DNA of 62,935 nt from Gammaproteobacteria bacterium (GTDB lineage: Bacteria; Pseudomonadota; Gammaproteobacteria; Acidiferrobacterales; UBA6901), in contig JACREH010000026.1 of assembly GCA_016218345.1 (NCBI GenBank), positions 1 to 62,935 on the forward strand, in the 5' to 3' direction. Position numbers and translations under genes: made by a program. A model generated the notes under the pieces. That model did no database searches. It was not told where the DNA came from and saw only the letters and a list, made by a program, of their open reading frames with translations. How positions within the stretch are numbered: the stretch's first letter is position 1; every line of letters starts with the position of its first letter. Of this stretch, positions 1 to 62,935 are shown one piece after another.

Positions 1-812
1 CCGCCGGTCTGGGGGCGTTGGCCATCGGCGTACTGTTCTGGTACGGCCGCCTGCCCTCGCCATCGGCTCCGGCGGTCAGCGCCGAGCGGCGCGCCCCCGA
101 GGCCGCGTTGCTGGCCGGTCCCGCGGTGACGACGCTTGCCGCCGGCGAGCGCGCCGCTCAGGGTATTGCCGCCCCGGTGGCACTCGATGCATTGCTGCAA
201 CAGCACGCCGCCGGCACCGATACCGACAGCGCGCTCCAGCGGCTGTTCGCGCATTGGAAGATCGCCCAGCCGGGACTGACCGGCGCCAATGCCTGCGCCC
301 GCGCCCTCCAGGCCGGGCTGCGCTGTTCGTATCGCAGCGGTACCTGGAACAATCTGCGCGGGTTCAACCGGCCGGCGATCGTCGAGCTGATCGACGCTCG
401 TGGGCATTCGCATCATGTGCTGATCGTGGGGCTCGGCGCAACCGGCGTCACCCTCGAGTTCGCCGGCCAGCGCCACGAGATTGCCCTCGGCGAAATCGAC
501 CGCCTGTGGTTCGGCGAATACATGCTGTTGTGGCGCGCGCAGTTGCTGACCCAGGGAGTCCTCAGGCAAGGCGCGCAAGGGCCGGCGGTCGCGGCGCTGC
601 GTGCCGCGCTGTCCGCCTATCGGGACGAGCCGGGTGCGGCACCGGTCGGCGACCGCTTCGACGCCGCGCTGGAGTCGCGGGTGAAGGAATTTCAGCGCGC
701 CCACCGGCTGACGCCGGATGGCGTAGTCGGCGAGCTCACCGCCTTGTACCTGAGCAGCTACGAGCGCGATGCCTCGCTGCCGCGGCTGGTGAGTGCGGAG
801 GCGCGCCGCTGA
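1..812 (+). CDS. ExeA/GspA-like protein, C-terminal part with peptidoglycan-binding domain (5' end outside window)
   Basis: Frame is open from base 3. A hydrophobic segment (AGLGALAIGVLFWYG) is followed by a C-terminal FQRAHRLTPDGVVGELT, which is PG_binding_1-like. The stop TGA 810-812 overlaps the ATG of the next gene. Confidence 0.55.
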   Translation, partial: AGLGALAIGVLFWYGRLPSPSAPAVSAERRAPEAALLAGPAVTTLAAGERAAQGIAAPVALDALLQQHAAGTDTDSALQRLFAHWKIAQPGLTGANACARALQAGLRCSYRSGTWNNLRGFNRPAIVELIDARGHSHHVLIVGLGATGVTLEFAGQRHEIALGEIDRLWFGEYMLLWRAQLLTQGVLRQGAQGPAVAALRAALSAYRDEPGAAPVGDRFDAALESRVKEFQRAHRLTPDGVVGELTALYLSSYERDASLPRLVSAEARR

Positions 813-1429
813 TGTCGTACATACTCGACGCCTTGAAAAAATCCGAACGCGAGCGCGCGGTCGGGGCCGATCAACGCCTGCCGGAAAAGCCCGCCGTGAC
901 GGCCGGAGTAGCCCTGCCCGGCCGGCTGTGGCCGCTGGCGCTCGCCTCCGGGTTGGTGGCCGGCGCGCTGGTCGCGGTGATCATGATCTGGCGCGGCGCG
1001 GCCCACGAATCGCCGGGCGAGCCGGCCCGCCGCCCACCGCTGGCCGCCGACAGCGCCACGCTGCCGCTGGCGTCGGTCGCCGAGTTGCCGCCGGTGCGCG
1101 AGGCGCAAACGCCCGCCGCCACGACCCAGCGCGCGGTTTCGCCGCCGCCGATCGCCGCGCCGACTCAAGCCGGGAGTCCGGCCGTCGCGGCAGCGGAGGC
1201 GCCGTTCCTGCGCCAGCTGGCGCCGGAGTTGCAGCGCCAATTACCGGAACTGGCGGTGACCATCCATGTGTATTCGCCGGAGGAGTCACAGCGCATCCTG
1301 TTCATCAACAACCGCGAATATCGCCGCGGCGATCAGGTCCAGGAAGGGCTGCGGGTCGAGGAGATCGTGCCGGACGGCGCGGTGCTGAGCTTCCGCGGCG
1401 AACGCTTCAAGCTGCGGCGGCCGTTTTAG
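812..1429 (+). CDS. GspB/ExeB-like general secretion pathway protein B
   Basis: The N-terminus MSYILDALKKSERER is typical of GspB. It has one TM segment (LWPLALASGLVAGALVAVIMIW) and a Pro/Ala-rich linker. The start overlaps the stop of the exeA-like gene. Confidence 0.55.
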   Translation: MSYILDALKKSERERAVGADQRLPEKPAVTAGVALPGRLWPLALASGLVAGALVAVIMIWRGAAHESPGEPARRPPLAADSATLPLASVAELPPVREAQTPAATTQRAVSPPPIAAPTQAGSPAVAAAEAPFLRQLAPELQRQLPELAVTIHVYSPEESQRILFINNREYRRGDQVQEGLRVEEIVPDGAVLSFRGERFKLRRPF

Positions 1430-1522
1430 CGGCCGGTGAGCGCCGTGTTAAGACAACGCACCGTTGGCCATCGTGTTCGCGTCCCGCGCGGGTTAGCACG
1501 GAAGTAGACGCAGCGTTAATCC

Positions 1523-2149
1523 ATGGAAAGCAGTTTGACAGTTACCGCCATTGCGGCACTTTTTGGAGTCATGGTTGTCGGCGCGTCGATTCCGAGCGTC
1601 AGTGTATTGGCGGTATCCGCCAGATCGGCCGCTTTCGGATTCGCCCACGGGGTCCTTACATCCCTGGGTATCGTGGTTGGCGACCTGATATTCATTCTAA
1701 CGGCCATTTACGGATTATCGGTTCTTGCCGGCCTGCTGGGCAGTCAGTTTGTGCTGATAAAATACCTTGGAGCCGCTTATCTTATCGGGCTGGGAGTACT
1801 GCTGTGGCGGTCGAAGGCAAAGGCCGAGGCGGTTGCGACGAAGCGCGAGTCGTCGTTGCTGGCGAGTTTCCTGACCGGGCTACTTATTACACTAGGCGAT
1901 CAGAAAGCCATCCTGTTTTATCTCGGCTTTCTTCCGGCATTCGTGGATTTGTCGACGCTGTCGTTTTTGGACGCCGGCATTATTGTCGGTAGCGCTGCGA
2001 TAGCGGTCGGCGGACCAAAGCTTGCCTACGCCTTCCTGGCCGGACGCGCCATGTCGATCCTTGAAAGCCCCAGGATAACAACGGCGTTAAACATCGTCGC
2101 GGGCGGTGTACTGGTGGGCGTCGGCGTGGTGTTGATGGCACAGGCGTAA
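1523..2149 (+). CDS. LysE/RhtB family amino-acid exporter
   Basis: 208-aa polytopic membrane protein with a LysE-like layout (ITLGDQKAILFYLGFLP). Confidence 0.75.
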   Translation: MESSLTVTAIAALFGVMVVGASIPSVSVLAVSARSAAFGFAHGVLTSLGIVVGDLIFILTAIYGLSVLAGLLGSQFVLIKYLGAAYLIGLGVLLWRSKAKAEAVATKRESSLLASFLTGLLITLGDQKAILFYLGFLPAFVDLSTLSFLDAGIIVGSAAIAVGGPKLAYAFLAGRAMSILESPRITTALNIVAGGVLVGVGVVLMAQA

Positions 2150-2201
2150 CAAGCGCGGAGTGTGCGCGCTGGAATGAAGTCGGGGTTGGCGCGGGCGGGG
2201 T

Positions 2202-3638
2202 TCAGCCGGATGGTTTCAGCGGCTTGATTGGGCGGGCACCTTCCAGCAGTTCGGCGCGCTCCTTGGCGTTCAGCACCAACTCCGGCAAATCGAACGACTT
2301 CTCGAACAAAAAGCCGCAGCCGCAACGCGGGGTTTCGGGCGGGTGCATGGCTGAACAATACGGACATTGATTTGAGCCGGCAGACTTGCTTGCCTTAACC
2401 GCCTGAACGATCTTCTCGGCCTTGGCGGCTTGCGCGCTGCGAAACACCGCGCTCGGGCGGTCGCTGATGAAAGGCTCGGGCGGTGCGATCTCCTGCGTCG
2501 GCGGCGATGGTGCCGGGCCGGACGGCGCGCGGGTCAGAACCTGAGTATTCACGGCATGCTGGCTACGTTTATTGCGCTGGGTCTTGGCGGTACGCGTGTG
2601 ATGGGCGCGCATTTGCGGGCGCGTGTCGGCCGGGACCGCCGGTTTTTTCGGGCTTGCCGGCGTATCGGCATGGGTCGTAGCCTCCGGCTTCGGGGGTTTG
2701 GCCGTGACCGGCGCGGCGGGGTTCGTCATCCGCGCCGTTTCATCCGGAGGCGGCGTGATACCGGCTCCGACCACGCCATGGCGTGTCGCCATTTCCGTGG
2801 CGCGCGATCTGACGGCCTTGGCGGCGCGCTCCAATTCTTCTTCCGGCGACAAGCCGGGGGATAACGCTGTGACGGGAGCGACCGGATCGGCGGCTTTGGA
2901 AATCGAAACGCTGACGGTGTTATTCGGCGACGGCCGATGGTCGCCGGCGCGCTTCGTCGCCGGCGGCGCCGGCAGCAACAGCGGAACGGCCTTCGCCACC
3001 GGTTCGGGGACAACGTTGCGCTTGCTGCCCATCAGGATCTCTTCCAGCTTGGCGGTATAGGCGTTGACGTCGTGGGTATTCGCCGGCGGCGGATCCGCAA
3101 CGACCGGCGGTTCCGGCGGGACGGCCGGTGCGAGGACGACCGGAGAGGCTGCGACCCGGGGTTTGGCGGCGGCCTTGGCGGTAGCCACGACCGGGGTCGG
3201 CTCCAGCGGTTTCTGTTCCGGGGATTTGTGGGCGTGCGGTTTGAGCACGTGTACCTTGCGGAAGCCGGTTTTAACGGCCTCGATGGTCGCCAGTATTTCA
3301 GCGGTCCGCAGTTTCTGCTGATTCAGTTCGGCCAGCACCGCGTCGCGGGTGGCGATCGCCTTTTCGACGTCGCTCGACTTGTCGAGATAGAGCGCGGGTT
3401 CTTCGAACAACGCGGCCTCGGCCTCGGCAGCCTCGGCCTCGGCGGCCGCGGCCATCGCCTGTTTGGCGCGCGCCGCCCAATACTCCTCGTAAAGCCGCTC
3501 CTCTTCGATAAGCGCCTCTAAGCGTGCGGCCGGGTCGACATCCTCGTTGCCGTCGAATGAGAAACCGCAGTCACAACGGGTGATATAGGTGGCGACGGTG
3601 GTGGCGCAGCGCGGACAGTCTTTATGATAAATTCCCAC
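2202..3638 (-). CDS. Hypothetical protein with N- and C-terminal zinc ribbons and a long Pro/Ala-rich middle
   Basis: N-terminal CPRC..x..CDCG and C-terminal CPYC..x..CGCG cysteine pairs, a coiled-coil-like EEERLYEEYWAARAKQ segment, and a low-complexity P/A/K core. Confidence 0.55.
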   Translation of the reverse strand: MGIYHKDCPRCATTVATYITRCDCGFSFDGNEDVDPAARLEALIEEERLYEEYWAARAKQAMAAAAEAEAAEAEAALFEEPALYLDKSSDVEKAIATRDAVLAELNQQKLRTAEILATIEAVKTGFRKVHVLKPHAHKSPEQKPLEPTPVVATAKAAAKPRVAASPVVLAPAVPPEPPVVADPPPANTHDVNAYTAKLEEILMGSKRNVVPEPVAKAVPLLLPAPPATKRAGDHRPSPNNTVSVSISKAADPVAPVTALSPGLSPEEELERAAKAVRSRATEMATRHGVVGAGITPPPDETARMTNPAAPVTAKPPKPEATTHADTPASPKKPAVPADTRPQMRAHHTRTAKTQRNKRSQHAVNTQVLTRAPSGPAPSPPTQEIAPPEPFISDRPSAVFRSAQAAKAEKIVQAVKASKSAGSNQCPYCSAMHPPETPRCGCGFLFEKSFDLPELVLNAKERAELLEGARPIKPLKPSG

Positions 3639-3669
3639 GCGTCCTTCCTTAACTCTCTACAGGTCTCGG

Positions 3670-3903
3670 CTAGGCCATCGGCACGTTGGTAGGCGTGCTC
3701 CTCGATTCAGCCGTCGTCATGCTCGCTTGCCGGGCGCGTGCCGCCAGATATTCCTGGTACAGTAGCTCTTCCTCGGCGATGGCCTCCAAGTCTTGCGCCT
3801 CGGCTTGCTCGGTGTCGCGGAACGAAAATCCGCAGGCGCAGCGGCGAACGTAGGTGGCGACGGCGGCGGCGCACTGCGGACAGTCTTTGTGATAAATTGC
3901 CAT
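3670..3903 (-). CDS. Small zinc-ribbon protein, paralog of the N-terminus of the downstream 478-aa protein
   Basis: MAIYHKDCPQCAAAVATYVRRCACGFSF compares with MGIYHKDCPRCATTVATYITRCDCGFSF; both are followed by an EE..LY.EY.AARA.QA segment. Confidence 0.5.
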   Translation of the reverse strand: MAIYHKDCPQCAAAVATYVRRCACGFSFRDTEQAEAQDLEAIAEEELLYQEYLAARARQASMTTAESRSTPTNVPMA

Positions 3904-4136
3904 GCGTTTCTCCTGGGGTTGTCGTGCGGTGGTCGTAATTACTGCTTCGCTAGGAAGACTATGGCATGCGTGGCCGCCTTCCGTGACCGTTAGCAGACCA
4001 TGCGACCCAACCGGCAGATGAGTGGCGCGGTACCGGGCGCACCTTTAGTGGCGAGGGTGGTCGAATATTAATCGTAATAAATAACAATGAGTTATATATT
4101 ATCCTTCCAGTAACTTATAAGATCGCTTTTCCACCC

Positions 4137-5048
4137 ATGCAGATTTCCCTGTCCTTGGTCGGCGCTGGCACCAGGCCCGTCGCGCGTTGGCTGGCACTGC
4201 TGGCCGGGGCCGTGCTGCTCGCCGGCCAGCCGGCGAGCGGCGCGCCCACCAGCGGTTTTTTCAGGACCAGCGACGGGGTGCGCCTGCACTATCTAATGGA
4301 AGGCCAGGGGCCGACCGTGGTGTTCGTGCCGGGCTGGACCATGCCGGCCGAGATCTGGGCGCCGCAAATCGCGCATTTTGCCGGCCGCTACCGGGTAGTG
4401 GCCCTGGACCCGCGCTCCCAGGGGCGATCCGAGATCGCCAAGTCCGGCCATGAGGCCGCCCGGCGCGCCCGGGATATTCATGAATTGCTGGACGCCATCC
4501 AGGCCGAGCGTGCGGTGCTGGTCGGCTGGTCGCTCGGGGTGCTGGAGGCGCTTGCCTATGTCGATCAATTCGGCAGCGACCGGCTGAACGCCCTGGTGCT
4601 GGTCGATAATTCCATCGGCGAGGAGCCGCCGCCCGCGTCCGACCCGACCTTCCTGACGCGGCTGCGCAAGGATCGGCCGGCCACGGTCGAGCGCTTCGTG
4701 CGCAATATGTACAAGACCCCGCAAGCCGAGGCGTATTATCAACGTCTCACCGCCGCCGCGCTCGCCACCCCGCTCGAGGCCAGTATCGCGCTGTTGAGCT
4801 ATCGCCAGTCGCGCGAGTTCTGGCGGCAAACGGTGCGCCGCGTGCCGGTACCGATCCTGTATGCGGTTACGCCGCGGTTCCAGGAACAGGCGCAGAATTT
4901 CAAGAAGCACAAACCGGATGCCTGGATCGAGGTGTTCGAGGGCGCCGGTCACGCGTTGTTCGTCGATCAGGCGGCGCGCTTCAACGTCTTGCTGGATGAT
5001 TTTATCGCCAGCCAGGCGCCGCCGGCCGCCGTGTCGGCGGAGCAGTGA
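4137..5048 (+). CDS. Alpha/beta hydrolase with signal peptide
   Basis: HG-type oxyanion region (VVFVPGWTM), nucleophile elbow GWSLG, and a C-terminal GAGHALF histidine motif. Confidence 0.8.
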   Translation: MQISLSLVGAGTRPVARWLALLAGAVLLAGQPASGAPTSGFFRTSDGVRLHYLMEGQGPTVVFVPGWTMPAEIWAPQIAHFAGRYRVVALDPRSQGRSEIAKSGHEAARRARDIHELLDAIQAERAVLVGWSLGVLEALAYVDQFGSDRLNALVLVDNSIGEEPPPASDPTFLTRLRKDRPATVERFVRNMYKTPQAEAYYQRLTAAALATPLEASIALLSYRQSREFWRQTVRRVPVPILYAVTPRFQEQAQNFKKHKPDAWIEVFEGAGHALFVDQAARFNVLLDDFIASQAPPAAVSAEQ

Positions 5049-7507
5049 TGGTCGAGCGGTTACCGCAGGCCCGACTGGCGCCGTTGTTTCTGGTGTCGCT
5101 CGCCGCGATCGCTTTCGAGATCCTGCTGACGCGCTATTTCGCCATCGCCAACTGGTCGGAATACGGCTACTGGGTGATCTCCATCACCATGGTCGGATTT
5201 TCGGTGAGCGGCGTGGTATTGAGCCTGTGCAAGGATTGGTTCGTGCGCCGATCCGGCGGATTGTTGTTCATCACGCCGCTGTTGTTGATGGTCTTCGCCT
5301 GTGCCGGTTATTACCTCGTCACCGTCAACCCATTCAATCCTCTGGAATTCCAGAACCGCGATCTGTGGCTCGATCAACTGCTGAATATCTGGAAGTACTA
5401 CGCGGCGCTGTTTCCGTTCTTTTTTCTGGCCGGTCTGTATGTCGGCCTGTATTTCGTCGCCTTTCAGGAACAGATCCCGCGCAGCTATGCCGCCGATCTG
5501 ACCGGCGCCGGCGCCGGCGCGCTGCTGATCCTGGCGCTGATGTTCTGGCTGCACCCGTTCGATTTGTTGGCGGCGGTGTTTCCGTTCCTGGTGTTGGCGA
5601 CGCTGATGCAACTGCCGGATGCCCTGCGGCACCGGCGCGTGCCCGTTTATGCCGCGGCGCTGGCGCTGTTGGCAGCGTGCGAATTGATTACGTTCGGTTT
5701 CATTCGCGCCGACTTCAACGAGTACAAGGCGATTTACCCGCCGCTGCATGTCGACGGCAATCGCATCGTCGATGAAATCCGTTCGCCGCGCGGCTATTTT
5801 CTGGTGCTCGATAATTTCACCGAGCGCCTCGACATCGATCTATCCAACAATTTTTCGGTGTTGGGCGCGGCCGGCCCGCCGGCCACGTACGGGCTGTATA
5901 CCGACGGCAACCGAATTACTTCGCTTCCCAAGAAGCTGGATTACGACGTTTCCTATGTCACGGCGGCGCTCGATACCTTTCCGTTCGAGTTGAAACCCGC
6001 GCCCCGGAGTCTGCTGATCGGCACGCGCGGCGGTTTCCGCATCCGCGAAGTGTTGGGTCTGGGGGCCGCCAAGGTTACCGCACTCGAGCCCGACCCCAGC
6101 GTGTTCCGGCTTATCCAGGACGGTGCGGAACCGGCGCTGCGCGATCCGCGCGTGACGCTGACTCGCGATTCCCCGGCGCTGCTCGCCACCTGGGCGGCCG
6201 GCGGCTACGACATCGTCGATATCGCCTCGGATTTTCTCAGCCAGGCCGACGCCAACAAATTCGCCTTCACCCGCGAGGCGGTGCGGGCGTATCTGCACGT
6301 GCTGAAAGACGACGGCGTGGCGTCGATCCAGGTATCGATGCGCGAATTCACCGTCTACACCGTCAAGATGCTCGAGACCGTGCGCCAGGCGCTGATCGAG
6401 CACGGTGTCCGCGATCCGGCGCGGCACGTGATCGTGTATCGCTCCAGCTGGAACGCCCGCATCCTGGTTTCCAAGCGGCCGTTCAGCCCCGAGCAGGTCC
6501 AGACCCTGCGCGAGTTCTGCGAGCGGCGCTCGTTCGACACCTCGTATTATCCCGGCATCGACCCGGCTAGGGTGGCGGTGTGGAACGACCTGCCGCTGGT
6601 GTCGTTCGAACACGAGACGATCCTGTCCGGTACCGACCGCGCCAATGACGCACTGAGCGACGAGGCGTTGCGAATCTTTGCCGAGGACAATCTCGAATTC
6701 GTCAACGGGCATTTCTTCAATCTCGCCCCCTCGACATATGACCGGCCGTTCTTCTATTCGGTGTTGCATCTCTCGCAGCTCGGCGGCATTCTCAAAAAGA
6801 TCGCGCTGATCCCGCGCGAGGAGATCGGTTATCTCATCAATCTGGCGGTCTTGGCACAGGCGCTGGTGCTGGCGGCGGTGGTGCTCGGCCTGCCGCTGGT
6901 CGGCCGACGGGCCGGAAAACCCGGCGCCGGCGTGCTGGTCGAAACGGTGTTTTACTTCGCCGGCCTCGGCCTGGGTTTTCTGTTTCTGGAGATTTACCTG
7001 ATCGAGAAGGTTTCGTTTTACCTCAACGATCGCACCTACGCCTTCGCCGCGGTATTGTCGGCGATGTTGATGTTCTCCGGGTTCGGGAGTTTTTATGCCG
7101 GGCGATACCTGGAACGGCCGCGACGCGGCATTGCCGTGGCGTGCAGCGCGGCGCTGGTCTGGATCGTGCTCGCCTACCTGTTCCTGGACGAGGCCTTGCT
7201 CGCCACCCTGGGCCTGTCGTTCGCGCTGAAATGCATGCTGACCGCGCTGATTATCGCGCCGCTGGCGTTCGCGCTGGGCATTCCGTTCCCGCTCGGGTTG
7301 TATCAGTTTCGCGGCACGCGCAGCAATTTCCTGCCCTGGGCATGGAGTCTGAACGGCGCGTTCTCGGTGATCTCCACGCCGCTGGCCAACTTGCTCGCGG
7401 TGGCGGCCGGCTATAAAATGGTGCTGGTACTCTCGTTGCTGTTGTATGTCATCGTGTTCCTGGCGTTCCCCCCGGCACAGGATTCCAATCAACCCAACCC
7501 GCGGTAA
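5048..7507 (+). CDS. Polytopic membrane protein with central spermidine-synthase-like (class I MTase fold) domain
   Basis: Multiple N- and C-terminal TM helices flank a soluble domain (LLIGTRGGFRIREVLGLGAAKVTALEPDP..DIVDI). The ATG overlaps the hydrolase stop (TGATG). Confidence 0.65.
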   Translation: MVERLPQARLAPLFLVSLAAIAFEILLTRYFAIANWSEYGYWVISITMVGFSVSGVVLSLCKDWFVRRSGGLLFITPLLLMVFACAGYYLVTVNPFNPLEFQNRDLWLDQLLNIWKYYAALFPFFFLAGLYVGLYFVAFQEQIPRSYAADLTGAGAGALLILALMFWLHPFDLLAAVFPFLVLATLMQLPDALRHRRVPVYAAALALLAACELITFGFIRADFNEYKAIYPPLHVDGNRIVDEIRSPRGYFLVLDNFTERLDIDLSNNFSVLGAAGPPATYGLYTDGNRITSLPKKLDYDVSYVTAALDTFPFELKPAPRSLLIGTRGGFRIREVLGLGAAKVTALEPDPSVFRLIQDGAEPALRDPRVTLTRDSPALLATWAAGGYDIVDIASDFLSQADANKFAFTREAVRAYLHVLKDDGVASIQVSMREFTVYTVKMLETVRQALIEHGVRDPARHVIVYRSSWNARILVSKRPFSPEQVQTLREFCERRSFDTSYYPGIDPARVAVWNDLPLVSFEHETILSGTDRANDALSDEALRIFAEDNLEFVNGHFFNLAPSTYDRPFFYSVLHLSQLGGILKKIALIPREEIGYLINLAVLAQALVLAAVVLGLPLVGRRAGKPGAGVLVETVFYFAGLGLGFLFLEIYLIEKVSFYLNDRTYAFAAVLSAMLMFSGFGSFYAGRYLERPRRGIAVACSAALVWIVLAYLFLDEALLATLGLSFALKCMLTALIIAPLAFALGIPFPLGLYQFRGTRSNFLPWAWSLNGAFSVISTPLANLLAVAAGYKMVLVLSLLLYVIVFLAFPPAQDSNQPNPR

Positions 7508-7519
7508 TTCGGAGTGAGC

Positions 7520-8377
7520 ATGTGTAAGGCAAAGATAGCGATGGGCGTCGCGCTGTGCGCCAGCCTGGCGGCGTCTGCCCAGGCCTACGGCGCGGACCAA
7601 CCGGCGGCGACGGCCTGGAATTACCAGCGTTATACCGCGGCCATGCAGGAAAGCGGGCGCAAGGTCAATATCGACGAAAAGACCTTCGCCGTGTTGCAGG
7701 AGCGCAAAAAATCGGCGCTTAAGAACATCGAGGCGTATCTCCGACAGCGTCTGGGTAGCGCCGATCCGGCCGTGCTCAAGGCGTTCGAGGAGCTACCGCG
7801 CGAATATTTCCATCACGATTACAAGAGCAACGTCTCCACGGCATCGCAGGCCTACGAGGAGATCGCCAAGCCCTGGGCCATCGGTTACGGTTCGGCGCTC
7901 TCCGACTATCTCGGTCAGGCCTACATGACGCAACTCGCCAAACCGGCGCCGGATAACGTGGTGCTCGAGATCGGCACCGGTAGCGGTTTTCAGATTTCGC
8001 TGTTATCGCGCATCGTCAAGAAGGCCTATTCGATCGAAATCATCGAGCCGCTCGGCACCGCGGTCGCCAGGATATTCAAACCGCTCGGCTACACCAATAT
8101 CGAAACCCGCGTAGGCGACGGTTTCTTCGGTTGGCCGGAGGTCAAGGGCGGGTTCGACATCATCATCGTCACCTGCGCCGCGCAGTACGTGCCGCCGGCG
8201 CTGTTCGAGCAGCTCAAACCCGGCGGGCGCCTGGTGATCCCGATCGGCCAGCCGTTCAAGAAGGGCCAGGTGCTGTATCTGTACACCAAGGACGAGAACG
8301 GCAAGATCCACTCGCGCAAGGACGTCGGCGTCTATTTCATCCCGATGACCGGCGAGGCGCAGAAGCAGGTTCAATAG
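7520..8377 (+). CDS. pcm: Protein-L-isoaspartate O-methyltransferase family protein with signal peptide
   Basis: VLEIGTGSGFQISLLS motif I, DGFFGWPEVKGGFDIIIVTCAA and GGRLVIPIG are PCMT hallmarks. The N-terminal signal ends in ASAQAYG. GGAG lies 5 nt upstream of ATG 7520; GTG 7514 is an alternative start. Confidence 0.75.
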   Translation: MCKAKIAMGVALCASLAASAQAYGADQPAATAWNYQRYTAAMQESGRKVNIDEKTFAVLQERKKSALKNIEAYLRQRLGSADPAVLKAFEELPREYFHHDYKSNVSTASQAYEEIAKPWAIGYGSALSDYLGQAYMTQLAKPAPDNVVLEIGTGSGFQISLLSRIVKKAYSIEIIEPLGTAVARIFKPLGYTNIETRVGDGFFGWPEVKGGFDIIIVTCAAQYVPPALFEQLKPGGRLVIPIGQPFKKGQVLYLYTKDENGKIHSRKDVGVYFIPMTGEAQKQVQ

Positions 8378-8400
8378 CGGTTCGCGGCCCGCCGCCGACC

Positions 8401-9243
8401 ATGGCCACCGATCCCGACGCACGCCGTTCGGCCGTCATCGCCACCTTTGACCGGGTTGCGGCCGGGTACGACGATGAGGCGTTGCGGTTCTTCGCGTTTG
8501 CCGCCGACCGCCTGCTGGTGCACCTCAACCCAGCGCCAGGCAATAAAATCCTCGATATCGCCGCCGGCACCGGGGCGGTGACGCTGGCCGCCGCCCAGGC
8601 GGTCGGCCCGGGCGGCCGGGTGGCGGCCGTCGACATTTCCCAGGCGATGCTCGCGCGTCTCGAAGCCAAAATGCGGGCGCTGCGTCTCGAAAATATCGAC
8701 ATCCATGTCATGGACGCGGGCGCGCTCGAATTCCGGCGCGGCTATTTCGATCACGCGGTGTGTGCGTTCGGCCTGTTCTTCCTGCCCGATATGGCGGCGG
8801 TGCTGCGCGACTGGGTGCGGGTGCTCAAGCCCGGCGGTACGCTGGCGTTCAGCGCCTTCGGCGTGGGAGCGTTTCAGCCGCCGATGAAATTATTCTTCGA
8901 GGCGCTGGCGCGCCACGGCATCGGGCCGGAGGGTAACGCCCCGGTTACCGCGGCCCAGCGGTTGTACGATCCGGCGTATTGTCGCGCGTTATTGAGCGAT
9001 GCCGGATTGACGGAGGTCGCCGTTCATACCGAACAGCTCGGCTATCACCTGAAAGACGGTCGGGAGTGGTGGACGGTGGTGTGGAACAGTGCGCTGCGCG
9101 GCTGGGTGGAGCGCCTGCCGGCCGAGGCGCGCGCGGAATTCCAGCGCACCCATGTGGCCGAGGTCGATGCGCTCAAGACCGCGAATGGTTTGTGGCTGAA
9201 CGTCGAAGCCCACTTCGCCCTGGGACGCAAACCGCCGTCATAA
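8401..9243 (+). CDS. Class I SAM-dependent methyltransferase
   Basis: ILDIAAGTGAVTLAAA motif I, VAAVDIS, and AFGLFFLPD. Confidence 0.8.
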   Translation: MATDPDARRSAVIATFDRVAAGYDDEALRFFAFAADRLLVHLNPAPGNKILDIAAGTGAVTLAAAQAVGPGGRVAAVDISQAMLARLEAKMRALRLENIDIHVMDAGALEFRRGYFDHAVCAFGLFFLPDMAAVLRDWVRVLKPGGTLAFSAFGVGAFQPPMKLFFEALARHGIGPEGNAPVTAAQRLYDPAYCRALLSDAGLTEVAVHTEQLGYHLKDGREWWTVVWNSALRGWVERLPAEARAEFQRTHVAEVDALKTANGLWLNVEAHFALGRKPPS

Positions 9244-9498
9244 CAGCCGGCGGTAATGTTTCAGACGCCAGCTGAACACCCGTCGCTGGTCGCGCCACGG
9301 ATCGGCCCAGGCGAGACCCGGTTGCACGAGCGCCCGGCAGATCGCCAACAGGCCGTCGACGTCGGCGAGGTGCACGAACTCCGGCGCCTGGCCGCGCGCT
9401 GCGCGACAATCCGGCCCGCCCTCGAAGCCTTCGCTATGGTAATTCCCCAGCGGCACCGACAGTCCGATTTGATGCAGGTCAAGGCGTGGCTGGCGCAT
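9238..9498 (-). CDS. Hypothetical protein (weak call)
   Basis: ORF begins MRQPRLDL. GC3 is high in both this frame and the opposite-strand frame, so the strand cannot be decided from the sequence alone. Confidence 0.25.
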   Translation of the reverse strand: MRQPRLDLHQIGLSVPLGNYHSEGFEGGPDCRAARGQAPEFVHLADVDGLLAICRALVQPGLAWADPWRDQRRVFSWRLKHYRRLL

Positions 9499-9544
9499 GT
9501 GCAGTATTTTCTGCTTAAGTTGGATGGATGAGAGGAGGTGCGTT

Positions 9545-9739
9545 ATGACACTGCTCAATATTCTGATCTTGGCCGCCTTGTTGGTGACGGTTGCGGCGCT
9601 GGCCGGCGGAATTGTTTCCATGGCCCATGGCGGCGAGTACGACCGGCGCCACAGTTATCAGTTCATGTTCGCCCGCGTGGGTTTCCAGGGACTGACGCTG
9701 GTGCTGCTCGTTCTCGCGCTGCTGGTCGCATTGCGCTGA
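9545..9739 (+). CDS. Twin transmembrane helix small protein (HIG1-like)
   Basis: 64 aa with two TM helices separated by HGGEYDRRHSYQFMFARV. Confidence 0.6.
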   Translation: MTLLNILILAALLVTVAALAGGIVSMAHGGEYDRRHSYQFMFARVGFQGLTLVLLVLALLVALR

Positions 9740-9841
9740 CCCGGCGGTCACTGTGACCCGGCCCTTTCTGCCGGGGTCGGTTGTTTTTTGTTTTGCGGGC
9801 TGATAGGGTTCGCGGCCGCTGCCGGCAAATCTTTCCCCCCC

Positions 9842-10195
9842 ATGCAACCGACGACTACGCCGATCTACGACGTAACCGAGCACGACTTCACCGTAAAAGT
9901 ACTGGAGGCCAGCGCGCACACGCCGGTGCTGGTGGACTTCTGGGCCGACTGGTGCGGACCGTGCCGGGTGCTCACGCCGATTTTGGAAAAGCTCGTACGG
10001 GCCTACGACGGTGGCGTGCTACTGGCCAAGGTCGAGGCCGACGAGAACATGCGCCTGGCCGGGGCCTATCGGTTGCGCGGTTTTCCCACGGTGTTGCTGT
10101 TCGTGCGCGGCGTCGAGGTCGGGCGCTTCAGCGGTGCCCGCGCCGAGTCGCAGGTGCGCGGCTTTCTCGACGACCATCTGGCCGTCAGCCGCTGA
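9842..10195 (+). CDS. Thioredoxin
   Basis: WADWCGPCR active site, and the GFPTVLLF motif. Confidence 0.85.
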   Translation: MQPTTTPIYDVTEHDFTVKVLEASAHTPVLVDFWADWCGPCRVLTPILEKLVRAYDGGVLLAKVEADENMRLAGAYRLRGFPTVLLFVRGVEVGRFSGARAESQVRGFLDDHLAVSR

Positions 10196-10201
10196 CCTCG
10201 G

Positions 10202-10759
10202 TCAGCCGCGCGGTTTTTCCGCCGGCCGCCACAGGACATCTCCGTGGCCAGCGGCGCGATTGAGGGCGCGCGCCATTACGAACAACAGATCGGAAAGACG
10301 ATTGAGATAGCGCAGTCCGACCGGCGAGACTGGTTCGCGCTTCGCCAGGCCGTAGGCGCGCCGCTCGGCGCGCCGGCAGACGCTGCGCGCCAGGTGGCAG
10401 AGGGCGGCGGCGCGCGTGCCGCCCGGCAGCACGAATTCCTTGAGCGGATCGAGCGCGCTGTTCAGTTCATCGAGCAGCGTCTCGAGCTCGCCGACCTGTT
10501 GGTCCTGCATGACCTGACGGCCGGGCACGCTCAGTTCGCCGCCCAGATCGAACAACCGGTGCTGGATGGCGATCAGCGCGCTGCCGATCGAGTCGGGCAG
10601 ATCCTCGCATAACACCAGTCCGATCGCGCTGTTGAGTTCGTCGACCGCGCCGATCGCCTCGATGCGGGCGTGATCCTTGGCGACGCGCGTGCCATCGCCC
10701 AGCCCGGTGCTGCCGTCGTCGCCGGTGCGGGTGTAGATCTTGGACAAACGATGGCCCAT
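10202..10759 (-). CDS. ATP:cob(I)alamin adenosyltransferase, PduO type
   Basis: KIYTRTGDDGSTGL N-terminal motif and the overall PduO/MMAB pattern. It lies downstream of btuB. Confidence 0.85.
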   Translation of the reverse strand: MGHRLSKIYTRTGDDGSTGLGDGTRVAKDHARIEAIGAVDELNSAIGLVLCEDLPDSIGSALIAIQHRLFDLGGELSVPGRQVMQDQQVGELETLLDELNSALDPLKEFVLPGGTRAAALCHLARSVCRRAERRAYGLAKREPVSPVGLRYLNRLSDLLFVMARALNRAAGHGDVLWRPAEKPRG

Positions 10760-10927
10760 CAGCCTTCCCCGAGTAGATAGACGACCGGACTCACGATGGA
10801 ATAGTCGTGCCCGGCCGGCGCCTTGTCACCGCGAATAGCGTACTCGCAAGCGCGGATCGCGCGCAATGCCCGCGATTCCCCGCGCGCATCCGACGTCACC
10901 GCGGTGCGACCCGCAGCGGCCGGCCGT

Positions 10928-12739
10928 TCACGGCCCGGCGCCGATTTGGTAATGCACTTGCAGGTAGGCCGCGCGCCTGGTGGTGTTGTAACCCTGCGCC
11001 AGTTCGTAGTGTCGGTCGAACAGATTTTCGAGGCGCGCGCGCAGCGTCCAGTGATTGTCCAGCCGGTACTGTCCGACCAGGTTGACGAGCGCGTAGCCCG
11101 GCAGGCGTTGGTCGCTGAAATCCGAATCCGGCCGGCGGCCGGTGGCGAACAGGTCCAGGCCGGCGCTGATCGGCCCGTCGGCGTAACCGGTTCCGAATGT
11201 CAGGCTGTGGGTGGCGCGCCGCGCCAGTTGCCGGCCGGTGTCGCGGTTTTCCGGGTTTTGCGCGCTTGCCTCGAGATTGAACCGCCATGGCCGCCAGTTC
11301 AGCGTGTAGCCGAGTTCCAGGCCGCGGATGCGGGCGCGGTCGACGTTCTGATTTTTGCCCGGCAGCGGGCCGCTGAAGCCGTCCGGGTCGACATAGTTGA
11401 TAAGATTGTCGATGTCGTTCTGGAACGCGCTCGCGCGCACCGCCTGGTCCGGGGTCAGACGCAGGCGCGCGCCGAGCTCGTAACTGCGCGAGGTCTCGGG
11501 AGCGAGCGTGGGATTGCCGCCGAAGCCGAAACGGTCGGTGCTGTCGGGGGCGCGGAAGCCGCTGCCCGCGGAGGCCGTCAGGCGCAAGGCCGGCGTGAGT
11601 TGCAGGCCGTAGCCGAGATCGCCAGTGTGATGGCCGCCGAAGCTGTCGATGTCGGTGTACCGCCAGGCGGCCAGCAGTTGCTGGTCGCCGAACCGCCATT
11701 GGCTTTGCAGAAACACGGCATTGGTCGCGGTATCGACGTTATAGCTGCTGCCGTACGACCGCGCCTCGGTGTGTTCGCGCGCCAGATACAGGCCGGCGCT
11801 GAGCAGGTGTTGGCGGCCGAGTTGAAAATCGTTTTGCCAATCGACGACCTTGCGTTCGGTATGCGTGAAATCCAGACTCTGGTTTTGATCGATCTCGTCG
11901 CGCAACTGGCTGACCCGCAGCGTTGCCAGCCAGGCAGCGGCCAGCGGCGCCTTGAGGCTCAGGGCGGTGACACTGTTAAAAAAATCCTGGTCGAGCGGTG
12001 CGAGCGCGAAATCGTAATACTCGCTGTTGCCGCGGGTTTGCCAATGGTTGACCTCGGCGTCGAGCGCGCCGAGTTTGGTGCCGCCGTAGGCGTTCACGCC
12101 GGTGTTGCGATAGCCGCTGTCTTCGCTGCCGCCGACGCGTGCCGGAAACCCGCGGCTGTCGAGACCGGAGGCGTGCACGCCGGCGCGCCAGACGCCGTCG
12201 TCATGCGACGCGCCGAACGCCGCCTCGCGTGTGGCGTAACGGCCGGCGCCGGCGCTCGCCTCGGCTTGGGTGCCGGGCGCGGCGCGGCGCGTGAAGATCT
12301 GGATCACGCCGCCGATGGCGTCGGAGCCGTACAGTGTCGAGCGCGGTCCGCGCACGACCTCGATGCGCTCGATGTGTTCGGGGTTCAGATTCTGCCAGGA
12401 TGCCGCGCCGATGGTGCCGGGGTTGAGCTTGACGCCGTCGAGCAGCACCAGCACGTGGTTGCTCTCGGTGCCGCGCAGGAACACCGATGTTGTCTGGCCG
12501 GGGCCGCCATTCCGGCCGATGTCGAGACCGGCATGAAAGCGCAGCAACTCGGCCACGTCCTGGGCCTGGCTGGCCGCGATTTCGGCGCGGGTGATGACGG
12601 TGACCGCCGCCAGGCTCTCGTCGGCGGTTTGCGCGGTGCGCGTGGCGGTGATGACGATCGGTTCGCGCGCCGCCGCGATAGTGGAAAGGTTGGCCAGAAC
12701 GACGACCGCAATGGTATTGACAACAGGCTTCAAGGGCAT
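10928..12739 (-). CDS. btuB: TonB-dependent vitamin B12 outer-membrane receptor
   Basis: Signal peptide, a plug domain (VVTATRTAQ..ESLAAVTVITRAEI, VFLRGTESNHVLVLLDGVKLN) and a terminal beta-barrel ending in an aromatic residue. It is preceded by a cobalamin riboswitch. Confidence 0.8.
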   Translation of the reverse strand: MPLKPVVNTIAVVVLANLSTIAAAREPIVITATRTAQTADESLAAVTVITRAEIAASQAQDVAELLRFHAGLDIGRNGGPGQTTSVFLRGTESNHVLVLLDGVKLNPGTIGAASWQNLNPEHIERIEVVRGPRSTLYGSDAIGGVIQIFTRRAAPGTQAEASAGAGRYATREAAFGASHDDGVWRAGVHASGLDSRGFPARVGGSEDSGYRNTGVNAYGGTKLGALDAEVNHWQTRGNSEYYDFALAPLDQDFFNSVTALSLKAPLAAAWLATLRVSQLRDEIDQNQSLDFTHTERKVVDWQNDFQLGRQHLLSAGLYLAREHTEARSYGSSYNVDTATNAVFLQSQWRFGDQQLLAAWRYTDIDSFGGHHTGDLGYGLQLTPALRLTASAGSGFRAPDSTDRFGFGGNPTLAPETSRSYELGARLRLTPDQAVRASAFQNDIDNLINYVDPDGFSGPLPGKNQNVDRARIRGLELGYTLNWRPWRFNLEASAQNPENRDTGRQLARRATHSLTFGTGYADGPISAGLDLFATGRRPDSDFSDQRLPGYALVNLVGQYRLDNHWTLRARLENLFDRHYELAQGYNTTRRAAYLQVHYQIGAGP

Positions 12740-12849
12740 TCTCCCGGCGCACCCGCCGTGCGCATCAACAGTGCAGTGGTTCGCGGAACGCGCGGCGAGG
12801 GAGAGGCCGGTGCCTCATGGAGCATGTGACCGCCCGCCGCGGTGATTCC

Positions 12850-13060
12850 ACGTTGTCCAGGCCGGTCTCCGGGCTCACGCGTCGATGCGGCGAATCGCCT
12901 TCCCGCGTGCATACACCACGCAGTGGCTGACCGGCGAGAACCGCCGGTCGCAGGATTCGCCGCAACGCGTTTACCGTTGCGGGGGCAGCGTCGGCCTTGT
13001 TCGCGAGAACGCACCGACTTCCCGTTTCACCCCGGGATTACGTTCCGCGGGGCACCTGAA
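12850..13060 (-). promoter_or_regulatory. Cobalamin (B12) riboswitch in the btuB leader
   Basis: The minus strand reads GGTGCC...GGGTGAAACGGGAAGTCGGTG...GCTGCCCCCGCAACGGTAA...GGTCAGCCACTG...GAGCCCGGAGACCGGCC. It contains the conserved GCCACTG element and the B12 box. Confidence 0.8.
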
Positions 13061-13118
13061 TCAGCGCGCAATCTAGCGGCTCGCGCCGGCCGCTGTCAAG
13101 CCGGGTTTTTAGAAAGAA

Positions 13119-15554
13119 TTAAAGCGGGTGCAGCTGGGGCGAGCCGAGATGGAACCCCTGGGCGTTGTGGATGCCCATGCCCAACAGCGCCTGACAGGTG
13201 TCTTCGTTTTCGACGCTTTCGGCGATGGTCGAGATGCCGAACGCCACCGCCAAGTCGTGAATGTGCTCGACGATCTTGCGGTCGGCCTCGTTGTCGAGCA
13301 TGCCGCGCACGAACGCGCCTTCGATTTTCAGATATTCCGGGCGGAACAGATTCAGAAACTGATAGGTCGAATAGCCGCTGCCGAAGTCGTCGAGCGCCAG
13401 CTTGCAGCCGAGCGTGCGCAACTCGCCGATGTCGGCCAGCAAGGCGTCGGTGATGATCACGTTCTCGCGTTCGGTGATCTCGATGGTGATGGCGCGCCCG
13501 CCGCGGCAGGCCGGGGCGAGCAGGCCGGTGAGTTGCGCGACGAAGTTGCGGTCGTTGAACGACGATGGATCGAGATTGAGAAACAAGTCGTAACCGATCG
13601 GCGCCAGCCGCAGCGATTGCTCGATGATGTGCAGGTCGATCTCGCGGGTCAGCCCCAGTTCCTCGGCGACGCCGATGAATTCGGCGGCCTGGATGGTGTT
13701 GTTGTTGATGCGCATGCGCGCCAGCGCCTCGTAGGCGACCGGCTGGCCGGTGCGCATGTCGCAGATCGGTTGAAACGCCGGCATCAGGCCGCCTTCCTGC
13801 AGGGCGTTGCGCAGTTGGAAGCCTTGATTGAATATGGTCATGACGGTTTCGCTGGTGTCGGCCGACAACACCTCGACGCGGTTGCGCCCTTGGCGTTTGC
13901 TTTGATAGAGCGCCACATCGGCCGCGCTCACCAGCTCCTGGAGGTTGCGTCCATGCAGCGGCGCCTCGGCGACACCGATACTGCAACGCAATTGAATATC
14001 GCCGATCGGCAGTTCGATGCGGGTTTCGTTGATGCCGGCGTGCAGCTTGGCGGCGATCAGGGCGGCGGTCTTGAGGTTGGTGTCGACCAGCACCATCGCG
14101 AACTCGTCGCCGGCCAGACGCGCCAGGTAATCGTCCTCGCGCGCCGCGGTCTTCAGGAGCTGGGCGATGGTGCGCAACGCCTGATCGCCGGCCGGATGGC
14201 CATAGGTGTCGTTGATGAACTTGAAACCGTCCAGATCGATGATAAGCAGGCATACCGACTGGCCGAGCGGCAGGCGTTCGGACAGGACGACGTCGAGTTG
14301 ATTATCGAAGTGGCGGCGGTTGTAGAGATTGGTCAACGGATCGGTGACCGACAGGACGTACAGGTCGTCGCGGTACCTGGCGAGCAGCGTATTGAGCTCG
14401 ACGCTCTGGGTGATGTCGCTCAGGGTGCCGATGATGCCGCTGAAACGCCCGCTGTCGTCTTGGTGGGCATCCGCGTCCAGGCTCGCCCACAGCCCCCGGC
14501 CGTCGGCGGTACGCATGCGGATCTCGCGGTTTTTTTCCCGCAATTCACCGAGGAATTCCAGGTCGAAATCGTCGATCACGTCCTCGTCCATGAGAAAGTC
14601 GGTGAACGCCCGGCCCATGGCCTCGTCGATCGGAAAGCCGGTCAATTGCTGCCAGGCCGGGTTGAGGAAGCTGATTCGGCCGGCGGCATCGAGTTCGAAC
14701 AGGATCTCGTGCATGCTGTTGATGAGCGTGCGCAGCCGGTGCTCGTTGTATTCGAGCAGTTCGCGGGTTTCCTCGAGGTTGTGGATGTAGTGGCGCATGG
14801 CCGCCGAGCCCTGGGCGAGCGCCTGGTTGAGTTGCTGAATCTCATGGGTCCCCGATTCCATGAGGGTGACCTTCGTTGCCCAGTTGCCGCGCGCGAACTG
14901 TTGGGCGAGCGCGGTGAGCGGCTTGAGCGGTGCGGTGAAGCGTTTCAGCAGGAAGTAGGTGACGGCGATGCTGGCGATCAACGCCAGCGCGACGAACAGC
15001 CCGACGCGCACCGCCAGCTGATTGACGGTGCGGTTGAACGACTGATAGGAAAGCCCGAGCTCGATGCGGCCGCGTTCACCGCCGGGGAGGTCGAGTTCTG
15101 CGATCAGCGTCGGCGGGCGGTGTTCGCCGGTGAGCAGTTGAATGAACCCGTTCGCGGGTTGCTGCTCGCCGCGGTGTTCGTATAGCGGCAGGCCGTTGGC
15201 GTCCACGATCCGCAGGCTGGCCACGGCCGGATCCATGGCGATCTTCTGGAGGCTGGCGGCGAGCGCCCCGGCGGCCGCCTCGCCGGCGAGCGCGACGTGC
15301 GCCGCCGGCTCGACTTGATTCAACAGGCCCTGTCCGATCTGGCGCTGGCTGTCGAGCTGGTGAGTGACGATTTGGCGGGCGAGATAGATGCCGGTGGCGG
15401 CCGTGGTCGCGATCAACAACGCCGATATGGCGAGGATCATGCGGGCACGCAGCGATCCGCGAAAATGCCAGAGTCGATACGCGAGGCGCCGATACAGGGG
15501 CGGGGCGCCTTGCCGGGGGCTGAGTTTTATAGGCGGTTTTTGAGTGGCAGCCAC
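13119..15554 (-). CDS. Membrane-anchored HAMP-PAS-GGDEF-EAL signalling protein
   Basis: RLAGDEF (GGDEF-type) and EALARM (EAL) motifs, DDFGSGYS, and an N-terminal TM plus HAMP region. Confidence 0.9.
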   Translation of the reverse strand: MAATQKPPIKLSPRQGAPPLYRRLAYRLWHFRGSLRARMILAISALLIATTAATGIYLARQIVTHQLDSQRQIGQGLLNQVEPAAHVALAGEAAAGALAASLQKIAMDPAVASLRIVDANGLPLYEHRGEQQPANGFIQLLTGEHRPPTLIAELDLPGGERGRIELGLSYQSFNRTVNQLAVRVGLFVALALIASIAVTYFLLKRFTAPLKPLTALAQQFARGNWATKVTLMESGTHEIQQLNQALAQGSAAMRHYIHNLEETRELLEYNEHRLRTLINSMHEILFELDAAGRISFLNPAWQQLTGFPIDEAMGRAFTDFLMDEDVIDDFDLEFLGELREKNREIRMRTADGRGLWASLDADAHQDDSGRFSGIIGTLSDITQSVELNTLLARYRDDLYVLSVTDPLTNLYNRRHFDNQLDVVLSERLPLGQSVCLLIIDLDGFKFINDTYGHPAGDQALRTIAQLLKTAAREDDYLARLAGDEFAMVLVDTNLKTAALIAAKLHAGINETRIELPIGDIQLRCSIGVAEAPLHGRNLQELVSAADVALYQSKRQGRNRVEVLSADTSETVMTIFNQGFQLRNALQEGGLMPAFQPICDMRTGQPVAYEALARMRINNNTIQAAEFIGVAEELGLTREIDLHIIEQSLRLAPIGYDLFLNLDPSSFNDRNFVAQLTGLLAPACRGGRAITIEITERENVIITDALLADIGELRTLGCKLALDDFGSGYSTYQFLNLFRPEYLKIEGAFVRGMLDNEADRKIVEHIHDLAVAFGISTIAESVENEDTCQALLGMGIHNAQGFHLGSPQLHPL

Positions 15555-15591
15555 GATAGCGCAGTATACCCAAAAGCCCGCGCCGGAAGAA

Positions 15592-16359
15592 TCATTCGGG
15601 CATGAACAGTCGCCGCCCGTCGACGCGCAGTTCGCGGATCGCGCAGCCGTACATGCGGCTCAGCACGGCGTCGTCGAGCAGCGTGTTCAAGGGTCCGGAC
15701 AGGTGTTCGCCGCCGGGTAACAACAGCAGTCCGTGGCTGCACACGCGCGCGGCCAGATTGACATCGTGCAGCACGAAGATGTTCAAATGCCCGGGGCGTC
15801 GGGCGCGCGCCGCGAGCGTCGCGAGTATCTGGGTCTGGTGACCTAGGTCGAGATGGTTGCTGGGCTCGTCCCACAGGCAGATCGGCGGATCCTGGGTGAG
15901 CAGCGTGGCGATATCCGCGCGTCGGCGCTCGCCGCCCGAGAGCGTCCCGGCCAGGCGTGTCTCGAATCCCTCGAGTCCGACGCATGTAAGCGCCGCGCGC
16001 GTGCGCTCCAGATCCACGGCGTCTTCCCCGGACCAGCGCGAAACATAGGGATGGCGGCCGGTCAGCGCCGTTTCCAGGACGCTCGCGCCGAACGCCAGTT
16101 CCGAATCCTGAAACACGATTCCCAGACGCCGGGCACGGGCGCGCGGCGCGACCTCGATCAGATCCCCCCCGTCCAGCAGCACCCGTCCGGATCGCGGCCG
16201 GCGCAGACCGGCGAGCGCCAGCAGCAGGCTGGTCTTGCCGCTGCCGTTGGCGCCCAGGATCGCCCAGTTTTCGCCGGCCCCGAAGGACAAGGTCAGGTCT
16301 TGGCACAACGCCACGCCGCCCGGCGCGAGCGTGAGCCGCGCAGCGGCCAGCAGGCTCAC
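15592..16359 (-). CDS. ABC transporter ATP-binding protein (FecE/BtuD type)
   Basis: Walker A GANGSGKTSLL, signature LSGGERRR, and Walker B ICLWDEP. The GTG start overlaps the permease stop (GTGA). Confidence 0.85.
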   Translation of the reverse strand: MSLLAAARLTLAPGGVALCQDLTLSFGAGENWAILGANGSGKTSLLLALAGLRRPRSGRVLLDGGDLIEVAPRARARRLGIVFQDSELAFGASVLETALTGRHPYVSRWSGEDAVDLERTRAALTCVGLEGFETRLAGTLSGGERRRADIATLLTQDPPICLWDEPSNHLDLGHQTQILATLAARARRPGHLNIFVLHDVNLAARVCSHGLLLLPGGEHLSGPLNTLLDDAVLSRMYGCAIRELRVDGRRLFMPE

Positions 16360-17339
16360 GGGGTCTGGGCGCCGGTGCGGCGCGTCAGCAGGAACAGGAA
16401 GATCGGAACGCCAAGGAGCGCGGTGATCACGCCGACCGGCAATTGCAGCGGCGCGATCAGGCTGCGCGCCAGCGTATCGGCCAGCACCAGGAAGCCGCCG
16501 CCGGCGAGCGCCGCGTTCAACAGCAGATAGCGGTGATCGCCGCCGCCCAGCAGCCGCACCGCATGTGGCACGATCAGCCCGACAAAACCGATGCCGCCGG
16601 CCAGCGTGACCGCCGCGGCGGTGAGCAGCGAGGCCAGGAAATACACGCCGATGCGCAACACCATTACGCGTTCTCCGAGCGCAGCGGCGGTCAACTCGCC
16701 GCGCGCCAGCAGGTTGAGCGCGCGCCCGAACGGCAGGCATGCCGCCAGGCCGACGACCAGAATGAGAATGGCGACGAGCGGCCGGTCGGCGTGGCTCAGG
16801 TCGCCGAGCAGCCAGAACAGCAGGGTTTGCACGCTCTCCTGGGGCGAGGTCGCCAGTATAAGGCTGATCAGCGCGCCCCAGCCGGAGGCGATCACCACGC
16901 CGGTCAGCAGCAGGCGCGTGTGCGTCCACGGCCCGCGGCCGTGGCTCAGGCCGAATACCAGCAGCATCGACACCAGCGCGCCGACGAAGGCGTTACCTGT
17001 TACCCAGGCGCCGCCCACGCCTGCCAGCAGCGACAGCAGTGCACCGACCGCCGCGCCGCCGGAGACGCCCAGGATATAGGGATCGGCCAGCGGATTGCGC
17101 AGCAATACCTGCAACAGCGCGCCGGCCAATGCCAGCAGCCCGCCGACTGCGAATGCGCTCAGGCTGCGCGGCAGCCGCAGCTCCAGGACCACCGTCCCGG
17201 TAAGTTCATTCGGCCGGCCGCTGAGCGCGCGCCACAACTCGGCGGGCTCGATGGCGATGCTGCCGAGACCCAAGGCCAGCAGGATGCTGAGCGGTGCGAG
17301 CCCCAGCAACACGAGCGTGAGCGCCGGTTTTGCCGACAT
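16356..17339 (-). CDS. FecCD/BtuC-family ABC permease
   Basis: 327-aa polytopic protein with RLPRSL, ADPYILGVSGGA, GFVGLIVPH and GVITALLGVPIFLFLL motifs. Confidence 0.85.
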   Translation of the reverse strand: MSAKPALTLVLLGLAPLSILLALGLGSIAIEPAELWRALSGRPNELTGTVVLELRLPRSLSAFAVGGLLALAGALLQVLLRNPLADPYILGVSGGAAVGALLSLLAGVGGAWVTGNAFVGALVSMLLVFGLSHGRGPWTHTRLLLTGVVIASGWGALISLILATSPQESVQTLLFWLLGDLSHADRPLVAILILVVGLAACLPFGRALNLLARGELTAAALGERVMVLRIGVYFLASLLTAAAVTLAGGIGFVGLIVPHAVRLLGGGDHRYLLLNAALAGGGFLVLADTLARSLIAPLQLPVGVITALLGVPIFLFLLTRRTGAQTP

Positions 17340-17341
17340 GG

Positions 17342-17998
17342 TCAGCGGAGCTGCAACACCGGCCAGCCGTGTTCCCGGGCGTGGCGGGCCAGGATGGCAT
17401 CGGGATTCACCGCCACCGGATGAGTCACGGCGCCGAGCAGCGGCAGGTCGTTGTGCGAGTCGCTGTAAAACCAGCTGTCATCGAGCGTTGCGTGATGGTT
17501 CGCGAGCCAGGCGTCGAGCCGTTCCAGTTTGCCCTCGCGGTAGCAGGGCATGCCGTGCACCTTGCCGGTGAAACGCCCGTCGATCTCCTCGGGCTCGGTG
17601 GCGAGCAGATGCTCGATGCCGAATTCCTTGGCGATCGGCGCGGTGATGAAGCGGTTGGTGGCGGTGACGATCAACAAGGTATCGCCGCGCCGGCGGTGCT
17701 GCTCTACCAAGTCGCGCGCCGCCGGCAGGATCATCGGCAGGATCTTGGCCGGCATGAATTGCCGGCGCCAGTCCTCGAGCTGGGCGCGGTCGTATTGGGC
17801 GAGCGGCCGCAGTTGGTGTTGTTCGAGAAATTCGAAGATGTCCAGCGTGCCGTCCACGTACGCCTGGTAATAGCGATCGTTGTCGGCCTTGAAGCGTACC
17901 GGGTCGACGGCCTGGCGTTCGACCAGGAATTCGCCCCAGGCATGGTCGCTGTCGCCGTGCAATAAGGTGTTGTCCAGATCGAAGATGGCCAGGCTCAC
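17342..17998 (-). CDS. HAD-IB family hydrolase
   Basis: FDLDNTLL motif I, IVTATN, and [11 protein letters not shown] motif. The GTG start is inferred. Confidence 0.7.
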
Positions 17999-18182
17999 CG
18001 CGTATCTCCAAGGCGCTTTGGTGGGTGCAAATGCGTTTTCGTGCCGGTTGCCACGCGCAGCGGCTGACCCGACCGGGGCGCGCATTGCCGTATGGCCCGG
18101 TTCATGGAAAAATCACCGTCATTCTATATCGACGGGCGCCGGCCGTGGCGGATGCGCCGCCGGCAACCACGCGGCATTTTAC

Positions 18183-18662
18183 ATGATCGACAAAGACGGT
18201 TATCGGCCGAACGTAGGCATCATCCTGTGCAACGCCCAGGATCGGGTGTTTTGGGCGCACCGCCGCGGTCAGGACGGCTGGCAGTTTCCACAGGGCGGCA
18301 TCCAGTCCCATGAGGGACCCGAACAGGCGTTGTACCGCGAACTGCACGAGGAGGTCGGTCTCGAATCCGTCCATGTGGCCATCATCGGCCGCACGCGCGA
18401 GTGGCTGTACTACGACATCCCCGGGCGCTATCAACGCCGTCCCGGCAAGTTCAAGGGCCAAAAACAGATCTGGTATTTGTTGCGTTTGGGGGCGGGCGAG
18501 GAGCATGTGCGCCTGGATCTCAGCCCCCGTCCGGAGTTCGACGCCTGGCGGTGGGTGGACTATTGGTGGCCGCTCGACCAGATCGTCGAGTTTAAACGCC
18601 AGGTCTATCGCCAGGCGCTGACCGAGCTGGCACCGCTGCTGGCGCAACCGGCGGCGCGCTGA
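18183..18662 (+). CDS. rppH: RNA pyrophosphohydrolase
   Basis: [15 protein letters not shown], the Nudix box [23 protein letters not shown], and a W..FPQGG motif. Confidence 0.9.
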
Positions 18663-18764
18663 CCACGCACGACGGTCGCTAGGTCCAGCCGCATCTGCTC
18701 ATTATCCAGGCAAATATATATTCATAATATAGTTTATATTTATCATATAACTGATTGTAATTAC

Positions 18765-19160
18765 TTGAATATATATCTCGCTCTTCGACCGTCCGTTTTT
18801 CTCCATCGTTTTCGGGTGTGGTGCGGGCTGGCACTGCTACTGTCCGGCGGCGCGCTCCCGGCCTGCGGTCAGCCTCCGGCGGTTTCCCCGCCGGAGCAGA
18901 GTCGGCCGGGACTCGCATCCGGTCGCGTCATCGTGAAGTTTCGGGGGGATTTCGACCCCAGTAATGCCCAATCTTTAGGCAAATTGTCGGCAACGCTGGG
19001 GGTGACGCTGCGCCATCTTCGGCCGCTGGCCGGCGGCGCCCAGCTATTGCTGATCGAGGGGCTCACGGACAGTGCCCACGTCGCCGAGATCGTCGCCGAA
19101 CTGAACCGGCGCGCCGAGGTCGAGTATGCCGAGGCCGATGCGCCCATGCGCCATCAATAG
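18765..19160 (+). CDS. Small secreted/lipoprotein-like protein resembling a stand-alone subtilase propeptide (inhibitor I9-like) domain
   Basis: Signal sequence with LLLSGGALPAC, then GRVIVKF...VEYAEADAPM, which is typical of I9 propeptides. The start codon is uncertain (TTG 18765 or an internal GTG). Confidence 0.4.
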   Translation: MNIYLALRPSVFLHRFRVWCGLALLLSGGALPACGQPPAVSPPEQSRPGLASGRVIVKFRGDFDPSNAQSLGKLSATLGVTLRHLRPLAGGAQLLLIEGLTDSAHVAEIVAELNRRAEVEYAEADAPMRHQ

Positions 19161-19293
19161 CCGCCCGGCTCCGATCGCTTCCTGTCCCGGTGGCGATGGA
19201 TTTTGTCGCTGCCCGGTCATGGGGTAAAGTGCCGGCTGCTCGCCGTTTTTTTTGCGACCCCCCTGAACGCATTTTGAAGAGTTGACGCTCCGT

Positions 19294-20727
19294 ATGCCCC
19301 CCTCCATTCAGCCGGTGGTCCTGTCCGGCGGCTCCGGCAGCCGACTGTGGCCGCTGTCGCGCGAGCAGTACCCGAAGCAATTGCTCGCCTTGGTGAGCGA
19401 TCGCACCCTGTTGCAGGAAACCGTGCGCCGGCTGGACGCGTTGACCGGCGCCGCGGCGCCGGTCGTGGTCTGCAACGAGGCGCACCGTTTCATGGTGGCC
19501 GAGCAACTGCGTCAGCTCGGCGGATCGCCGGCGCACATTATTCTCGAGCCGGACGGCCGCAACACCGCGCCGGCGCTCACGCTCGCGGCCTTGACGCTGC
19601 AGGGTCTTGGCCAGGACCCGGTGATGCTGGTGATGCCGGCCGATCACGTGATTCAGGACAATGCCGTGTTTTTGCAGGTGGTGCGCCTGGGCGCGGAACT
19701 CGCCGAACAGGGGCGGCTCGTGACCTTCGGTATCGTGCCGGATGTGGCCGAGACCGGCTATGGCTATATAAAGAAGGGCGCGGCCCTGGGCGCCGGACTG
19801 GATGCCTGGCAGGTGGCGGCGTTCGTCGAGAAGCCGGATACCGCGACCGCCGGCCAGTACCTCCAATCCGGGCAATATCTTTGGAACAGCGGCATCTTCA
19901 TGATGCGGCCGTCGGTATGGCTGGAGGAGTTGCAACGTCATCGTCCGGACATCGCGCGCGCCTGCCAGGACGCGATGGCCGGCGCCGTCGCCGACGGCGA
20001 TTTCATTCGCGCCGAGCGCGCCGCGTTCGGCGCCTGCCCGAGCGATTCCATCGATTACGCGGTAATGGAAAAAACCGCGCGCGCGGTGGTAGTGCCGATG
20101 GACGCCGGTTGGTCGGATATCGGCGCGTGGTCGGCATTGAGCCGGATCATTCCGCAGGACAGCGCCGGGAACGTGATCCGCGGCGATGTCATGGCGCATG
20201 CCACCCGCAACACCACGCTCATGGCCGGACACCGGTTTCTGGCCGTGGTCGGCCTGGAGGACATCATCGTCGTGGAAACCGCCGACGCGGTGCTGGTCGC
20301 GCACCGCGATCATGCCCAGGCGGTCAAGGATATCGTCGCCCGGCTGAAATCGGAGCAGCGTGACGAATATAAAATCCACCGCAAGGTCTACCGGCCGTGG
20401 GGTTCGTACGAAGGCGTGGATGCCGGCCCGGGTTTTCAGGTCAAGCGGCTGATCGTCAATCCGGGCGCGGCGTTGTCGTTGCAATTGCACCATCGCCGCG
20501 CCGAGCATTGGGTCGTGGTCAACGGTACCGCCAAGGTCACGCGCGGCGAGGAGGTGTTTACGCTCATGCAAAACCAGTCGACCTATATTCCGCCGCAGGT
20601 CAAACATCGCCTGGAAAATCCCGGAACCCAGCCGCTCGAGATGATCGAGGTACAATCCGGCGACTACCTGGGCGAGGACGACATCGTGCGCTTCGAGGAC
20701 ATTTATAATAGGTGCGAGAATCCATGA
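19294..20727 (+). CDS. manC: Mannose-1-phosphate guanylyltransferase / mannose-6-phosphate isomerase
   Basis: [16 protein letters not shown], a C-terminal cupin ([18 protein letters not shown]), and about 477 aa. Confidence 0.9.
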
Positions 20728-21842
20728 AAAAGAAGGCGCTCATTACCGGCATTACCGGCCAGGACGGCGCATACCTGGCCGAATTCCTGTTGAAAAAAGG
20801 CTACGAGGTACACGGCATCAAGCGCCGCACCTCGCTGTTCAATACCGATCGCATCGATCACCTGTATCAGGACCCGCATGTCAGCCAGCGGAATTTCATC
20901 CTGCATTACGGGGACATGACCGATTCGAGCAGCCTGATCCGCATCATCCAGCAGGTCCAGCCGGACGAGGTCTATAACCTGGCCGCGCAAAGCCATGTGG
21001 CGGTGTCGTTCGAGGAGCCCGAGTACACCGCCGATTCCGACGCGCTCGGCGCATTGCGCATGCTCGAGGCGATCCGCATCCTCGGTCTCGAAAAAAAGAC
21101 CCGTTACTACCAGGCCTCGACCTCGGAGCTGTACGGCAAGGTTCAGGAGACCCCGCAACGCGAGACCACGCCGTTTTATCCGCGCTCGCCGTATGCGGTG
21201 GCGAAACTCTACGCCTATTGGATCACGGTCAATTACCGCGAGGCGTACGGCATTTATGCCTGCAACGGCATTCTGTTCAATCACGAATCGCCGGTGCGCG
21301 GCGAGACCTTCGTGACGCGCAAGATCACGCGCGCCCTGGCGCGCATCGTTCTGGGCCTGCAAGACTGCCTGTACCTCGGCAACCTCGACGCCAAGCGCGA
21401 TTGGGGGCATGCGCGCGATTACGTCGAGGTGCAATGGCTGATGTTGCAGCAGGCGCAGCCGGAGGATTTCGTGATCGCCAGCGGCGCACAATATTCGGTG
21501 CGCGACTTCGTCAACGCCGCCGCCAGCGAACTCGGCATCACCCTGGAATGGCATGGCCGCGGCGTGAAGGAATCCGGGGTGGTGGCGGCGGTCAGCGGCG
21601 AGCATGGCGACAAACTAAAGCCCGGCAGCACCATTGTGCGCGTGGATGAGCGTTATTTCCGCCCGTCCGAGGTCGAAACGCTGCTCGGCGACGCCAGCAA
21701 GGCGCGCCAAAAGCTCGGCTGGGCGCCGCGCGTGAGTTTCAAGGAACTGGTGGCGGAAATGGTCCAGCAGGATTTCAAGGCGGCACGCCGCGACGATCTG
21801 GTCAAACGCCACGGTTACGCTACCTACGATTATCACGAATAG
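20724..21842 (+). CDS. gmd: GDP-mannose 4,6-dehydratase
   Basis: [33 protein letters not shown], and [20 protein letters not shown] overlap with manC. Confidence 0.95.
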
Positions 21843-21882
21843 CGTTATCGTATGACCAGACGAGCGTAGCAGGGCGACATAA

Positions 21883-22836
21883 TTGAACCCGAATTCGAAA
21901 ATCTACGTCGCCGGTCACCGCGGACTGGTCGGCTCGGCACTGGTGCGGCGGCTCGCGGCCAGTGGCTATCGCAACGTCATCACGCGCACGCATGCCGAGT
22001 TGGATCTGACCCGGCAGGACGCGGTCCAGGAATTTTTCGGCGCGCACCGGCCCGAGTACGTGTTCCTGGCGGCCGCCAAGGTCGGCGGTATTTATGCCAA
22101 CAGCACCTATCCGGCCGATTTCATCGTCGACAACCTGTTGATCACCACCAACGTCGTGCAGGCCGCTCATCGGCAACGGGTCGGCAAACTGCTGTTTCTC
22201 GGCTCGAGCTGCATTTATCCGAAGCACGCGCCGCAGCCGATGAAGGAAGAATACTTGTTGACCGGCGCGCTCGAGCCGACCAACGAGGCCTATGCGCTCG
22301 CCAAGATCGCCGGGATCAAGATGTGCGCGGCCTACAATCGCCAATACGGCACCGATTTTCTGAGTGTGATGCCGACCAACCTGTACGGCCTCGGCGACAA
22401 CTACGATCTGCAAAACTCCCACGTGCTACCGGCGCTGATCCGCAAGATGCACGAGGCCAAGCTGCGCGGTGAGCGCGAGGTCGTGGTCTGGGGCACGGGC
22501 CGGCCGCGCCGGGAGTTTTTGTACTGCGACGATCTGGCCGACGCCTGTGTGTTCCTGATGGAGCGCCACCGCGCCATGGAGATCGGCGAATTCATCAATA
22601 TCGGTGTCGGCACCGATATCACGATCCATGAACTCGCCGGGCTGGTGGCGCAGGTCGTGGGTTTCACGGGTCAGTTGGCATTCGACACCGTCAAGCCGGA
22701 CGGCACCCCGCAAAAACTCCTGGATGTATCGCGCATCCAGCGTCTGGGTTGGCGGGCCAAGACCGAACTTAAGGACGGTATTGTCCTGACCTATCGGGAT
22801 TATCTTGCCACGCTCGCGCGCGCCGCACAGAGCTAA
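21883..22836 (+). CDS. fcl: GDP-L-fucose synthase
   Basis: IYVAGHRGLVGSA, FLGSSCIYPK, and YALAKIAG. The apparent start is TTG. Confidence 0.9.
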   Translation: MNPNSKIYVAGHRGLVGSALVRRLAASGYRNVITRTHAELDLTRQDAVQEFFGAHRPEYVFLAAAKVGGIYANSTYPADFIVDNLLITTNVVQAAHRQRVGKLLFLGSSCIYPKHAPQPMKEEYLLTGALEPTNEAYALAKIAGIKMCAAYNRQYGTDFLSVMPTNLYGLGDNYDLQNSHVLPALIRKMHEAKLRGEREVVVWGTGRPRREFLYCDDLADACVFLMERHRAMEIGEFINIGVGTDITIHELAGLVAQVVGFTGQLAFDTVKPDGTPQKLLDVSRIQRLGWRAKTELKDGIVLTYRDYLATLARAAQS

Positions 22837-22873
22837 CATTTTGCATGCACGTTGTTGATCTAGTTGTTCATAT

Positions 22874-24241
22874 ATGACCGGTCAATGGCATCGAATGTCC
22901 TTGCGCTCTCATTTGTTGTCCAGCGGGTTGTGGGCGGCCGCAGGGCGGGGCTTGACCGGTCTTGCCGAACTTGCAACCTATATGCTGCTGGCTCGCCTGC
23001 TAGCGCCCGCCGAGTATGGCGCATATTTTCTGGCCATGAGCGTGGTTTTGTTCGGTGCCATGCTCGCTTCCCTCGGGCTCAATCAGGCAGCGGTGCGGTT
23101 TGTGGCCGAGGCAATCGGGCTGAATCAAGAGGCACGCGCCCGCGTATTGCTCCTGCGAATCCTTAAATTGGGACTAATCGGCTCGCTTACGGTCGCGGCC
23201 GGCTATTTTCTGGTTGGCGAACCGCTGTTGGCACTATTTCTGGATGTCCCGGCGTTGTTTGCTGTCACCGGCCTGGTAGCGTTATGGATCGCCGTGTCCG
23301 CGTTCCAGCGGCTGATAGCCGAGGGCCTCCGTGGATTCCACGATATTCGCAACGCCACGCTATTCGGCGGCTTCTTGTCCGGTGCGTTGACGGTCGGCGC
23401 GCTGGGCGTGTCGTGGGGGATGCAAGGCGAGGCGCATTTGGCCGGCGTCTTGGCCATAGTGGTGATTGCAACGGCCGCGAGTGCGCTTTTGGGTGGTTGG
23501 CGGCTGGGTCGCAGGGTAATGGCCCTGCCTGTTGCGAAGCTGCCGGTTGGCAACCGCGAGATTCTGCATGTTGCCTGGCCGCTACTGCTCACCAATCTCG
23601 CGGTGTTCGTGCTTACCCAAGTCGATCTGTGGATCCTGGCGGCGTTCCGGCCAGCGGAGGAGGTGGCCAGGTATGGTGCAGCCAGCCGCCTGGCACTCGT
23701 GACCATGGTTGTTACCTCGGTTTTATATGCGGTTCTGCCTCCTATTATCGCGCGCCAACACGCCCGACATGAAAAACACCAATTACAGCGTATCCTGCGC
23801 GCTGGCGCCACGTTCACCAGTCTCGTCAGTTTGCCGGTATTCCTGGCATTCGTCATTGCCCCGCAATGGCTGCTTGCGCTTGTGTACGGCGACTATTATG
23901 CCGACGCGAGCGCAGTGTTGGCGCTGCTCGCGACCGGTTTGTTCGTCAATGTCATCACCGGTATGCGCGGAAACGTCCTCATGATGACAGGCAATGAGCG
24001 TATTGAGCTCCAAATTTCACTGGTTGGCGGCGCGATCAATATCGCGCTCTGTTTGGTCGGAGCACACTACGGTGGCATGCTTGGCGTGGCCTTGGCCGCA
24101 ATGAGCGCCATGGTCATTCAATGCTTGATCGAAGAAGTCGCTGTTCGGCGTGTGCTCGGAATATGGACGCATGCGTCCATCAACTCGTTGAGCGATATCA
24201 GGCGTCTGTTTAATTTGCGTGGCCACGCTGTTCCGCCATGA
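22874..24241 (+). CDS. Wzx-like polysaccharide/oligosaccharide flippase
   Basis: 455 aa with about 12-14 TM helices, located in a glycan-synthesis cluster. Confidence 0.7.
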   Translation: MTGQWHRMSLRSHLLSSGLWAAAGRGLTGLAELATYMLLARLLAPAEYGAYFLAMSVVLFGAMLASLGLNQAAVRFVAEAIGLNQEARARVLLLRILKLGLIGSLTVAAGYFLVGEPLLALFLDVPALFAVTGLVALWIAVSAFQRLIAEGLRGFHDIRNATLFGGFLSGALTVGALGVSWGMQGEAHLAGVLAIVVIATAASALLGGWRLGRRVMALPVAKLPVGNREILHVAWPLLLTNLAVFVLTQVDLWILAAFRPAEEVARYGAASRLALVTMVVTSVLYAVLPPIIARQHARHEKHQLQRILRAGATFTSLVSLPVFLAFVIAPQWLLALVYGDYYADASAVLALLATGLFVNVITGMRGNVLMMTGNERIELQISLVGGAINIALCLVGAHYGGMLGVALAAMSAMVIQCLIEEVAVRRVLGIWTHASINSLSDIRRLFNLRGHAVPP

Positions 24242-25119
24242 TTGGCGCAGAGATCAAAGACTGCCGGATTTGCCAGACGTCCAGCGTGCCATATGCGCAC
24301 ACTCCCGCCGCTTACGACGTGCCAGCTGCCGAGTTGTTGAATTGCCCGCAGTGCGGACAAGTATGGAAGTCCAGGTTGCTTCATGCTCCGCGCGAGCAGG
24401 TTGGCGAGGTCGCCACTCGCGGTTTTTCTATACAGCACGCATCGTTGGTGCTGGAAATGCTTCCGCAGGCCGTGGTCCGTGCCCCCGGAATACGGGTGTT
24501 GGACGTGGGTTGCTGGGACGGCGCGGTCCTGGCAGATTTTCCGGACACGTGGATTCGCCATGGCATCGAGCCGCACCCCGGCGCAGCAGACCGAGCCATT
24601 GCGCGCGGCCTCACGGTATTTAACACGCTGGTCGAATCCGCCCCGCTCACGGCGGACTCATACGACGTCATTGTGTTGCTGGATGTGCTGGAACATCTCG
24701 CCGACCCTCTGGCCGCTCTCAATAAACTTTCGGCTGCGCTCACGTCCGGAGGCTATCTGGTGGCGCTCACTGGCAATGTTGCCAGTCGAGCGGCGCGGTT
24801 TTATAAGGGTTGCTGGTATTATTGTAACTACTCCGAGCACGTCACGTTTTTTTGCCCGGACAGCGTACGACAGGGTCTGAGTATTGCGGGCCTAGGTCTG
24901 GTCCGACTCGATTTGTGCCGCCACCACTCCGCGACTCTCGGGATAACGGTCAATCGCATGGCGCGTCGTTTGCGCACCCCTCCCGCCAGGGGTGAGGACG
25001 CCTTGCCACTGCCGATTTCAAAGTTCGATTTACTCAAGCTCGCGGCCAGCCGAATTCTTCGAGGGCGGGATCATCTGTTGTTCTTGGCACAAAAGCCTGG
25101 CCATCTCCTGCGGCCATGA
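24238..25119 (+). CDS. Class I SAM-dependent methyltransferase with N-terminal Cys4 knuckle
   Basis: CRICQ..x..CPQCG, then VLDVGCWDG motif I and VIVLLDVLEHLADP. ATGA overlap with the flippase. Confidence 0.75.
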   Translation: MIGAEIKDCRICQTSSVPYAHTPAAYDVPAAELLNCPQCGQVWKSRLLHAPREQVGEVATRGFSIQHASLVLEMLPQAVVRAPGIRVLDVGCWDGAVLADFPDTWIRHGIEPHPGAADRAIARGLTVFNTLVESAPLTADSYDVIVLLDVLEHLADPLAALNKLSAALTSGGYLVALTGNVASRAARFYKGCWYYCNYSEHVTFFCPDSVRQGLSIAGLGLVRLDLCRHHSATLGITVNRMARRLRTPPARGEDALPLPISKFDLLKLAASRILRGRDHLLFLAQKPGHLLRP

Positions 25120-25877
25120 AAATTTCGGTTATTACGGTGGTCCTGAATGCCGCCGACACCATCGAGGACACATTACGCTCGGTGGCTTCCCAAACATACT
25201 CAAGTGTCGAGCATATCGTGGTCGATGGCGGCTCGACCGACGGCACGTTAAGCATCATCGAGCGTCATCGCGGGCGCATCGCCACGCTCATTGCCGAGCC
25301 CGATCGCGGCATTTACGATGCCATGAACAAGGGCATCGATGCCGCCAGTGGCGACCTCGTCGGCATGTTGAACGCCGACGATGTCTATATCGATGAACAT
25401 GTGCTCGAAAAGATCGCACGGGCGTTCGCCGATCCCGCGATCGGCGCCTGTTACGCCGATCTGGTGTATGTCGATCGCAGCGATCTCGATAAAATCGTCC
25501 GTTACTGGCAGTCCTGCCCGTACACCGACGGCCTGTTCGAGCGGGGCTGGTTGCCGGCGCACCCGACGTTCTTCCTGCGACGCGAGCTATACCGGCGTTA
25601 TGGCGGTTTCGACCTTCGATACCGCTTCCAGGCCGACTTCGAACTGACGATGCGCCTGCTGGCGGTGCACAAGGTCCGGTCGGTGTATCTGCCCGAGGTG
25701 CTCGTCAAAATGCGCATGGGTGGGGTCAGTAACCGCAGCGTGTGGAATGTCATCCAGGGAAATCTCGAAGCCTATCGCGCCTGCCGCCTACATGGGCTCA
25801 AGGTTTCGCCGCTGTTTATCGCCAGGAAAATCCTCTCGCGCCTGCCGCAGTTTTTCCGGCGGCCACCGGTAGTGTAA
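25116..25877 (+). CDS. Family 2 glycosyltransferase
   Basis: ISVITVVLNAADTIEDTLRSV, HIVVDGGSTDGT, and NADD (DxD-like). ATGA overlap with the upstream gene. Confidence 0.85.
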   Translation: MKISVITVVLNAADTIEDTLRSVASQTYSSVEHIVVDGGSTDGTLSIIERHRGRIATLIAEPDRGIYDAMNKGIDAASGDLVGMLNADDVYIDEHVLEKIARAFADPAIGACYADLVYVDRSDLDKIVRYWQSCPYTDGLFERGWLPAHPTFFLRRELYRRYGGFDLRYRFQADFELTMRLLAVHKVRSVYLPEVLVKMRMGGVSNRSVWNVIQGNLEAYRACRLHGLKVSPLFIARKILSRLPQFFRRPPVV

Positions 25878-26041
25878 TTCACGGTAAGAAGCCGTGACCC
25901 GGGAATACGCGCGGATTCAAGGGTCGCCCGGCAATATTAGTAGTTACTTAACTACCTGAAAGTCGCCACGACACCGTTTTATTTTGTTGCCTGCCTGTTC
26001 CGCTTTACAATTCACCAACGCTGCGTGGAGGGTCGAGAGCC

Positions 26042-26425
26042 ATGTCATCGCAAACTTACCAGATCGTGTTCAGCGGCGAGATTGCCAAAGACTGCGATAT
26101 CGATATTGTAAAACGCAATCTGGCCGCGTTGTTCAAGACCGATCTGCCCGCCATCAACCGGATTTTTTGCGGTCAACCGATGGTCATTAAACGCAATCTC
26201 GATCCGGAGCATGCGCTGATGTATCTGTCCGCCATTACCCAGGCGGGGGCCGTGGCCCGGATGGAATTCATGCCGATGGCGCAACAGGCCAGCGTCGCCA
26301 TCGAACACCGCAACGCCGTGCGCCGCCTGACGACCCAGCGTCGCCAGCGTTTACGCGACGAGAGCTTCGTACCGGATCGGCGCGAGCGCTTAGATCGTCG
26401 TCACCCGGTCGATTCCCCGAAGTAA
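26042..26425 (+). CDS. Hypothetical protein
   Basis: 127-aa ORF with a basic tail and no recognisable motif. It lies between the glycan cluster and the island boundary. Confidence 0.4.
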   Translation: MSSQTYQIVFSGEIAKDCDIDIVKRNLAALFKTDLPAINRIFCGQPMVIKRNLDPEHALMYLSAITQAGAVARMEFMPMAQQASVAIEHRNAVRRLTTQRRQRLRDESFVPDRRERLDRRHPVDSPK

Positions 26426-26472
26426 CTTCGTTACCCCTCGTCTCGCGGCGGGTGTTCAATAAGGAATGGTGG

Positions 26473-26489
26473 AAATGGCTCCCCGGGAC
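26473..26489. repeat. Distal att direct repeat (copy of the tRNA-Asn 3' end)
   Basis: Identical to 43371-43387. It contains the reverse complement of the last 14 nt of the tRNA, including CCA. Confidence 0.85.
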
Positions 26490-26551
26490 TCACTCACATC
26501 GGTGAGTTAACTTATTGATTGTTAGTTTCTTTACATCAGATGGCAAACAAT

Positions 26552-26574
26552 GTGCCCCCAAATGTGCCCCCACC
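26552..26574. repeat. Two tandem copies of a GTGCCCCCAAATG-type motif (putative integrase arm sites)
   Basis: GTGCCCCCAAATGTGCCCCCACC. The same motif recurs at 43208-43273. Confidence 0.6.
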
Positions 26575-26602
26575 GTCTGATTGGTGCTGGCTCCAATTAC
26601 GG

Positions 26603-26815
26603 CTACGACCCGGCGTTCTTTCGCCCTCGATCCTGTTCGCGGAGCAACCGCGCCAATTCGCGGAGCAGGGACCGCGTACTGCCCTTGTCGGCGTTGCGCG
26701 AAACCGTCGCCTTACCTTTTGCTGTCTTTGGGCCGGTGGATCGCTCCCACGGCCTCCACTGGCGAATTAAACGTGCTTGTCGTGCCCGTCGCTCCGAAGT
26801 CCAGCCGTTCGCCAT
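26603..26815 (-). CDS. Hypothetical island protein
   Basis: 70-aa basic ORF (MANGWTSERRARQARLIRQWRPWERSTGP...). It overlaps the 3' end of the upstream gene by 104 nt in another frame. Confidence 0.35.
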   Translation of the reverse strand: MANGWTSERRARQARLIRQWRPWERSTGPKTAKGKATVSRNADKGSTRSLLRELARLLREQDRGRKNAGS

Positions 26816-27377
26816 GAGTTACCTCCAAAAGTTTGTTTGGCGGGTTTTCAGTTTCCCGCGCGCGCGAGGCTTCGCCCGCTGGGGGCAAGCCATTGTTGAC
26901 TTGCTGGTGGCCTGCCGCAATGTTCGCCTGTCGGACATACGCGCCCGCCATCGGGTTCTTTATTTCAGCCAGTGTTTCCAGCGTTGCCCGGCATTGACTT
27001 TGCGCCTTGAGCGCCAGGCGCAGGTTCACGTCAAATAGATTCAGGCGCTCGCAGTTCGAGGCCCTGCGTGCCAGCGTGTGAAAGATCGCATCCAGCGTGT
27101 GTGCCTGTGCCATGAGCAAGGCTTCCGCCCGCAAGAGGTCGCCGTTACTTGCTAGTTCGCATTGCTTGCCCAAGTCCGCTACCAGTGTATTGACTGCTAT
27201 CTCGCCGAAGGCTTTGTTGTAGTCCATCAGGGTTAGCGCGGCCTGTACCGTGGGCCGTAGCGACGTATGGGCCACCGCATCCGCCAGAGTTTCCGTTTCC
27301 TCTTGTTCAAACTCCAGCGCCGTGGGGTCCTCCGTCTGGGGCCGAAGGGGTTGTCTGGCTTTATTTTTCGTGGCCAT
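26712..27377 (-). CDS. Hypothetical island protein
   Basis: ORF with a GAGAGG SD before ATG 27377. ATG 27422 is an alternative start but would overlap the upstream gene. No recognisable motif. Confidence 0.5.
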   Translation of the reverse strand: MATKNKARQPLRPQTEDPTALEFEQEETETLADAVAHTSLRPTVQAALTLMDYNKAFGEIAVNTLVADLGKQCELASNGDLLRAEALLMAQAHTLDAIFHTLARRASNCERLNLFDVNLRLALKAQSQCRATLETLAEIKNPMAGAYVRQANIAAGHQQVNNGLPPAGEASRARETENPPNKLLEVTHGERLDFGATGTTSTFNSPVEAVGAIHRPKDSKR

Positions 27378-27385
27378 CTTGCCTC

Positions 27386-27658
27386 TCAGTGCAGCCGACG
27401 ACGTTGCAAGATCATTGCCCATGCTGTGCGCTCGGCTTCGTCGCGACTCAGCCCACCGTCAAACTCTATGATCGCGGCCCGTTCCTCGAAGGCTTCGCGG
27501 TCAATCGGTGTAGGCCCACTAGCCGCAGAAATTTGGCGCAAAGGTGCCGCCGGTGTAGCTACAAAAGGCACAAAAGGGGCTTTTGTTACTTTTGTAGCCC
27601 CGCCCCTGGGCGCATCCTGCTGGGAAATTTTCCGCTTGAGGCGGTCTAGGTAGCTCAT
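27386..27658 (-). CDS. Hypothetical island protein
   Basis: 90 aa, with an ATGA overlap with the primase gene stop. Confidence 0.5.
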   Translation of the reverse strand: MSYLDRLKRKISQQDAPRGGATKVTKAPFVPFVATPAAPLRQISAASGPTPIDREAFEERAAIIEFDGGLSRDEAERTAWAMILQRRRLH

Positions 27659-29736
27659 GCAGCCCTCGCTTTCGGATTGATCCAGTAAAGCGCCTTCGGT
27701 CTGCCGCCAGTCTCTTGCCGTTCTTCGCGCAGATAATCCAGCTCGCCGAGCAACCTAACCGCCTGGCGTGTTTCCTCGGGGTTCGACAGGAAAGCCCAAT
27801 GCTTGAGATAAACATCACGCGGCCCGAAAGGGTCAGGCACTTCACCACGCCGGATGCGGGCAAGCAACGCCCGCGCGCTCTCGGCTTCGGCCTGGATTAC
27901 GCTGGCGTATGCCCGTTGCGCATGGCTTTCGAGATACTCGGCCCAGGCCAGCGCCTTGAGCAGCGCCGTCTCGCCAATAGCGCCGCCGGCATGATCAGCC
28001 AGGTGAATCAGCAGGGCAAGCGCCGGCACGAGCTTTCGATATTTTGCCAAGTGCGACTCGAAGGCCGCATGATCATTGCCGCTGCGGATTCGGTGCTCGA
28101 AGCCCGCCCGCCATTCGGAAAATAGCTCTTGCGCCGCCTCATCGAAGCGCAGATACGGAATGACGCCATCCTCGACCGTCGCGCCAATTGCCATGGGGTC
28201 AAACGTGTCGAGCCGCTCGAAGGTCTGGTGCGCGGTCGCTTTCGCTTCGGTATCCGGCCAGCGGTCAACATCGCGCCACTCGCCCGCAATGTCCGGCCAT
28301 ACCAGCAATTGAAAGCGCGACAGCAGGCCATCACCCCCCGCGCCAGCCACGGCTTGCCGCAGATAGGTTCCGATAACGGCAGGCTGGATGCTGCCAAGCA
28401 ACGAAAGGCAGCAGGCATCAATCCGCAGATTCAACCCGCGCCCGATACGGTCGAAGGTATAGCCCTCGGTGCCACTCCATGCGGACAGGAAAAATCCCCG
28501 CGCCCCTTCGTTGCCTTCCCTGTCCAGTGACTTGAGCAGGCCGACCAGCTCATCCCGATAGGCCAGCGTGCCGTTAGGGTTGAATCGCAAAATCTCGCCG
28601 AGCGCCTCGACCGAGCAATCATTGACGACATAGCGCCGGGCCTGCGGCTCATCGTCGGTAAATTCATCGGCAAGTGCATCCGACCCGACCGCCTTCCCTT
28701 TCTTGAGTGCCTTAACAATGTTCGACCGCTCCGCCTCCCGCTTGAGTTTGAATAGCTCGTTCGCGCGCCGCCATTCGCTAACTTCGACATCGAAGTTTTC
28801 CAGCGCCGCCACTTCGAGCTTCCGCAGGGGCCGCATGGACTCGCGCAACGCGGGCGACTTCATCACGCCTGGCCGGCCAATGATCGCGCCCCACAGGTTA
28901 GGCACTTCGAGCCAGTCATCGCGACGCTTCGGCCGAATGCCGATTTTTCGCCCGACGACGGCCGACAACGAGATCATCGCGCCGACCGCCGGGAAATCCG
29001 GCGGGCACTGCACGCGCTCGGCGATGTCCTGAATCCACAGCCGCAATGAATCGGGCAGCAGATCAAAATCGAATGCCTTGACCGGCGGCAGTGCATCGGG
29101 CAGCGGCATCGGGACGGGCCACGTCTCTTTCTGATCGGCGTGGGTAGTCAGTTTGGGTAGCGCCTCTATATCGTCCTTGACCGCCCCAGGATGCACAGCC
29201 AGCCATTCCATCACATCCTCACCCTTGCCGAGCCCGAGCCTGTCCACGTCCAGGCACTCGATGCGGCACCCCAAGCTGAGGAGGATGTCGGTGACTTCGC
29301 CTGCGTAACTCTTGCCGGGGTCGTCATTGTCCGGCCAGATCACTACGTTACGGCCGCGCAACGGTTCCCAGTCGGCTTTATCCGCGCCCGTTGCGCCGCC
29401 GCTGGTCGTTGTTACCAGGCCGAGCTTGTTGAGTGCATCGGCCTTTTGCTCACCTTCGACTATCCAGACAATGGCGTCGGGATCGCGGGCAATGTAGTGC
29501 AGGGCATATAGTGGTTTGCCGTTCGGGTATTTCGGCTCGGCCAGATCGAAGTCTCCGCCGTTCAGCTTCATGGGCCGAATCCACTTATCCCCCGTGTCAG
29601 GGTGTTTCGCCCGGATGCGCCAATGCAGCGGGTTCCCGTTCACGTCGGTATAGGCGTGCAGTGCTTCGGGTTGGTAGCCATCACGGATTGCGGTGGCCGC
29701 CAATCGTCGTGCGGCCTGTTGAGGAGTTTCGTTCAT
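27655..29736 (-). CDS. Toprim-domain primase fused to a DUF3987-like helicase/ATPase domain
   Basis: Toprim signature IVWIVEGEQKADAL...VVIWPDNDDPGKSYA, then a large C-terminal domain (IGRPGVMKSPAL looks like a P-loop). Start at MNETPQQ with a GGAGG SD. Confidence 0.8.
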   Translation of the reverse strand: MNETPQQAARRLAATAIRDGYQPEALHAYTDVNGNPLHWRIRAKHPDTGDKWIRPMKLNGGDFDLAEPKYPNGKPLYALHYIARDPDAIVWIVEGEQKADALNKLGLVTTTSGGATGADKADWEPLRGRNVVIWPDNDDPGKSYAGEVTDILLSLGCRIECLDVDRLGLGKGEDVMEWLAVHPGAVKDDIEALPKLTTHADQKETWPVPMPLPDALPPVKAFDFDLLPDSLRLWIQDIAERVQCPPDFPAVGAMISLSAVVGRKIGIRPKRRDDWLEVPNLWGAIIGRPGVMKSPALRESMRPLRKLEVAALENFDVEVSEWRRANELFKLKREAERSNIVKALKKGKAVGSDALADEFTDDEPQARRYVVNDCSVEALGEILRFNPNGTLAYRDELVGLLKSLDREGNEGARGFFLSAWSGTEGYTFDRIGRGLNLRIDACCLSLLGSIQPAVIGTYLRQAVAGAGGDGLLSRFQLLVWPDIAGEWRDVDRWPDTEAKATAHQTFERLDTFDPMAIGATVEDGVIPYLRFDEAAQELFSEWRAGFEHRIRSGNDHAAFESHLAKYRKLVPALALLIHLADHAGGAIGETALLKALAWAEYLESHAQRAYASVIQAEAESARALLARIRRGEVPDPFGPRDVYLKHWAFLSNPEETRQAVRLLGELDYLREERQETGGRPKALYWINPKARAA

Positions 29737-30062
29737 CGTTTGGCCTCCACTGTGCCCAGTGCCTTCGCGGCGTCGAAAAAGCGCAGCCCATACCGTTGCA
29801 TGTGGAAAGCCAACACGTCGCCGCCATGGGCGCCGCACGCCATACAACGGAAACCGCCGCTGTCGAGACGCACGCGCAGGCTGGGCTTGGTGTCGTTGTG
29901 GAAAGGGCAGACAGCGGATTTCCATTCACCGCCGCCGGTCAGCTTCAATCCCTGTCCGTGGTAATACTCGCCGGGGTTTGGTAAACGGTCGCGCTTGAAG
30001 GCGAAGGCAGGCCGGTTCAGTCCCCGCGTTGGGTTCGCATGTCGCATCGTTCGCCCCCTCAC
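29733..30062 (-). CDS. CHC2 zinc-finger (DnaG-type) protein
   Basis: CPFHNDTKPSLRV..FRCMACGAHGD. ATGA overlap with the primase. Start is GTG 30062 (overlapping the alpA stop) or ATG 30047. Confidence 0.7.
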   Translation of the reverse strand: MRGRTMRHANPTRGLNRPAFAFKRDRLPNPGEYYHGQGLKLTGGGEWKSAVCPFHNDTKPSLRVRLDSGGFRCMACGAHGGDVLAFHMQRYGLRFFDAAKALGTVEAKR

Positions 30063-30301
30063 ACCGCAGCCTTGCTGGCCGCTTCCGGATTCGCCACCAG
30101 GGCGCGAATATCTTCAATGCGCCATGCGGTTATTCTTTGTCCCAGGGATCTGACTGGTTGCGGATAGCGCCCGGATTTGACTCCGGCCCACCATGTGGAC
30201 CGGCTTACTGGGATGATTGCAGGAATAGGCGGATCCGCTCTGCGGTCGCCAATGATTTGCGGAAGACGAAGAAAACCTGTTTCTGGAAGTATTTGGGGCA
30301 T
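30059..30301 (-). CDS. alpA: AlpA-family transcriptional regulator / excisionase-like protein
   Basis: FLRLPQIIG...IPVSRSTWWAGVKSGRYPQPV is the Phage_AlpA helix-turn-helix pattern. Start is ATG 30301 or 30316. Confidence 0.8.
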   Translation of the reverse strand: MPQILPETGFLRLPQIIGDRRADPPIPAIIPVSRSTWWAGVKSGRYPQPVRSLGQRITAWRIEDIRALVANPEAASKAAV

Positions 30302-30525
30302 GAACGCCTCTCCCATTTTCGGGTTAGACGTCCAGCCAGCCGGGCTGCCAATTTAAAACGCGCTAGTCACGCGTTGCCCCTGGTCTTGAACATGTAAGCG
30401 TTATCGGTGTCGCTGTCGGTGTTCCGGACGGCAAACCCCCGGAGTCGAACCAGTGCTAATAGCCGCGCTACACCGCAACATTTACAGCATCATGAAATAA
30501 AAATCAAGAACATACGCCATGTGAT

Positions 30526-30539
30526 GGATGTGCACATCC
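30526..30539. promoter_or_regulatory. Perfect 14-bp palindrome GGATGTGCACATCC (operator-like)
   Basis: Lies in the divergent alpA/cargo intergenic region, next to an AT-rich stretch (CATGAAATAAAAATCAAGAACATA). Confidence 0.4.
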
Positions 30540-30708
30540 CTGGATCTCGTCACGCGCCAGGCTGCCAAGGGAAGCAGCTTGTCGCCTCGGCGGGCTAGGT
30601 TTCGCATTCTGGACACAATGTCCGTCGCTGTATACGTACATAGTGTTTGGGCATCCGCATTGTACGCTGCGAGGTAGCGCTGAAATAGGCGCAGCGCTAT
30701 AGTGATAG

Positions 30709-30748
30709 CGTCTGAGAGTGTCTGATACCGTCTGAGAGCGTCTGAGGA
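30709..30748. repeat. Four tandem 10-bp repeats CGTCTGAGAG / TGTCTGATAC / CGTCTGAGAG / CGTCTGAGGA
   Basis: Read directly from the sequence. Helical-period spacing; the array ends 9 nt before ATG 30757. Confidence 0.7.
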
Positions 30749-30756
30749 CTCTGCTT

Positions 30757-30948
30757 ATGGGCAAGGTGATACCCTTTCAAAGACCGACCAAGCAGTCGGA
30801 CAACACGAACCCGCCAGGGCCACAGAAGGTCTACGTGCGGTTCGGGGCGCCCGGCCTCATAGAGTGGCTAGAGTCCATCCCTCCACATCTCCGGAAAGGG
30901 GGCACGCTCAAGATCACTCTCCCGGAGAAAAGCCCACTCCCGAAGTAA
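30757..30948 (+). CDS. Hypothetical protein (63 aa)
   Basis: ATG preceded by GAGGA. No recognisable motif. Confidence 0.4.
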   Translation: MGKVIPFQRPTKQSDNTNPPGPQKVYVRFGAPGLIEWLESIPPHLRKGGTLKITLPEKSPLPK

Positions 30949-30989
30949 CGCCTCAAGATAGAGGGCAGGATTTCGCGGAGGGGCCAAAA

Positions 30990-31358
30990 ATGACCGCATC
31001 GCCCCAACAGATCAAGCTGGCCAACCAACACCCGCTCAACAAGGCGGCCAGGACGTTCTTGCCGAAGGACTGGCAGGCGAACGAAATGACGGAACTCCAC
31101 GTCCTGAGTCTGATGCGCTGGGGGCTGGAGAATGGCCTGGAGATAAACCAGCGGGGTAGGCCGACCCAGGAAGAAGTGGAAAGCAGGATCGAAATTCTGG
31201 CAAGGCAAAAGCCTCAAGCGACGATGCGGTTCCTGATAGACCCGGAAAAGACCGGGGACGTGGTGCTGGACGAGGCGGACCTTCTGGAACAGGAGTCGCC
31301 ACTGGACGCGGCGGGGTTTCTACTGGAGTCGCTGGTAACAAGCATGGAAGCGGCGTAA
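30990..31358 (+). CDS. Hypothetical protein (122 aa, acidic C-terminus)
   Basis: ATG preceded by GGAGGGG. No recognisable motif. Confidence 0.5.
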   Translation: MTASPQQIKLANQHPLNKAARTFLPKDWQANEMTELHVLSLMRWGLENGLEINQRGRPTQEEVESRIEILARQKPQATMRFLIDPEKTGDVVLDEADLLEQESPLDAAGFLLESLVTSMEAA

Positions 31359-31504
31359 CGCTTGAGCAGGCTGAGAAGCAGAAGGTCGAAGGCGAATTCA
31401 CCGAGACCGTGCTCAAGGAATACCGGCTGCAATGCTTCGCGGTCCAGGGACGGCTGAACCAGGTTGAGCTTCTCAATAATCGTATTTATTTGTGAGGACA
31501 GTCG

Positions 31505-32110
31505 TTGGTGTCAGCGGCAACACCACATATCGCTGTCAGATACCTCAGCCTCTTTAGCTGGGGCAGGCCGCCGTTGCCATGGGGTTTGGCCGACAAGATC
31601 AACATAGCGTTGCGGGAGCACGACATAGCGAGTGTTGGGGTGACAGGTTCCTTGTGCCCGTCGGTCCTAACAGCCCTGGCCTACGGCTCGCCTGGGCGAA
31701 AGGTAAACGCATTCAACTGCAAGTCTCGCTGGGGTGACGGGGTTGGCTGGAATTGCGTTCTGGACGACTCGCCAGGCATGGAGCTGGATGCTCCCCGAGG
31801 CGAGCCATACCTCCCCGTCAGCAACGTCCATTTTTGGGACGGGGCAACACCGTTTTTTTATTCCCAGGCGCTATTTGTAGACTTACCTTTTAAGCACAGC
31901 CATGTGCGGCTCAAAATCGAACACCTGAATGGCTTTGACCATCGCTTGCTGCTGCTGGGGTTTCTTGACGAACACGATGGGCCTGTGGATGTGCTGGACT
32001 GGGCCATGTCGAAAGGCTACGAGGTTTCAGAGCATGCCGAGAACATAACGAATGTTGAAAAATCAATGTCCCTGGAGTATCGATTGAAAATATTACGGAA
32101 ACCTATGTGA
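31505..32110 (+). CDS. Hypothetical protein (201 aa)
   Basis: TTG/GTG start 8 nt after GAGGA. Lower-GC codon usage. No recognisable motif. Confidence 0.5.
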   Translation: MVSAATPHIAVRYLSLFSWGRPPLPWGLADKINIALREHDIASVGVTGSLCPSVLTALAYGSPGRKVNAFNCKSRWGDGVGWNCVLDDSPGMELDAPRGEPYLPVSNVHFWDGATPFFYSQALFVDLPFKHSHVRLKIEHLNGFDHRLLLLGFLDEHDGPVDVLDWAMSKGYEVSEHAENITNVEKSMSLEYRLKILRKPM

Positions 32111-32224
32111 CTAATAAATAGAGCCCGGCGATCTGGTCGGTGTGCGACATGGTTCAGGCAGGTGTTTCGATGCAGGATATGACGTTCTCGAATAAGGGTT
32201 ACGTCACTTTTTCTAGATGAAGTG

Positions 32225-32896
32225 ATGAAAGCGCAATTGATGGAAAAGCAGGTTAAATCGAAACAACGGGTCGCCGATCACGGCGAGGTATTGACCAACA
32301 AACGAGAGGTCAATGCCATGCTCGATTTGGTGAAACAGGAAACAGAGCGGATTGAATCCCGTTTTCTTGAGCCTGCATGCGGGACAGGGAATTTCCTTAC
32401 AGAAATTCTTGAACGCAAATTGCGCATCGTTGAAGGCCGGTACGGCAAGAGCCAACTGGAATACGAGAGGTATGCCGTGCTCGCGGTGTCATCTAGCTAC
32501 GGTATAGATATCCTATTTGATAACGTCCAAGAGTGTCGTAAGCGGCTTTTCGATATCTTCAATCAGAAGTACACAGGCTTGTTCAACGGACGAGCTAAGG
32601 ATGAATGTCGTAACGCCATCCGATTTATTCTGGAGCGAAATATCATTTGGGGAGATGCGCTCTCGCTCAAGACGGTGGGCGAGAACCCGAAGTCGATTGT
32701 CTTTTCTGAATGGTCGCCAGTGAACGGAAGCATGCTAAAACGGCGGGATTTCACGTTCCATGGTTTGCTCGCGCATGAGGCAATCAAAGAACTACCGCTC
32801 TTCTCCGATCTCGGTGAGGATGTCTTTATCCCAACACCGGAGAAGGAATACCCCCTAACTCACTTTCTTGAGGTGGCGAAAGTTGACGACTGGTAA
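32225..32896 (+). CDS. Truncated N6-adenine methyltransferase-like protein lacking catalytic motif IV
   Basis: [29 protein letters not shown] (motif I), YGIDIL, and IIWGDAL. No (D/N/S)PP(Y/F/W) tetrapeptide occurs anywhere in the protein. Confidence 0.65.
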
Positions 32897-34406
32897 TTAC
32901 AATCCGGACGTGTTGACTTGCCTGGCAAACCTCAGCAGTGACGAGGTGTTCACGCCGCCGCAAATGGCGAATCAGATGCTCGACTTGCTTTCGATAGAGC
33001 TCTGGAGCAATAAGAACGCTACGTTTCTGGATCCTGGCTGCAAATCAGGCGTGTTTCTGCGCGAGATCGCCAAGCGCCTCGATAAAGGGCTGGAAGCGCA
33101 GATTCCACACCGCCAGAAACGACTGAACCACATTTTCAAAAATCAGCTCTACGGTCTTGCCACAACCGACCTGACCGCCCTATTGTCACGCCGGTCCGCA
33201 TACTGCTCCAAGACGGCCAATGGGAAGTATTCAGTCTGCGAAGCCTTCGATAACCCACAAGGCAATATCCGTTTCGGGCGCGTCGAGCACACATGGCAGA
33301 ATGGCCGATGCGCGTACTGCGGAGCCAATGAGGAGAACTATGAGCGAAGCAGCGAACTGGAAAGCCATGCCTACACGTTCATTCACACTGACAAGCCAGA
33401 GGAGATTTTCGACATGAAATTCGATGTCGTCATCAGCAACCCGCCGTATCAGTTGAGCGATGCTGGTTATGGCGCCAGCGCGTCACCGATCTACCACAAG
33501 TTCGTCGAGAGCGCGATCAGCCTCAACCCACGTTACATCGTGATGATTACGCCATCACGCTGGTTCGCCGGCGGCAAGGGATTGGACGAATTCCGTGAAC
33601 GGATGCTCAGCGAATCGCGTCTACGGAACCTCGTTGACTATCCGAAGCTTTACGACGGATTCCCAGGCGTGAAGATACGAGGTGGTGTCTCATATTTTCT
33701 GTGGGATCGCGACTACGACGGTCCATGCACCGTACAGACGATGTGGGACGGCGCGCCGCTCGGTTCACCGATGGAGCGAAGTTTGAACACCTACGACGTT
33801 CTCGTCCGCCGGAACGAGGCTGTCTCAATTCTCGACAAGGTCCGTGCCTATCGCGTCGGAGGAAAGGCGGAGCGAACTCTGGATGCGTGCGTGTCCAGTC
33901 AGAAGCCGTTCGGGCTGCGAACATTCGTTCACGGTGCTGAGTCCAGGAAGGGACTAAAGCGTCCGGTTAAGCTCTATGGTTCACAGCGCGTCTCGTGGGT
34001 GGAACGAACAGCGATCGAAAGGAACGCGTCATGGATAGATGAATGGAAGGTCCTGATGACGCGTGTCCAGGGCACGAGTGCAGCGGTGGAGACCATGTTC
34101 TTGAGTCGGCCCATCATTGCTGGGCCAGGCGAGGCTTGCACAGAATCATATGTGGTCGCGGGCCGATTCACGAACGAAAAAACCGCAAAGCTCTACGCGC
34201 AGTATTTACGAACCCGGTTTGTCCGGTTCTTGGTGTCACTGCGCAAGGCGACGCAGGACGCGGCCAAGGATGTCTACGCGTTCGTCCCAGACGTTCCGCT
34301 CAACCTGGCGTGGACCGACGAGAAACTCTATGAACGCTACGGGCTAACAAAGGACGAGATCGCTCTTATTGAGTCTATTGTGCGCCCGATGGATGCAGAT
34401 GAATGA
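32883..34406 (+). CDS. Gamma-class N6-adenine DNA methyltransferase (Eco57I/N6_Mtase-like)
   Basis: [28 protein letters not shown] (motif I), [10 protein letters not shown] (motif IV), and a C-terminal region of about 250 aa that could be a TRD. The start is uncertain (TTG 32868 / TTG 32883 / GTG 32910). Confidence 0.85.
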
Positions 34407-36925
34407 GTAAAGACTTCTTCCCCCCGCGCCCTGACTCGCGGCCTGCCATCTATGCCTACGAGGATACGAATTCGCAGTATGCGGGCCTACTTAAAGTCGG
34501 CTATACGACCGTGGATGTGCAGAGCCGTGTTGCCCAGCAGTACCCGACTTTACGACCCGGCAAGCCGCCCTATAGGATCATCCTGGAAGAGCCCTCCATG
34601 CGGAATGACGGGACGGTATTCACCGACCACGATGTCCACCGGATGCTCCGACTCAATGGCGTTAAGAATCCAGAAGGCGAGTGGTTTCTTTGCACGGTCG
34701 CCCAGGTCAAGGCGGCGATCATTTCTGTTCGGACCGGACAACTGAACGAAGAGAACCGGACACTCGATTTCAGAATGCGGCCGGAGCAGGAAGCGGCGGT
34801 CGAGAAGACGGCGGCGTACTTCACAAGTTGGCGCAAGGAAAAGGGCAACCGGAACAAGCCGCCGCACTTCCTGTGGAATGCGAAGATGCGTTTCGGCAAG
34901 ACATTTTCCACCTACCAGTTGGCGAAAAAAATGGGCTGGCGCAAAGTGCTGGTGCTCACCTTCAAGCCCGCAGTGCAGAGTGCCTGGGAAGACGACCTGA
35001 AATCTCATGTTGATTTCGAGGGTTGGCAGTTCATCTCTCCGGGCGGTCTACCCTTTGGAAAGGTAAACAAAAGGAAACCGTTCGTCTGTTTCGGCTCATT
35101 TCAAGATTATCTAGGAAGGAACCGCAGCACGGGTGGGATCAAAACAAAAAACGAGTGGGTTCATGCAACCCAATGGGACTGTATCATCCTCGACGAATAC
35201 CACTATGGCGCCTGGCGCGAAAACGCAAAAGAACTTTTTGATGAAGAAGTTGAGAAGGCGGCTGAGCGAACTGACGAGGAAGAGCGCTTTGATGTCATTG
35301 AAGACATCATACCTATCACAACTGACGCCTATCTATATCTTTCCGGCACACCATTCCGAGCCATCGCATCCGGCGAGTTTATCGAGGAGCAGATATTCAG
35401 CTGGACTTACTCAGATGAGCAGCGGGCGAAAAGGGACTGGAAGGGCATTAACAATCCCTACGCCGCGTTGCCAAGGATGGTGCTCCTGACCTACCAACTC
35501 CCGGACGCGATCCGGGAAATCGCCATGCAAGGTGAGTTCAACGAGTTCGATCTGAACGTCTTCTTCTCTGCCGAGGGCATCGGCGACAAGGCGAAGTTCA
35601 AGTATGAGGACGAGGTTCAGAAGTGGCTGGACCTGATTCGCGGCGCGTTCCTGCCGACCAGTGTTGACAATCTGAAACTCGGGGCGCAGAAGCCGCCGAT
35701 GCCGTTTTCGGACGTGCGGCTCCTGAACGTGCTATCACACACATTCTGGTTCCTCCCCAGCGTGGCCTCCTGTCACGCCATGCGCAACTTGCTAGCAAAG
35801 AAACAGAACCGGTTCTACCACGACTACAAGGTGATCGTGGCGGCGGGTAGCGCAGCCGGAATGGGCGTCGCGGTTTTGCCGCCAGTGCAGGAGGCGATGG
35901 ACGACCCTCTCAAAACAAAGACCATCACGCTGTCTTGCGGCAAGTTGACCACGGGCGTGACTGTGAAACCGTGGTCGGGCATTCTCATGCTTCGCAATTC
36001 ATCCAGCCCTGAGACGTATTTTCAAGCAGCCTTCCGAGTGCAGTCACCTTGGACGGTCCGCAACCCGGACGGAGCATCCCCGAACGAAGAACAGATCATC
36101 AAGGAAGAGTGCTACGTCTTTGACTTTGCGCCGGATCGGGCATTGCGGCAAATCGCCGACTACAGTTGCCGTTTAAACGTAGATGAGTCGAACCCGGAAA
36201 AGAAGGTTGCAGAGTTCATCAGCTTCCTGCCGGTCCTCGCCTACGATGGCAGTTCGATGAAGCAAATTGACGCCGCCGGCATTCTCGACATGGCGATGAG
36301 CGGAACTACTGCAACGTTGCTGGCGCGGCGCTGGGAAAGTGCGTTGCTCGTGAATGTGGACAACGACACCTTGCGTCGCCTGATGAACAACAAGAAGGCG
36401 ATGGATGCCCTCATGAGCATTGAGGGTTTCCGCAATCTCAATCAGGAGATCAAGACCATCATCAACAAGTCGGAAGCCGTGAAAAAAGCCCGCAAGGAAG
36501 CCAACGACGAGGAGTTGTCCACGAAGGAAAAGAAGAAACTGACCGAAGAGGAGAAGGAGTATAAGGGCCTTCGGAAGCAGATTCAGGAGAAGCTCATCAA
36601 ATTCGCTACGCGGGTGCCCATTTTCATGTACCTGACCGACTACCGCGAGCGGACGCTGAAGGACGTGATTACGCAGCTGGAACCGGGGCTCTTCAAGAAG
36701 GTCACCGGTCTGACCGTGAAAGACTTCGAATTGCTCGTGAGCCTTGGGGTCTTCAACAGCGCATTGATGAACGATGCAGTCTACAAATTCAAGCGGTATG
36801 AGGATGCCAGCTTGAGCTATACAGGAATCAACAAACATGAAGGCGAGGATGTCGGCCTTTATGATACAGTGCTGAGCGCGGGTGACTATCAATCCACTTT
36901 TGTGAATGTCACTGCTAAACCATGA
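34403..36925 (+). CDS. T5orf172/GIY-YIG-like nuclease domain fused to an SNF2/ResIII-type helicase
   Basis: N-terminus: [25 protein letters not shown]. Helicase motifs: RFGKTF (I), ILDEYHY (II) and YLSGTPFRA (III). It ends in a K/E-rich coiled-coil tail. ATGA overlap with the MTase. Confidence 0.85.
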
Positions 36926-37002
36926 GCAGGTGCGCTTTGAGTTAATGCTGGAGAACAATTGTCAGTAGTAACTCCCTGACAGCCTCACAAATTAGAGAAT
37001 CT

Positions 37003-38037
37003 ATGGCCATTTGGTTAATTCGCGCCGGCTCCCACGGCGAATACGAACATAAGTTCATCCAGGAAGCCCGAGTCTATGTGACTTGGGAGGGTCTCGATGT
37101 GAATCTCGCCAACCTCAAACAACGCGCCGATTTGACGGCAGCGATGACCGAGCGTTCACCGGACAAGAAGCCAAAAGCAATTATGAATTGGGTTAGTCAG
37201 GTGTGGCCATTTGCTCAGGAGATGAAGAAAGGCGACCTGGTTGTGTTGCCGCTCAAGTCGCAGCCCGCAATCCAGGTTGGCGAGATAACGGGCGATTACC
37301 ACTTCGAGTCAGCCGGGCCGGACCCATACTTTCACTGGCGGCCGGTGAAATGGATTGCCGAGGCCGTGCCGCGCGCCAACTTCGGTAGAGACTTGCTATA
37401 TACTTTCGGCGCGTTTATGACGATCTGTCGCGTGCAGCGTAACAACGCGGAACAACGTATCGCCGCCATGCGGGCGAACAGTTGGAAACCAGAAACGGTC
37501 GTGGCCGCTACTAAGGCAACAACGCCGGCCAGCGATGAAGCGGCAGAAGACACCGACCTCGAAGCACTCGCTCTCGACCAGATTGCCCAACTTATAGCCG
37601 CGCGTTTCAAGGGTCACGGTCTAACGCGACTGGTGGAAGCCATTCTTAAGGCGCAGGGTTACACCACCTACCGCAGTGCAGAAGGCGCAGACGGTGGCGC
37701 AGATATCCTTGCGGGTGCCGGCCCACTCGGCTTCGAAAAGCCGCGACTCTGTGTCGAAGTGAAATCGGAAAGCGGTCCCATCGACAGGCCGACAGTGGAT
37801 AAACTGCTGGGTGCGGTCGCCAAGTTCGGCGCAGATGAGGGCTTGTTTGTTTCATGGGGTGGCTTCAAGAGCAACGTACAAAAGGAACTCGCGGCCAGTT
37901 TTTTCCGGGTGCGACTGTGGACACAGAAAGAACTTCTGGAACAACTCTTTGCTAATTACGATCAGTTAGATGAGGACTTGAAGGCTGAGCTGCCCTTGAA
38001 GCGAATCTGGATGGTGGCGGCGCAGGAAGAAGAGTAG
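37003..38037 (+). CDS. Mrr-family (type IV-like) restriction endonuclease with N-terminal reader-like domain
   Basis: C-terminal Mrr_cat pattern GADGGADILAG...RLCVEVKS...GLFVSWGGF. The N-terminal 150 aa (MAIWLIRAGSHGEYEHKF...) is typical of this enzyme family. Confidence 0.75.
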   Translation: MAIWLIRAGSHGEYEHKFIQEARVYVTWEGLDVNLANLKQRADLTAAMTERSPDKKPKAIMNWVSQVWPFAQEMKKGDLVVLPLKSQPAIQVGEITGDYHFESAGPDPYFHWRPVKWIAEAVPRANFGRDLLYTFGAFMTICRVQRNNAEQRIAAMRANSWKPETVVAATKATTPASDEAAEDTDLEALALDQIAQLIAARFKGHGLTRLVEAILKAQGYTTYRSAEGADGGADILAGAGPLGFEKPRLCVEVKSESGPIDRPTVDKLLGAVAKFGADEGLFVSWGGFKSNVQKELAASFFRVRLWTQKELLEQLFANYDQLDEDLKAELPLKRIWMVAAQEEE

Positions 38038-38153
38038 GAGTTTTTGCAATTAGTCACGCCGCTTGCGCGGGGCCACTGGCGGACCAGAGCTTTGCCTAGC
38101 CCCTAGCCTTCCCAAGACTACTCCCCGTATTGAATGTTGGTTGCGCTGTTGAC

Positions 38154-38489
38154 TCAGGGCAACCACGTTGCTGGAATGTTAGTAGTACCTATTTTGAGCT
38201 TTGAATCCTCATAGCTAATCGTCAGAGGATCCTGTGTAGGCGGTACACGTCTTAGACCGCCCATAACGGGTAGCGCAATAATGACTTTGCCCTGCCAGGA
38301 ACCACTGGCCGGGAGAGTATGATCTACTCCTATCGCTGAAATGGTGAGGTTGGTTCCATCATATTCAAATTCGACTTCCTCTCTGGCGATGTTGCGTTTG
38401 CCTAGTTTGGCGCCATATCGCATCGCTTTGAGGCATCCTACGAAATCAGCCAGAGCAACAACGAGTTTAAAATTGTTTGTTGGAATCAT
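38154..38489 (-). CDS. Hypothetical protein (111 aa)
   Basis: Low-GC ORF with beta-rich sequence and no recognisable motif. Confidence 0.45.
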   Translation of the reverse strand: MIPTNNFKLVVALADFVGCLKAMRYGAKLGKRNIAREEVEFEYDGTNLTISAIGVDHTLPASGSWQGKVIIALPVMGGLRRVPPTQDPLTISYEDSKLKIGTTNIPATWLP

Positions 38490-38629
38490 AATTACCGGCT
38501 TCCTAATCTAATCAGATCCTGAATTTCTACCGCGCCACGATCCCCGTTCAAATTGCACATGCAGCACATCGTTTCTGCCGGGACTTTAAAAACTGGGGCT
38601 GGCTGCGCGATGCGAGGCTATAGGAGACA

Positions 38630-38878
38630 TTACGAAATGAGTTTTGGGAACGACTCAAAGACAATTTCTTTCGTTTCGCTCATGTACTTTCTTACGGTAT
38701 CGATGTCTCCCGCCGATACCCCGCCTGTAACTTGTATGACATCGTCCAAGGAGTAGAACTCATAATAGGTGCCGTCATCAAAGACGAGGAACAGTTGCGA
38801 CTTTGGTGATTTGTCGCCGGTCTTGATTACGATTCCCTTGATCGTTTTTCCCAGAATTTCTTGCGCACCGTCTTTCAT
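38630..38878 (-). CDS. Hypothetical protein (82 aa)
   Basis: Low-GC ORF with no recognisable motif. Confidence 0.45.
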   Translation of the reverse strand: MKDGAQEILGKTIKGIVIKTGDKSPKSQLFLVFDDGTYYEFYSLDDVIQVTGGVSAGDIDTVRKYMSETKEIVFESFPKLIS

Positions 38879-38916
38879 TTCCGTCCTCCAGCAGGTTCCA
38901 CAAGGTAAGGGCTATT

Positions 38917-39381
38917 TTACTTGGCAGAGTATTGTTGGGAGTACCGGGAAATGATGTTTTTACGCCACGCAATTACGAAGCCTGTCGCTTCCTTTTCGAT
39001 GAGATTCTCGAACGCCTGATCGTCCGCCGACTGGTTGTAATCAATATCGTATTCGTCGCATTTATCCACAAAAAATTGAACCAATTCTTCTGAACATGAC
39101 TTGAGCGATGCTGCGGAACCGAACACAGCCTCAAAGTACCAGTCATCGCTCAGCTCTTCACCATTCTCAAAGCGAATATCCCAATCCCAGAGGTCGGTGA
39201 TCATGAAGTCGAGGGGTATGCATTCGTTGAGCCGATCCTTCAACTGCACCAACTGTTCTTCGGACAGTTGAGCGGGAGGGCAGGGTGTCTCTATTGTGTC
39301 TGGATCTATCGAGAAATAGGACAGAATCAGGTAACCGACGAGCTTGTTCTGATTTGCAGCGAGAAATTCTTCGTAAGTCAT
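38917..39381 (-). CDS. Hypothetical strongly acidic protein (154 aa)
   Basis: By my count about 31 Asp+Glu against about 11 Lys+Arg. No recognisable motif. Confidence 0.55.
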   Translation of the reverse strand: MTYEEFLAANQNKLVGYLILSYFSIDPDTIETPCPPAQLSEEQLVQLKDRLNECIPLDFMITDLWDWDIRFENGEELSDDWYFEAVFGSAASLKSCSEELVQFFVDKCDEYDIDYNQSADDQAFENLIEKEATGFVIAWRKNIISRYSQQYSAK

Positions 39382-39855
39382 TTCGTGGCCCCCGGAAATC
39401 AGCGTGCCCGACTATCGGAATTCGTTGTTCCTAAACAATACTATTCATTCCCTGGGTATGCTACATATTGCCCTTATGATATACCGCCTCCCGATAAAAC
39501 CGCCCCCGCTGATGTATCTTGACGGCCGTGAGCCGATTCCCTACAAATGTTCGCCGACACAGCCGGAGTGGAAGGTTCGCGTGCACAAGCGTACAAAACC
39601 TTCGGACTCCACGTCCGACACGACGAAGCCAGAATCTTAACCAGCGCGATTTTAACCATCCCGACCGCAGGCTGACAGGAATCACAGGGGATAGGGCGAG
39701 GCGATTCAGGCAACGACTCGTGCCGCCCTGTGGTTTTCCCAATAGCGGTCTCCCGAGTAAAATAATCATCGATTGTTCTTGCCCGTGGCAAGTTCGTCAT
39801 CCATGCTTCGGTTTGGCATTATCCCACCAATAGAGATTTCGTTCGAAAGCACTGT

Positions 39856-41706
39856 ATGAAAATTGTATCACTGCAATTGTCCAATATTCTGAGCTTCAGA
39901 TACTCCGATAACATTGGTTGTGCCGAGAAGATCAGCTTTGATGACGATCTCAATATCATCATTGGGGAAAACGGCTCAGGTAAATCGACGGCTCTAGAGG
40001 TCATAAATTTCCTGTTCAGGCGCGTTCTCTATAAACAGTACAACCTCAACCAAGACCTATACACTCAGCGGAACAGCATTAACGCTGATCAACGAAAACA
40101 GATTCTCCTGCCCGCAAACAACCTTTCGTATGATGGTTTTAGACTTGATCCTAATTGGAATACAGAAGACCGGCCCCAAACAATCCGTATTGTGGTTAAG
40201 CTGGACGAGATCGATAAAAAGAACATTCAGTACCTGCAAGATAAGCGAGTCACTTTGGCACCGTGGGTAGGGCGTTACACCACACGGGGTGAGACTGCTG
40301 CGTCAGACTATGGCGAGATGTACACTCTCGATATTATCCTAAATCGAAATGAGAAAACGTTCTCCGTCCAACCTCTGGACTGCGCGCAAGATTATGGGTA
40401 TGAGTACCTCACGGACTACAATTTTTACAAAGATACCATCGCTCTCTACAATTTAGAAAATTCGGTGAATCCGATCGATACGCTCTACGAGTCATTCACT
40501 CTCATCAGCAGTTACCGAAACTACCATGCTTTCAATGTCTCCATAAGCCTGCGAGACCACCACCCTGCCGTACAGATTCAGCAAATTCGGAGTGCTGACT
40601 ATACAAGGAGTCTAAACGCCAACGATAACTCGGAGCCAGCGATTTTCGCGCTTGTTCGTCTCCGAGTTGCCGAGAAGCACTTTGGCTTAATCTCACAAAA
40701 AATGGACGAGGCGGAATGCGAGGCCGCTGCTAATGCACTGCCGTTCATAGTGGAGATCAACAAACGTCTTCGCATCGTCAATCTGAAGTGCAAAATAAAG
40801 CTTCTTGACCTTCGCACTTGGCGCTACAGTTTTGAATTTCTAGACCTGCGAAGAAACAAGACCATTGCGGACATCAATAGCCTCAGTGCTGGGCAGAAGG
40901 CTATTACTCATCTTGTCTTCGAGGCCTACGGAAGAGGCGACCTAAAAGGTGGACTCGTGATCATTGATGAGCCAGAAATTCATCTGCACCATCAATTCCA
41001 GCATGAGTACCTACAGGTAATACGAGAGCTGAACAAACATCAGAGTTGTCAGTATATTCTGGTTACGCATTCCGAAGCACTCATAAACTCAGCAACCATC
41101 AGTAGTGTACGGCGGTTCAGTCTCAACACCGAGGGATACACAGAGATACGATTCCCCAAACTTACAGCGGAACAGAAGGTCTTGATTCGTATTCTCGACA
41201 ATACGAGATCAACCTACGCGTTCTTTGCCAAGAAAGTTGTTTTGGTCGAAGGGGACACCGACAGATACTTCTTTAAGGCAGTGGTTCAGTCGCTGTATCA
41301 GGAGCTGGACCAAGAGATCGCGATACTTCACGTCGCCGGTAAGAACGAGCTTGCTCAATGGACTACTCTTTTTGAGAGCTTTGGGCTGATTGTCTATCGG
41401 ATAGCTGACTTGGATTATGCCTACGATCTCTTCTACCCCCTCGAACCGCGGACGAGCCTAAAGACGCCTGCCGCCGTAACGGCTTTCAAGATAGCACATC
41501 CTGATTGCGAGTCTAGAATAACTACGGAGTATGCAAATAAAACCTTTATTCTCAGGAACGGTGATCTTGAGCATTATCTCGATATTGGCAAGGATCTGGC
41601 GGAAGTCATAACGTTATGTACCAATCAGTTGGCACAGTACCTACAAGATGAAAGCAATCAGAAAAGCGTAGAAGTTAGAGAGATTGTTCGGCAGATCACT
41701 GTCTAG
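39856..41706 (+). CDS. OLD-family / PARIS-like ABC ATPase fused to a Toprim nuclease domain
   Basis: Walker A GENGSGKST, signature LSAGQK, Walker B LVIIDEPEIHLH, ILVTHS, then a Toprim-like VVLVEGDTDRYFF ... IADLDYA. Confidence 0.8.
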   Translation: MKIVSLQLSNILSFRYSDNIGCAEKISFDDDLNIIIGENGSGKSTALEVINFLFRRVLYKQYNLNQDLYTQRNSINADQRKQILLPANNLSYDGFRLDPNWNTEDRPQTIRIVVKLDEIDKKNIQYLQDKRVTLAPWVGRYTTRGETAASDYGEMYTLDIILNRNEKTFSVQPLDCAQDYGYEYLTDYNFYKDTIALYNLENSVNPIDTLYESFTLISSYRNYHAFNVSISLRDHHPAVQIQQIRSADYTRSLNANDNSEPAIFALVRLRVAEKHFGLISQKMDEAECEAAANALPFIVEINKRLRIVNLKCKIKLLDLRTWRYSFEFLDLRRNKTIADINSLSAGQKAITHLVFEAYGRGDLKGGLVIIDEPEIHLHHQFQHEYLQVIRELNKHQSCQYILVTHSEALINSATISSVRRFSLNTEGYTEIRFPKLTAEQKVLIRILDNTRSTYAFFAKKVVLVEGDTDRYFFKAVVQSLYQELDQEIAILHVAGKNELAQWTTLFESFGLIVYRIADLDYAYDLFYPLEPRTSLKTPAAVTAFKIAHPDCESRITTEYANKTFILRNGDLEHYLDIGKDLAEVITLCTNQLAQYLQDESNQKSVEVREIVRQITV

Positions 41707-42007
41707 TGATCGTTGCCCCCGGATATCGTGAGCGGTGTCGCGTGTCGTCCGTTTGTGGGTATTGGGCAGAGAGTCCGCTTTAGCAGTTTTCAACGGCACT
41801 TTGGATCAGCGTGAATGACTCCGGTGGGTTGTTTCCGGACCGTCAGATTGTGGCTGAAACTTGACGGCAGGGCGCCGCCTATCGAATAAATTCTCAGCTA
41901 CTCATGTCATATCGAAAGAAAGCAACGCGACAAGCCGCGTGCTGCGTTTCGGTACAACCGCCATTTACGTTAATCTCGTCCGACCCTCAATGGCTCTCTA
42001 TATGCGG

Positions 42008-43210
42008 TCAGGCGCTTTGAAGTATCGGGATGTCTTCGGCCACAGCCTTTAGCTTGTCGAGATAATTCGCCCAAGCCTGCATCATCTTGCGGCGTACCGA
42101 CAGGTGTTCGGCGTAGTTGTAAGCCGCGCGTATCTCGTCACGTTCGGCATGTGCAAGCTGGCGTTCTATGGCGTCCCGGTTCCATCCTTGTTCGTTGAGT
42201 AGCGTAGACGCCATACTTCTGAAGCCGTGCCCGGTCATGTCGCCGACCGCGTAGCCAAGCCGACGAAGCCCGGCGTTGACGGTGTTCTCGCTCATGTGGC
42301 GGTCATCGCCACGTGCACCGGGAAACACATAGCGCCCCGTGCCTGTCAGTGCGTGAAGGTCTCTCAGGATCAACACGGCTTGCGTGGACAGCGGCACGAT
42401 ATGAACGGCCTTCATCTTCATTTTGTGTTCCGGTATGCGCCACTCGGCCTTGTCCAGATCGAACTCCGACCACTCCGCCTTGCGCAGTTCGCCAGGGCGC
42501 ACGAAGACCAATGGCGCCAATTGCAGCGCACCCCGGGTGATGTACGAGCCGCTATACCCGGCAATGGCGCGCAACAGTTCGCCAACCCGCTTGGGTTCGG
42601 TGATGGTTGGGTGATGATGTTCTTGAGCCGGCGGAATCGCGCCGCGCAGATCGCTGGAAGGATCGCGTTGCGCGCGACCGGTGGCAACGGCATATCTGAA
42701 CACCTTTCCGCAGTTCTGGTGGACGCGGTGCGCGGTTTCAAGTGCGCCACGGGCTTCAATACGGCGCAATACTTTGAGCAGTTCCGGCGCGTTCACATCG
42801 CCAATCGGGCGGCTCCCCAACCACGGAAATACTTCGCCCTCCAACCGCCGGATGATTTTATCGGCATGGCTTGTAGCCCAGCCCGGTGAAAACTTGGCGT
42901 GCCATTCCCGCGCTACCGCCTCGAAGCTGTTCTCAGTCGCCGCCTTGTTGGTCTGCTTCAATACGCCGGGGTCAACACCATCGGCCAGCAGCTTGCGCGC
43001 CTGGCCGCACCGCTCGCGTGCTTGTGCCAGTGACACGTCGGGATAGACACCGAGGGCAAGGCGTTTTTCTTTGCCGCTGACGCGGTACTTCATGCGCCAA
43101 TACTTGCCACCCGCCGGCGTTACTTCCAGGTACATCCCCCTGGCGTCTGCGAGCCTGTAGGACTTCTCGCGTGGCTTGGCGTTACGTACTGTTGTGTCGG
43201 ATATGGGCAT
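42008..43210 (-). CDS. int: P4-type tyrosine integrase
   Basis: N-terminal DUF4102-like region (KSYRLADARGMYLEVTPAGGKYWRMKY), then catalytic residues in RPGELR..., HGFRS and LAHAERDEIRAAYNY. It lies adjacent to tRNA-Asn. Confidence 0.9.
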   Translation of the reverse strand: MPISDTTVRNAKPREKSYRLADARGMYLEVTPAGGKYWRMKYRVSGKEKRLALGVYPDVSLAQARERCGQARKLLADGVDPGVLKQTNKAATENSFEAVAREWHAKFSPGWATSHADKIIRRLEGEVFPWLGSRPIGDVNAPELLKVLRRIEARGALETAHRVHQNCGKVFRYAVATGRAQRDPSSDLRGAIPPAQEHHHPTITEPKRVGELLRAIAGYSGSYITRGALQLAPLVFVRPGELRKAEWSEFDLDKAEWRIPEHKMKMKAVHIVPLSTQAVLILRDLHALTGTGRYVFPGARGDDRHMSENTVNAGLRRLGYAVGDMTGHGFRSMASTLLNEQGWNRDAIERQLAHAERDEIRAAYNYAEHLSVRRKMMQAWANYLDKLKAVAEDIPILQSA

Positions 43211-43273
43211 TTGGGGGCACCTGGCTCTAGTGAAAGAGAATGTGCCCCCAAATGTGCCCCCAAAGTGGGGGCA
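43208..43273. repeat. Cluster of GTGCCCCCAAATG-type motifs (one inverted, two direct, one inverted partial)
   Basis: CATTTGGGGGCAC 43208-43220 overlaps the int start codon. GTGCCCCCAAATG is at 43242-43254, and GTGCCCCCAAAG followed by TGGGGGCA at 43254-43273. Confidence 0.6.
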
Positions 43274-43373
43274 TGTCAATGAATGAGGCTGGACGGTAAG
43301 AGACAAGCAGGCAGTGTAAATGCCTTAAAAACAGATGCTTTTGGACGTTGCTGGATTGTACTGGATAAGCAAA

Positions 43374-43449
<76 letters not shown>

Positions 43450-43457
43450 AGTTAATG

Positions 43458-43583
43458 AAGCCCTACTCGCTACGCTCCTTCGTCTTGCCATAAGACGAGA
43501 AGCCCTACTCGCTTACGCTCGTTCGTCCTTTCACAAGATTACGCCCTACTCGCTTCGATCGTTCGTCTTGCCATATGACGTCG
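43458..43583. repeat. Three tandem 41-43-bp repeats (AAGCCCTACTCGCT.ACGCTC.TTCGTC...)
   Basis: Copies at 43458-43499, 43500-43540 and 43541-43583. Copies 1 and 3 contain the small hairpin CGTCTTGCCATA(A/T)GACG. Confidence 0.75.
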
Positions 43584-43645
43584 AAGGGGGCGTATGGTAC
43601 TGGCGGCGGCGGACGGGGTCAAGAACAGCGCGCACCGCGGACGAA

Positions 43646-44248
43646 TCACGGACAGCTCAGGCCGCTATCGCTCTTGGTTGAAACGCGCGGTCGCCCGGTA
43701 TTGGAGACGATGACGTAACGCACCGAACCCGCCCCGCGCCTGTCGCAGAACGCGAAGGTGGGATTGGTCCCGGACGAGAAACCGTTCGGCTGATATTTCA
43801 CGCTGCGCCGGAAGCGGGAAGTTTTTATCGTCAGGTTGTCGCCGGTCATCCGATGTGCCCGTACCAGCGTCTCGCCGTCGTCGAGCCGATCGTTGTCGTT
43901 AATATCCACGAATACCAGTATGCCGTGGTGCCACCAGGTGTAGTCGCTGCCCGCATCGGCGCAGGTTCGGCCATCGCCGCTGGGGCAGAGCGTGATGGGT
44001 TGTCCGCGCTTGATGGCCTCGCTGCGCGTCACATACAGCGAGGACATGAGCGTGTTCACTTCGCCGGACATGCGGTTAGTGAGGGTCAGGTTGCGCAGCG
44101 ACGGGACGGCCAGGCTCGTCAGCACGCCGACGATACCGAGCGTCATAACGGCCTCCGTGAGCGATACGCCCCGCTGGCCGCGGGGCGAGGCGGCATGACG
44201 GCGGGGAGGGAAATCTCTGGCGGAGGTCGGCGAACGGTCCATGTCCAT
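43646..44248 (-). CDS. GspH/FimT-family pseudopilin (type IV minor pilin)
   Basis: Prepilin-like N-terminus QRGVSLTEAVMTLGIVGVLTSLAVPSL, followed by YVTRSEAIKRGQPITLC. Confidence 0.7.
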   Translation of the reverse strand: MDMDRSPTSARDFPPRRHAASPRGQRGVSLTEAVMTLGIVGVLTSLAVPSLRNLTLTNRMSGEVNTLMSSLYVTRSEAIKRGQPITLCPSGDGRTCADAGSDYTWWHHGILVFVDINDNDRLDDGETLVRAHRMTGDNLTIKTSRFRRSVKYQPNGFSSGTNPTFAFCDRRGAGSVRYVIVSNTGRPRVSTKSDSGLSCP

Positions 44249-44453
44249 TCAGTCCCTGAAGTTGCGGCTCCAGCCGATGCTCGGGGAGGGAAGCAGCTTG
44301 CGTACGCTTCCTGCCACGATCTGTCGGCAGTGGGTTGAGGTACGTGTGGCCGGGAAATTTCCTGTTACACCCGGCGATCAAAATTATACAAATCCGTCGT
44401 GGGCGCGCAAGGCCGCACGCGACGCGTGAAAATATTCGTTCCGAAGCGGTGGG

Positions 44454-45077
44454 TTACTTGGGGTTTTTGAGAACGAACGTGAGGCGCAAGACCAGCCGCC
44501 CTTCGAACCAGGCATCGAGTCTCAGCTGACCCGGCCGGAGCGTCGCATGCGGCCGGATCTCCGGCGGGTCGATCTCTTTCAGGACCAATAGCTGCGCCGG
44601 GTAGTCGAGCTGCAGGCTCACGCGAAGCGGAAAGTAACCGTCCAGAAACCGGCGCATGTACGGGCCGCTGGTGAGCAGGTAGGCGCCGGTGGACGGATCG
44701 CGTTCCAGTATCCGGTTCTCGCTATGAATGCACAGCACGGCGTTCGGCCCGACGTTCTTGAGTTGTACGCTGCTGCCCTCGACCCAGGCCTTTTCGATAT
44801 GCTCGGCGCGCGCGATCTCGAGGGCGCGCACCCGTCCGGGGGCAAACGTCACCTCCATGGCGCCGACCTGATCGAGCTGGTAATGGCATTGCCGGTCGGT
44901 CACCCAGCCGGTGTCGAGCGATTCCGCCGAGATGGTCAGGTGCTTGTGATGATGGTGCGCCGGTTCGGCCGGCGGTTCCGGCAGCACCTGCAAGGCGCCC
45001 TCGTTGATCTCGGGCGCGGCCAGCGTTGCGGACGTGACCAGCAGCAAGCCGGCGGCCAGCGCCAGCGCCCGGCGCAC
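44454..45077 (-). CDS. Hypothetical secreted protein
   Basis: Signal peptide MRRALALAAGLLLVTSATLAA. It begins directly after the aminotransferase stop. Confidence 0.55.
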   Translation of the reverse strand: MRRALALAAGLLLVTSATLAAPEINEGALQVLPEPPAEPAHHHHKHLTISAESLDTGWVTDRQCHYQLDQVGAMEVTFAPGRVRALEIARAEHIEKAWVEGSSVQLKNVGPNAVLCIHSENRILERDPSTGAYLLTSGPYMRRFLDGYFPLRVSLQLDYPAQLLVLKEIDPPEIRPHATLRPGQLRLDAWFEGRLVLRLTFVLKNPK

Positions 45078-46277
<1,200 letters not shown>

Positions 46278-46347
46278 AATAGGCCCTTGGGCTTGGGGTC
46301 GTTGAAAGTGCGGTAATATACCCGTAACCGGTGATTAGCTGAAGCAG

Positions 46348-48378
<2,031 letters not shown>

Positions 48379-48437
48379 CGTTTCTTGGCGGTACTACTAT
48401 TATTCTTGAAGCTATTACTACAAGGCAGGAGGAGATC

Positions 48438-49391
48438 ATGGGTACGCTTGTTAAATCGTCTATCGGTGTCAGCGTGACGGTTATGTTAACGATGTTGCTC
48501 GGCGTGGCCGTGGCGGCACCGGGTAAAACACTGACCTGGGCCGGCTGCGGCATCTCGAAAAATGCTTTCATGGCGGAAATGGCCGCCGCCTACGAAAAGA
48601 AAACCGGTGTGAAAATCGATTTCAAGGGTGGTGGCGCCACCAAGGGCATCCGCGAGGTGGCCAATCATTCGGTGGACATCGGCGGCACCTGCCGCCACAC
48701 CCTCGAGGACCCCGACAGTTTGTTGAATCACCGCGAGGAGCGGCGCATACAGCTCACGCCGGTCGCCTGGGACGCGCTGGTGGTGATCGTGCACAAGGAT
48801 AATCCGGTGTCGGATATCACGCTTGAGCGGATCCGTCAGCTTTATACCGGCAAGCTCACAAACTGGAAACAGTTGGGCGGTCGCGACGCGCCCATCGAGT
48901 TGTACGTGCGCAAGGGCAAGATCTCGGGCGTCGGCCGGACCAAGCGCGAACTGATCTTCAACAACTATGAACAGGAGTTCGTGGCCAAGCACGTGGTCGA
49001 CGAATCCGCGACCCTGGAAAAGGACATGGTGTCCAACCCGAACGGCGTCGGCATGACCGGAGTGAGCAGCGCCCGCAAGCTCGGCAGCACCGCCAAGATC
49101 CTCAGGCTCGAAGGCAAGGAAGCGAGCTACGAGAACATCAAGAACGGCCAATACATCCTATACCGGCCGCTGTACATGGTCACGCACATGCAGGACCCCA
49201 ACCCGGAGACCAAGAAGTTCCTGACGTTCGTGATGGGCGAAGAGGGCAAGAAGGTCATGCGCAGCGTCGGCACGGTGCCGTACGAGGACGCGATCGGGCT
49301 GTGGAGCAAGTACCTGGACGAGCAGAACAAGGCCCTGGCGATGCGCGTCGGCACCGCGAAACCGGCGGCCACGCGCACGCCGCGCTTGTGA
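48438..49391 (+). CDS. PstS-family periplasmic substrate-binding protein
   Basis: Signal peptide, with GGGATKGIREV and VAWDALVVIVHKDNPV motifs of the PBP-like phosphate-binding fold. Confidence 0.7.
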   Translation: MGTLVKSSIGVSVTVMLTMLLGVAVAAPGKTLTWAGCGISKNAFMAEMAAAYEKKTGVKIDFKGGGATKGIREVANHSVDIGGTCRHTLEDPDSLLNHREERRIQLTPVAWDALVVIVHKDNPVSDITLERIRQLYTGKLTNWKQLGGRDAPIELYVRKGKISGVGRTKRELIFNNYEQEFVAKHVVDESATLEKDMVSNPNGVGMTGVSSARKLGSTAKILRLEGKEASYENIKNGQYILYRPLYMVTHMQDPNPETKKFLTFVMGEEGKKVMRSVGTVPYEDAIGLWSKYLDEQNKALAMRVGTAKPAATRTPRL

Positions 49392-49466
49392 GCGCGACCG
49401 GGAGTATGTTATTTTGCGCGCCCAGCGAGCCGGCTGAGGCATGCGCCTCGGCGGCTTCCTGACATC

Positions 49467-49541
49467 AGGCGCGTAGCTCAGTGGTAGAGCACTACCTTGA
49501 CATGGTAGTGGTCGGTGGTTCGATCCCACTCGCGCCTACCA
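49467..49541 (+). tRNA. tRNA-Val (anticodon GAC)
   Basis: AGGCGCGTAGCTCAGTGGTAGAGCACTACCTTGACATGGTAGTGGTCGGTGGTTCGATCCCACTCGCGCCTACCA forms a cloverleaf with a TTGACAT anticodon loop. Confidence 0.9.
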
Positions 49542-49550
49542 AGTAACAAG

Positions 49551-49579
49551 CAGCGCCTGCTACGGGCGCTGTGTTTTTT
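49551..49579 (+). terminator. Rho-independent terminator after tRNA-Val
   Basis: CAGCGCC-TGCTACG-GGCGCTG followed by TGTTTTTT. Confidence 0.65.
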
Positions 49580-49639
49580 GAGCGAATACCTTCACGCGGC
49601 CCCTCGTAGCGGTCGCCACTGAAATAAGGATCGAACGTC

Positions 49640-51556
49640 ATGCCTGTGATCACCCTGCCGGACGGCAGCCGTCGCGAATACCCCCACCCCCTGAGTGTCG
49701 CCGAGGTCGCCGCCGATATCGGGCCGGGTTTGGCCAAGGCCGCCCTTGCCGGCAAGGTCGACGGCAAGCTGGTCGATACCTCCCATCGTATCGAACTCGA
49801 CGCCGCGCTCGCCATCGTCACCGAGCGCGACCCGGAAGGCGTCGAGGTGATTCGCCATTCCACCGCCCATCTGCTCGCCCAGGCGGTCAAGGAATTGTTC
49901 CCCGAGGCGCAGGTGACGATCGGTCCGGTGATCGAGGACGGCTTCTACTACGATTTTTCCTTCAAGCGCGGTTTCACCGAGGACGATCTGCGCGCCATCG
50001 AGGCGCGCATGCACGACATTGCCAAGCGCGATCTCACGGTCGAGCGCCGGGTGATGGCGCGCGACCGCGCCGTCGAGTTTTTCCGCAACCTCGGCGAGCA
50101 ATACAAGGCCGAGATCATCGCCGCCATCCCCCAGGCCGAGGATATCTCGCTCTACGGCCAGGGCGATTTCGTGGACCTGTGCCGCGGCCCGCATGTGCCG
50201 AGCACCGGCAAGCTCAAGGCGTTCAAGCTGATGAAGGTGGCGGGCGCCTATTGGCGCGGCGATTCGCGCAACGAGATGCTGCAGCGCATCTATGGCACCG
50301 CCTGGGGCGACAAGAAGGCGCTCGACGCCTACCTGTACCGCCTGGAGGAGGCCGAGAAACGCGATCATCGCAAGATCGGAAAGGCGCTGGATTTATTTCA
50401 CATGCAGGACATCGCGCCCGGCATGGTGTTCTGGCACGATCGCGGTTGGCGTGTCTATCAACAGGTGGTGAGTTATATCCGTGACCTGCTGCGCGAACAT
50501 GGCTATCAGGAGATTCACACGCCGCAGGTCGTGGACCGTTCGTTGTGGGAGCAATCCGGACACTGGGAGAAGTTCAAGGAGCACATGTTCACCACCGAGT
50601 CGGAAAAGCGCGAGTACGCGATCAAACCGATGAATTGTCCCTGCCACGTGCAAATCTACAATCAGGGGCTCAAGAGTTACCGCGACCTGCCGTTGCGCTT
50701 GGCGGAGTTCGGGTCGTGTCATCGCAACGAGCAATCCGGCGCGTTGCACGGTCTCATGCGAGTGCGCCAGTTCGTGCAGGACGATGCCCATATTTTTTGC
50801 ACCGAGGACCAGATTCAGGCCGAGGTGTCCGGATTTATCGATCTCTTGCACCGCGTGTATGCCGACTTCGGCTTCAAGGAGATCATTTACAAACTCTCGA
50901 CTCGCCCGGCGCTGCGCGTAGGTTCGGACGAGAGCTGGGACAAGGCAGAACACGCCCTTGAACAGGCCCTGAACAGCAAGCGTCTGTCGTGGGATTTGCA
51001 GCCGGGGGAGGGAGCGTTTTACGGCCCCAAGATTGAATTTTCGCTCAAGGACAGTATCGGCCGTGTGTGGCAGTGCGGCACCGTCCAGGTGGACTCCTCC
51101 ACGCCAGAACGACTGGGCGCGCATTACATCGCCGCCGACGGTTCCAAGCAGGTTCCGGTGATGCTGCACCGAGCCATCCTGGGCTCGCTGGAGCGCTTTA
51201 TCGGCATTCTGATCGAGGAGCACGCCGGCGCCCTGCCGGCGTGGCTGGCGCCGCTGCAGGCGATGGTGCTCAACATCACCGACAAACAGGGCGACTACAC
51301 CCGAAACCTGGAAAATTCCTTGCGAAAACAGGGGTTCCGGGTCGAATCGGACTTGAGAAACGAGAAAATAGGCTTTAAAATCCGCGAACATACCTTGCAG
51401 CGCATCCCCTATCTGCTGGTGGTGGGCGAGCGGGAGGTGCAGACGGGTACCGTTGCCGTGCGCACGCGCACGGGTGAGGATTTGGGTTCGATGACGCCGG
51501 TGGCGTTCAGCGAGCGGCTCACCCGGGAGATCGCGCGCCACGGCCTTACTGTTTAG
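49640..51556 (+). CDS. thrS: Threonine--tRNA ligase
   Basis: [13 protein letters not shown] start, second additional domain HSTAHLL, class II core motifs ([18 protein letters not shown]), and 638 aa. Confidence 0.97.
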
Positions 51557-51559
51557 AGG

Positions 51560-52096
51560 ATTAACGCTATCGTACAAGCAAAAGTACAAGCAAAAGAGAC
51601 GCGCCTGAACGACCAGATCACGGCGCCGCAGGTCAGACTGATCGGCGCCGACGGCAAGCAGGTGGGCGTAGTGACCCTGGCCGAGGCCAAGCAAATGGCC
51701 GAAGTCGCGGCGCTGGACCTGGTAGAGATTTCGCCCGCGGTGTCGCCGCCGGTGTGCCGGATCATGAACTTCGGCAAGTTCCAGTATGAGGAAAGCAAGC
51801 GCAAGCACGCGGCACGGCGCAAGCAAAAGCAGATTCAGGTCAAGGAGGTCAAGTTTCGTCCCGGGACGGACATCGGAGATTATCAGGTCAAACTACGCAA
51901 CCTGATACGTTTCCTGGAAAACGGGGACAAGGCGAAAATCACCCTGCGTTTCCGCGGTCGCGAAATGGCCCATCAGGAACTGGGCACGCAACTGTTGAAG
52001 CGCATCGAGCAGGACCTCGCGGAGTACGGCACGGTGGAACAATTTCCGCGCCTCGAGGGCAGGCAGATGGTGATGATCCTGGGTCCCAAGAAATGA
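51560..52096 (+). CDS. infC: Translation initiation factor IF-3
   Basis: The frame opens right after the thrS stop. The IF-3 N-terminal region is ..[24 protein letters not shown]. There is no ATG/GTG upstream of that conserved region, so ATT 51560 (or ATC 51569) is the likely start, as is classical for infC. Confidence 0.85.
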
Positions 52097-52240
52097 GAGA
52101 TTTGCGGTAGCCGCAGGATCGAGGCAAACGGACGTTTCGTGGTTCTCTCCGCCCTCGGGCGGCCATGTGGTTCAATCTCTTGAAAATCAACGGTAGCGCG
52201 CGCCATGACGGTGTGCGTGAGAATGCGGAGTTACGAGACA

Positions 52241-52438
52241 ATGCCTAAACTTAAGACCAATCGCGGCGCGGCCAAGCGCTTCAAGAAGACCGCCAGCGGC
52301 GGCTTCAAATGCGGCCACGGCTATAAGCGCCATATTCTTACCAAGAAGACCACCAAGCGTAAGCGCCAGCTGCGCGACACCATGATGGTGCACAAGTCCG
52401 ACGTCGGATCTGTGGCGCGCATGTTACCGTACAGCTGA
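52241..52438 (+). CDS. rpmI: 50S ribosomal protein L35
   Basis: [20 protein letters not shown]. Confidence 0.95.
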
Positions 52439-52449
52439 GGAGATAGACC

Positions 52450-52809
52450 ATGCCACGCGTCAAACGCGGTGTTACCGCCCGTGCCCGCCACAAAAAAGTG
52501 TTGTCGGCCGCCAAGGGTTATTTCAATGCGCGCCGCAAGGTATTCCGCGCCGCCAAGCAGGCGGTCGCCAAGGCCGGCCAGTACGCCTATCGCGACCGCC
52601 GCCAACGCAAGCGCCAGTTCCGCGCCCTGTGGGTCGCGCGTATCAACGCCGCGGCGCGCGAGAACGGCCTGAGCTACAGCCGCTTCATCAACGGCCTGAG
52701 CCGGGCCGCAATCGAAGTCGATCGCAAGATGCTGGCGGATATCGCCGTGCACGACAAGCCGGCTTTCTCCGCGCTGGCCGAGAAGGCCAAGGCCCATCTT
52801 TCGGCCTGA
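52450..52809 (+). CDS. rplT: 50S ribosomal protein L20
   Basis: [18 protein letters not shown]...[16 protein letters not shown]-like. Confidence 0.95.
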
Positions 52810-52844
52810 TCGTCGGCGCGATGTAGGCAGCCGCCGTACTCGAA

Positions 52845-52873
52845 GGGAAGGGCCGTCGGCCTTTCCCTTTTTT
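52845..52873 (+). terminator. Rho-independent terminator after rplT
   Basis: GGGAAGGGCC-GTC-GGCCTTTCCC followed by TTTTTT. Confidence 0.65.
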
Positions 52874-52944
52874 GTTTCTGAATCCAGCAGGTTGGGTCGG
52901 GCGACGAAGCAACGGTTCGACGGCAAGGCGCTAGGGCAGGATAA

Positions 52945-53985
<1,041 letters not shown>

Positions 53986-53992
53986 AAAAAAA

Positions 53993-54066
53993 TTTGCCGC
54001 AGATGAACGCAGATTAAATCACAATACAATAATTATCCTGATTTATCTGCGTTCATCTGCGGCCAA
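53993..54066. repeat. Small inverted-repeat (MITE/REP-like) element between pheS and pheT
   Basis: Arms GCCGCAGATGAACGCAGAT (53996-54014) and ATCTGCGTTCATCTGCGGC (54045-54063) are perfect 19-bp complements around an AT-rich loop. Confidence 0.7.
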
Positions 54067-54075
54067 AAATAATAT

Positions 54076-56460
54076 ATGAAAATCAGCGAACAATGGCTGC
54101 GTGAATGGGTGGCGCCGCGCCTGGATACCCGGGCGCTGGCCGATCGTCTCACGCTCGCCGGTCTCGAGGTCGGCACGATCGCGCCGGCCGCGCCGGCGCT
54201 GGAACGCGTGGTGGTCGGAAAGATTCTGGCGGTGGCGCCGCACCCGCAGGCCGACCGGCTGCGCGTCTGCCAGGTCGACGCCGGCCAGGACCGGCCGCTC
54301 ACGATCGTGTGCGGAGCGGCTAACGCCGCCGCCGGCCTGCGCGTGCCGGTGGCCCTGGTTGGCGCGCGCCTGCCGGGTGGGGCGGAAATCAAGCACACCG
54401 AAATTCGCGGCGTGGCCTCGGCCGGCATGTTGTGTTCGGCCGCGGAATTGGGCCTGGAGGAAAAGTCCGAGGGCCTGTGGGAGTTGGACGGCAATCTCAA
54501 ACCCGGTGTGTCGTTGACGAGCGCGCTGGCGCTGGACGACCAGGTTCTGGAAATTGAGCTCACCCCCAATCGCGGCGATTGTCTGAGCGTCGCCGGCGTG
54601 GCGCGCGAGCTCGCGGCGCTCACCGGCGCGCGGCTCAAGGCGCCGGTCGTCAAGGACGCCACGGTTAAATCCAAGAAACGCTTATCGGTAACGCTCGCGG
54701 CTAAACTAGATTGTCCGCATTATGCCGGCCGGGTGATCGAGGGCCTCGATCCCGCCGCCCGCACCCCGGTGTGGATGCAGGAGCGCCTGCGCCGCGCCGG
54801 CATCCGCTGCATTCAACCGGTGGTCGATGTGACCAACTACGTGATGCTCGAACTCGGCCAGCCCATGCATGCCTTCGATCTGGCGCGGCTGTCCGGCGGC
54901 ATCGTCGTGCGCCACGCCCGCGTGAATGAAACCCTGGCGTTGCTCGACGGCAAGAGTCTCGCGCTCGAGCCGGGCACGCTGGTCATCGCCGACCGGCACG
55001 CGCCGGTCGCGATCGCCGGCATCATGGGCGGCCTGGTGTCGGGCGTCACCGCCGCGACCACCGCGGTGTTCCTGGAGAGCGCCTATTTCCGCCCGGAGAC
55101 CATCGCCCGGCGGGCGCGTGGCTTGGGACTGCACAGCGAATCCTCGCATCGCTTCGAGCGCGGTGTCGATCCGCGGCTGCAACGCCGGGCGCTGCAACGC
55201 GCCACGAACCTGTTGCTCGCCATCGCCGGCGGCCGCGCCGGTCCGATCACCGAACAGACCGCGCCGCGCCACGTGCCGAAGCGCGCCGCGATCCGCCTGC
55301 GCAGCGCCCGGGTCGCGCGCCTGCTGGGCATGAGCCTGTCCGTTAGATCCATGAGCGACACGCTCAAGCGGCTCGGGATGCGGGCGCAGAAAACCGTCGA
55401 TGGCCTGCGGGTGACGCCGCCGTCCTATCGGTTCGACATCGCCCGCGAATGCGATCTGATCGAGGAGTTGGCGCGGGTTGTGGGCTACGAGCGGGTGCCG
55501 AGCACGCGCCCGCCGATCGCCATGGCGGCGAGTCTGCCGTCCGAGAGCGACCTCGACGCCGATCGGCTGCGCGCCGTGCTCATGGATCGCGATTACCACG
55601 AGGCGATCACCTACAGTTTCGTCGATCCGGCGCTCCAGGCGTTGCTCGATCCGCAGGCCGCGCCGGCGCTGCTGGCCAATCCCATCGCCGCCGATATGGC
55701 GGCCATGCGCACGCAGTTGTGGCCCGGCCTGCTGACGGCGCTGACTTATAATTGCAACCGTCAACAGGCGCGCATCCGCCTGTTCGAGATCGGACCGCGC
55801 TTTATTCCCGGCCCGAAAGGCGTGCGTCAGGAGTGGACGGTGGCCGGCGTGCTCCACGGCCCGGCGGCGCCCGAGCAGTGGGGTGTGCCGGCGCGCGCGC
55901 TGGATTTTTACGATCTCAAGGGCGATGTCGAAGCGTTGCTGAGCGTGGCGCGCGCCGGTTTCGAGACACGTGCAGCGCAACATCCGGCCCTGCATCCCGG
56001 CCAGTGCGCGGCGGTCTATCGGCGGGGCACAGGGGAGGGCGACAGCGGCGGCCTGTTCGGCCGGCTGCACCCCGCCATCCAGGCGAAATTGGGCCTGGAG
56101 CAGCCGGTATTTCTGTTCGAGCTTGGTTTGGCCGGGCTGGCCAGCGGCGCTATCCCCCGGTTTCGGGAGATCTCCAAATACCCCTCGGTCCGCCGCGATC
56201 TGGCAGTGGTGGTCGACCGAGCCACCCCGGCCCGGGCGGTCCTGGAGTGCGTGGCCAAGGCCGCCGGGGATTTGCTTGCAAACCTTGAGCTTTTTGACGA
56301 ATATCGCGGGGAAGGCATTGATTTCGGAAGAAAAAGTTTGGCTTTGGCCTTGACCTTGCAGGACTCTTCGCGCACTCTTAACGATGAGGCTGCCGAGGCG
56401 GTAATCCAGAGGGTGGTGGCGGCCCTGGGGTCGGAGTTGGGCGCCCAGTTGAGACAATAA
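54076..56460 (+). CDS. pheT: Phenylalanine--tRNA ligase beta subunit
   Basis: [11 protein letters not shown], a tRNA-binding domain, B3/4 and B5 domains, and 794 aa. Confidence 0.95.
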
Positions 56461-56485
56461 AAGCACGAGAGAAGGACGCGTATCC

Positions 56486-56791
56486 ATGGCGTTAACCAAG
56501 GCAGACCTGGCCGAGTCGCTGTTTAATGAGCTAGGATTGAACAAGCGCGAGGCGAAGGAATTTGTCGAGCTGTTTTTCGAGAAAATCCGCGAGGCCTTGG
56601 AGCGGGGCGAGACCGTCAAGCTCAGCGGCTTCGGGAATTTTGGCCTGAGGAACAAGAACCCCCGGCCGGGGCGCAATCCCAAGACCGGGGAGGAAATACC
56701 GATTTCCGCGCGGCGCGTGGTCACCTTTCGCGCCAGTCATAAACTTAAAAAACGAGTGGAAATGAATGCTGGATCCCGCGGAAAATCTTGA
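56486..56791 (+). CDS. ihfA: Integration host factor subunit alpha
   Basis: [13 protein letters not shown]...[26 protein letters not shown]. Confidence 0.9.
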
Positions 56792-57122
56792 GCTGCCGCC
56801 CATCCCGGGTAAGCGCTATTTCACCATCGGCGAGGTCAGCGAACTGTGCGCGGTCAAGCCGCATGTGCTGCGCTATTGGGAGCAGGAGTTTCCCCAGCTC
56901 AAGCCGGTCAAGCGCCGCGGCAACCGCCGCTACTACCAGCGTCATGACGTGATGCTGATCCGCCAGATTCGCAGTCTGCTGTACGTCGAGGGGTTCACCA
57001 TCAGCGGGGCGCGCAACAAGCTGATCGTGGAGAACGACCTCAACGACCCCGGCCAGCGCGCCGCGGTGATCAAGCAATTGATCAAGGAATTGGACGACGT
57101 GCTGGTCTTGCTCAAAGAGTAA
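56766..57122 (+). CDS. MerR-family transcriptional regulator
   Basis: [25 protein letters not shown] helix-turn-helix. It overlaps the ihfA 3' end. Confidence 0.8.
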
Positions 57123-57229
57123 CTTCGGACAAGTTCCCATTTTCCCCGCCGATGTTCTCAGGTATGATGGCGTGCCCGGATACCTCTCATATCAGAGCAT
57201 TCGGTTCCCACGGCAGTTCCGCAGTAAAA

Positions 57230-57306
<77 letters not shown>

Positions 57307-57386
57307 TACAATCCCTGTATGGGGCGATCGGATTCCCGGCCTGGCGTGTTCCATCCGCCAGGCGCTCGGCGGCGTTGCCGCCTTGC

Positions 57387-57402
57387 CCTCTCGCCCCGAC
57401 CA
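57387..57402. repeat. 16-bp duplicate of the tRNA-Pro 3' end (CCTCTCGCCCCGACCA)
   Basis: Identical to 57291-57306, and lies 80 bp downstream of the tRNA. Confidence 0.7.
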
Positions 57403-57436
57403 ACTTAAAAAAATTAACCGTTGAAGGCCCGCGACC

Positions 57437-58006
57437 GTGGAGTCCGTTAGCCCGCAGCACGCCTGGCAGGTCTTGCAGGCCGCCGATTGCCTGTACACCG
57501 AGGCGCAGGTCGAGGCGGCGCTCGATGTCATGGCGCAGGCCATTACCGCGACTCTCGGGCAGAGCAACCCGGTGGTGGTGTGTCTCATGAACGGCGGCGT
57601 GGTGCCGTTCGGCAAGCTGCTGCCGCGACTGAATTTTCCCTTGCAGATCGACTACGTGCACGCCACGCGCTATCGCGACAAACTCTACGGCAGCGATCTG
57701 GAGTGGCGCGCCGGTCCGTTCGTCTCGGCGCGCAACCGCACGGTGCTGCTGGTGGACGACATCCTGGATGCCGGCGAAACGCTGGCGGCGATCGAGAAGT
57801 TCTACCAGGGTCAGGGCGCGCGACGGGTCTATAAAGCGGTGTTGACCGTCAAGAATCGGACGCGCAGCGTGCCGATCGCGGCCGATTTTATCGGACTGGA
57901 AGTGCCCGATCGATACGTGTTCGGCTACGGCATGGATTACAAGGGATATTTGCGCAACGCGCCGGGTATCTACGCCCTGGCCGAATCATTCAATTCGGAC
58001 TCATAG
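57437..58006 (+). CDS. Hypoxanthine/guanine phosphoribosyltransferase-like protein
   Basis: PRPP-binding motif [17 protein letters not shown] start. Confidence 0.8.
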
Positions 58007-58018
58007 GAAGCCCTCGGC

Positions 58019-58768
58019 ATGACCTTAGCGGCGATCATCGGCGGCAGCGGCCTGACCAACCTGAAGGATTTCGAAGTCACCCATCGGGAAGTGAAGCGTT
58101 CGCCGTACGGCGAACCGTCCTCGCCGCTGGTGTTCGGCCGCCTGGGCGGCCAGGAGGTGGTGTTTCTGGCGCGCCACGGCCAAGGCCACACCATCCCGCC
58201 GCACGAGGTGAATTACCGCGCCAACATCTGGGCCATCAAGGAGACCGGCGCGACGCGCGTGATCGCGGTCAACGCCGTCGGCGGTATCGCCGCCAGCCTG
58301 AAACCCGGACAGCTGGTGTTTCCCGACCAGATCATCGATTACACCTATTCGCGCAACCACACCTTCTTCGGCAACGGGCAAAAACCGGTCACGCACATCG
58401 ATTTTACTTACCCGTATTGCGAGGAGTTGCGGCGGGTGTTCATCCAGGCGGCGCGCGCCGCCGGCATCGAGGCCGCGGAACATGCCACCTATGCCGCCAC
58501 CCAGGGCCCGCGCTTCGAGTCCATCGCCGAGATCAAGCGCCTGGAGCGCGACGGCGCCGACATCGTCGGCATGACCGGCATGCCCGAGACCGGCTTGGCG
58601 CGCGAACTGGGACTGTGTTACGCCAGCATCGCGGTGATAGCCAATCCGGCCGCCGGCAAGGCCGCCGGCGTGATCAGCCTGAAAGAGATAGAAAGAACCC
58701 TGGAGAGCGGGATGCAAACGGTGCGCTCACTGCTGGAGCGCACCATCCCGTTGTTGCTGACGGTCTGA
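58019..58768 (+). CDS. S-methyl-5'-thioadenosine/thioinosine phosphorylase (PNP family 2)
   Basis: IIGGSGL, FLARHGQGHTIPPHEVNYRANIWA, and GMTGMPE. Confidence 0.85.
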   Translation: MTLAAIIGGSGLTNLKDFEVTHREVKRSPYGEPSSPLVFGRLGGQEVVFLARHGQGHTIPPHEVNYRANIWAIKETGATRVIAVNAVGGIAASLKPGQLVFPDQIIDYTYSRNHTFFGNGQKPVTHIDFTYPYCEELRRVFIQAARAAGIEAAEHATYAATQGPRFESIAEIKRLERDGADIVGMTGMPETGLARELGLCYASIAVIANPAAGKAAGVISLKEIERTLESGMQTVRSLLERTIPLLLTV

Positions 58769-58792
58769 TGAAGAGAGGTTTAATAATAGTTT

Positions 58793-58932
58793 TTGCCGCA
58801 GAGACGCAGAGGGCGCAAAGAACAACAGAAAAATTCTAAGAGGGTAACCCAAACCTTGGGTGGCGTCGTCCCTGGTCAAGAGAGGGCTTACCAAAAAAGG
58901 TTTTCCCTGCGCCCTCTGCGTCTCTGCGGCAA
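58793..58932. repeat. 140-bp inverted-repeat (MITE-like) element
   Basis: The 25-bp terminal arms TTGCCGCAGAGACGCAGAGGGCGCA (58793-58817) and TGCGCCCTCTGCGTCTCTGCGGCAA (58908-58932) are perfect complements. The termini resemble those of the 53993-54066 element. Confidence 0.7.
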
Positions 58933-58951
58933 GAAATCTAACAGTACTTCC

Positions 58952-59509
58952 TTAGCGCCCGCCGCGCTCTTTTTCGGGCGCGTTCACGGTCAGCAGCACG
59001 CCGAAGCGCGGGTGGTCGTAGTAGTGAACCTCCTGGCTTTTGACGCGCCGTTGTTCGTCTATCCGGTGAACGACCCCGCCGGTCACCGCTGTGTCTTTGA
59101 GCACCAGCTGCACGTCGGCGTGCAGATAACGGCTCAGATAAACCTTCACCAGACCGTCGAGTTCCGTGCCGCCGGTGATGCGACGTGCCTTGACGCCGCC
59201 CTTGGTGTCCACCGTTTGACTCCAGCGTTGATGAAACAGCACCCGGTACTGGCCGTCTTTTTCGAGCTGCGCGGCGCTGCCGGCGAGTTTGTAGCCACCG
59301 GTCGCGGGTGTCGTCGGGACAACCGCGTCGGCCAGGCCGGGGAGGGTTACGGCGTTTTTGCCTTCGAACGCCGACACGTCGCTGGCCGGGGTGTTGCGAT
59401 TTTCGAATACCAGCACCTCGATGTCGTAGAGGCCGTCCTTGTCGGTGGGCGCGGCCGCCACCGTGTTTGCCAGAAACAGCAGCGTGCCGAAAACTACTGG
59501 AAGTCGCAT
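58952..59509 (-). CDS. Hypothetical secreted protein (possibly CsiV-like)
   Basis: Signal peptide, then LYDIEVLVFEN. The family assignment is tentative. Confidence 0.5.
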   Translation of the reverse strand: MRLPVVFGTLLFLANTVAAAPTDKDGLYDIEVLVFENRNTPASDVSAFEGKNAVTLPGLADAVVPTTPATGGYKLAGSAAQLEKDGQYRVLFHQRWSQTVDTKGGVKARRITGGTELDGLVKVYLSRYLHADVQLVLKDTAVTGGVVHRIDEQRRVKSQEVHYYDHPRFGVLLTVNAPEKERGGR

Positions 59510-59581
59510 GAGATCGTTACCCGGGTGCCGTTTGAACTGGTAGTATCGCGCAGACCGATGTGAAATTCGAGTGTGACGAGT

Positions 59582-60118
59582 ATGGCCATCCGACCCGTAT
59601 TGAAAATGGGCGACCCGCGGCTGTTGCAGGTCGCCGAGCCGGTGACGCAGTTCGATACCCCGGAATTGGATGCCCTGGTGGCCGATATGTTCGACACCAT
59701 GGCGGCCCTCGACGGCGCCGGCCTGGCGGCGCCGCAGATCGGCGTGGGCTTGCGCGTGGTGATCTTCGGCGTCGCCGCCAACCCGCGCTATCCGCAGGTC
59801 GAGCCGGTGCCGACCACGGTGTTGATCAATCCGTCGCTGGAGTTTCCCGACAACGACAGGGAAGACGGCTGGGAAGGCTGCCTGAGTGTGCCCGGCCTGC
59901 GCGGTCTGGTGCCGCGCTACCGGCGACTAAACTATTCGGGTTTCGATCAACGCGGTGCGCCGCTCGCGCGCAGCGTCGTGGGCTTTCATGCGCGCGTTGT
60001 GCAACACGAATGCGATCACCTCGACGGCATCCTCTATCCGATGCGTATCCGGGATCTGCGTCTCTTTGGTTACGAGGATACCTTGTTTGCCTCCTCGTCC
60101 GACGCCCCAGCGGCTTGA
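59582..60118 (+). CDS. def: Peptide deformylase
   Basis: [16 protein letters not shown], and HECDHLDG. Confidence 0.9.
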
Positions 60119-60254
60119 AGATTATTTTACCCGGTAGGTGGCCGGTAATAGTAATCTGGTCAAACCGTGAGTCTGTTGCCACGTGAAGAAAAGGAACAGT
60201 AAGCGAATGCTATTTTAACGGCGATAGGGTCGTCACAAAACATGGAAAGGAGGA

Positions 60255-60533
60255 ATGAAAATGATCAATGTAAAAGGGTTGCGTTCATCGTTCTCCCTTC
60301 TATCGCCTAGCAAAGTTAAGTGGTTAGGTCTCGCATTCATGGGTATGGCGGTTTTCGTTGCTATTATCAGCGGTGCGCTAGCATTTAATGGCATCATTTC
60401 GGTAGACAACGCGATCTCTTTTACCCGCTGGGGCATCTTACTTCTCGGCGTGCCGGGTTTCGTTTTGCACATCGTCGTCGTTAGACATCTGTGGAACGAG
60501 AAGCGGAGTCGCGATAAGGCGAAAGCCCATTGA
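60255..60533 (+). CDS. Small membrane protein (hypothetical)
   Basis: Strong AAGGAGGA SD, two TM helices, and a low-GC local context. Confidence 0.5.
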   Translation: MKMINVKGLRSSFSLLSPSKVKWLGLAFMGMAVFVAIISGALAFNGIISVDNAISFTRWGILLLGVPGFVLHIVVVRHLWNEKRSRDKAKAH

Positions 60534-60634
60534 ACATGTCCCGTTTGAGAAAGAGAAGGGGATGGAGTGTGGTGTCCTCGATCCACGGACGCAGAGTTAA
60601 GGAACAGAGGTGTCAATACTGATGTCGCCTCAGA

Positions 60635-62935
60635 TTACGGCCCGAGCCGCTTGAACAACGCCTGTAACGCCCCGATGCGGCTGTCGCCGTCCGGCAGGTC
60701 GGCGAGGATGCGCAGCCGGTTCGGGCCGTCCAGTTTGTACAGGCGCGGCGCCGATTGCAGCAGTTGGATGATTGCGGCCGGGTCGATCTTGGGCCGGACG
60801 GTGAATTCCAGGCGTGCGCCCTTGGGGCCGGCCTCGATGCGGCGGATGCCGAGCGCCGCGGCCTTGAGTTTGAGCGCCGTGACCCGGAACAACATGACGC
60901 CGGCCGGTGGCAGCGGGCCGAAACGATCGATCACCTCGGCCTGCAGGTCGTCGAGTTCTTCCTGGTGGCGTGTCCCGGCGGTGCGTTTGTAAAGAATCAG
61001 GCGCATGTGCACGTCGGCCATGTAGTCCTGGGGGAAAAGCGCCGGCACGTGCAGGTTGATCTCGACGCCGCTCTCGAGCGGCTGTTCGAGGTCGAATTCC
61101 CGGCCGGCCTTCAACGAGGCGATGGCGCGGTTCAATAGATCGGTGTACAGCGAAAACCCGACTTCGTCGATCTGGCCGCTTTGCGCCTCGCCCAGCAATT
61201 CGCCGGCGCCGCGAATCTCCAGGTCGTGCGAGGCGAGCGCGAAGCCCGCGCCCAATTCCTCCAGCGAGGCGATCGCCTCCAGGCGCTTTTGGGCGTCGCC
61301 GCTCAACGCCGCGCGTGGCGGCACCAGCAGATAGGCGTAGGCCTGGTGATGCGAGCGGCCGACGCGTCCGCGCAGTTGATGCAGTTGCGCCAGGCCGAAT
61401 TTGTCGGCGCGCTGAATGACGATGGTGTTGGCGGTCGGAACGTCGATGCCCGATTCGATGATCGTGCTGCACAGCAGAATATTGAAGCGCTGGTGGTAGA
61501 AATCCAGCATGACCTGTTCGAGTTCGCGCTCCGGCATCTGGCCGTGGGCCACGCGGATCTCGGCCTCCGGCACCAGCTGTTGCAGTTGCGCCAGCGCCTT
61601 ATCCATGCTGCGCACGTCGTTGTGCAGGAAATACACCTGGCCGCCGCGGCGGATCTCGCGCAGGCAGGCCTCGCGCACCAGCGCGTCGTTCCATTCACGC
61701 ACGAAGGTCTTGACCGATAGGCGCGCCTCGGGGGCAGTGGTGATGAGCGATATGTCGCGAAACGCCGCCAGCGCCATGTTGAGCGTGCGCGGCACCGGCG
61801 TGGCGGTGAGCGTCAGGATATCCACCTGACTGCGCAGTTTCTTGAGTTGTTCTTTCTGACGCACGCCGAAGCGGTGCTCCTCGTCGATGATCGCCAGTCC
61901 CAGTTGCTTGAAACGGATGTCGGGTTGCAACAGGCGATGCGTGCCGATCACGATGTCCACGCCGCCGTCCGCCAACCCCGCCAATACCTTGTCCTGCTCG
62001 GCCTTGCTGCGAAAGCGCGACAGCAATTCCACGCGCACGGGGTAATCGGCGAAGCGGTCGCTGAAATTCCGATAGTGCTGCTGGGCGAGCAGGGTGGTCG
62101 GCACCAGCAGTGCCACCTGGCGGCGGCCCTGCACCGCCAGGAACGCGGCGCGCAACGCCACCTCGGTCTTGCCGAAGCCGACGTCGCCGCACACCAGCCG
62201 GTCCATCGGCCGGCCGGTTTCCATGTCGCGCAGCACTTCGTCGATGACGCGTGCCTGGTCGAGCGTTTCCTCGAACGGGAAGGCGTCGGCGAAGCCCTGA
62301 TAGTGTTCGTCGCGCGCGGGGAATGCGTGTCCTTGGCGGGCGGCGCGCAGCGCCTGCACGTGAAGCAATTCGACCGCGGCGTCATGGGCCTTTTCGCGCG
62401 CCCGGCGCTTGGCCTTTTCCCAGACGTCGCCGCCGAGCCTGTGCAGCGGCGCCTGATCGGGATGGGTGCCGGTGTAGCGGCCGACCTTCTGCAGGTCGGT
62501 GACGGGGATGTAAAGCTTGTCGCCGCCGGCATAGGCGAGTGCCAGAAATTCGTTCGGCCCGTCGCCGACGTCGAGCGTCTGCAAGCCGAGATAGCGACCG
62601 ACGCCGTGGTCCTCGTGAACGACCGGATCGTTGACGCGCAGTTCGGCGAGAGTGCGGATCACCGCCTCGGGATCGCGCGCGCTTTGCAGACGCCGGCGAC
62701 GTTGCGCGGCGCGTTCGCCGTACAACTGCGGCTCGGTGATGACGGCGATGGCCGGATCGGGCAGCAGCAGGCCGTTCTCCAGCTCGGCGACCGTCAGCGC
62801 CAGGCGCGTCGAACCGGACACGAATTCATTCCAGCCCGCGCCCGGGTCGGGATAGACGTCGTGATCGTGCAGCAGCGCGCGCAACACCTCGCGCCGCCCG
62901 GGGGTCTCGGCCACCACCAACACCCGGCCGCGATA
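60635..62935 (-). CDS. mfd: Transcription-repair coupling factor (N-terminal part outside window)
   Basis: CarD-like VVHEDHGVGRY, helicase motifs GDVGFGKTEV, IIDEEHRFGV and TATPVPRT, and a C-terminal TRG/D7 region. The frame is open to the window edge. Confidence 0.95.
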   Translation of the reverse strand, partial: YRGRVLVVAETPGRREVLRALLHDHDVYPDPGAGWNEFVSGSTRLALTVAELENGLLLPDPAIAVITEPQLYGERAAQRRRRLQSARDPEAVIRTLAELRVNDPVVHEDHGVGRYLGLQTLDVGDGPNEFLALAYAGGDKLYIPVTDLQKVGRYTGTHPDQAPLHRLGGDVWEKAKRRAREKAHDAAVELLHVQALRAARQGHAFPARDEHYQGFADAFPFEETLDQARVIDEVLRDMETGRPMDRLVCGDVGFGKTEVALRAAFLAVQGRRQVALLVPTTLLAQQHYRNFSDRFADYPVRVELLSRFRSKAEQDKVLAGLADGGVDIVIGTHRLLQPDIRFKQLGLAIIDEEHRFGVRQKEQLKKLRSQVDILTLTATPVPRTLNMALAAFRDISLITTAPEARLSVKTFVREWNDALVREACLREIRRGGQVYFLHNDVRSMDKALAQLQQLVPEAEIRVAHGQMPERELEQVMLDFYHQRFNILLCSTIIESGIDVPTANTIVIQRADKFGLAQLHQLRGRVGRSHHQAYAYLLVPPRAALSGDAQKRLEAIASLEELGAGFALASHDLEIRGAGELLGEAQSGQIDEVGFSLYTDLLNRAIASLKAGREFDLEQPLESGVEINLHVPALFPQDYMADVHMRLILYKRTAGTRHQEELDDLQAEVIDRFGPLPPAGVMLFRVTALKLKAAALGIRRIEAGPKGARLEFTVRPKIDPAAIIQLLQSAPRLYKLDGPNRLRILADLPDGDSRIGALQALFKRLGP

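What the first reader, a model, noticed from the sequence alone, without database searches (positions are those of the whole stretch)
30757..32896. Same-strand block of three orphan ORFs plus the half-methyltransferase at the backbone/cargo junction
Directly after the divergent alpA control region lie ORFs of 63, 122 and 201 aa. Each has a plausible ribosome-binding site (GAGGA-9 nt-ATG, GGAGGGG-8 nt-ATG, GAGGA-8 nt-TTG), and none has a motif I can recognise. The motif-IV-less MTase-like gene follows 111 bp later.

The compositional switch from island-backbone GC to lower GC falls near 31.47 kb, just before the 201-aa gene. That gene is therefore the first cargo gene, and it may be functionally linked to the downstream MTase/helicase operon rather than to the backbone.

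The 201-aa protein is rich in Trp, His and Phe (FWDGATPFFYSQ, FKHSHVRLKIEHLNGFDHRLLLLGF). The 122-aa protein has an acidic tail. In P4-like elements, variable anti-phage modules sit in variable hotspots between backbone genes. These orphans could be a small undescribed module, or accessory and regulatory parts of the neighbouring system.
Basis: inference. Interest (0 to 1): 0.65.

Follow-up and report, generated by a model that had tools for sequence, protein, structure and literature searches.

The report
Four unrelated cargo genes, one nested elsewhere
The four neighbouring genes are real but do not form one system; they are separately acquired passengers of a small mobile island, and relatives of the 122-aa gene are hidden in a second reading frame inside giant anti-restriction genes of other mobile elements.

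Summary
The ORFs exist as described, with only minor corrections to spacers and to the GC switch. They lie in a 16.9-kb tRNA-Asn island. The "module" idea fails: the genes never co-occur elsewhere.

- **orf224:** the constant first gene of a widespread three-gene operon: a 218-aa MTase-like protein, an Eco57I-type MTase and a T5orf172+SF2 helicase. All 12 loci examined have this order. Motifs X and I-III are kept, but NPPY is replaced by an invariant E-W.
- **orf201:** a very rare family, with 18 clusters among 1.84 billion representatives. Its predicted fold is a class-I methyltransferase. It is independent cargo, next to a sirtuin or HDAC gene in 4-5 of 9 contexts, and never next to the MTase/helicase operon.
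- **orf122:** a confidently predicted all-helical protein with no fold match. In 10 viral contigs its relatives sit in the +1 frame inside giant polyvalent-protein genes, exactly at the methylase-helicase junction. They have their own conserved SD and ATG, and the host frame is kept open by selection. The window copy is a free-standing derivative.
- **orf63:** an ORFan, coding-like but without any relative.

No function was tested.

The parts
26473..26489 (.). Left copy of the 17-bp direct repeat AAATGGCTCCCCGGGAC (putative attL) that bounds the island.
   Evidence: Exact repeat of the 3' end of tRNA-Asn.
30059..30316 (-). AlpA-like gene. It is the first gene of the leftward backbone operon (alpA, Zn-finger, DUF3987/Toprim primase).
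   Evidence: Weak Pfam Phage_AlpA hit. Primase DUF3987 E = 4e-86. The Zn-finger is DnaG-like.
30703..30746 (.). About 4.4 tandem copies of a 10-bp unit (TGAGAGCGTC), running into the SD of orf63. Possible operator. Function not tested.
   Evidence: Tandem Repeats Finder score 60-72 and direct-repeat families. The motif is not enriched elsewhere in the window.
30757..30948 (+). orf63: a basic (pI 10.2) 63-aa ORFan. It may be a lineage-specific small gene. It is the weakest of the four.
   Evidence: GC3 is 0.75 and GAGGA lies 8 nt upstream. There is no family hit and no relative in viral contigs or in any fetched locus. The exact sequence is not among public gene calls.
30990..31358 (+). orf122: an acidic all-helical protein. 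It is a free-standing copy of a gene family that elsewhere is nested in the +1 frame of polyvalent-protein genes.
   Evidence: Homologues. AF2 pLDDT 88.3, pTM 0.84. No fold match in PDB or BFVD. Nested relatives.
31505..32110 (+). orf201: a rare, divergent protein with a predicted class-I methyltransferase fold. Independent cargo gene.
   Evidence: 16 homologues and 18 clusters in an exhaustive profile search. AF2 pLDDT 76.6, pTM 0.77. Foldseek gives 208 matches at E <= 0.001; all 50 listed are SAM-dependent methyltransferases. Contexts.
32222..32896 (+). orf224 (probably 218 aa from the ATG at 32240): a conserved MTase-like protein without NPPY. First gene of the three-gene operon.
   Evidence: More than 8000 homologue clusters; the 120 best listed are 216-252 aa. 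Invariant motifs are shown. Operon synteny is 12/12.
32883..34406 (+). Eco57I-type N6-adenine MTase with a variable C-terminal half (target recognition). Second gene of the operon. The start is probably the TTG at 32883, overlapping the end of orf224.
   Evidence: Pfam Eco57I E = 6e-36. The N-terminal half is 68-71% identical to relatives and the C-terminal half 36-39%, in the two loci where the match splits.
34403..36925 (+). T5orf172 (GIY-YIG-like) + SF2 helicase protein. Third gene of the operon.
   Evidence: Pfam T5orf172 and ResIII. PADLOC REase_MTase_IIG profile. 62-89% identity across loci.
43371..43387 (.). Right copy of the 17-bp direct repeat (putative attR), in the 3' end of tRNA-Asn and next to the integrase gene (42008-43306, minus strand).

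Best explanation
The block is not one system. It is the left edge of the cargo of a 16.9-kb island integrated at tRNA-Asn. The island backbone comprises the integrase, AlpA, a Zn-finger protein and a DUF3987/Toprim primase. The block consists of four evolutionarily independent units that were acquired separately.

**1. orf224 (shown).** It is the constant first gene of a widely transferred three-gene operon: a 218-aa MTase-like protein, an Eco57I-type MTase and a T5orf172+SF2 helicase.
- Inferred mechanism: a restriction-modification-like system of the Type III / Type ISP style.
- The 500-aa MTase, with its variable recognition half, marks host DNA.
- The helicase-nuclease protein translocates on and cuts unmarked DNA.
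- The 218-aa protein keeps the SAM-binding motifs but has E-W in place of NPPY. I infer that it is a non-catalytic or atypical MTase-like partner subunit.

**2. orf201.**
- Shown: it is an autonomous cargo gene of a very rare family.
- Predicted: it has a class-I methyltransferase fold.
- Inferred: it is a small modifying enzyme or nucleotide binder that works on its own. In other elements it works together with a neighbouring sirtuin or HDAC-type deacylase, which is absent here.

**3. orf122.**
- Shown: its relatives are nested, out of frame, at the methylase-helicase junction of DarB-like polyvalent-protein genes. They have their own SD and start codon.
- Shown: the window copy is free-standing.
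- Inferred: the nested state is ancestral.
- Inferred: like its host genes, it serves the incoming element, as a counter-defence factor or as a partner of methylase-helicase enzymes. It would be expressed early from the rightward promoter region next to alpA.

**4. orf63.** It is a lineage-specific ORFan directly downstream of an operator-like 10-bp repeat array. It is either a small early or regulatory protein or not a gene at all.
For: **Island limits and backbone:**

**No co-occurrence**
- tblastn of all island proteins against 13 related primase islands finds the primase in all 13. It finds the Zn-finger, g90, g236, the integrase and AlpA only in some. It never finds orf63, orf122 or orf201.
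- The 12 operon loci lack them.
- The orf201 and orf122 contexts share no neighbours with the window.
- DNA identity to L012 (87%) covers only 30988-31355.

**orf224**
- More than 8000 clusters. The 120 best are 79-93% identical and 216-252 aa, and come from several phyla.
- Synteny is 12/12, with overlapping stop and start codons.
- Invariant motifs are HGEV.T, FLEPACGxGNFL, YG(I/V)(D/E), NIxWGDAL and I-x-F-(S/A)-E-W.
- Similarity to the neighbouring MTase is limited to motifs X and I.

**orf201**
- The family is small with conserved motifs.
- The fold is supported.
- It is solitary between housekeeping genes in L034.
- It lies next to a homologous 280-aa sirtuin in L005, the P0006 contig and L007, and SIR2 fragments lie about 1.7 kb upstream in L010.
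- In L001 a MetK C-terminal fragment, an HDAC gene and the orf201 homologue have overlapping stops and starts.

**orf122**
- In 10 IMG/VR contigs the small ORF is in the +1 frame of an open frame of 2738 to more than 6000 codons.
- The two host ORFs that were scanned carry AAA_34 and Helicase_C_4, plus LPD38 or InPase. An NPPF methylase motif lies just upstream of the small ORF.
- In the overlap, the codon-position GC pattern follows the small frame.
- Synonymous resampling gives P(host frame open) = 0.014, 0.009, 0.41, <0.0003 and <0.0003 in five loci.
- GGAGG lies 7-10 nt before the ATG or GTG and is conserved.
- Substitutions peak at small-frame position 3.
- The NJ tree nests the free-standing copies among the nested ones.
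- L013 keeps a 68-aa remnant of the methylase end.
Against: - No experiment and no expression data are available. Co-transcription of the four genes in this island cannot be excluded. They share a strand, gaps are short (41, 146 and 111 bp), and no terminator-like site was found in the gaps between them.
- Context samples are small: 9 distinct contexts for orf201 and about 15 for orf122.
- The methyltransferase assignment of orf201 rests on a predicted structure only. TM is about 0.5 and two segments have pLDDT below 50.
- orf201 has no sequence-profile link to any MTase.
- The D-L-P-F motif and the acidic beta2 position are not kept in distant members.
- No structure was predicted for orf224, so its partner-subunit role is an inference from motifs.
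- For orf122 the proposed role is inferred only from where its relatives sit. No fold match supports it.
- The nested architecture was seen only in uncultured IMG/VR contigs, and not in GenBank phages or PLSDB plasmids.
Confidence: 0.75

Rival explanations
1. One reading: the three orphans form a small undescribed anti-phage module. Alternatively, orf201 with or without the others is an accessory or regulatory part of the neighbouring MTase/helicase system.
For: - All four genes are on the same strand with short gaps, and no terminator-like site was found in the gaps between them.
- orf201 has the same GC as the MTase and helicase genes (0.543 versus 0.555 and 0.543).
- orf201 has a methyltransferase-like fold and lies next to MTase genes.
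- The same arrangement is seen in a second sample, L052. This is the same element, not an independent case.
Against: - 0 of 12 operon loci carry orf201, orf122 or orf63.
- 0 of 8 other orf201 contexts carry the operon.
- orf201 has no sequence relation to either neighbouring MTase.
- Each gene has a separate set of relatives in unrelated elements.
Confidence: 0.07
2. orf63 and orf122 are lineage-specific backbone genes of this island, that is, early or regulatory genes of the rightward operon opposite alpA. On this view they are not cargo.
For: - They share the backbone GC (0.59).
- They lie directly after the divergent control region and its operator-like 10-bp repeats.
- A sub-threshold int-alpA RNA match lies in the same intergenic region.
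- In several other elements, orf122 homologues also sit near the edge between backbone and cargo.
Against: - Both genes are absent from all 13 related primase islands.
- orf122 relatives occur in elements with three different replication modules and inside polyvalent genes. This is not what a regulator tied to one backbone would show.
- orf63 has no relative anywhere.
Confidence: 0.15
3. orf201 is a stranded half of a two-gene sirtuin/HDAC-linked system. Without its deacylase partner it would be inactive in this island.
For: - A homologous 280-aa sirtuin lies next to orf201 in three contexts, in two different gene orders.
- Sirtuin fragments occur in a fourth context.
- An HDAC takes the sirtuin's place in a fifth.
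- The window has no SIR2 or HDAC homologue.
Against: - The window gene is intact and well conserved (92% to P0001).
- Homologues are also found without any deacylase in L004, L031/L032 and L034. In L034 the gene is a solitary insert between an AsmA-family gene and an aminotransferase gene.
- The sirtuins do not match any PADLOC defence SIR2 family.
Confidence: 0.2
4. The nested orf122-like ORFs are not genes. The long host frame would be open by chance in GC-rich DNA. Alternatively, the host gene would really be two genes flanking a small gene.
For: - High GC3 in the small frame lowers the stop frequency in the -1 frame. With the small ORF's own codon usage, the probability that the frame is open is 0.006-0.31 per locus.
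- In L039 the probability is 0.41 even with the codon usage of the flanking gene.
Against: - The same frame offset and an open host frame occur in 10 contigs with 27-44% identity to the window protein.
- P is below 0.0003 in the two low-GC loci, where GC3 rises locally from about 0.5 to 0.66-0.78.
- The third frame has 3-14 stops.
- SD and start codon are conserved at the homologous position.
- The full-length protein alignment has invariant residues.
- Methylase and helicase domains lie in one frame on the two sides.
Confidence: 0.1

Closest known systems
Nested out-of-frame phage genes such as lambda Rz/Rz1 (from my own knowledge, not tested here)
   Same: A small gene lies entirely inside a larger gene in the +1 frame. 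It has its own ribosome-binding site and start codon, and both frames are kept open.
   Different: - Here the host gene is a giant polyvalent protein of 2738 to more than 6000 codons, and the overlap covers a low-complexity linker between its methylase and helicase domains.
- The small protein is a soluble, acidic helical protein of unknown function, not a lipoprotein spanin.
- The window's own copy is free-standing.
Methylase-helicase dyad of polyvalent proteins (P1 DarB type; Iyer et al. 2017, PMC5512222)
   Same: The genes that host the orf122 relatives have an NPPF adenine-methylase domain followed by a Strawberry-notch-type SWI2/SNF2 ATPase (AAA_34 and Helicase_C_4), plus LPD and InPase domains. 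That paper proposes counter-restriction on entry for the dyad.
   Different: A word search of that paper finds no occurrence of 'overlapping' or 'frameshift'. The window island has no polyvalent gene, only the small gene.
dnmA-yeeB-yeeC cluster and Type III / Type ISP restriction-modification (PMC9973331)
   Same: An N6-adenine MTase is combined with an SF2 helicase and a T5orf172 domain in a conserved, horizontally spread operon found in defence islands.
   Different: - Here T5orf172 and the helicase are fused in one 840-aa protein.
- The MTase is Eco57I-type and about 500 aa, not MmeI-like.
- An extra, highly conserved 218-aa MTase-like protein without NPPY precedes them.
- Activity was not tested.
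Class-I SAM-dependent methyltransferases (COMT, CbiT 3e05, METTL5 6h2u, Trm5a 5wt1)
   Same: The predicted orf201 structure has the beta-alpha Rossmann-like core with a terminal beta-hairpin. It matches more than 200 such structures at E <= 0.001, and a conserved G-S loop follows beta1.
   Different: - There is no sequence-profile similarity to any MTase.
- TM is only about 0.5.
- The acidic residue after beta2 is not conserved.
- D-L-P-F after beta4 varies in distant members.
- The substrate is unknown.
Variable defence hotspots of P4-like satellites (Rousset et al. 2022; from my own knowledge)
   Same: A small tRNA-integrated island has an integrase, AlpA and a primase, together with a block of defence genes. 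These are the RM-like operon, an Mrr-like PDC-S02 protein and an OLD-family ATPase-TOPRIM nuclease.
   Different: No Psu, Sid or Delta-type capsid-redirecting genes were recognised. The primase is DUF3987/Toprim. Relatives are in Betaproteobacteria-like metagenome bins, so I do not claim membership of the P4 family.

Membership tests
One functional module made of orf63 + orf122 + orf201 (+ orf224) | The genes recur together in independent genomes. | tested here: not met
   No pair of orf63, orf122 and orf201 recurs in any of about 35 relevant loci. The only exception is L052, which is the same element from another sample.
Three-gene operon: 218-aa MTase-like, Eco57I MTase, T5orf172+helicase | orf224 homologue lies immediately upstream of the MTase and helicase, on the same strand. 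| tested here: met
   12 of 12 loci, from an Acidiferrobacteraceae MAG, an Anaerolineales MAG, one metagenome contig and 9 IMG/VR contigs.
Three-gene operon: 218-aa MTase-like, Eco57I MTase, T5orf172+helicase | orf201 is an accessory gene of the operon. | tested here: not met
   It is present in 0 of 12 operon loci, and 0 of 8 other orf201 contexts have the operon.
Backbone of the AlpA / DUF3987-primase island family | Present in related islands whatever the cargo. | tested here: not met
   orf63, orf122 and orf201 are absent from 13 islands whose primase is 43-82% identical.
Gamma-class N6-adenine DNA methyltransferase (Eco57I / MmeI / HsdM-like), for orf224 | Motif X and SAM-binding motif I. 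| tested here: met
   HGEV(L/F)T and FLEPACGxGNFL are invariant and align to HsdM and MmeI.
Gamma-class N6-adenine DNA methyltransferase (Eco57I / MmeI / HsdM-like), for orf224 | Catalytic motif IV (D/N/S)PP(Y/F). | tested here: not met
   The position is occupied by I-x-F-(S/A)-E-W-(S/N), with E and W invariant. The Pfam MmeI_Mtase score of 22.5 is below the 27-bit cut-off.
Gamma-class N6-adenine DNA methyltransferase (Eco57I / MmeI / HsdM-like), for orf224 | Target-recognition domain after the catalytic core. | tested here: not met
   The protein ends about 65 residues after the motif IV position. The 120 best homologues listed are 216-252 aa.
Class-I SAM-dependent methyltransferase, for orf201 | Seven-stranded Rossmann-like MTase fold. 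| tested here: met
   AF2 pLDDT 76.6, pTM 0.77. Foldseek versus PDB gives 208 matches at E <= 0.001; all 50 listed are methyltransferases, with TM about 0.5. This is a prediction only.
Class-I SAM-dependent methyltransferase, for orf201 | Sequence-profile membership and SAM-binding residues (Gly-rich loop, acidic residue after beta2). | tested here: inconclusive
   There is no Pfam, NCBIfam or PDB sequence hit. The G-S loop is conserved, but no conserved acidic residue follows beta2. D126 is kept, whereas L-P-F varies.
Class-I SAM-dependent methyltransferase, for orf201 | SAM binding and methyl transfer. | not testable with these tools
   This needs purified protein.
Sirtuin/HDAC-linked gene pair, for orf201 | A deacylase gene lies next to the orf201 homologue. 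| tested here: not met
   It is met in 4-5 of 9 distinct contexts elsewhere. The window has no SIR2 or HDAC homologue.
Gene nested in polyvalent-protein genes, for orf122 | The ORF lies out of frame inside a methylase-helicase polyvalent gene. | tested here: not met
   This is true of relatives in 10 IMG/VR contigs. The window copy is free-standing: the host-type frame has a stop at 31157 and no methylase remnant is detectable.
DNA-mimic anti-restriction proteins (ArdA / Ocr type), for orf122 | Acidic surface and a known mimic fold. | tested here: inconclusive
   The protein is acidic (pI 4.7, net charge -8). There is no fold match in PDB or BFVD (best E = 1.9) and no Pfam hit.
P4-like phage satellite | Integrase + AlpA + primase, plus capsid-redirecting genes (Psu, Sid, Delta). 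| tested here: inconclusive
   The integrase (Arm-DNA-bind_3, Phage_int_M), a weak AlpA hit and the primase are present. The remaining island ORFs match no Psu/Sid/Delta-type family in the libraries each was scanned against. No dedicated satellite classifier was run.

The most novel reading that the evidence does not exclude
The orf122 family would be a previously undescribed gene that originated, or is maintained, by overprinting on the linker between the adenine-methylase and SWI2/SNF2-helicase domains of DarB-like polyvalent proteins of phages and conjugative elements. It would be translated from its own conserved SD and ATG, which are encoded within the host protein's L-L-E-G-I-R-N motif. 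It would have escaped at least three times to become a free-standing gene in small integrative islands such as this one. On this reading it is a new counter-defence factor, or a partner of methylase-helicase enzymes, with a new all-helical fold.
Probability: 0.6. Interest if true: 0.75.

Novelty: new variant of a known kind. Interest (0 to 1): 0.6.

Why it matters
**Annotation.** The work separates what belongs to the defence operon (orf224) from what does not (orf63, orf122, orf201). It also corrects the public gene call for orf201, which holds only its last 110 residues.

**Restriction-modification biology.**
- A 218-aa MTase-like protein with an invariant E-W in place of NPPY is the most conserved part of a very widespread operon.
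- It has no tested role.
- It may be a catalytically silent partner, as in heteromeric methyltransferases.

**Mobile-element biology.**
- A conserved gene hidden in a second frame of giant polyvalent genes would be missed by every standard gene caller.
- If it is real, the polyvalent "Swiss-army" proteins carry at least one extra product.
- Small islands carry that product alone.
- This gives a simple, testable handle on what the methylase-helicase dyad needs or fights.

**orf201.** This rare methyltransferase-fold protein recurs next to sirtuin and HDAC deacylase genes. It is a candidate for a new modification-based conflict system.

Tried and rejected
**Profile libraries.** Pfam, PHROGs, NCBIfam and PADLOC gave nothing for orf63, orf122 or orf201.

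**Searches for orf201**
- A PDB sequence search with the orf201 profile gave only chance hits.
- hhalign of the orf201 family against the two neighbouring MTases gave no relation.
- I rejected the idea that orf201 supplies the motif IV missing from orf224. The two never co-occur.
- The orf201 profile found no viral-contig relatives.
- The C-terminal extension of the 428-aa family member P0162 has no Pfam domain.
- The sirtuin, HDAC and other neighbours of orf201 homologues match no PADLOC family.

**Searches for orf122**
- Fold searches against PDB and BFVD gave no match.
- tblastn of orf122 and of two nested relatives against GenBank phages and PLSDB plasmids gave no match.

**Searches for orf63**
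- No relative in viral contigs.
- I tested whether orf63, or the DNA upstream of orf122, is a remnant of the methylase end of a polyvalent gene, as it is in L013. tblastn and a profile built from ten upstream segments found nothing in the window, L011, L012 or L040.

**Other checks**
- The 164-aa GTG version of orf122 is rejected. Its N-terminal extension has low GC3 (0.48) and no conserved counterpart among the homologues.
- The sigma-70 promoter scan found none in 30200-33000, and the terminator-like hits were at chance level.
- Literature searches found no description of the nested gene. They also found no paper describing the 218-aa/Eco57I/T5orf172-helicase operon as such.


Full report
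**Observation**

- Homologue alignments confirm the orf122 ATG and the orf201 start region.
- They favour the ATG at 32240 for orf224, giving 218 aa.
- SD-like motifs are present, with spacers of 8, 6 and 6 nt.
- The 111-bp gap, the quoted peptides and the acidic tail (residues 85-122, net charge -9) are correct.
- Per-gene GC is 0.594, 0.593, 0.543 and 0.489. In 500-bp windows the large drop lies at about 31.75-32.0 kb.
- No sequence library recognises orf63, orf122 or orf201.

**Setting**

A 17-bp direct repeat (AAATGGCTCCCCGGGAC) lies at 26473-26489 and at 43371-43387. The second copy is in the 3' end of tRNA-Asn. Together they delimit a 16.9-kb island.
- Backbone, leftward: alpA (30059-30316), a DnaG-type Zn-finger ORF, a DUF3987/Toprim primase, and two small genes.
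- At the right end lies a P4-type integrase.
- Between them lie the four ORFs, then the Eco57I-type MTase, a T5orf172+SF2 helicase, an Mrr-like PDC-S02 protein, three unknown minus-strand ORFs and an OLD-family ATPase-TOPRIM.
- About 4.4 copies of a 10-bp tandem repeat at 30703-30746 run into the orf63 SD.

**Are the genes linked?**

I fetched three sets of related loci.
- *Thirteen islands with a related primase (43-82% identity).* Some share the Zn-finger, g90, g236, the integrase or AlpA. None has orf63, orf122 or orf201.
- *Twelve loci with an orf224 homologue.* All have orf224, MTase and T5orf172/helicase in the same order, often with overlapping stop and start codons. None has the three orphans.
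- *Contexts of orf201 and orf122 homologues.* They share no neighbour with the window.
- DNA identity to the closest orf122 locus (87%) covers 30988-31355 only.
- L052 repeats the window arrangement, but it is the same element from another sample.

The block is therefore a mosaic of independently mobile units. It is neither a module nor backbone.

**orf224**

- More than 8000 clusters match. The 120 best are 79-93% identical, are 216-252 aa long and come from several phyla. Many are annotated as SAM-dependent DNA methyltransferase.
- Across relatives down to 56% identity, several motifs are invariant. They are motif X (HGEV.T), motif I (FLEPACGxGNFL), YG(I/V)(D/E) and NIxWGDAL. At the motif IV place, I-x-F-(S/A)-E-W is invariant instead of NPP(Y/F).
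- Similarity to the neighbouring MTase is limited to motifs X and I. That MTase is itself complete, with NPPY.
- Within the operon, orf224 and the helicase are highly conserved (up to 90% and 89%). The MTase C-terminal half is variable (36-39% in the two loci where the match splits). This is the usual signature of changing target specificity.
- Inference: the operon is a Type III / Type ISP-like restriction-modification system. The 218-aa protein would be a SAM-binding, probably non-catalytic, partner. Heteromeric methyltransferases with a silent paralogue are an analogy from my own knowledge.
- The nearest described analogue is dnmA-yeeB-yeeC.

**orf201**

- The word-indexed search found 16 homologues at 46-92% identity. 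An exhaustive profile search of 1.84 billion representatives found only 18 clusters.
- The AF2 model (pLDDT 76.6, pTM 0.77; residues 1-19 and 79-102 are poorly predicted) has an alternating beta-alpha core with a terminal hairpin. Foldseek returns 208 PDB matches at E <= 0.001. All 50 listed are SAM-dependent methyltransferases, among them COMT, CbiT, METTL5, Trm5a and Hen1 (TM about 0.5).
- In close relatives, G-x-T-G-S follows beta1 and D-L-P-F follows beta4. In distant members only G-S and the Asp persist. Catalysis is therefore not assured.
- Contexts elsewhere:
  - A homologous 280-aa sirtuin (57% identity between loci) lies next to the gene in L005, the P0006 contig and L007, in two different gene orders.
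  - Sirtuin fragments lie about 1.7 kb upstream in L010.
  - In L001 a MetK C-terminal fragment, an HDAC gene and the orf201 homologue overlap stop to start.
  - In L004, L031/L032 and L034 there is no deacylase. In L034 the gene is a solitary insert between an AsmA-family gene and an aminotransferase gene.
- L007 begins with a homologue of g90, the gene that follows the primase in the window, so it may belong to the same island family. There orf201 lies on the other side of the backbone.
- Conclusion: orf201 is an autonomous cargo gene. It has a recurrent but facultative link to protein-deacylase-type enzymes, and no link to the MTase/helicase operon.

**orf122**

- Sixteen homologues occur in integrative elements with three different replication modules.
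- The AF2 model is confident (pLDDT 88.3, pTM 0.84; eight helices). It has no match in PDB or BFVD.

*The unexpected result came from viral contigs.*
- In 10 distinct IMG/VR contigs the orf122-like ORF lies in the +1 frame inside an open frame of 2738 to more than 6000 codons.
- The two host ORFs that were scanned are polyvalent proteins with AAA_34 and Helicase_C_4, plus LPD38 or InPase.
- An NPPF adenine-methylase domain ends immediately before the small ORF's start. The small ORF therefore covers the junction of the methylase-helicase dyad.

*Evidence that both frames matter.*
- In the overlap the GC pattern follows the small frame (GC3 0.66-0.88). The host frame there reads as low-complexity G/A/P/D/S/R sequence. 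In the two low-GC loci, GC3 rises locally from about 0.5.
- Resampling synonymous codons with the flanking gene's usage leaves the host frame open with P = 0.014, 0.009, 0.41, <0.0003 and <0.0003. The third frame has 3-14 stops.
- A GGAGG lies 7-10 nt before the ATG or GTG. It is conserved and is encoded by the host motif L-L-E-G-I-R-N.
- Nested and free-standing proteins align end to end, with invariant residues.
- Among close nested pairs, substitutions peak at small-frame position 3.

*Direction of change.*
- L013/L014, a free-standing copy, retains 68 residues of the methylase end upstream.
- A rough NJ tree nests three free-standing lineages among the nested ones. The nested state is therefore probably ancestral.
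- The window copy has no remnant, and the host-type frame has one stop.

*Prior description.* A word search of the reference paper on polyvalent proteins finds no occurrence of 'overlapping' or 'frameshift'. It interprets the dyad as DarB-like counter-restriction. Other searches found no description either.

*Function.* By association I propose a counter-defence role, or a role as partner of methylase-helicase enzymes. This step is inferred, not shown.

**orf63**

- It has a coding-like GC3 (0.75) and an SD motif.
- It has no relative in any fetched locus or in viral contigs.
- It is not among the public gene calls.
- It is not a methylase remnant.
- It may be a small lineage-specific early or regulatory protein downstream of the repeat array, or it may be non-coding.

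**Verdict**

- The interest lies in three things:
  - the nested-gene family behind orf122;
  - the conserved NPPY-less subunit of a very common operon;
  - the rare methyltransferase-fold gene associated with sirtuin and HDAC genes.
- Limits:
  - nothing was tested experimentally;
  - context samples are small;
  - only two structures were predicted;
  - the nested architecture is known only from uncultured contigs.

Noticed in passing
L036 7971-8336; L038 7983-8348; L039 6125-6523; L041 7983-8420; L042 7899-8297; L053, L058, L059, L060 and L063 around 8935-9357: Relatives of orf122 are nested in the +1 frame of giant polyvalent-protein genes, at the methylase-helicase junction. They have a conserved SD and ATG, and the host frame is kept open by selection.
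   Followed up: yes
window 30703-30746: About 4.4 tandem copies of a 10-bp unit (TGAGAGCGTC; period 10 and 20) lie directly upstream of, and run into, the SD of orf63. They look like an operator or iteron array in the alpA/orf63 divergent region.
   Followed up: partly
window 30557-30599 (minus strand): Sub-threshold match to the Rfam int-alpA RNA motif (RF02996; 26.2 bits against a gathering score of 35.8; E = 0.088), upstream of alpA.
   Followed up: no
window 31505-32110: The public gene call holds only the C-terminal 110 residues of orf201 (P0171). Homologues support the full 201-aa TTG-initiated protein. orf63 is not called at all.
   Followed up: yes
L001 8554-10624: In a Burkholderiales bin, a MetK C-terminal fragment (196 aa, beside an IS transposase), a short HDAC-family gene and the orf201 homologue overlap stop to start. 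This hints at a link between SAM and deacylase for this family.
   Followed up: partly
L007 4105-7545; L019 1-1338; L039 11935-13020: L007 carries the gene run cpYpsA (SLOG), a 479-aa protein, the orf201 homologue and a sirtuin. The 479-aa protein is 55% identical to a gene in a related primase island (L019). It is weakly similar (24%) to part of a polyvalent protein.
   Followed up: no
window 32883-34406 compared with L028-L030 and L043-L051: Within the three-gene operon the MTase is the least conserved gene. Where the match splits, its N-terminal half is 68-71% identical and its C-terminal half 36-39%. The 218-aa protein and the helicase reach 89-90% identity to the closest locus (L028). This is consistent with shuffling of the target-recognition half.
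   Followed up: partly
window 37003-38037 and 39856-41706: Further island cargo. One is an Mrr-like nuclease matching the PADLOC candidate system PDC-S02 (E = 7e-155). The other is a solitary OLD-family ATPase-TOPRIM protein (GajA/Old-like). Three unannotated minus-strand ORFs (38154-39381) lie between them.
   Followed up: no
L012 1114-1478: The closest orf122 relative (91% identity) is split by a frameshift (two tblastn segments; called as a 97-aa protein, P0017). It is either a pseudogene or an assembly error.
   Followed up: no
window 29733-30062 and 27655-29925 (minus strand): The Zn-finger ORF and the long primase ORF overlap by about 190 nt. The same overlap is seen in the related island L019. 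The primase probably starts at an internal Met (MNETPQQ...) right after the Zn-finger stop.
   Followed up: no

Follow-up and report, generated by a model that had tools for sequence, protein, structure and literature searches.

A widespread three-gene restriction-modification-like operon with a separately encoded half-methyltransferase

Type ISP restriction enzymes (LlaGI, LlaBIII) combine in one chain, from N- to C-terminus, a Mrr-family PD-(D/E)xK nuclease, an SF2 double-stranded DNA motor, a coupler, a gamma-class m6A methyltransferase and a target-recognition domain (TRD). Their specificity changes by exchange of the TRD on a constant frame, and LlaBIII and LlaGI are >95% identical over the first three domains, i.e. 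outside the TRD (PMC3553950). Type I restriction-modification (R-M) systems are multi-subunit and ATP-dependent, with an N-terminal nuclease on the motor subunit, a gamma-class adenine methyltransferase and a specificity that is likewise diversified by recombination. In Type III systems (EcoP15I, EcoP1I) the methyltransferase gene stands upstream of the helicase-nuclease gene, and both products assemble into one ATP-dependent complex. Within the Type III Mod dimer, one protomer recognises the site and the other methylates. Clusters of an MmeI-like methyltransferase, a helicase and a GIY-YIG protein, such as B. subtilis dnmA-yeeB-yeeC, were predicted in 2009 to be Type I-like (PMC2731913; PMC9973331).

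The window analysed here (62,935 nucleotides of contig JACREH010000026.1, from a gammaproteobacterium) contains three plus-strand open reading frames, g1, g2 and g3, within a P4-like integrative island rich in defence genes; all features below lie on the plus strand. The first, g1 (32222..32896), encodes a free-standing half-methyltransferase that appears catalytically dead. It is 224 aa long from GTG 32222 or 223 aa from ATG 32225, and is annotated by NCBI as 218 aa with its start at ATG 32240 (Met7 of the 224-aa ORF). An Eco57I-family N6-adenine methyltransferase with a C-terminal TRD is encoded by g2 (32883..34406), which most likely starts at TTG 32883, preceded by a Shine-Dalgarno-like GAGGTGG (32870..32876) inside the 3' end of g1. 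This start gives 507 aa and replaces the 512 aa (from 32868) of the initial annotation. Since the g1 stop codon is TAA 32894-96, the two genes overlap by 14 nt. The end of g2 and the start of g3 (34403..36925; an 840-aa predicted nuclease-translocase effector) have ATGA 34403-06 in common. Related loci keep the overlaps (-14 or -11 nt between g1 and g2, -8 nt between g2 and g3), and these junctions bear out the initial description of three translationally coupled plus-strand genes in an R-M-like operon, with a 14-nt overlap between the first two and a shared ATGA between the last two. The G+C content at 32001-33000, where g1 lies, is lower (0.485).

The g3 protein matches Pfam T5orf172 (4e-9; 37.2 bits against a cut-off of 20) and ResIII (1e-5). 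Its T5orf172 nuclease domain, of the GIY-YIG superfamily, spans residues about 15-110 (34445..34732), where two clades sharing ∼31% identity both have Y17, K31, G33, R42, H79 and E93 without exception; Y17, R42 and E93 are candidate catalytic residues. An SF2 ATPase/translocase core follows (residues about 123-600; 34769..36202), with the Walker A GKT at 34895-34903 and DEYH at 35192-35203. Helicase motifs I, II, III and VI are all invariant (G165, K166, D264, E265, H267, S314-G-T316, Q541 and R545). The structure model is of moderate quality (pLDDT 68, pTM 0.52). Foldseek matched it to ZorD, Snf2 remodellers, LlaBIII and SauUSI at 3e-10 to 1e-8, matches that leave Snf2, Type ISP and other SF2 motors undistinguished; LlaBIII was among the best, with the widest coverage. 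Profile searches turned up no connection to LlaGI/LlaBIII, HsdR or Res at the level of sequence, and any sequence homology of the window system to LlaGI/LlaBIII is undetectable. The protein ends in a Lys/Glu-rich coiled coil and a conserved C-terminal helical domain (36350..36922; 80-95% conserved, helical in the model). In fused relatives this segment leads straight into the methyltransferase, and it is likely the coupler to g2. The module order first read from the sequence, a T5orf172/GIY-YIG domain, an SF2 motor and a coiled-coil tail, is supported, and a PD-(D/E)xK domain, not seen at the C-terminus of g3 at that stage, was likewise undetected.

In Firmicutes, g3 and g2 are joined in one Type ISP-like chain, and g1 stays separate. 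These end-to-end fusions (Enterococcus, Lactococcus, Loigolactobacillus; 1417-1452 aa) occur on plasmids and have the order nuclease-motor-methyltransferase-TRD, the same N-to-C parts as Type ISP enzymes. The REBASE-derived PADLOC 'Type IIG' profile PDLC03626 (REase_MTase_IIG) is matched by g3 at profile positions 174-801 (2e-29) and by g2 at 975-1357 (2e-46). Relatives with the fusion are thus in the catalogue already, as putative Type IIG enzymes, although PDLC03626 is a catalogue profile of single-chain proteins without g1 and represents no characterised system. Neither PADLOC nor NCBIfam has a system that corresponds to the split three-gene form, in agreement with the initial annotation, which could assign no named system, and no characterised member was found in the searchable literature (REBASE was outside its scope).

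Because g3-g2 fusions exist and PDLC03626 spans both proteins, the likeness to Type ISP and Type I systems is stronger than that to Type III, which the initial annotation had put forward. The gene order it pointed to does recall Type III, and the differences it listed hold: g2 has a gamma-class motif order (X, I-III, IV-VIII, C-terminal TRD) whereas Type III enzymes are beta-class with an internal TRD, and the nuclease is N-terminal and GIY-YIG-type in g3 but C-terminal PD-(D/E)xK in Type III. In addition, Type III enzymes contain a second copy of Mod, and the additional methyltransferase-like protein here is a truncated paralogue. Compared with Type ISP, the nuclease fold differs, the enzyme of the window is split in two chains, and a dead half-methyltransferase invariably accompanies it as an extra subunit. 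Compared with Type I, there is no separate HsdS, the TRD lying within the methyltransferase; the nuclease fold is different; and a second full methyltransferase subunit is missing.

The g2 protein is complete by Pfam (Eco57I, 6e-36, plus N6_Mtase) and matches PADLOC MTase_II (3e-50). Catalytic motif IV (N186-P-P-Y189; 33438..33449) has N186, P187, P188, Y189 and Q190 invariant. The SAM-binding motifs are unusual, which the initial description of g2 as 'complete' overlooked. Motif I (12 residues; 33024..33059) has Lys54 at the first-Gly position of GxG, opposite the first G of DPACGSG in BREX PglX/BrxX, and none of 26 diverse homologues, fused forms included, departs from D50, K54 or G56; the invariant Lys is a further difference from Type ISP. 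Motif II, with the register set against PglX/BrxX, has Ala at the acidic position. A four-Cys cluster (C108, C119, C143, C146; 33204..33320), inserted between motifs II and III and kept across 63 close homologues, may bind zinc.

By contrast, the SAM motifs of g1 are canonical, and this opposition of canonical motifs in g1 and altered ones in g2 is seen throughout the superfamily. Motif X (G21-E-V-L-T25; 32282..32296) aligns with GEFYTP of the Type I HsdM in PDB 3ufb, and its G21, E22, V23 and T25 do not vary among 33 diverse homologues. Motif I (12 residues; 32363..32398) has E50, A52, C53, G54, G56, F58 and L59 invariant and is canonical in distant homologues too. In motif II (YGIDI; 32498..32512), Y93 and G94 are invariant and are followed by D/E in homologues, keeping the acidic residue; in motif III (NIIWGDAL; 32639..32662), N140 and G144 are invariant and are followed by D/N. 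Probably g1 binds SAM. Alignment with full-length relatives places FSEW...KRRDF.F..LL, as an insertion specific to the family, between motifs III and IV and shows that g1 ends at the motif-IV position. That position is degenerate (residues 199-210; 32816..32851), lies opposite DVIIGNPPYQ of the full-length proteins P0352 and P0362, and is unconserved among distant g1 homologues; VGENPKS, initially taken for the site, is not it. The alignment and a tetrapeptide search uphold the original view of g1 as a half-methyltransferase without catalytic motif IV or TRD, and extend its statement that [DNS]PP[YFW] is absent from g1 to every homologue examined. Where g1 matched gamma-class methyltransferase domains (CamA, BsaXI, LlaGI/LlaBIII), only their N-terminal part was covered, and in Pfam g1 gave only a sub-threshold match to the N-terminal part of the MmeI_Mtase profile.

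Since g1 resembles a truncated enzyme and lies in a stretch of lower G+C, it could be imagined to have no function and to be what is left, in decay, of a methyltransferase gene that was duplicated or disrupted. The conservation data effectively rule this out. The g1 family comprises 442 cluster representatives at E<1e-30 and thousands of homologues with the same length and motifs, in the same position across >20 phyla, plasmids and phages; dN/dS is ∼0.09, and the AlphaFold2 monomer is predicted confidently (pLDDT 90.5, pTM 0.86), with Rossmann strands b1-b3 and a hairpin. Relatives of g3 occur in at least 575 species-representative genomes from >20 phyla. The order g1-g2-g3 is found in essentially all of the 80 genome loci with enough upstream DNA, as well as on viral contigs, on plasmids and in a gut phage, and g1 is retained beside fused enzymes and where g3 is only 30% identical. 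It is clear that g1 is a conserved functional gene, not debris, and that the system is very widespread yet uncharacterised.

Evolution of the cassette is modular, with a frame and a swappable part, and all three genes are under purifying selection. Across loci, g1, the g2 N-half and g3 co-vary as the frame: the Mantel rho of g1 was 0.57 with the g2 N-half and 0.42-0.55 with g3 (p=0.002), but -0.02 with the g2 catalytic C-half and 0.04 with the TRD, although distance correlations in a co-transferred cassette reflect shared history and are no proof of physical contact. The swappable module (33435..34406) consists of the catalytic C-half, the variable TRD (residues about 281-440; nt 33723-34202) and the C-terminus of g2; its distances give rho of about 0 against the frame and 0.41-0.44 internally. 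Identity drops from about g2 residue 185 and recovers at the g3 start, placing a recombination breakpoint at the boundary of the two halves of g2. Among 64 copies the TRD falls into 25 types (clusters), with dN/dS ∼0.35, and the g2 core is conserved. Since g1 co-varies with the frame and not with the TRD, the suggestion in the initial annotation that it is a specificity partner is disfavoured.

We consider it somewhat better than an even chance (∼0.55) that the locus encodes an ATP-dependent R-M system of Type ISP/Type I logic, made of three proteins with g1 as an obligate pseudo-methyltransferase subunit. The variable TRD of g2 would read the DNA target, and its NPPY site would methylate adenine, marking host DNA. 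The conserved coiled-coil/C-terminal domain of g3 would dock on the N-terminal half of g2, a contact suggested by the end-to-end fusions and by the profile spanning both proteins; the assembly would then form one ATP-dependent complex, as in Type III systems. On unmodified targets the Snf2/Type ISP-like motor would translocate double-stranded DNA and the N-terminal T5orf172 nuclease would cut. Specificity would diversify by recombination exchanging the segment from g2 motif IV to the stop codon. As a self-standing version of the SAM-binding N-lobe found in this methyltransferase family, without C-half or TRD, g1 would be an obligate, non-catalytic third subunit in the constant frame; because the SAM-binding motifs of g2 are invariably non-canonical, it may bind SAM and supply or gate cofactor-dependent activity. 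However, the g2 N-half retains motif X, the Asp of motif I and, three positions past the canonical motif II site, an acidic residue; it may therefore bind SAM unaided, which would leave the role of g1 unexplained. The division of labour in the Type III Mod dimer is a loose precedent for a methyltransferase-like partner that does not catalyse. Another parallel is METTL14 with METTL3 and DNMT3L with DNMT3A, where a paralogue minus catalytic residues is kept as an obligate partner. By analogy, g1 would be a dead paralogue beside an active methyltransferase; METTL14 and DNMT3L, however, belong to eukaryotic RNA/DNA methyltransferases with complete or differently truncated folds, whereas g1 keeps its SAM-binding motifs and lacks the entire C-half.

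The same motif pattern admits a split methyltransferase, in which g1 is the real SAM-binding N-lobe. Paired in trans, g1 and the catalytic C-half of g2 (motifs IV-VIII) would make up a composite Rossmann fold with its active site, and the Lys-bearing g2 N-half would be a structural pseudo-lobe on which g3 docks. The full-length proteins P0352, P0362, P0367, P0313 and P0300 do join a g1-type N-half to a g2-type C-half and TRD; the MTase_II profile PDLC03375 (348 aa) matches g2 only from residue 183, exactly motif IV, where g1 stops; and the recombination breakpoint falls on the same boundary. We nevertheless regard this arrangement as unlikely. The g1 model is a compact autonomous domain whose hairpin and C-terminal tail pack back onto the sheet, unlike an open half-fold. 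The g2 N-half is conserved as strongly as g1, with motif X and the Asp of motif I retained. Finally, g1 shows no co-variation with the C-half it would complete, and no system was found with g1 present and a g2 equivalent without its N-half.

The 'regulatory' and 'sensor' ideas of the initial annotation are viable, though a g1 outside the working enzyme seems to us rather improbable. As a regulator it would set the balance or timing of methylation versus restriction after transfer to a new host; as a guard it would sense, or act as a decoy for, phage anti-restriction factors directed at methyltransferase lobes or depleting SAM. Such roles would suit a protein that is always separate, even beside fused g3-g2, always first in the coupled operon, and equipped with SAM-binding but not catalytic motifs, and phage stand-alone proteins sharing its fold (BFVD A0A8S5TY28; TM 0.72/0.80) would be in keeping with an arms race around the module. 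However, g1 has no sign of a DNA-binding or transcription-regulator fold, sensing has no specific support, and its low dN/dS, a constraint no looser than on the core enzymes, and co-variation with the frame suit a stoichiometric subunit at least as well.

The reading as an R-M system also has to be set against the related B. subtilis dnmA-yeeB-yeeC cluster, which showed no restriction or phage protection (PMC9973331). It shares with the window system a gamma-class m6A methyltransferase with a TRD and no nuclease, an SF2 helicase, a T5orf172/GIY-YIG domain and a conserved operon. The descriptions of YeeA, YeeB and YeeC nevertheless set it apart: the methyltransferase of DnmA/YeeA clusters is MmeI-family and g2 is Eco57I-family; helicase and T5orf172 are separate there, with T5orf172 C-terminal in YeeC, and joined in one chain with T5orf172 N-terminal in g3; and a half-methyltransferase gene is unreported, Morgan et al. 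stating that no additional methyltransferase gene flanks these homologues (PMC2731913). By comparison with this 'relic', the locus might instead serve epigenetic or orphan methylation, alongside a helicase-nuclease for DNA repair or recombination, or amount to a selfish addiction cassette, which would accord with the link of T5orf172 proteins to recombination (PMC7824862) and with a cross-phyla protein conservation unusually high for a defence system. We find this very improbable, given that 25 TRD types under relaxed constraint are a signature of specificity turnover under conflict, that the nuclease and motor motifs of g3 are all intact and invariant, and that the cassette is located in defence islands and mobile elements. 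Vibrio DnmA/YeeB homologues, as cited in PMC9973331, are protective against phages. The passenger genes found inside the cassette (YhcG/DUF1016, RhuM, Fic, Bro-N and PIN) are those typical of Type I R-M loci (PMC9881135).

The three coupled plus-strand genes described in the initial annotation were confirmed by ORF calling in the window, which found both the reading frames and their couplings as it had them. The first, g1, encoding the half-methyltransferase, runs from 32222 to 32896 (+; 224 aa from a GTG, with the next ATG at 32225); the NCBI form is 218 aa and starts at the ATG at 32240 (Met7). The second, g2, encodes an Eco57I-family methyltransferase with a C-terminal target-recognition domain (TRD), and its plus-strand ORF can start at TTG 32868 (512 aa) or TTG 32883 (507 aa). 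The second of these is the more plausible start, since a Shine-Dalgarno-like sequence, GAGGTGG, lies 7 nt upstream, and the overlap between g2 and the end of g1 (TAA at 32894-32896) is 14 nt. The third, g3 (34403-36925, +; 840 aa), encodes a T5orf172 domain joined to an SF2 motor and has the ATGA at 34403-34406 in common with g2. Over the 3' end of g3 there is also an antisense ORF of 261 aa (36173-36958, −); it mirrors the Lys/Glu-rich coding sequence of g3 and is very probably spurious.

No Pfam family matched g1 above threshold (MmeI_Mtase reached 22.5 bits against a required 27, over the first ∼70 profile positions), and NCBIfam had no family for it, giving only a far sub-threshold match to MAD2. 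Alignment of 33 diverse family members revealed invariant residues in motif X (G21, E22, V23 and T25), motif I (E50, A52, C53, G54, G56, F58 and L59), motif II (Y93 and G94, followed by D or E) and motif III (N140 and G144, followed by D or N), as well as an invariant W164. Neither g1 nor any of the homologues checked has the motif IV tetrapeptide (D/N/S)PP(Y/F/W). Five longer relatives of g1 (483-580 aa) are complete Eco57I-family methyltransferases, in which a g1-type N-half (39-56% identity) leads into DVIIGNPPYQ and then into a C-half and TRD homologous to those of g2 (9e-83 for the match of one of them, P0352, to g2). Alignment to these full-length relatives fixes the motif register of g1. 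The initial annotation had expected motif IV at VGENPKS, but this belongs to an insertion that is particular to the family and separates motif III from motif IV (FSEW...KRRDF.F..LL), and which forms a β-hairpin in the AlphaFold2 model; the true motif-IV position is a 12-residue stretch, with the C-terminus ∼14 residues further on.

The AlphaFold2 model of g1 is confident (pLDDT 90.5, pTM 0.86). Of the Rossmann strands it has only β1 (48-51), β2 (92-96) and β3 (141-145), accompanied by the hairpin at 160-178 and a helix at the C-terminus, with residues 187-195 forming a disordered loop; motifs V-VIII, and with them the C-half of the Rossmann fold, are missing. PDB matches of the model (CamA, BsaXI, LlaGI and LlaBIII; query TM-scores ∼0.35 over 100-150 columns) were confined to the N-terminal portion of gamma-class methyltransferase domains, while among viral structure models it matched whole small phage proteins, including a 199-aa ‘N-6 DNA methylase’ (TM 0.72/0.80). 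Given canonical motifs lacking motif IV, a confident model and PDB matches confined to the N-terminal part, g1 is predicted to be a version of the SAM-binding lobe that forms an autonomous domain and is catalytically dead. Stand-alone phage proteins with the g1 fold include A0A8S5TY28 (phage ctHEp8, 199 aa, the best match), A0A345MN74 and A0A1B1P8M5 (Klebsiella phage KpV477) in BFVD; they may come from phage-borne copies of the system or function independently, for instance as mimics or inhibitors.

The g2 protein matched Pfam Eco57I at 6e-36 over the full profile (1-171/171) and also N6_Mtase, and its motifs run X, I, II, III and IV (NPPY) ahead of a C-terminal region that varies, which is the gamma-class order. 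Among 26 diverse homologues, fused ones included, D50, K54 and G56 of motif I and N186-P-P-Y-Q190 are invariant. The canonical motif I, (D/E)PxxGxG, with an acidic residue at motif II, was not found in g2. In every motif I variant of the family (DPGCKSG, DPCTKSG, DPCCKSG, DPACKTG, DLYVKSG, DPFCKAG and INSKTG) the first Gly of the GxG loop is replaced by Lys. Profile alignment to the BREX PglX/BrxX structures confirms this register, pairing K54 with the first G of DPACGSG and, at motif II, an Ala with the Asp of GLDID. What g2 retains is motif X, the Asp of motif I and, three positions past the usual motif II site, an acidic residue. Between motifs II and III it also has an inserted cluster of four conserved cysteines. 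Complementarity holds superfamily-wide: in the catalytic chain NPPY goes with altered cofactor motifs, whereas the small chain combines textbook cofactor motifs with the absence of NPPY. An invariant pseudo-methyltransferase together with a Lys-substituted cofactor loop in the predicted catalytic subunit is the distinctive feature of the system.

In g3, Pfam identified T5orf172 (PF10544; 37.2 bits against a cut-off of 20), MUG113 and ResIII; no NCBIfam family was found for it, and its N-terminal domain is T5orf172/GIY-YIG, with no match to PD-(D/E)xK. Residues invariant across two clades that are ∼31% identical include Y17, K31, G33, R42, H79 and E93 in the T5orf172 domain, a pattern matching the Tyr/Arg/Glu set of the GIY-YIG superfamily (Y17, R42 and E93), and in the motor G165-K166 (Walker A), D264-E265-x-H267, S314-G-T316 and Q541...R545; SF2 motifs I, II, III and VI are all invariant. 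The AlphaFold2 model, of moderate confidence (pLDDT 68, pTM 0.52, with domain cores at 70-90), ends in a coiled coil and a helical domain. Its best PDB matches were ZorD of Zorya (3e-10), Snf2-family remodellers, LlaBIII, RapA, RadD and SauUSI; LlaBIII, at ranks 3 and 12, had the widest coverage (805-836 columns, query TM 0.31-0.34). These fold matches do not separate SF2 subfamilies but are consistent with a dsDNA translocase. By sequence, no link of g3 to HsdR, Res or LlaGI was detected, the PDB profile search returning only generic SF2 matches and coiled-coil noise, and single-sequence PDB searches with g1, g2 and g3 gave nothing informative.

We compared this domain layout with those of known systems. 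Type ISP enzymes such as LlaGI and LlaBIII (PMC3553950, PMC2790908) carry nuclease, motor, methyltransferase and TRD on one chain, whereas the window splits these across g3 and g2, and the single-chain layout was met only in distant fused relatives. Their N-terminal nuclease is an Mrr-family PD-(D/E)xK domain, in place of which g3 has T5orf172/GIY-YIG. The predicted SF2 helicase-like dsDNA translocase of g3 (ResIII, invariant motifs and fold matches) and the gamma-class m6A methyltransferase of g2, with its TRD at the C-terminus, are like those of Type ISP. Neither 4xqk nor 5ffj was retrieved by phmmer and profile searches of PDB sequences for homology to LlaGI/LlaBIII. A further Type ISP trait is cleavage after translocation and collision, with methylation confined to one strand. 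The order of g2 before g3 with a common ATGA recalls the mod-res operons of Type III systems; however, Type III Mod is beta-class with an internal TRD, whereas g2 is gamma-class with a C-terminal one, and Type III Res places its helicase before a C-terminal PD-(D/E)xK domain, whereas g3 has T5orf172 at its N-terminus and a coiled-coil/helical C-terminus. Type I systems have a separate HsdS, but here there is no S gene and the TRD lies inside g2; HsdR combines PD-(D/E)xK with an SF2 motor, and g3 has the motor, a nuclease of GIY-YIG type and no match at the sequence level to HsdR structures.

A further comparison, made by description, is with DnmA/YeeA-YeeB-YeeC, where an MmeI-family methyltransferase plus TRD has no nuclease and the helicase and T5orf172 proteins are separate; g2 is of the Eco57I family, the MmeI_Mtase profile being touched only by g1 and below its gathering threshold, and g3 is one chain with T5orf172 at its N-terminus. 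Nuclease-less MmeI homologues flanked by a YeeB-like helicase and a YeeC-like GIY-YIG protein were reported by Morgan et al. 2009 (PMC2731913), who suggested that these form a Type I-like system in which one strand is modified and also mentioned large single-chain nuclease-helicase-methyltransferase-TRD proteins. For the B. subtilis dnmA-yeeB-yeeC genes, Fernandez et al. 2023 (PMC9973331) found activity neither in restriction nor against phages, and the same paper cites protection by Vibrio homologues. No named system in PADLOC 2.0 or NCBIfam 20 scored above threshold, only generic restriction-modification (R-M) profiles doing so, and matches to MADS and BREX profiles in these collections were far under the cut-offs. 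In the full text searched, we found no description of a conserved half-methyltransferase alongside an Eco57I-type methyltransferase and a T5orf172-helicase fusion; REBASE and most subscription journals lay outside this scope, which makes the result provisional. A first hint of fused relatives came from the PADLOC profile ‘REase_MTase_IIG’ (PDLC03626, 1359 aa), which covers both large proteins, g3 at profile positions 174-801 (2e-29) and g2 at 975-1357 (2e-46).

The system is extremely widespread and uncharacterised. Homologue searches with g1 and g3 each gave at least 8000 matches, and the best 120 of these, from very different phyla, were 79-100% identical for g1 and 86-93% for g3. Among 50%-identity cluster representatives, which were searched exhaustively, 442 relatives of g1 reached E<1e-30, most of them 210-290 aa long. 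With one genome scanned per species, g3 relatives were present in at least 575 genomes, and the best 80 of these (74-87% identity) included members of Chloroflexi, Planctomycetota, Acidobacteriota, Cyanobacteria, Spirochaetota, Bacteroidales and Deinococcota, a candidate-phyla-radiation (CPR) bacterium and a Woesearchaeota MAG. In those loci with enough upstream DNA the order was g1-g2-g3 on one strand, with conserved overlaps of −14/−11 nt (g1/g2) and −8 nt (g2/g3). The same order was found in 25 of 27 IMG/VR viral contigs and in contigs found via g1. In the Hydrogenedentota MAG locus L011, g3 is intact and only residues 7-40 of g1 are present, and in L073 (a Methylococcaceae MAG) g3 is intact with only residues 372-506 of g2; either these are decaying copies or g3 is harmless without its partners.

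A tblastn search of plasmids and phages with g3 returned both unfused three-gene and fused relatives. The unfused ones include Rhizobium pRphaN671a (215 + 538 + 847 aa), Mycolicibacterium (234 + 537 + 868 aa), Legionella adelaidensis (261 + 478 + 811 aa) and gut phage NatCom_35866 (260 + 506 + 974 aa). In E. faecium pAT02-a (L090) a 1445-aa g3-g2 fusion accompanies a 248-aa half-methyltransferase, and g3 and g2 are likewise fused end to end in L. lactis pCV56A (1452 aa) and Loigolactobacillus (1417 aa). Residues 1-641 of the fusion correspond to g3 1-649 and are followed by a coiled-coil/C-terminal segment and then by the whole of g2. This Rosetta-stone fusion is evidence for a physical association of g3 with g2, which would set the C-terminus of g3 beside the N-terminus of g2. 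By contrast with its two neighbours, g1 was never within a fusion: the small gene lies directly 5' of the large gene or genes in every plasmid and phage relative, fused or unfused. BLAST matches of the small proteins to g1 ranged from 4e-67 (phage) through 2e-53 (Rhizobium), 8e-37 (Enterococcus), 8e-33 (Lactococcus) and 9e-25 (Mycolicibacterium) to 4e-13 (Legionella), and all of these small homologues lack (D/N/S)PP(Y/F/W). The small proteins of Loigolactobacillus and Bifidobacterium are more divergent and keep motif X as AEVFTP and a motif I-like LEITCGEAP(Y/F). The Legionella-type clade by itself accounts for 2852 members at E<1e-10, among them sequences from L. pneumophila, Bdellovibrio and Bacteriovorax. 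On the enterococcal plasmid pAT02-a the fused system lies ∼900 bp 3' of the oxazolidinone/phenicol resistance gene optrA. In the fused enzyme of pCV56A (L097:3518-4390) the first ∼290 aa have no Pfam match and do not align to the T5orf172 domain of g3; the nuclease module may have been exchanged in the Lactococcus lineage.

Relative to the window, residues 1-280 of g2 are 60-87% identical and residues ∼280-440, the TRD, only 25-38%, while g3 is 75-95% identical throughout. Median dS between loci was 1.6-2.5, that is, synonymous sites are saturated. The dN/dS values are rough, with only 11-26 of 70 sampled pairs usable; they were about 0.06 in the motor of g3, 0.09 in g1, 0.10 in the nuclease domain of g3, and 0.11 and 0.12 in the catalytic C-half and the N-half of g2, against 0.35 in the TRD. 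Saturated dS together with low dN/dS indicates that the protein identity across phyla reflects strong constraint, and by these estimates the constraint on g1 is equal to that on the enzymes. A pseudogene explanation of g1 was rejected on this dN/dS and on the conservation of the family.

Correlations of pairwise distances across 58 loci divided the operon into two modules. A frame consisting of g1, g2 1-175 and all of g3 varies together (mutual ρ 0.36-0.66; Mantel p = 0.002 for g1 against each part), and g2 176-280, 281-440 and 441-507 form a swappable module (ρ 0.41-0.44 to neighbours and ∼0 to the frame). Only three pairs of loci combined frames >85% identical with different TRDs, yet they give a clear picture: identity holds at ∼0.9 as far as g2 ∼181, drops from motif IV to 0.16-0.4 across the TRD and is again ∼0.9 in the opening residues of g3. 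Clustering of 64 copies of g2 at 60% identity or more gave 25 TRD clusters, and the TRD type of the window is shared with six loci from five phyla. No silent spare copies of the module were found within the window. This modular exchange identifies the part of g2 from motif IV to the stop as the putative R-M specificity module. Because g1 belongs to the frame (Mantel correlation) and is uncorrelated with the TRD, the suggestion in the initial annotation that it might be a specificity partner was rejected, although its broader view of an R-M-like system stands.

Taken together, the sequence evidence supports an R-M system of Type ISP/Type I logic. In such a system g2 would recognise the target and methylate it, g3 would act as a translocating nuclease docked on g2, and g1 would be an obligate non-catalytic subunit in the constant frame. 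We favour a role for g1 as a SAM-binding accessory or licensing subunit, on the grounds of its autonomous predicted fold, conserved cofactor motifs, co-variation with the frame and absence from all fusions. An alternative is that the enzyme is split and g1 completes the catalytic C-half of g2, as the joining of a g1-type N-half to a g2-type C-half in the full-length relatives, the restriction of the PADLOC profile PDLC03375 to the C-half and the position of the recombination breakpoint would suggest; however, the model of g1 is self-contained and g2 has a conserved N-half of its own. A two-gene ancestral system was not found, the contexts of full-length methyltransferases being one orphan and two short contigs. 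The orphan, P0367 (L008:8001-9743, 580 aa), is a full-length enzyme with a g1-type N-half and a g2-type C-half that stands alone with no g3, so the undivided form circulates as an orphan; it adjoins a Type I hsdM/hsdS pair and an integrase.

A bolder version of the accessory or licensing role, which we consider rather unlikely, is that the canonical SAM site has moved from the catalytic methyltransferase to the dead half-methyltransferase, so that methylation and/or restriction would be licensed by g1 as a cofactor-sensing or -delivering subunit. In that case control would pass through a dissociable SAM-binding protein, possibly countering phage SAM depletion or lobe-targeting anti-restriction proteins, and the stand-alone g1-fold copies of phages would be a counter-move.

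If the R-M reading is right, the operon represents one of the most widely distributed R-M architectures without a characterised member, its carriers being at least 575 species-representative genomes from bacteria and at least one archaeon, Legionella pneumophila, plasmids, and gut and environmental phages. It would add a GIY-YIG-type nuclease to the translocating Type I/ISP enzymes, and an obligate pseudo-methyltransferase subunit of which we found no earlier R-M description. The use of SAM in licensing restriction and the recombination of frame and specificity modules become testable questions. Practical uses would lie in reading m6A motifs in metagenome methylomes and in annotation, where pipelines now call g1 a ‘DNA methyltransferase’, and the family is a possible source of enzymes of programmable specificity.

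About one-third of loci carry an extra gene between g2 and g3, and more rarely one between g1 and g2. By Pfam these passengers are Bro-N (seven loci), YhcG/DUF1016 (four loci plus L002-L004), Fic, RhuM, HARE-HTH, PIN, ORF6N, an IS200-like transposase and a DarT-Macro fusion. The Bro-N protein, conserved and of ∼287 aa, occupies the g2-g3 slot in different phyla (L012, L016, L028, L036, L054, L065 and L083). Phage proteins often pair Bro-N with T5orf172, and for this reason the protein may be more than a random passenger. The DarT-Macro protein (392 aa; L079:4106-5304, an Anaerolineales MAG) lies in the g1-g2 slot and combines a DarT ssDNA ADP-ribosyltransferase (2e-45) with Macro; having toxin and antidote domains on one chain is unusual for DarTG. 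In Type I loci, DUF1016, RhuM and Fic genes are documented in positions between the core genes (PMC9881135).

Around the operon G+C drops to about 0.47-0.57, compared with 0.60-0.70 in the flanks, and this block of lower G+C extends over ∼27600-43450 of the window. This block contains a DUF3987 primase-like gene (27655-29925, −; Pfam), an Mrr-family gene (37003-38037, +; 344 aa), an OLD/GajA-like ATPase-TOPRIM gene (39856-41706, +; AAA_15, AAA_21 and OLD-like_TOPRIM; PADLOC Old 1e-25) and a P4-type tyrosine integrase (42008-43306, −) adjoining tRNA-Asn (43374-43449, −). From this gene content, the home of the operon is a P4-like integrative defence island. A search for an att repeat of the tRNA-Asn 3' end (25-mer, up to 3 mismatches) found none. 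Nearly identical annotated DNA was not found in E. coli genomes, and plasmids gave only a trivial 194-bp match.

The Mrr gene begins 77 nt 3' of g3. Its product has a C-terminal Mrr_cat domain (1.5e-24) and matches the PADLOC candidate single-gene system PDC-S02 over its full length (7e-155); a Pfam search with its N-terminal ∼170 aa matched nothing. This downstream gene and an upstream 201-aa ORF were both rejected as members of the cassette, as neither accompanies it in other loci. The OLD-family gene has no obvious GajB-type helicase partner adjoining it. An 85-aa ORF (30059-30316, −) with no Pfam match is AlpA-like by eye. The interval from the Mrr gene to the OLD-family gene contains two minus-strand ORFs (38154-38489 and 38917-39381), both small and unannotated.
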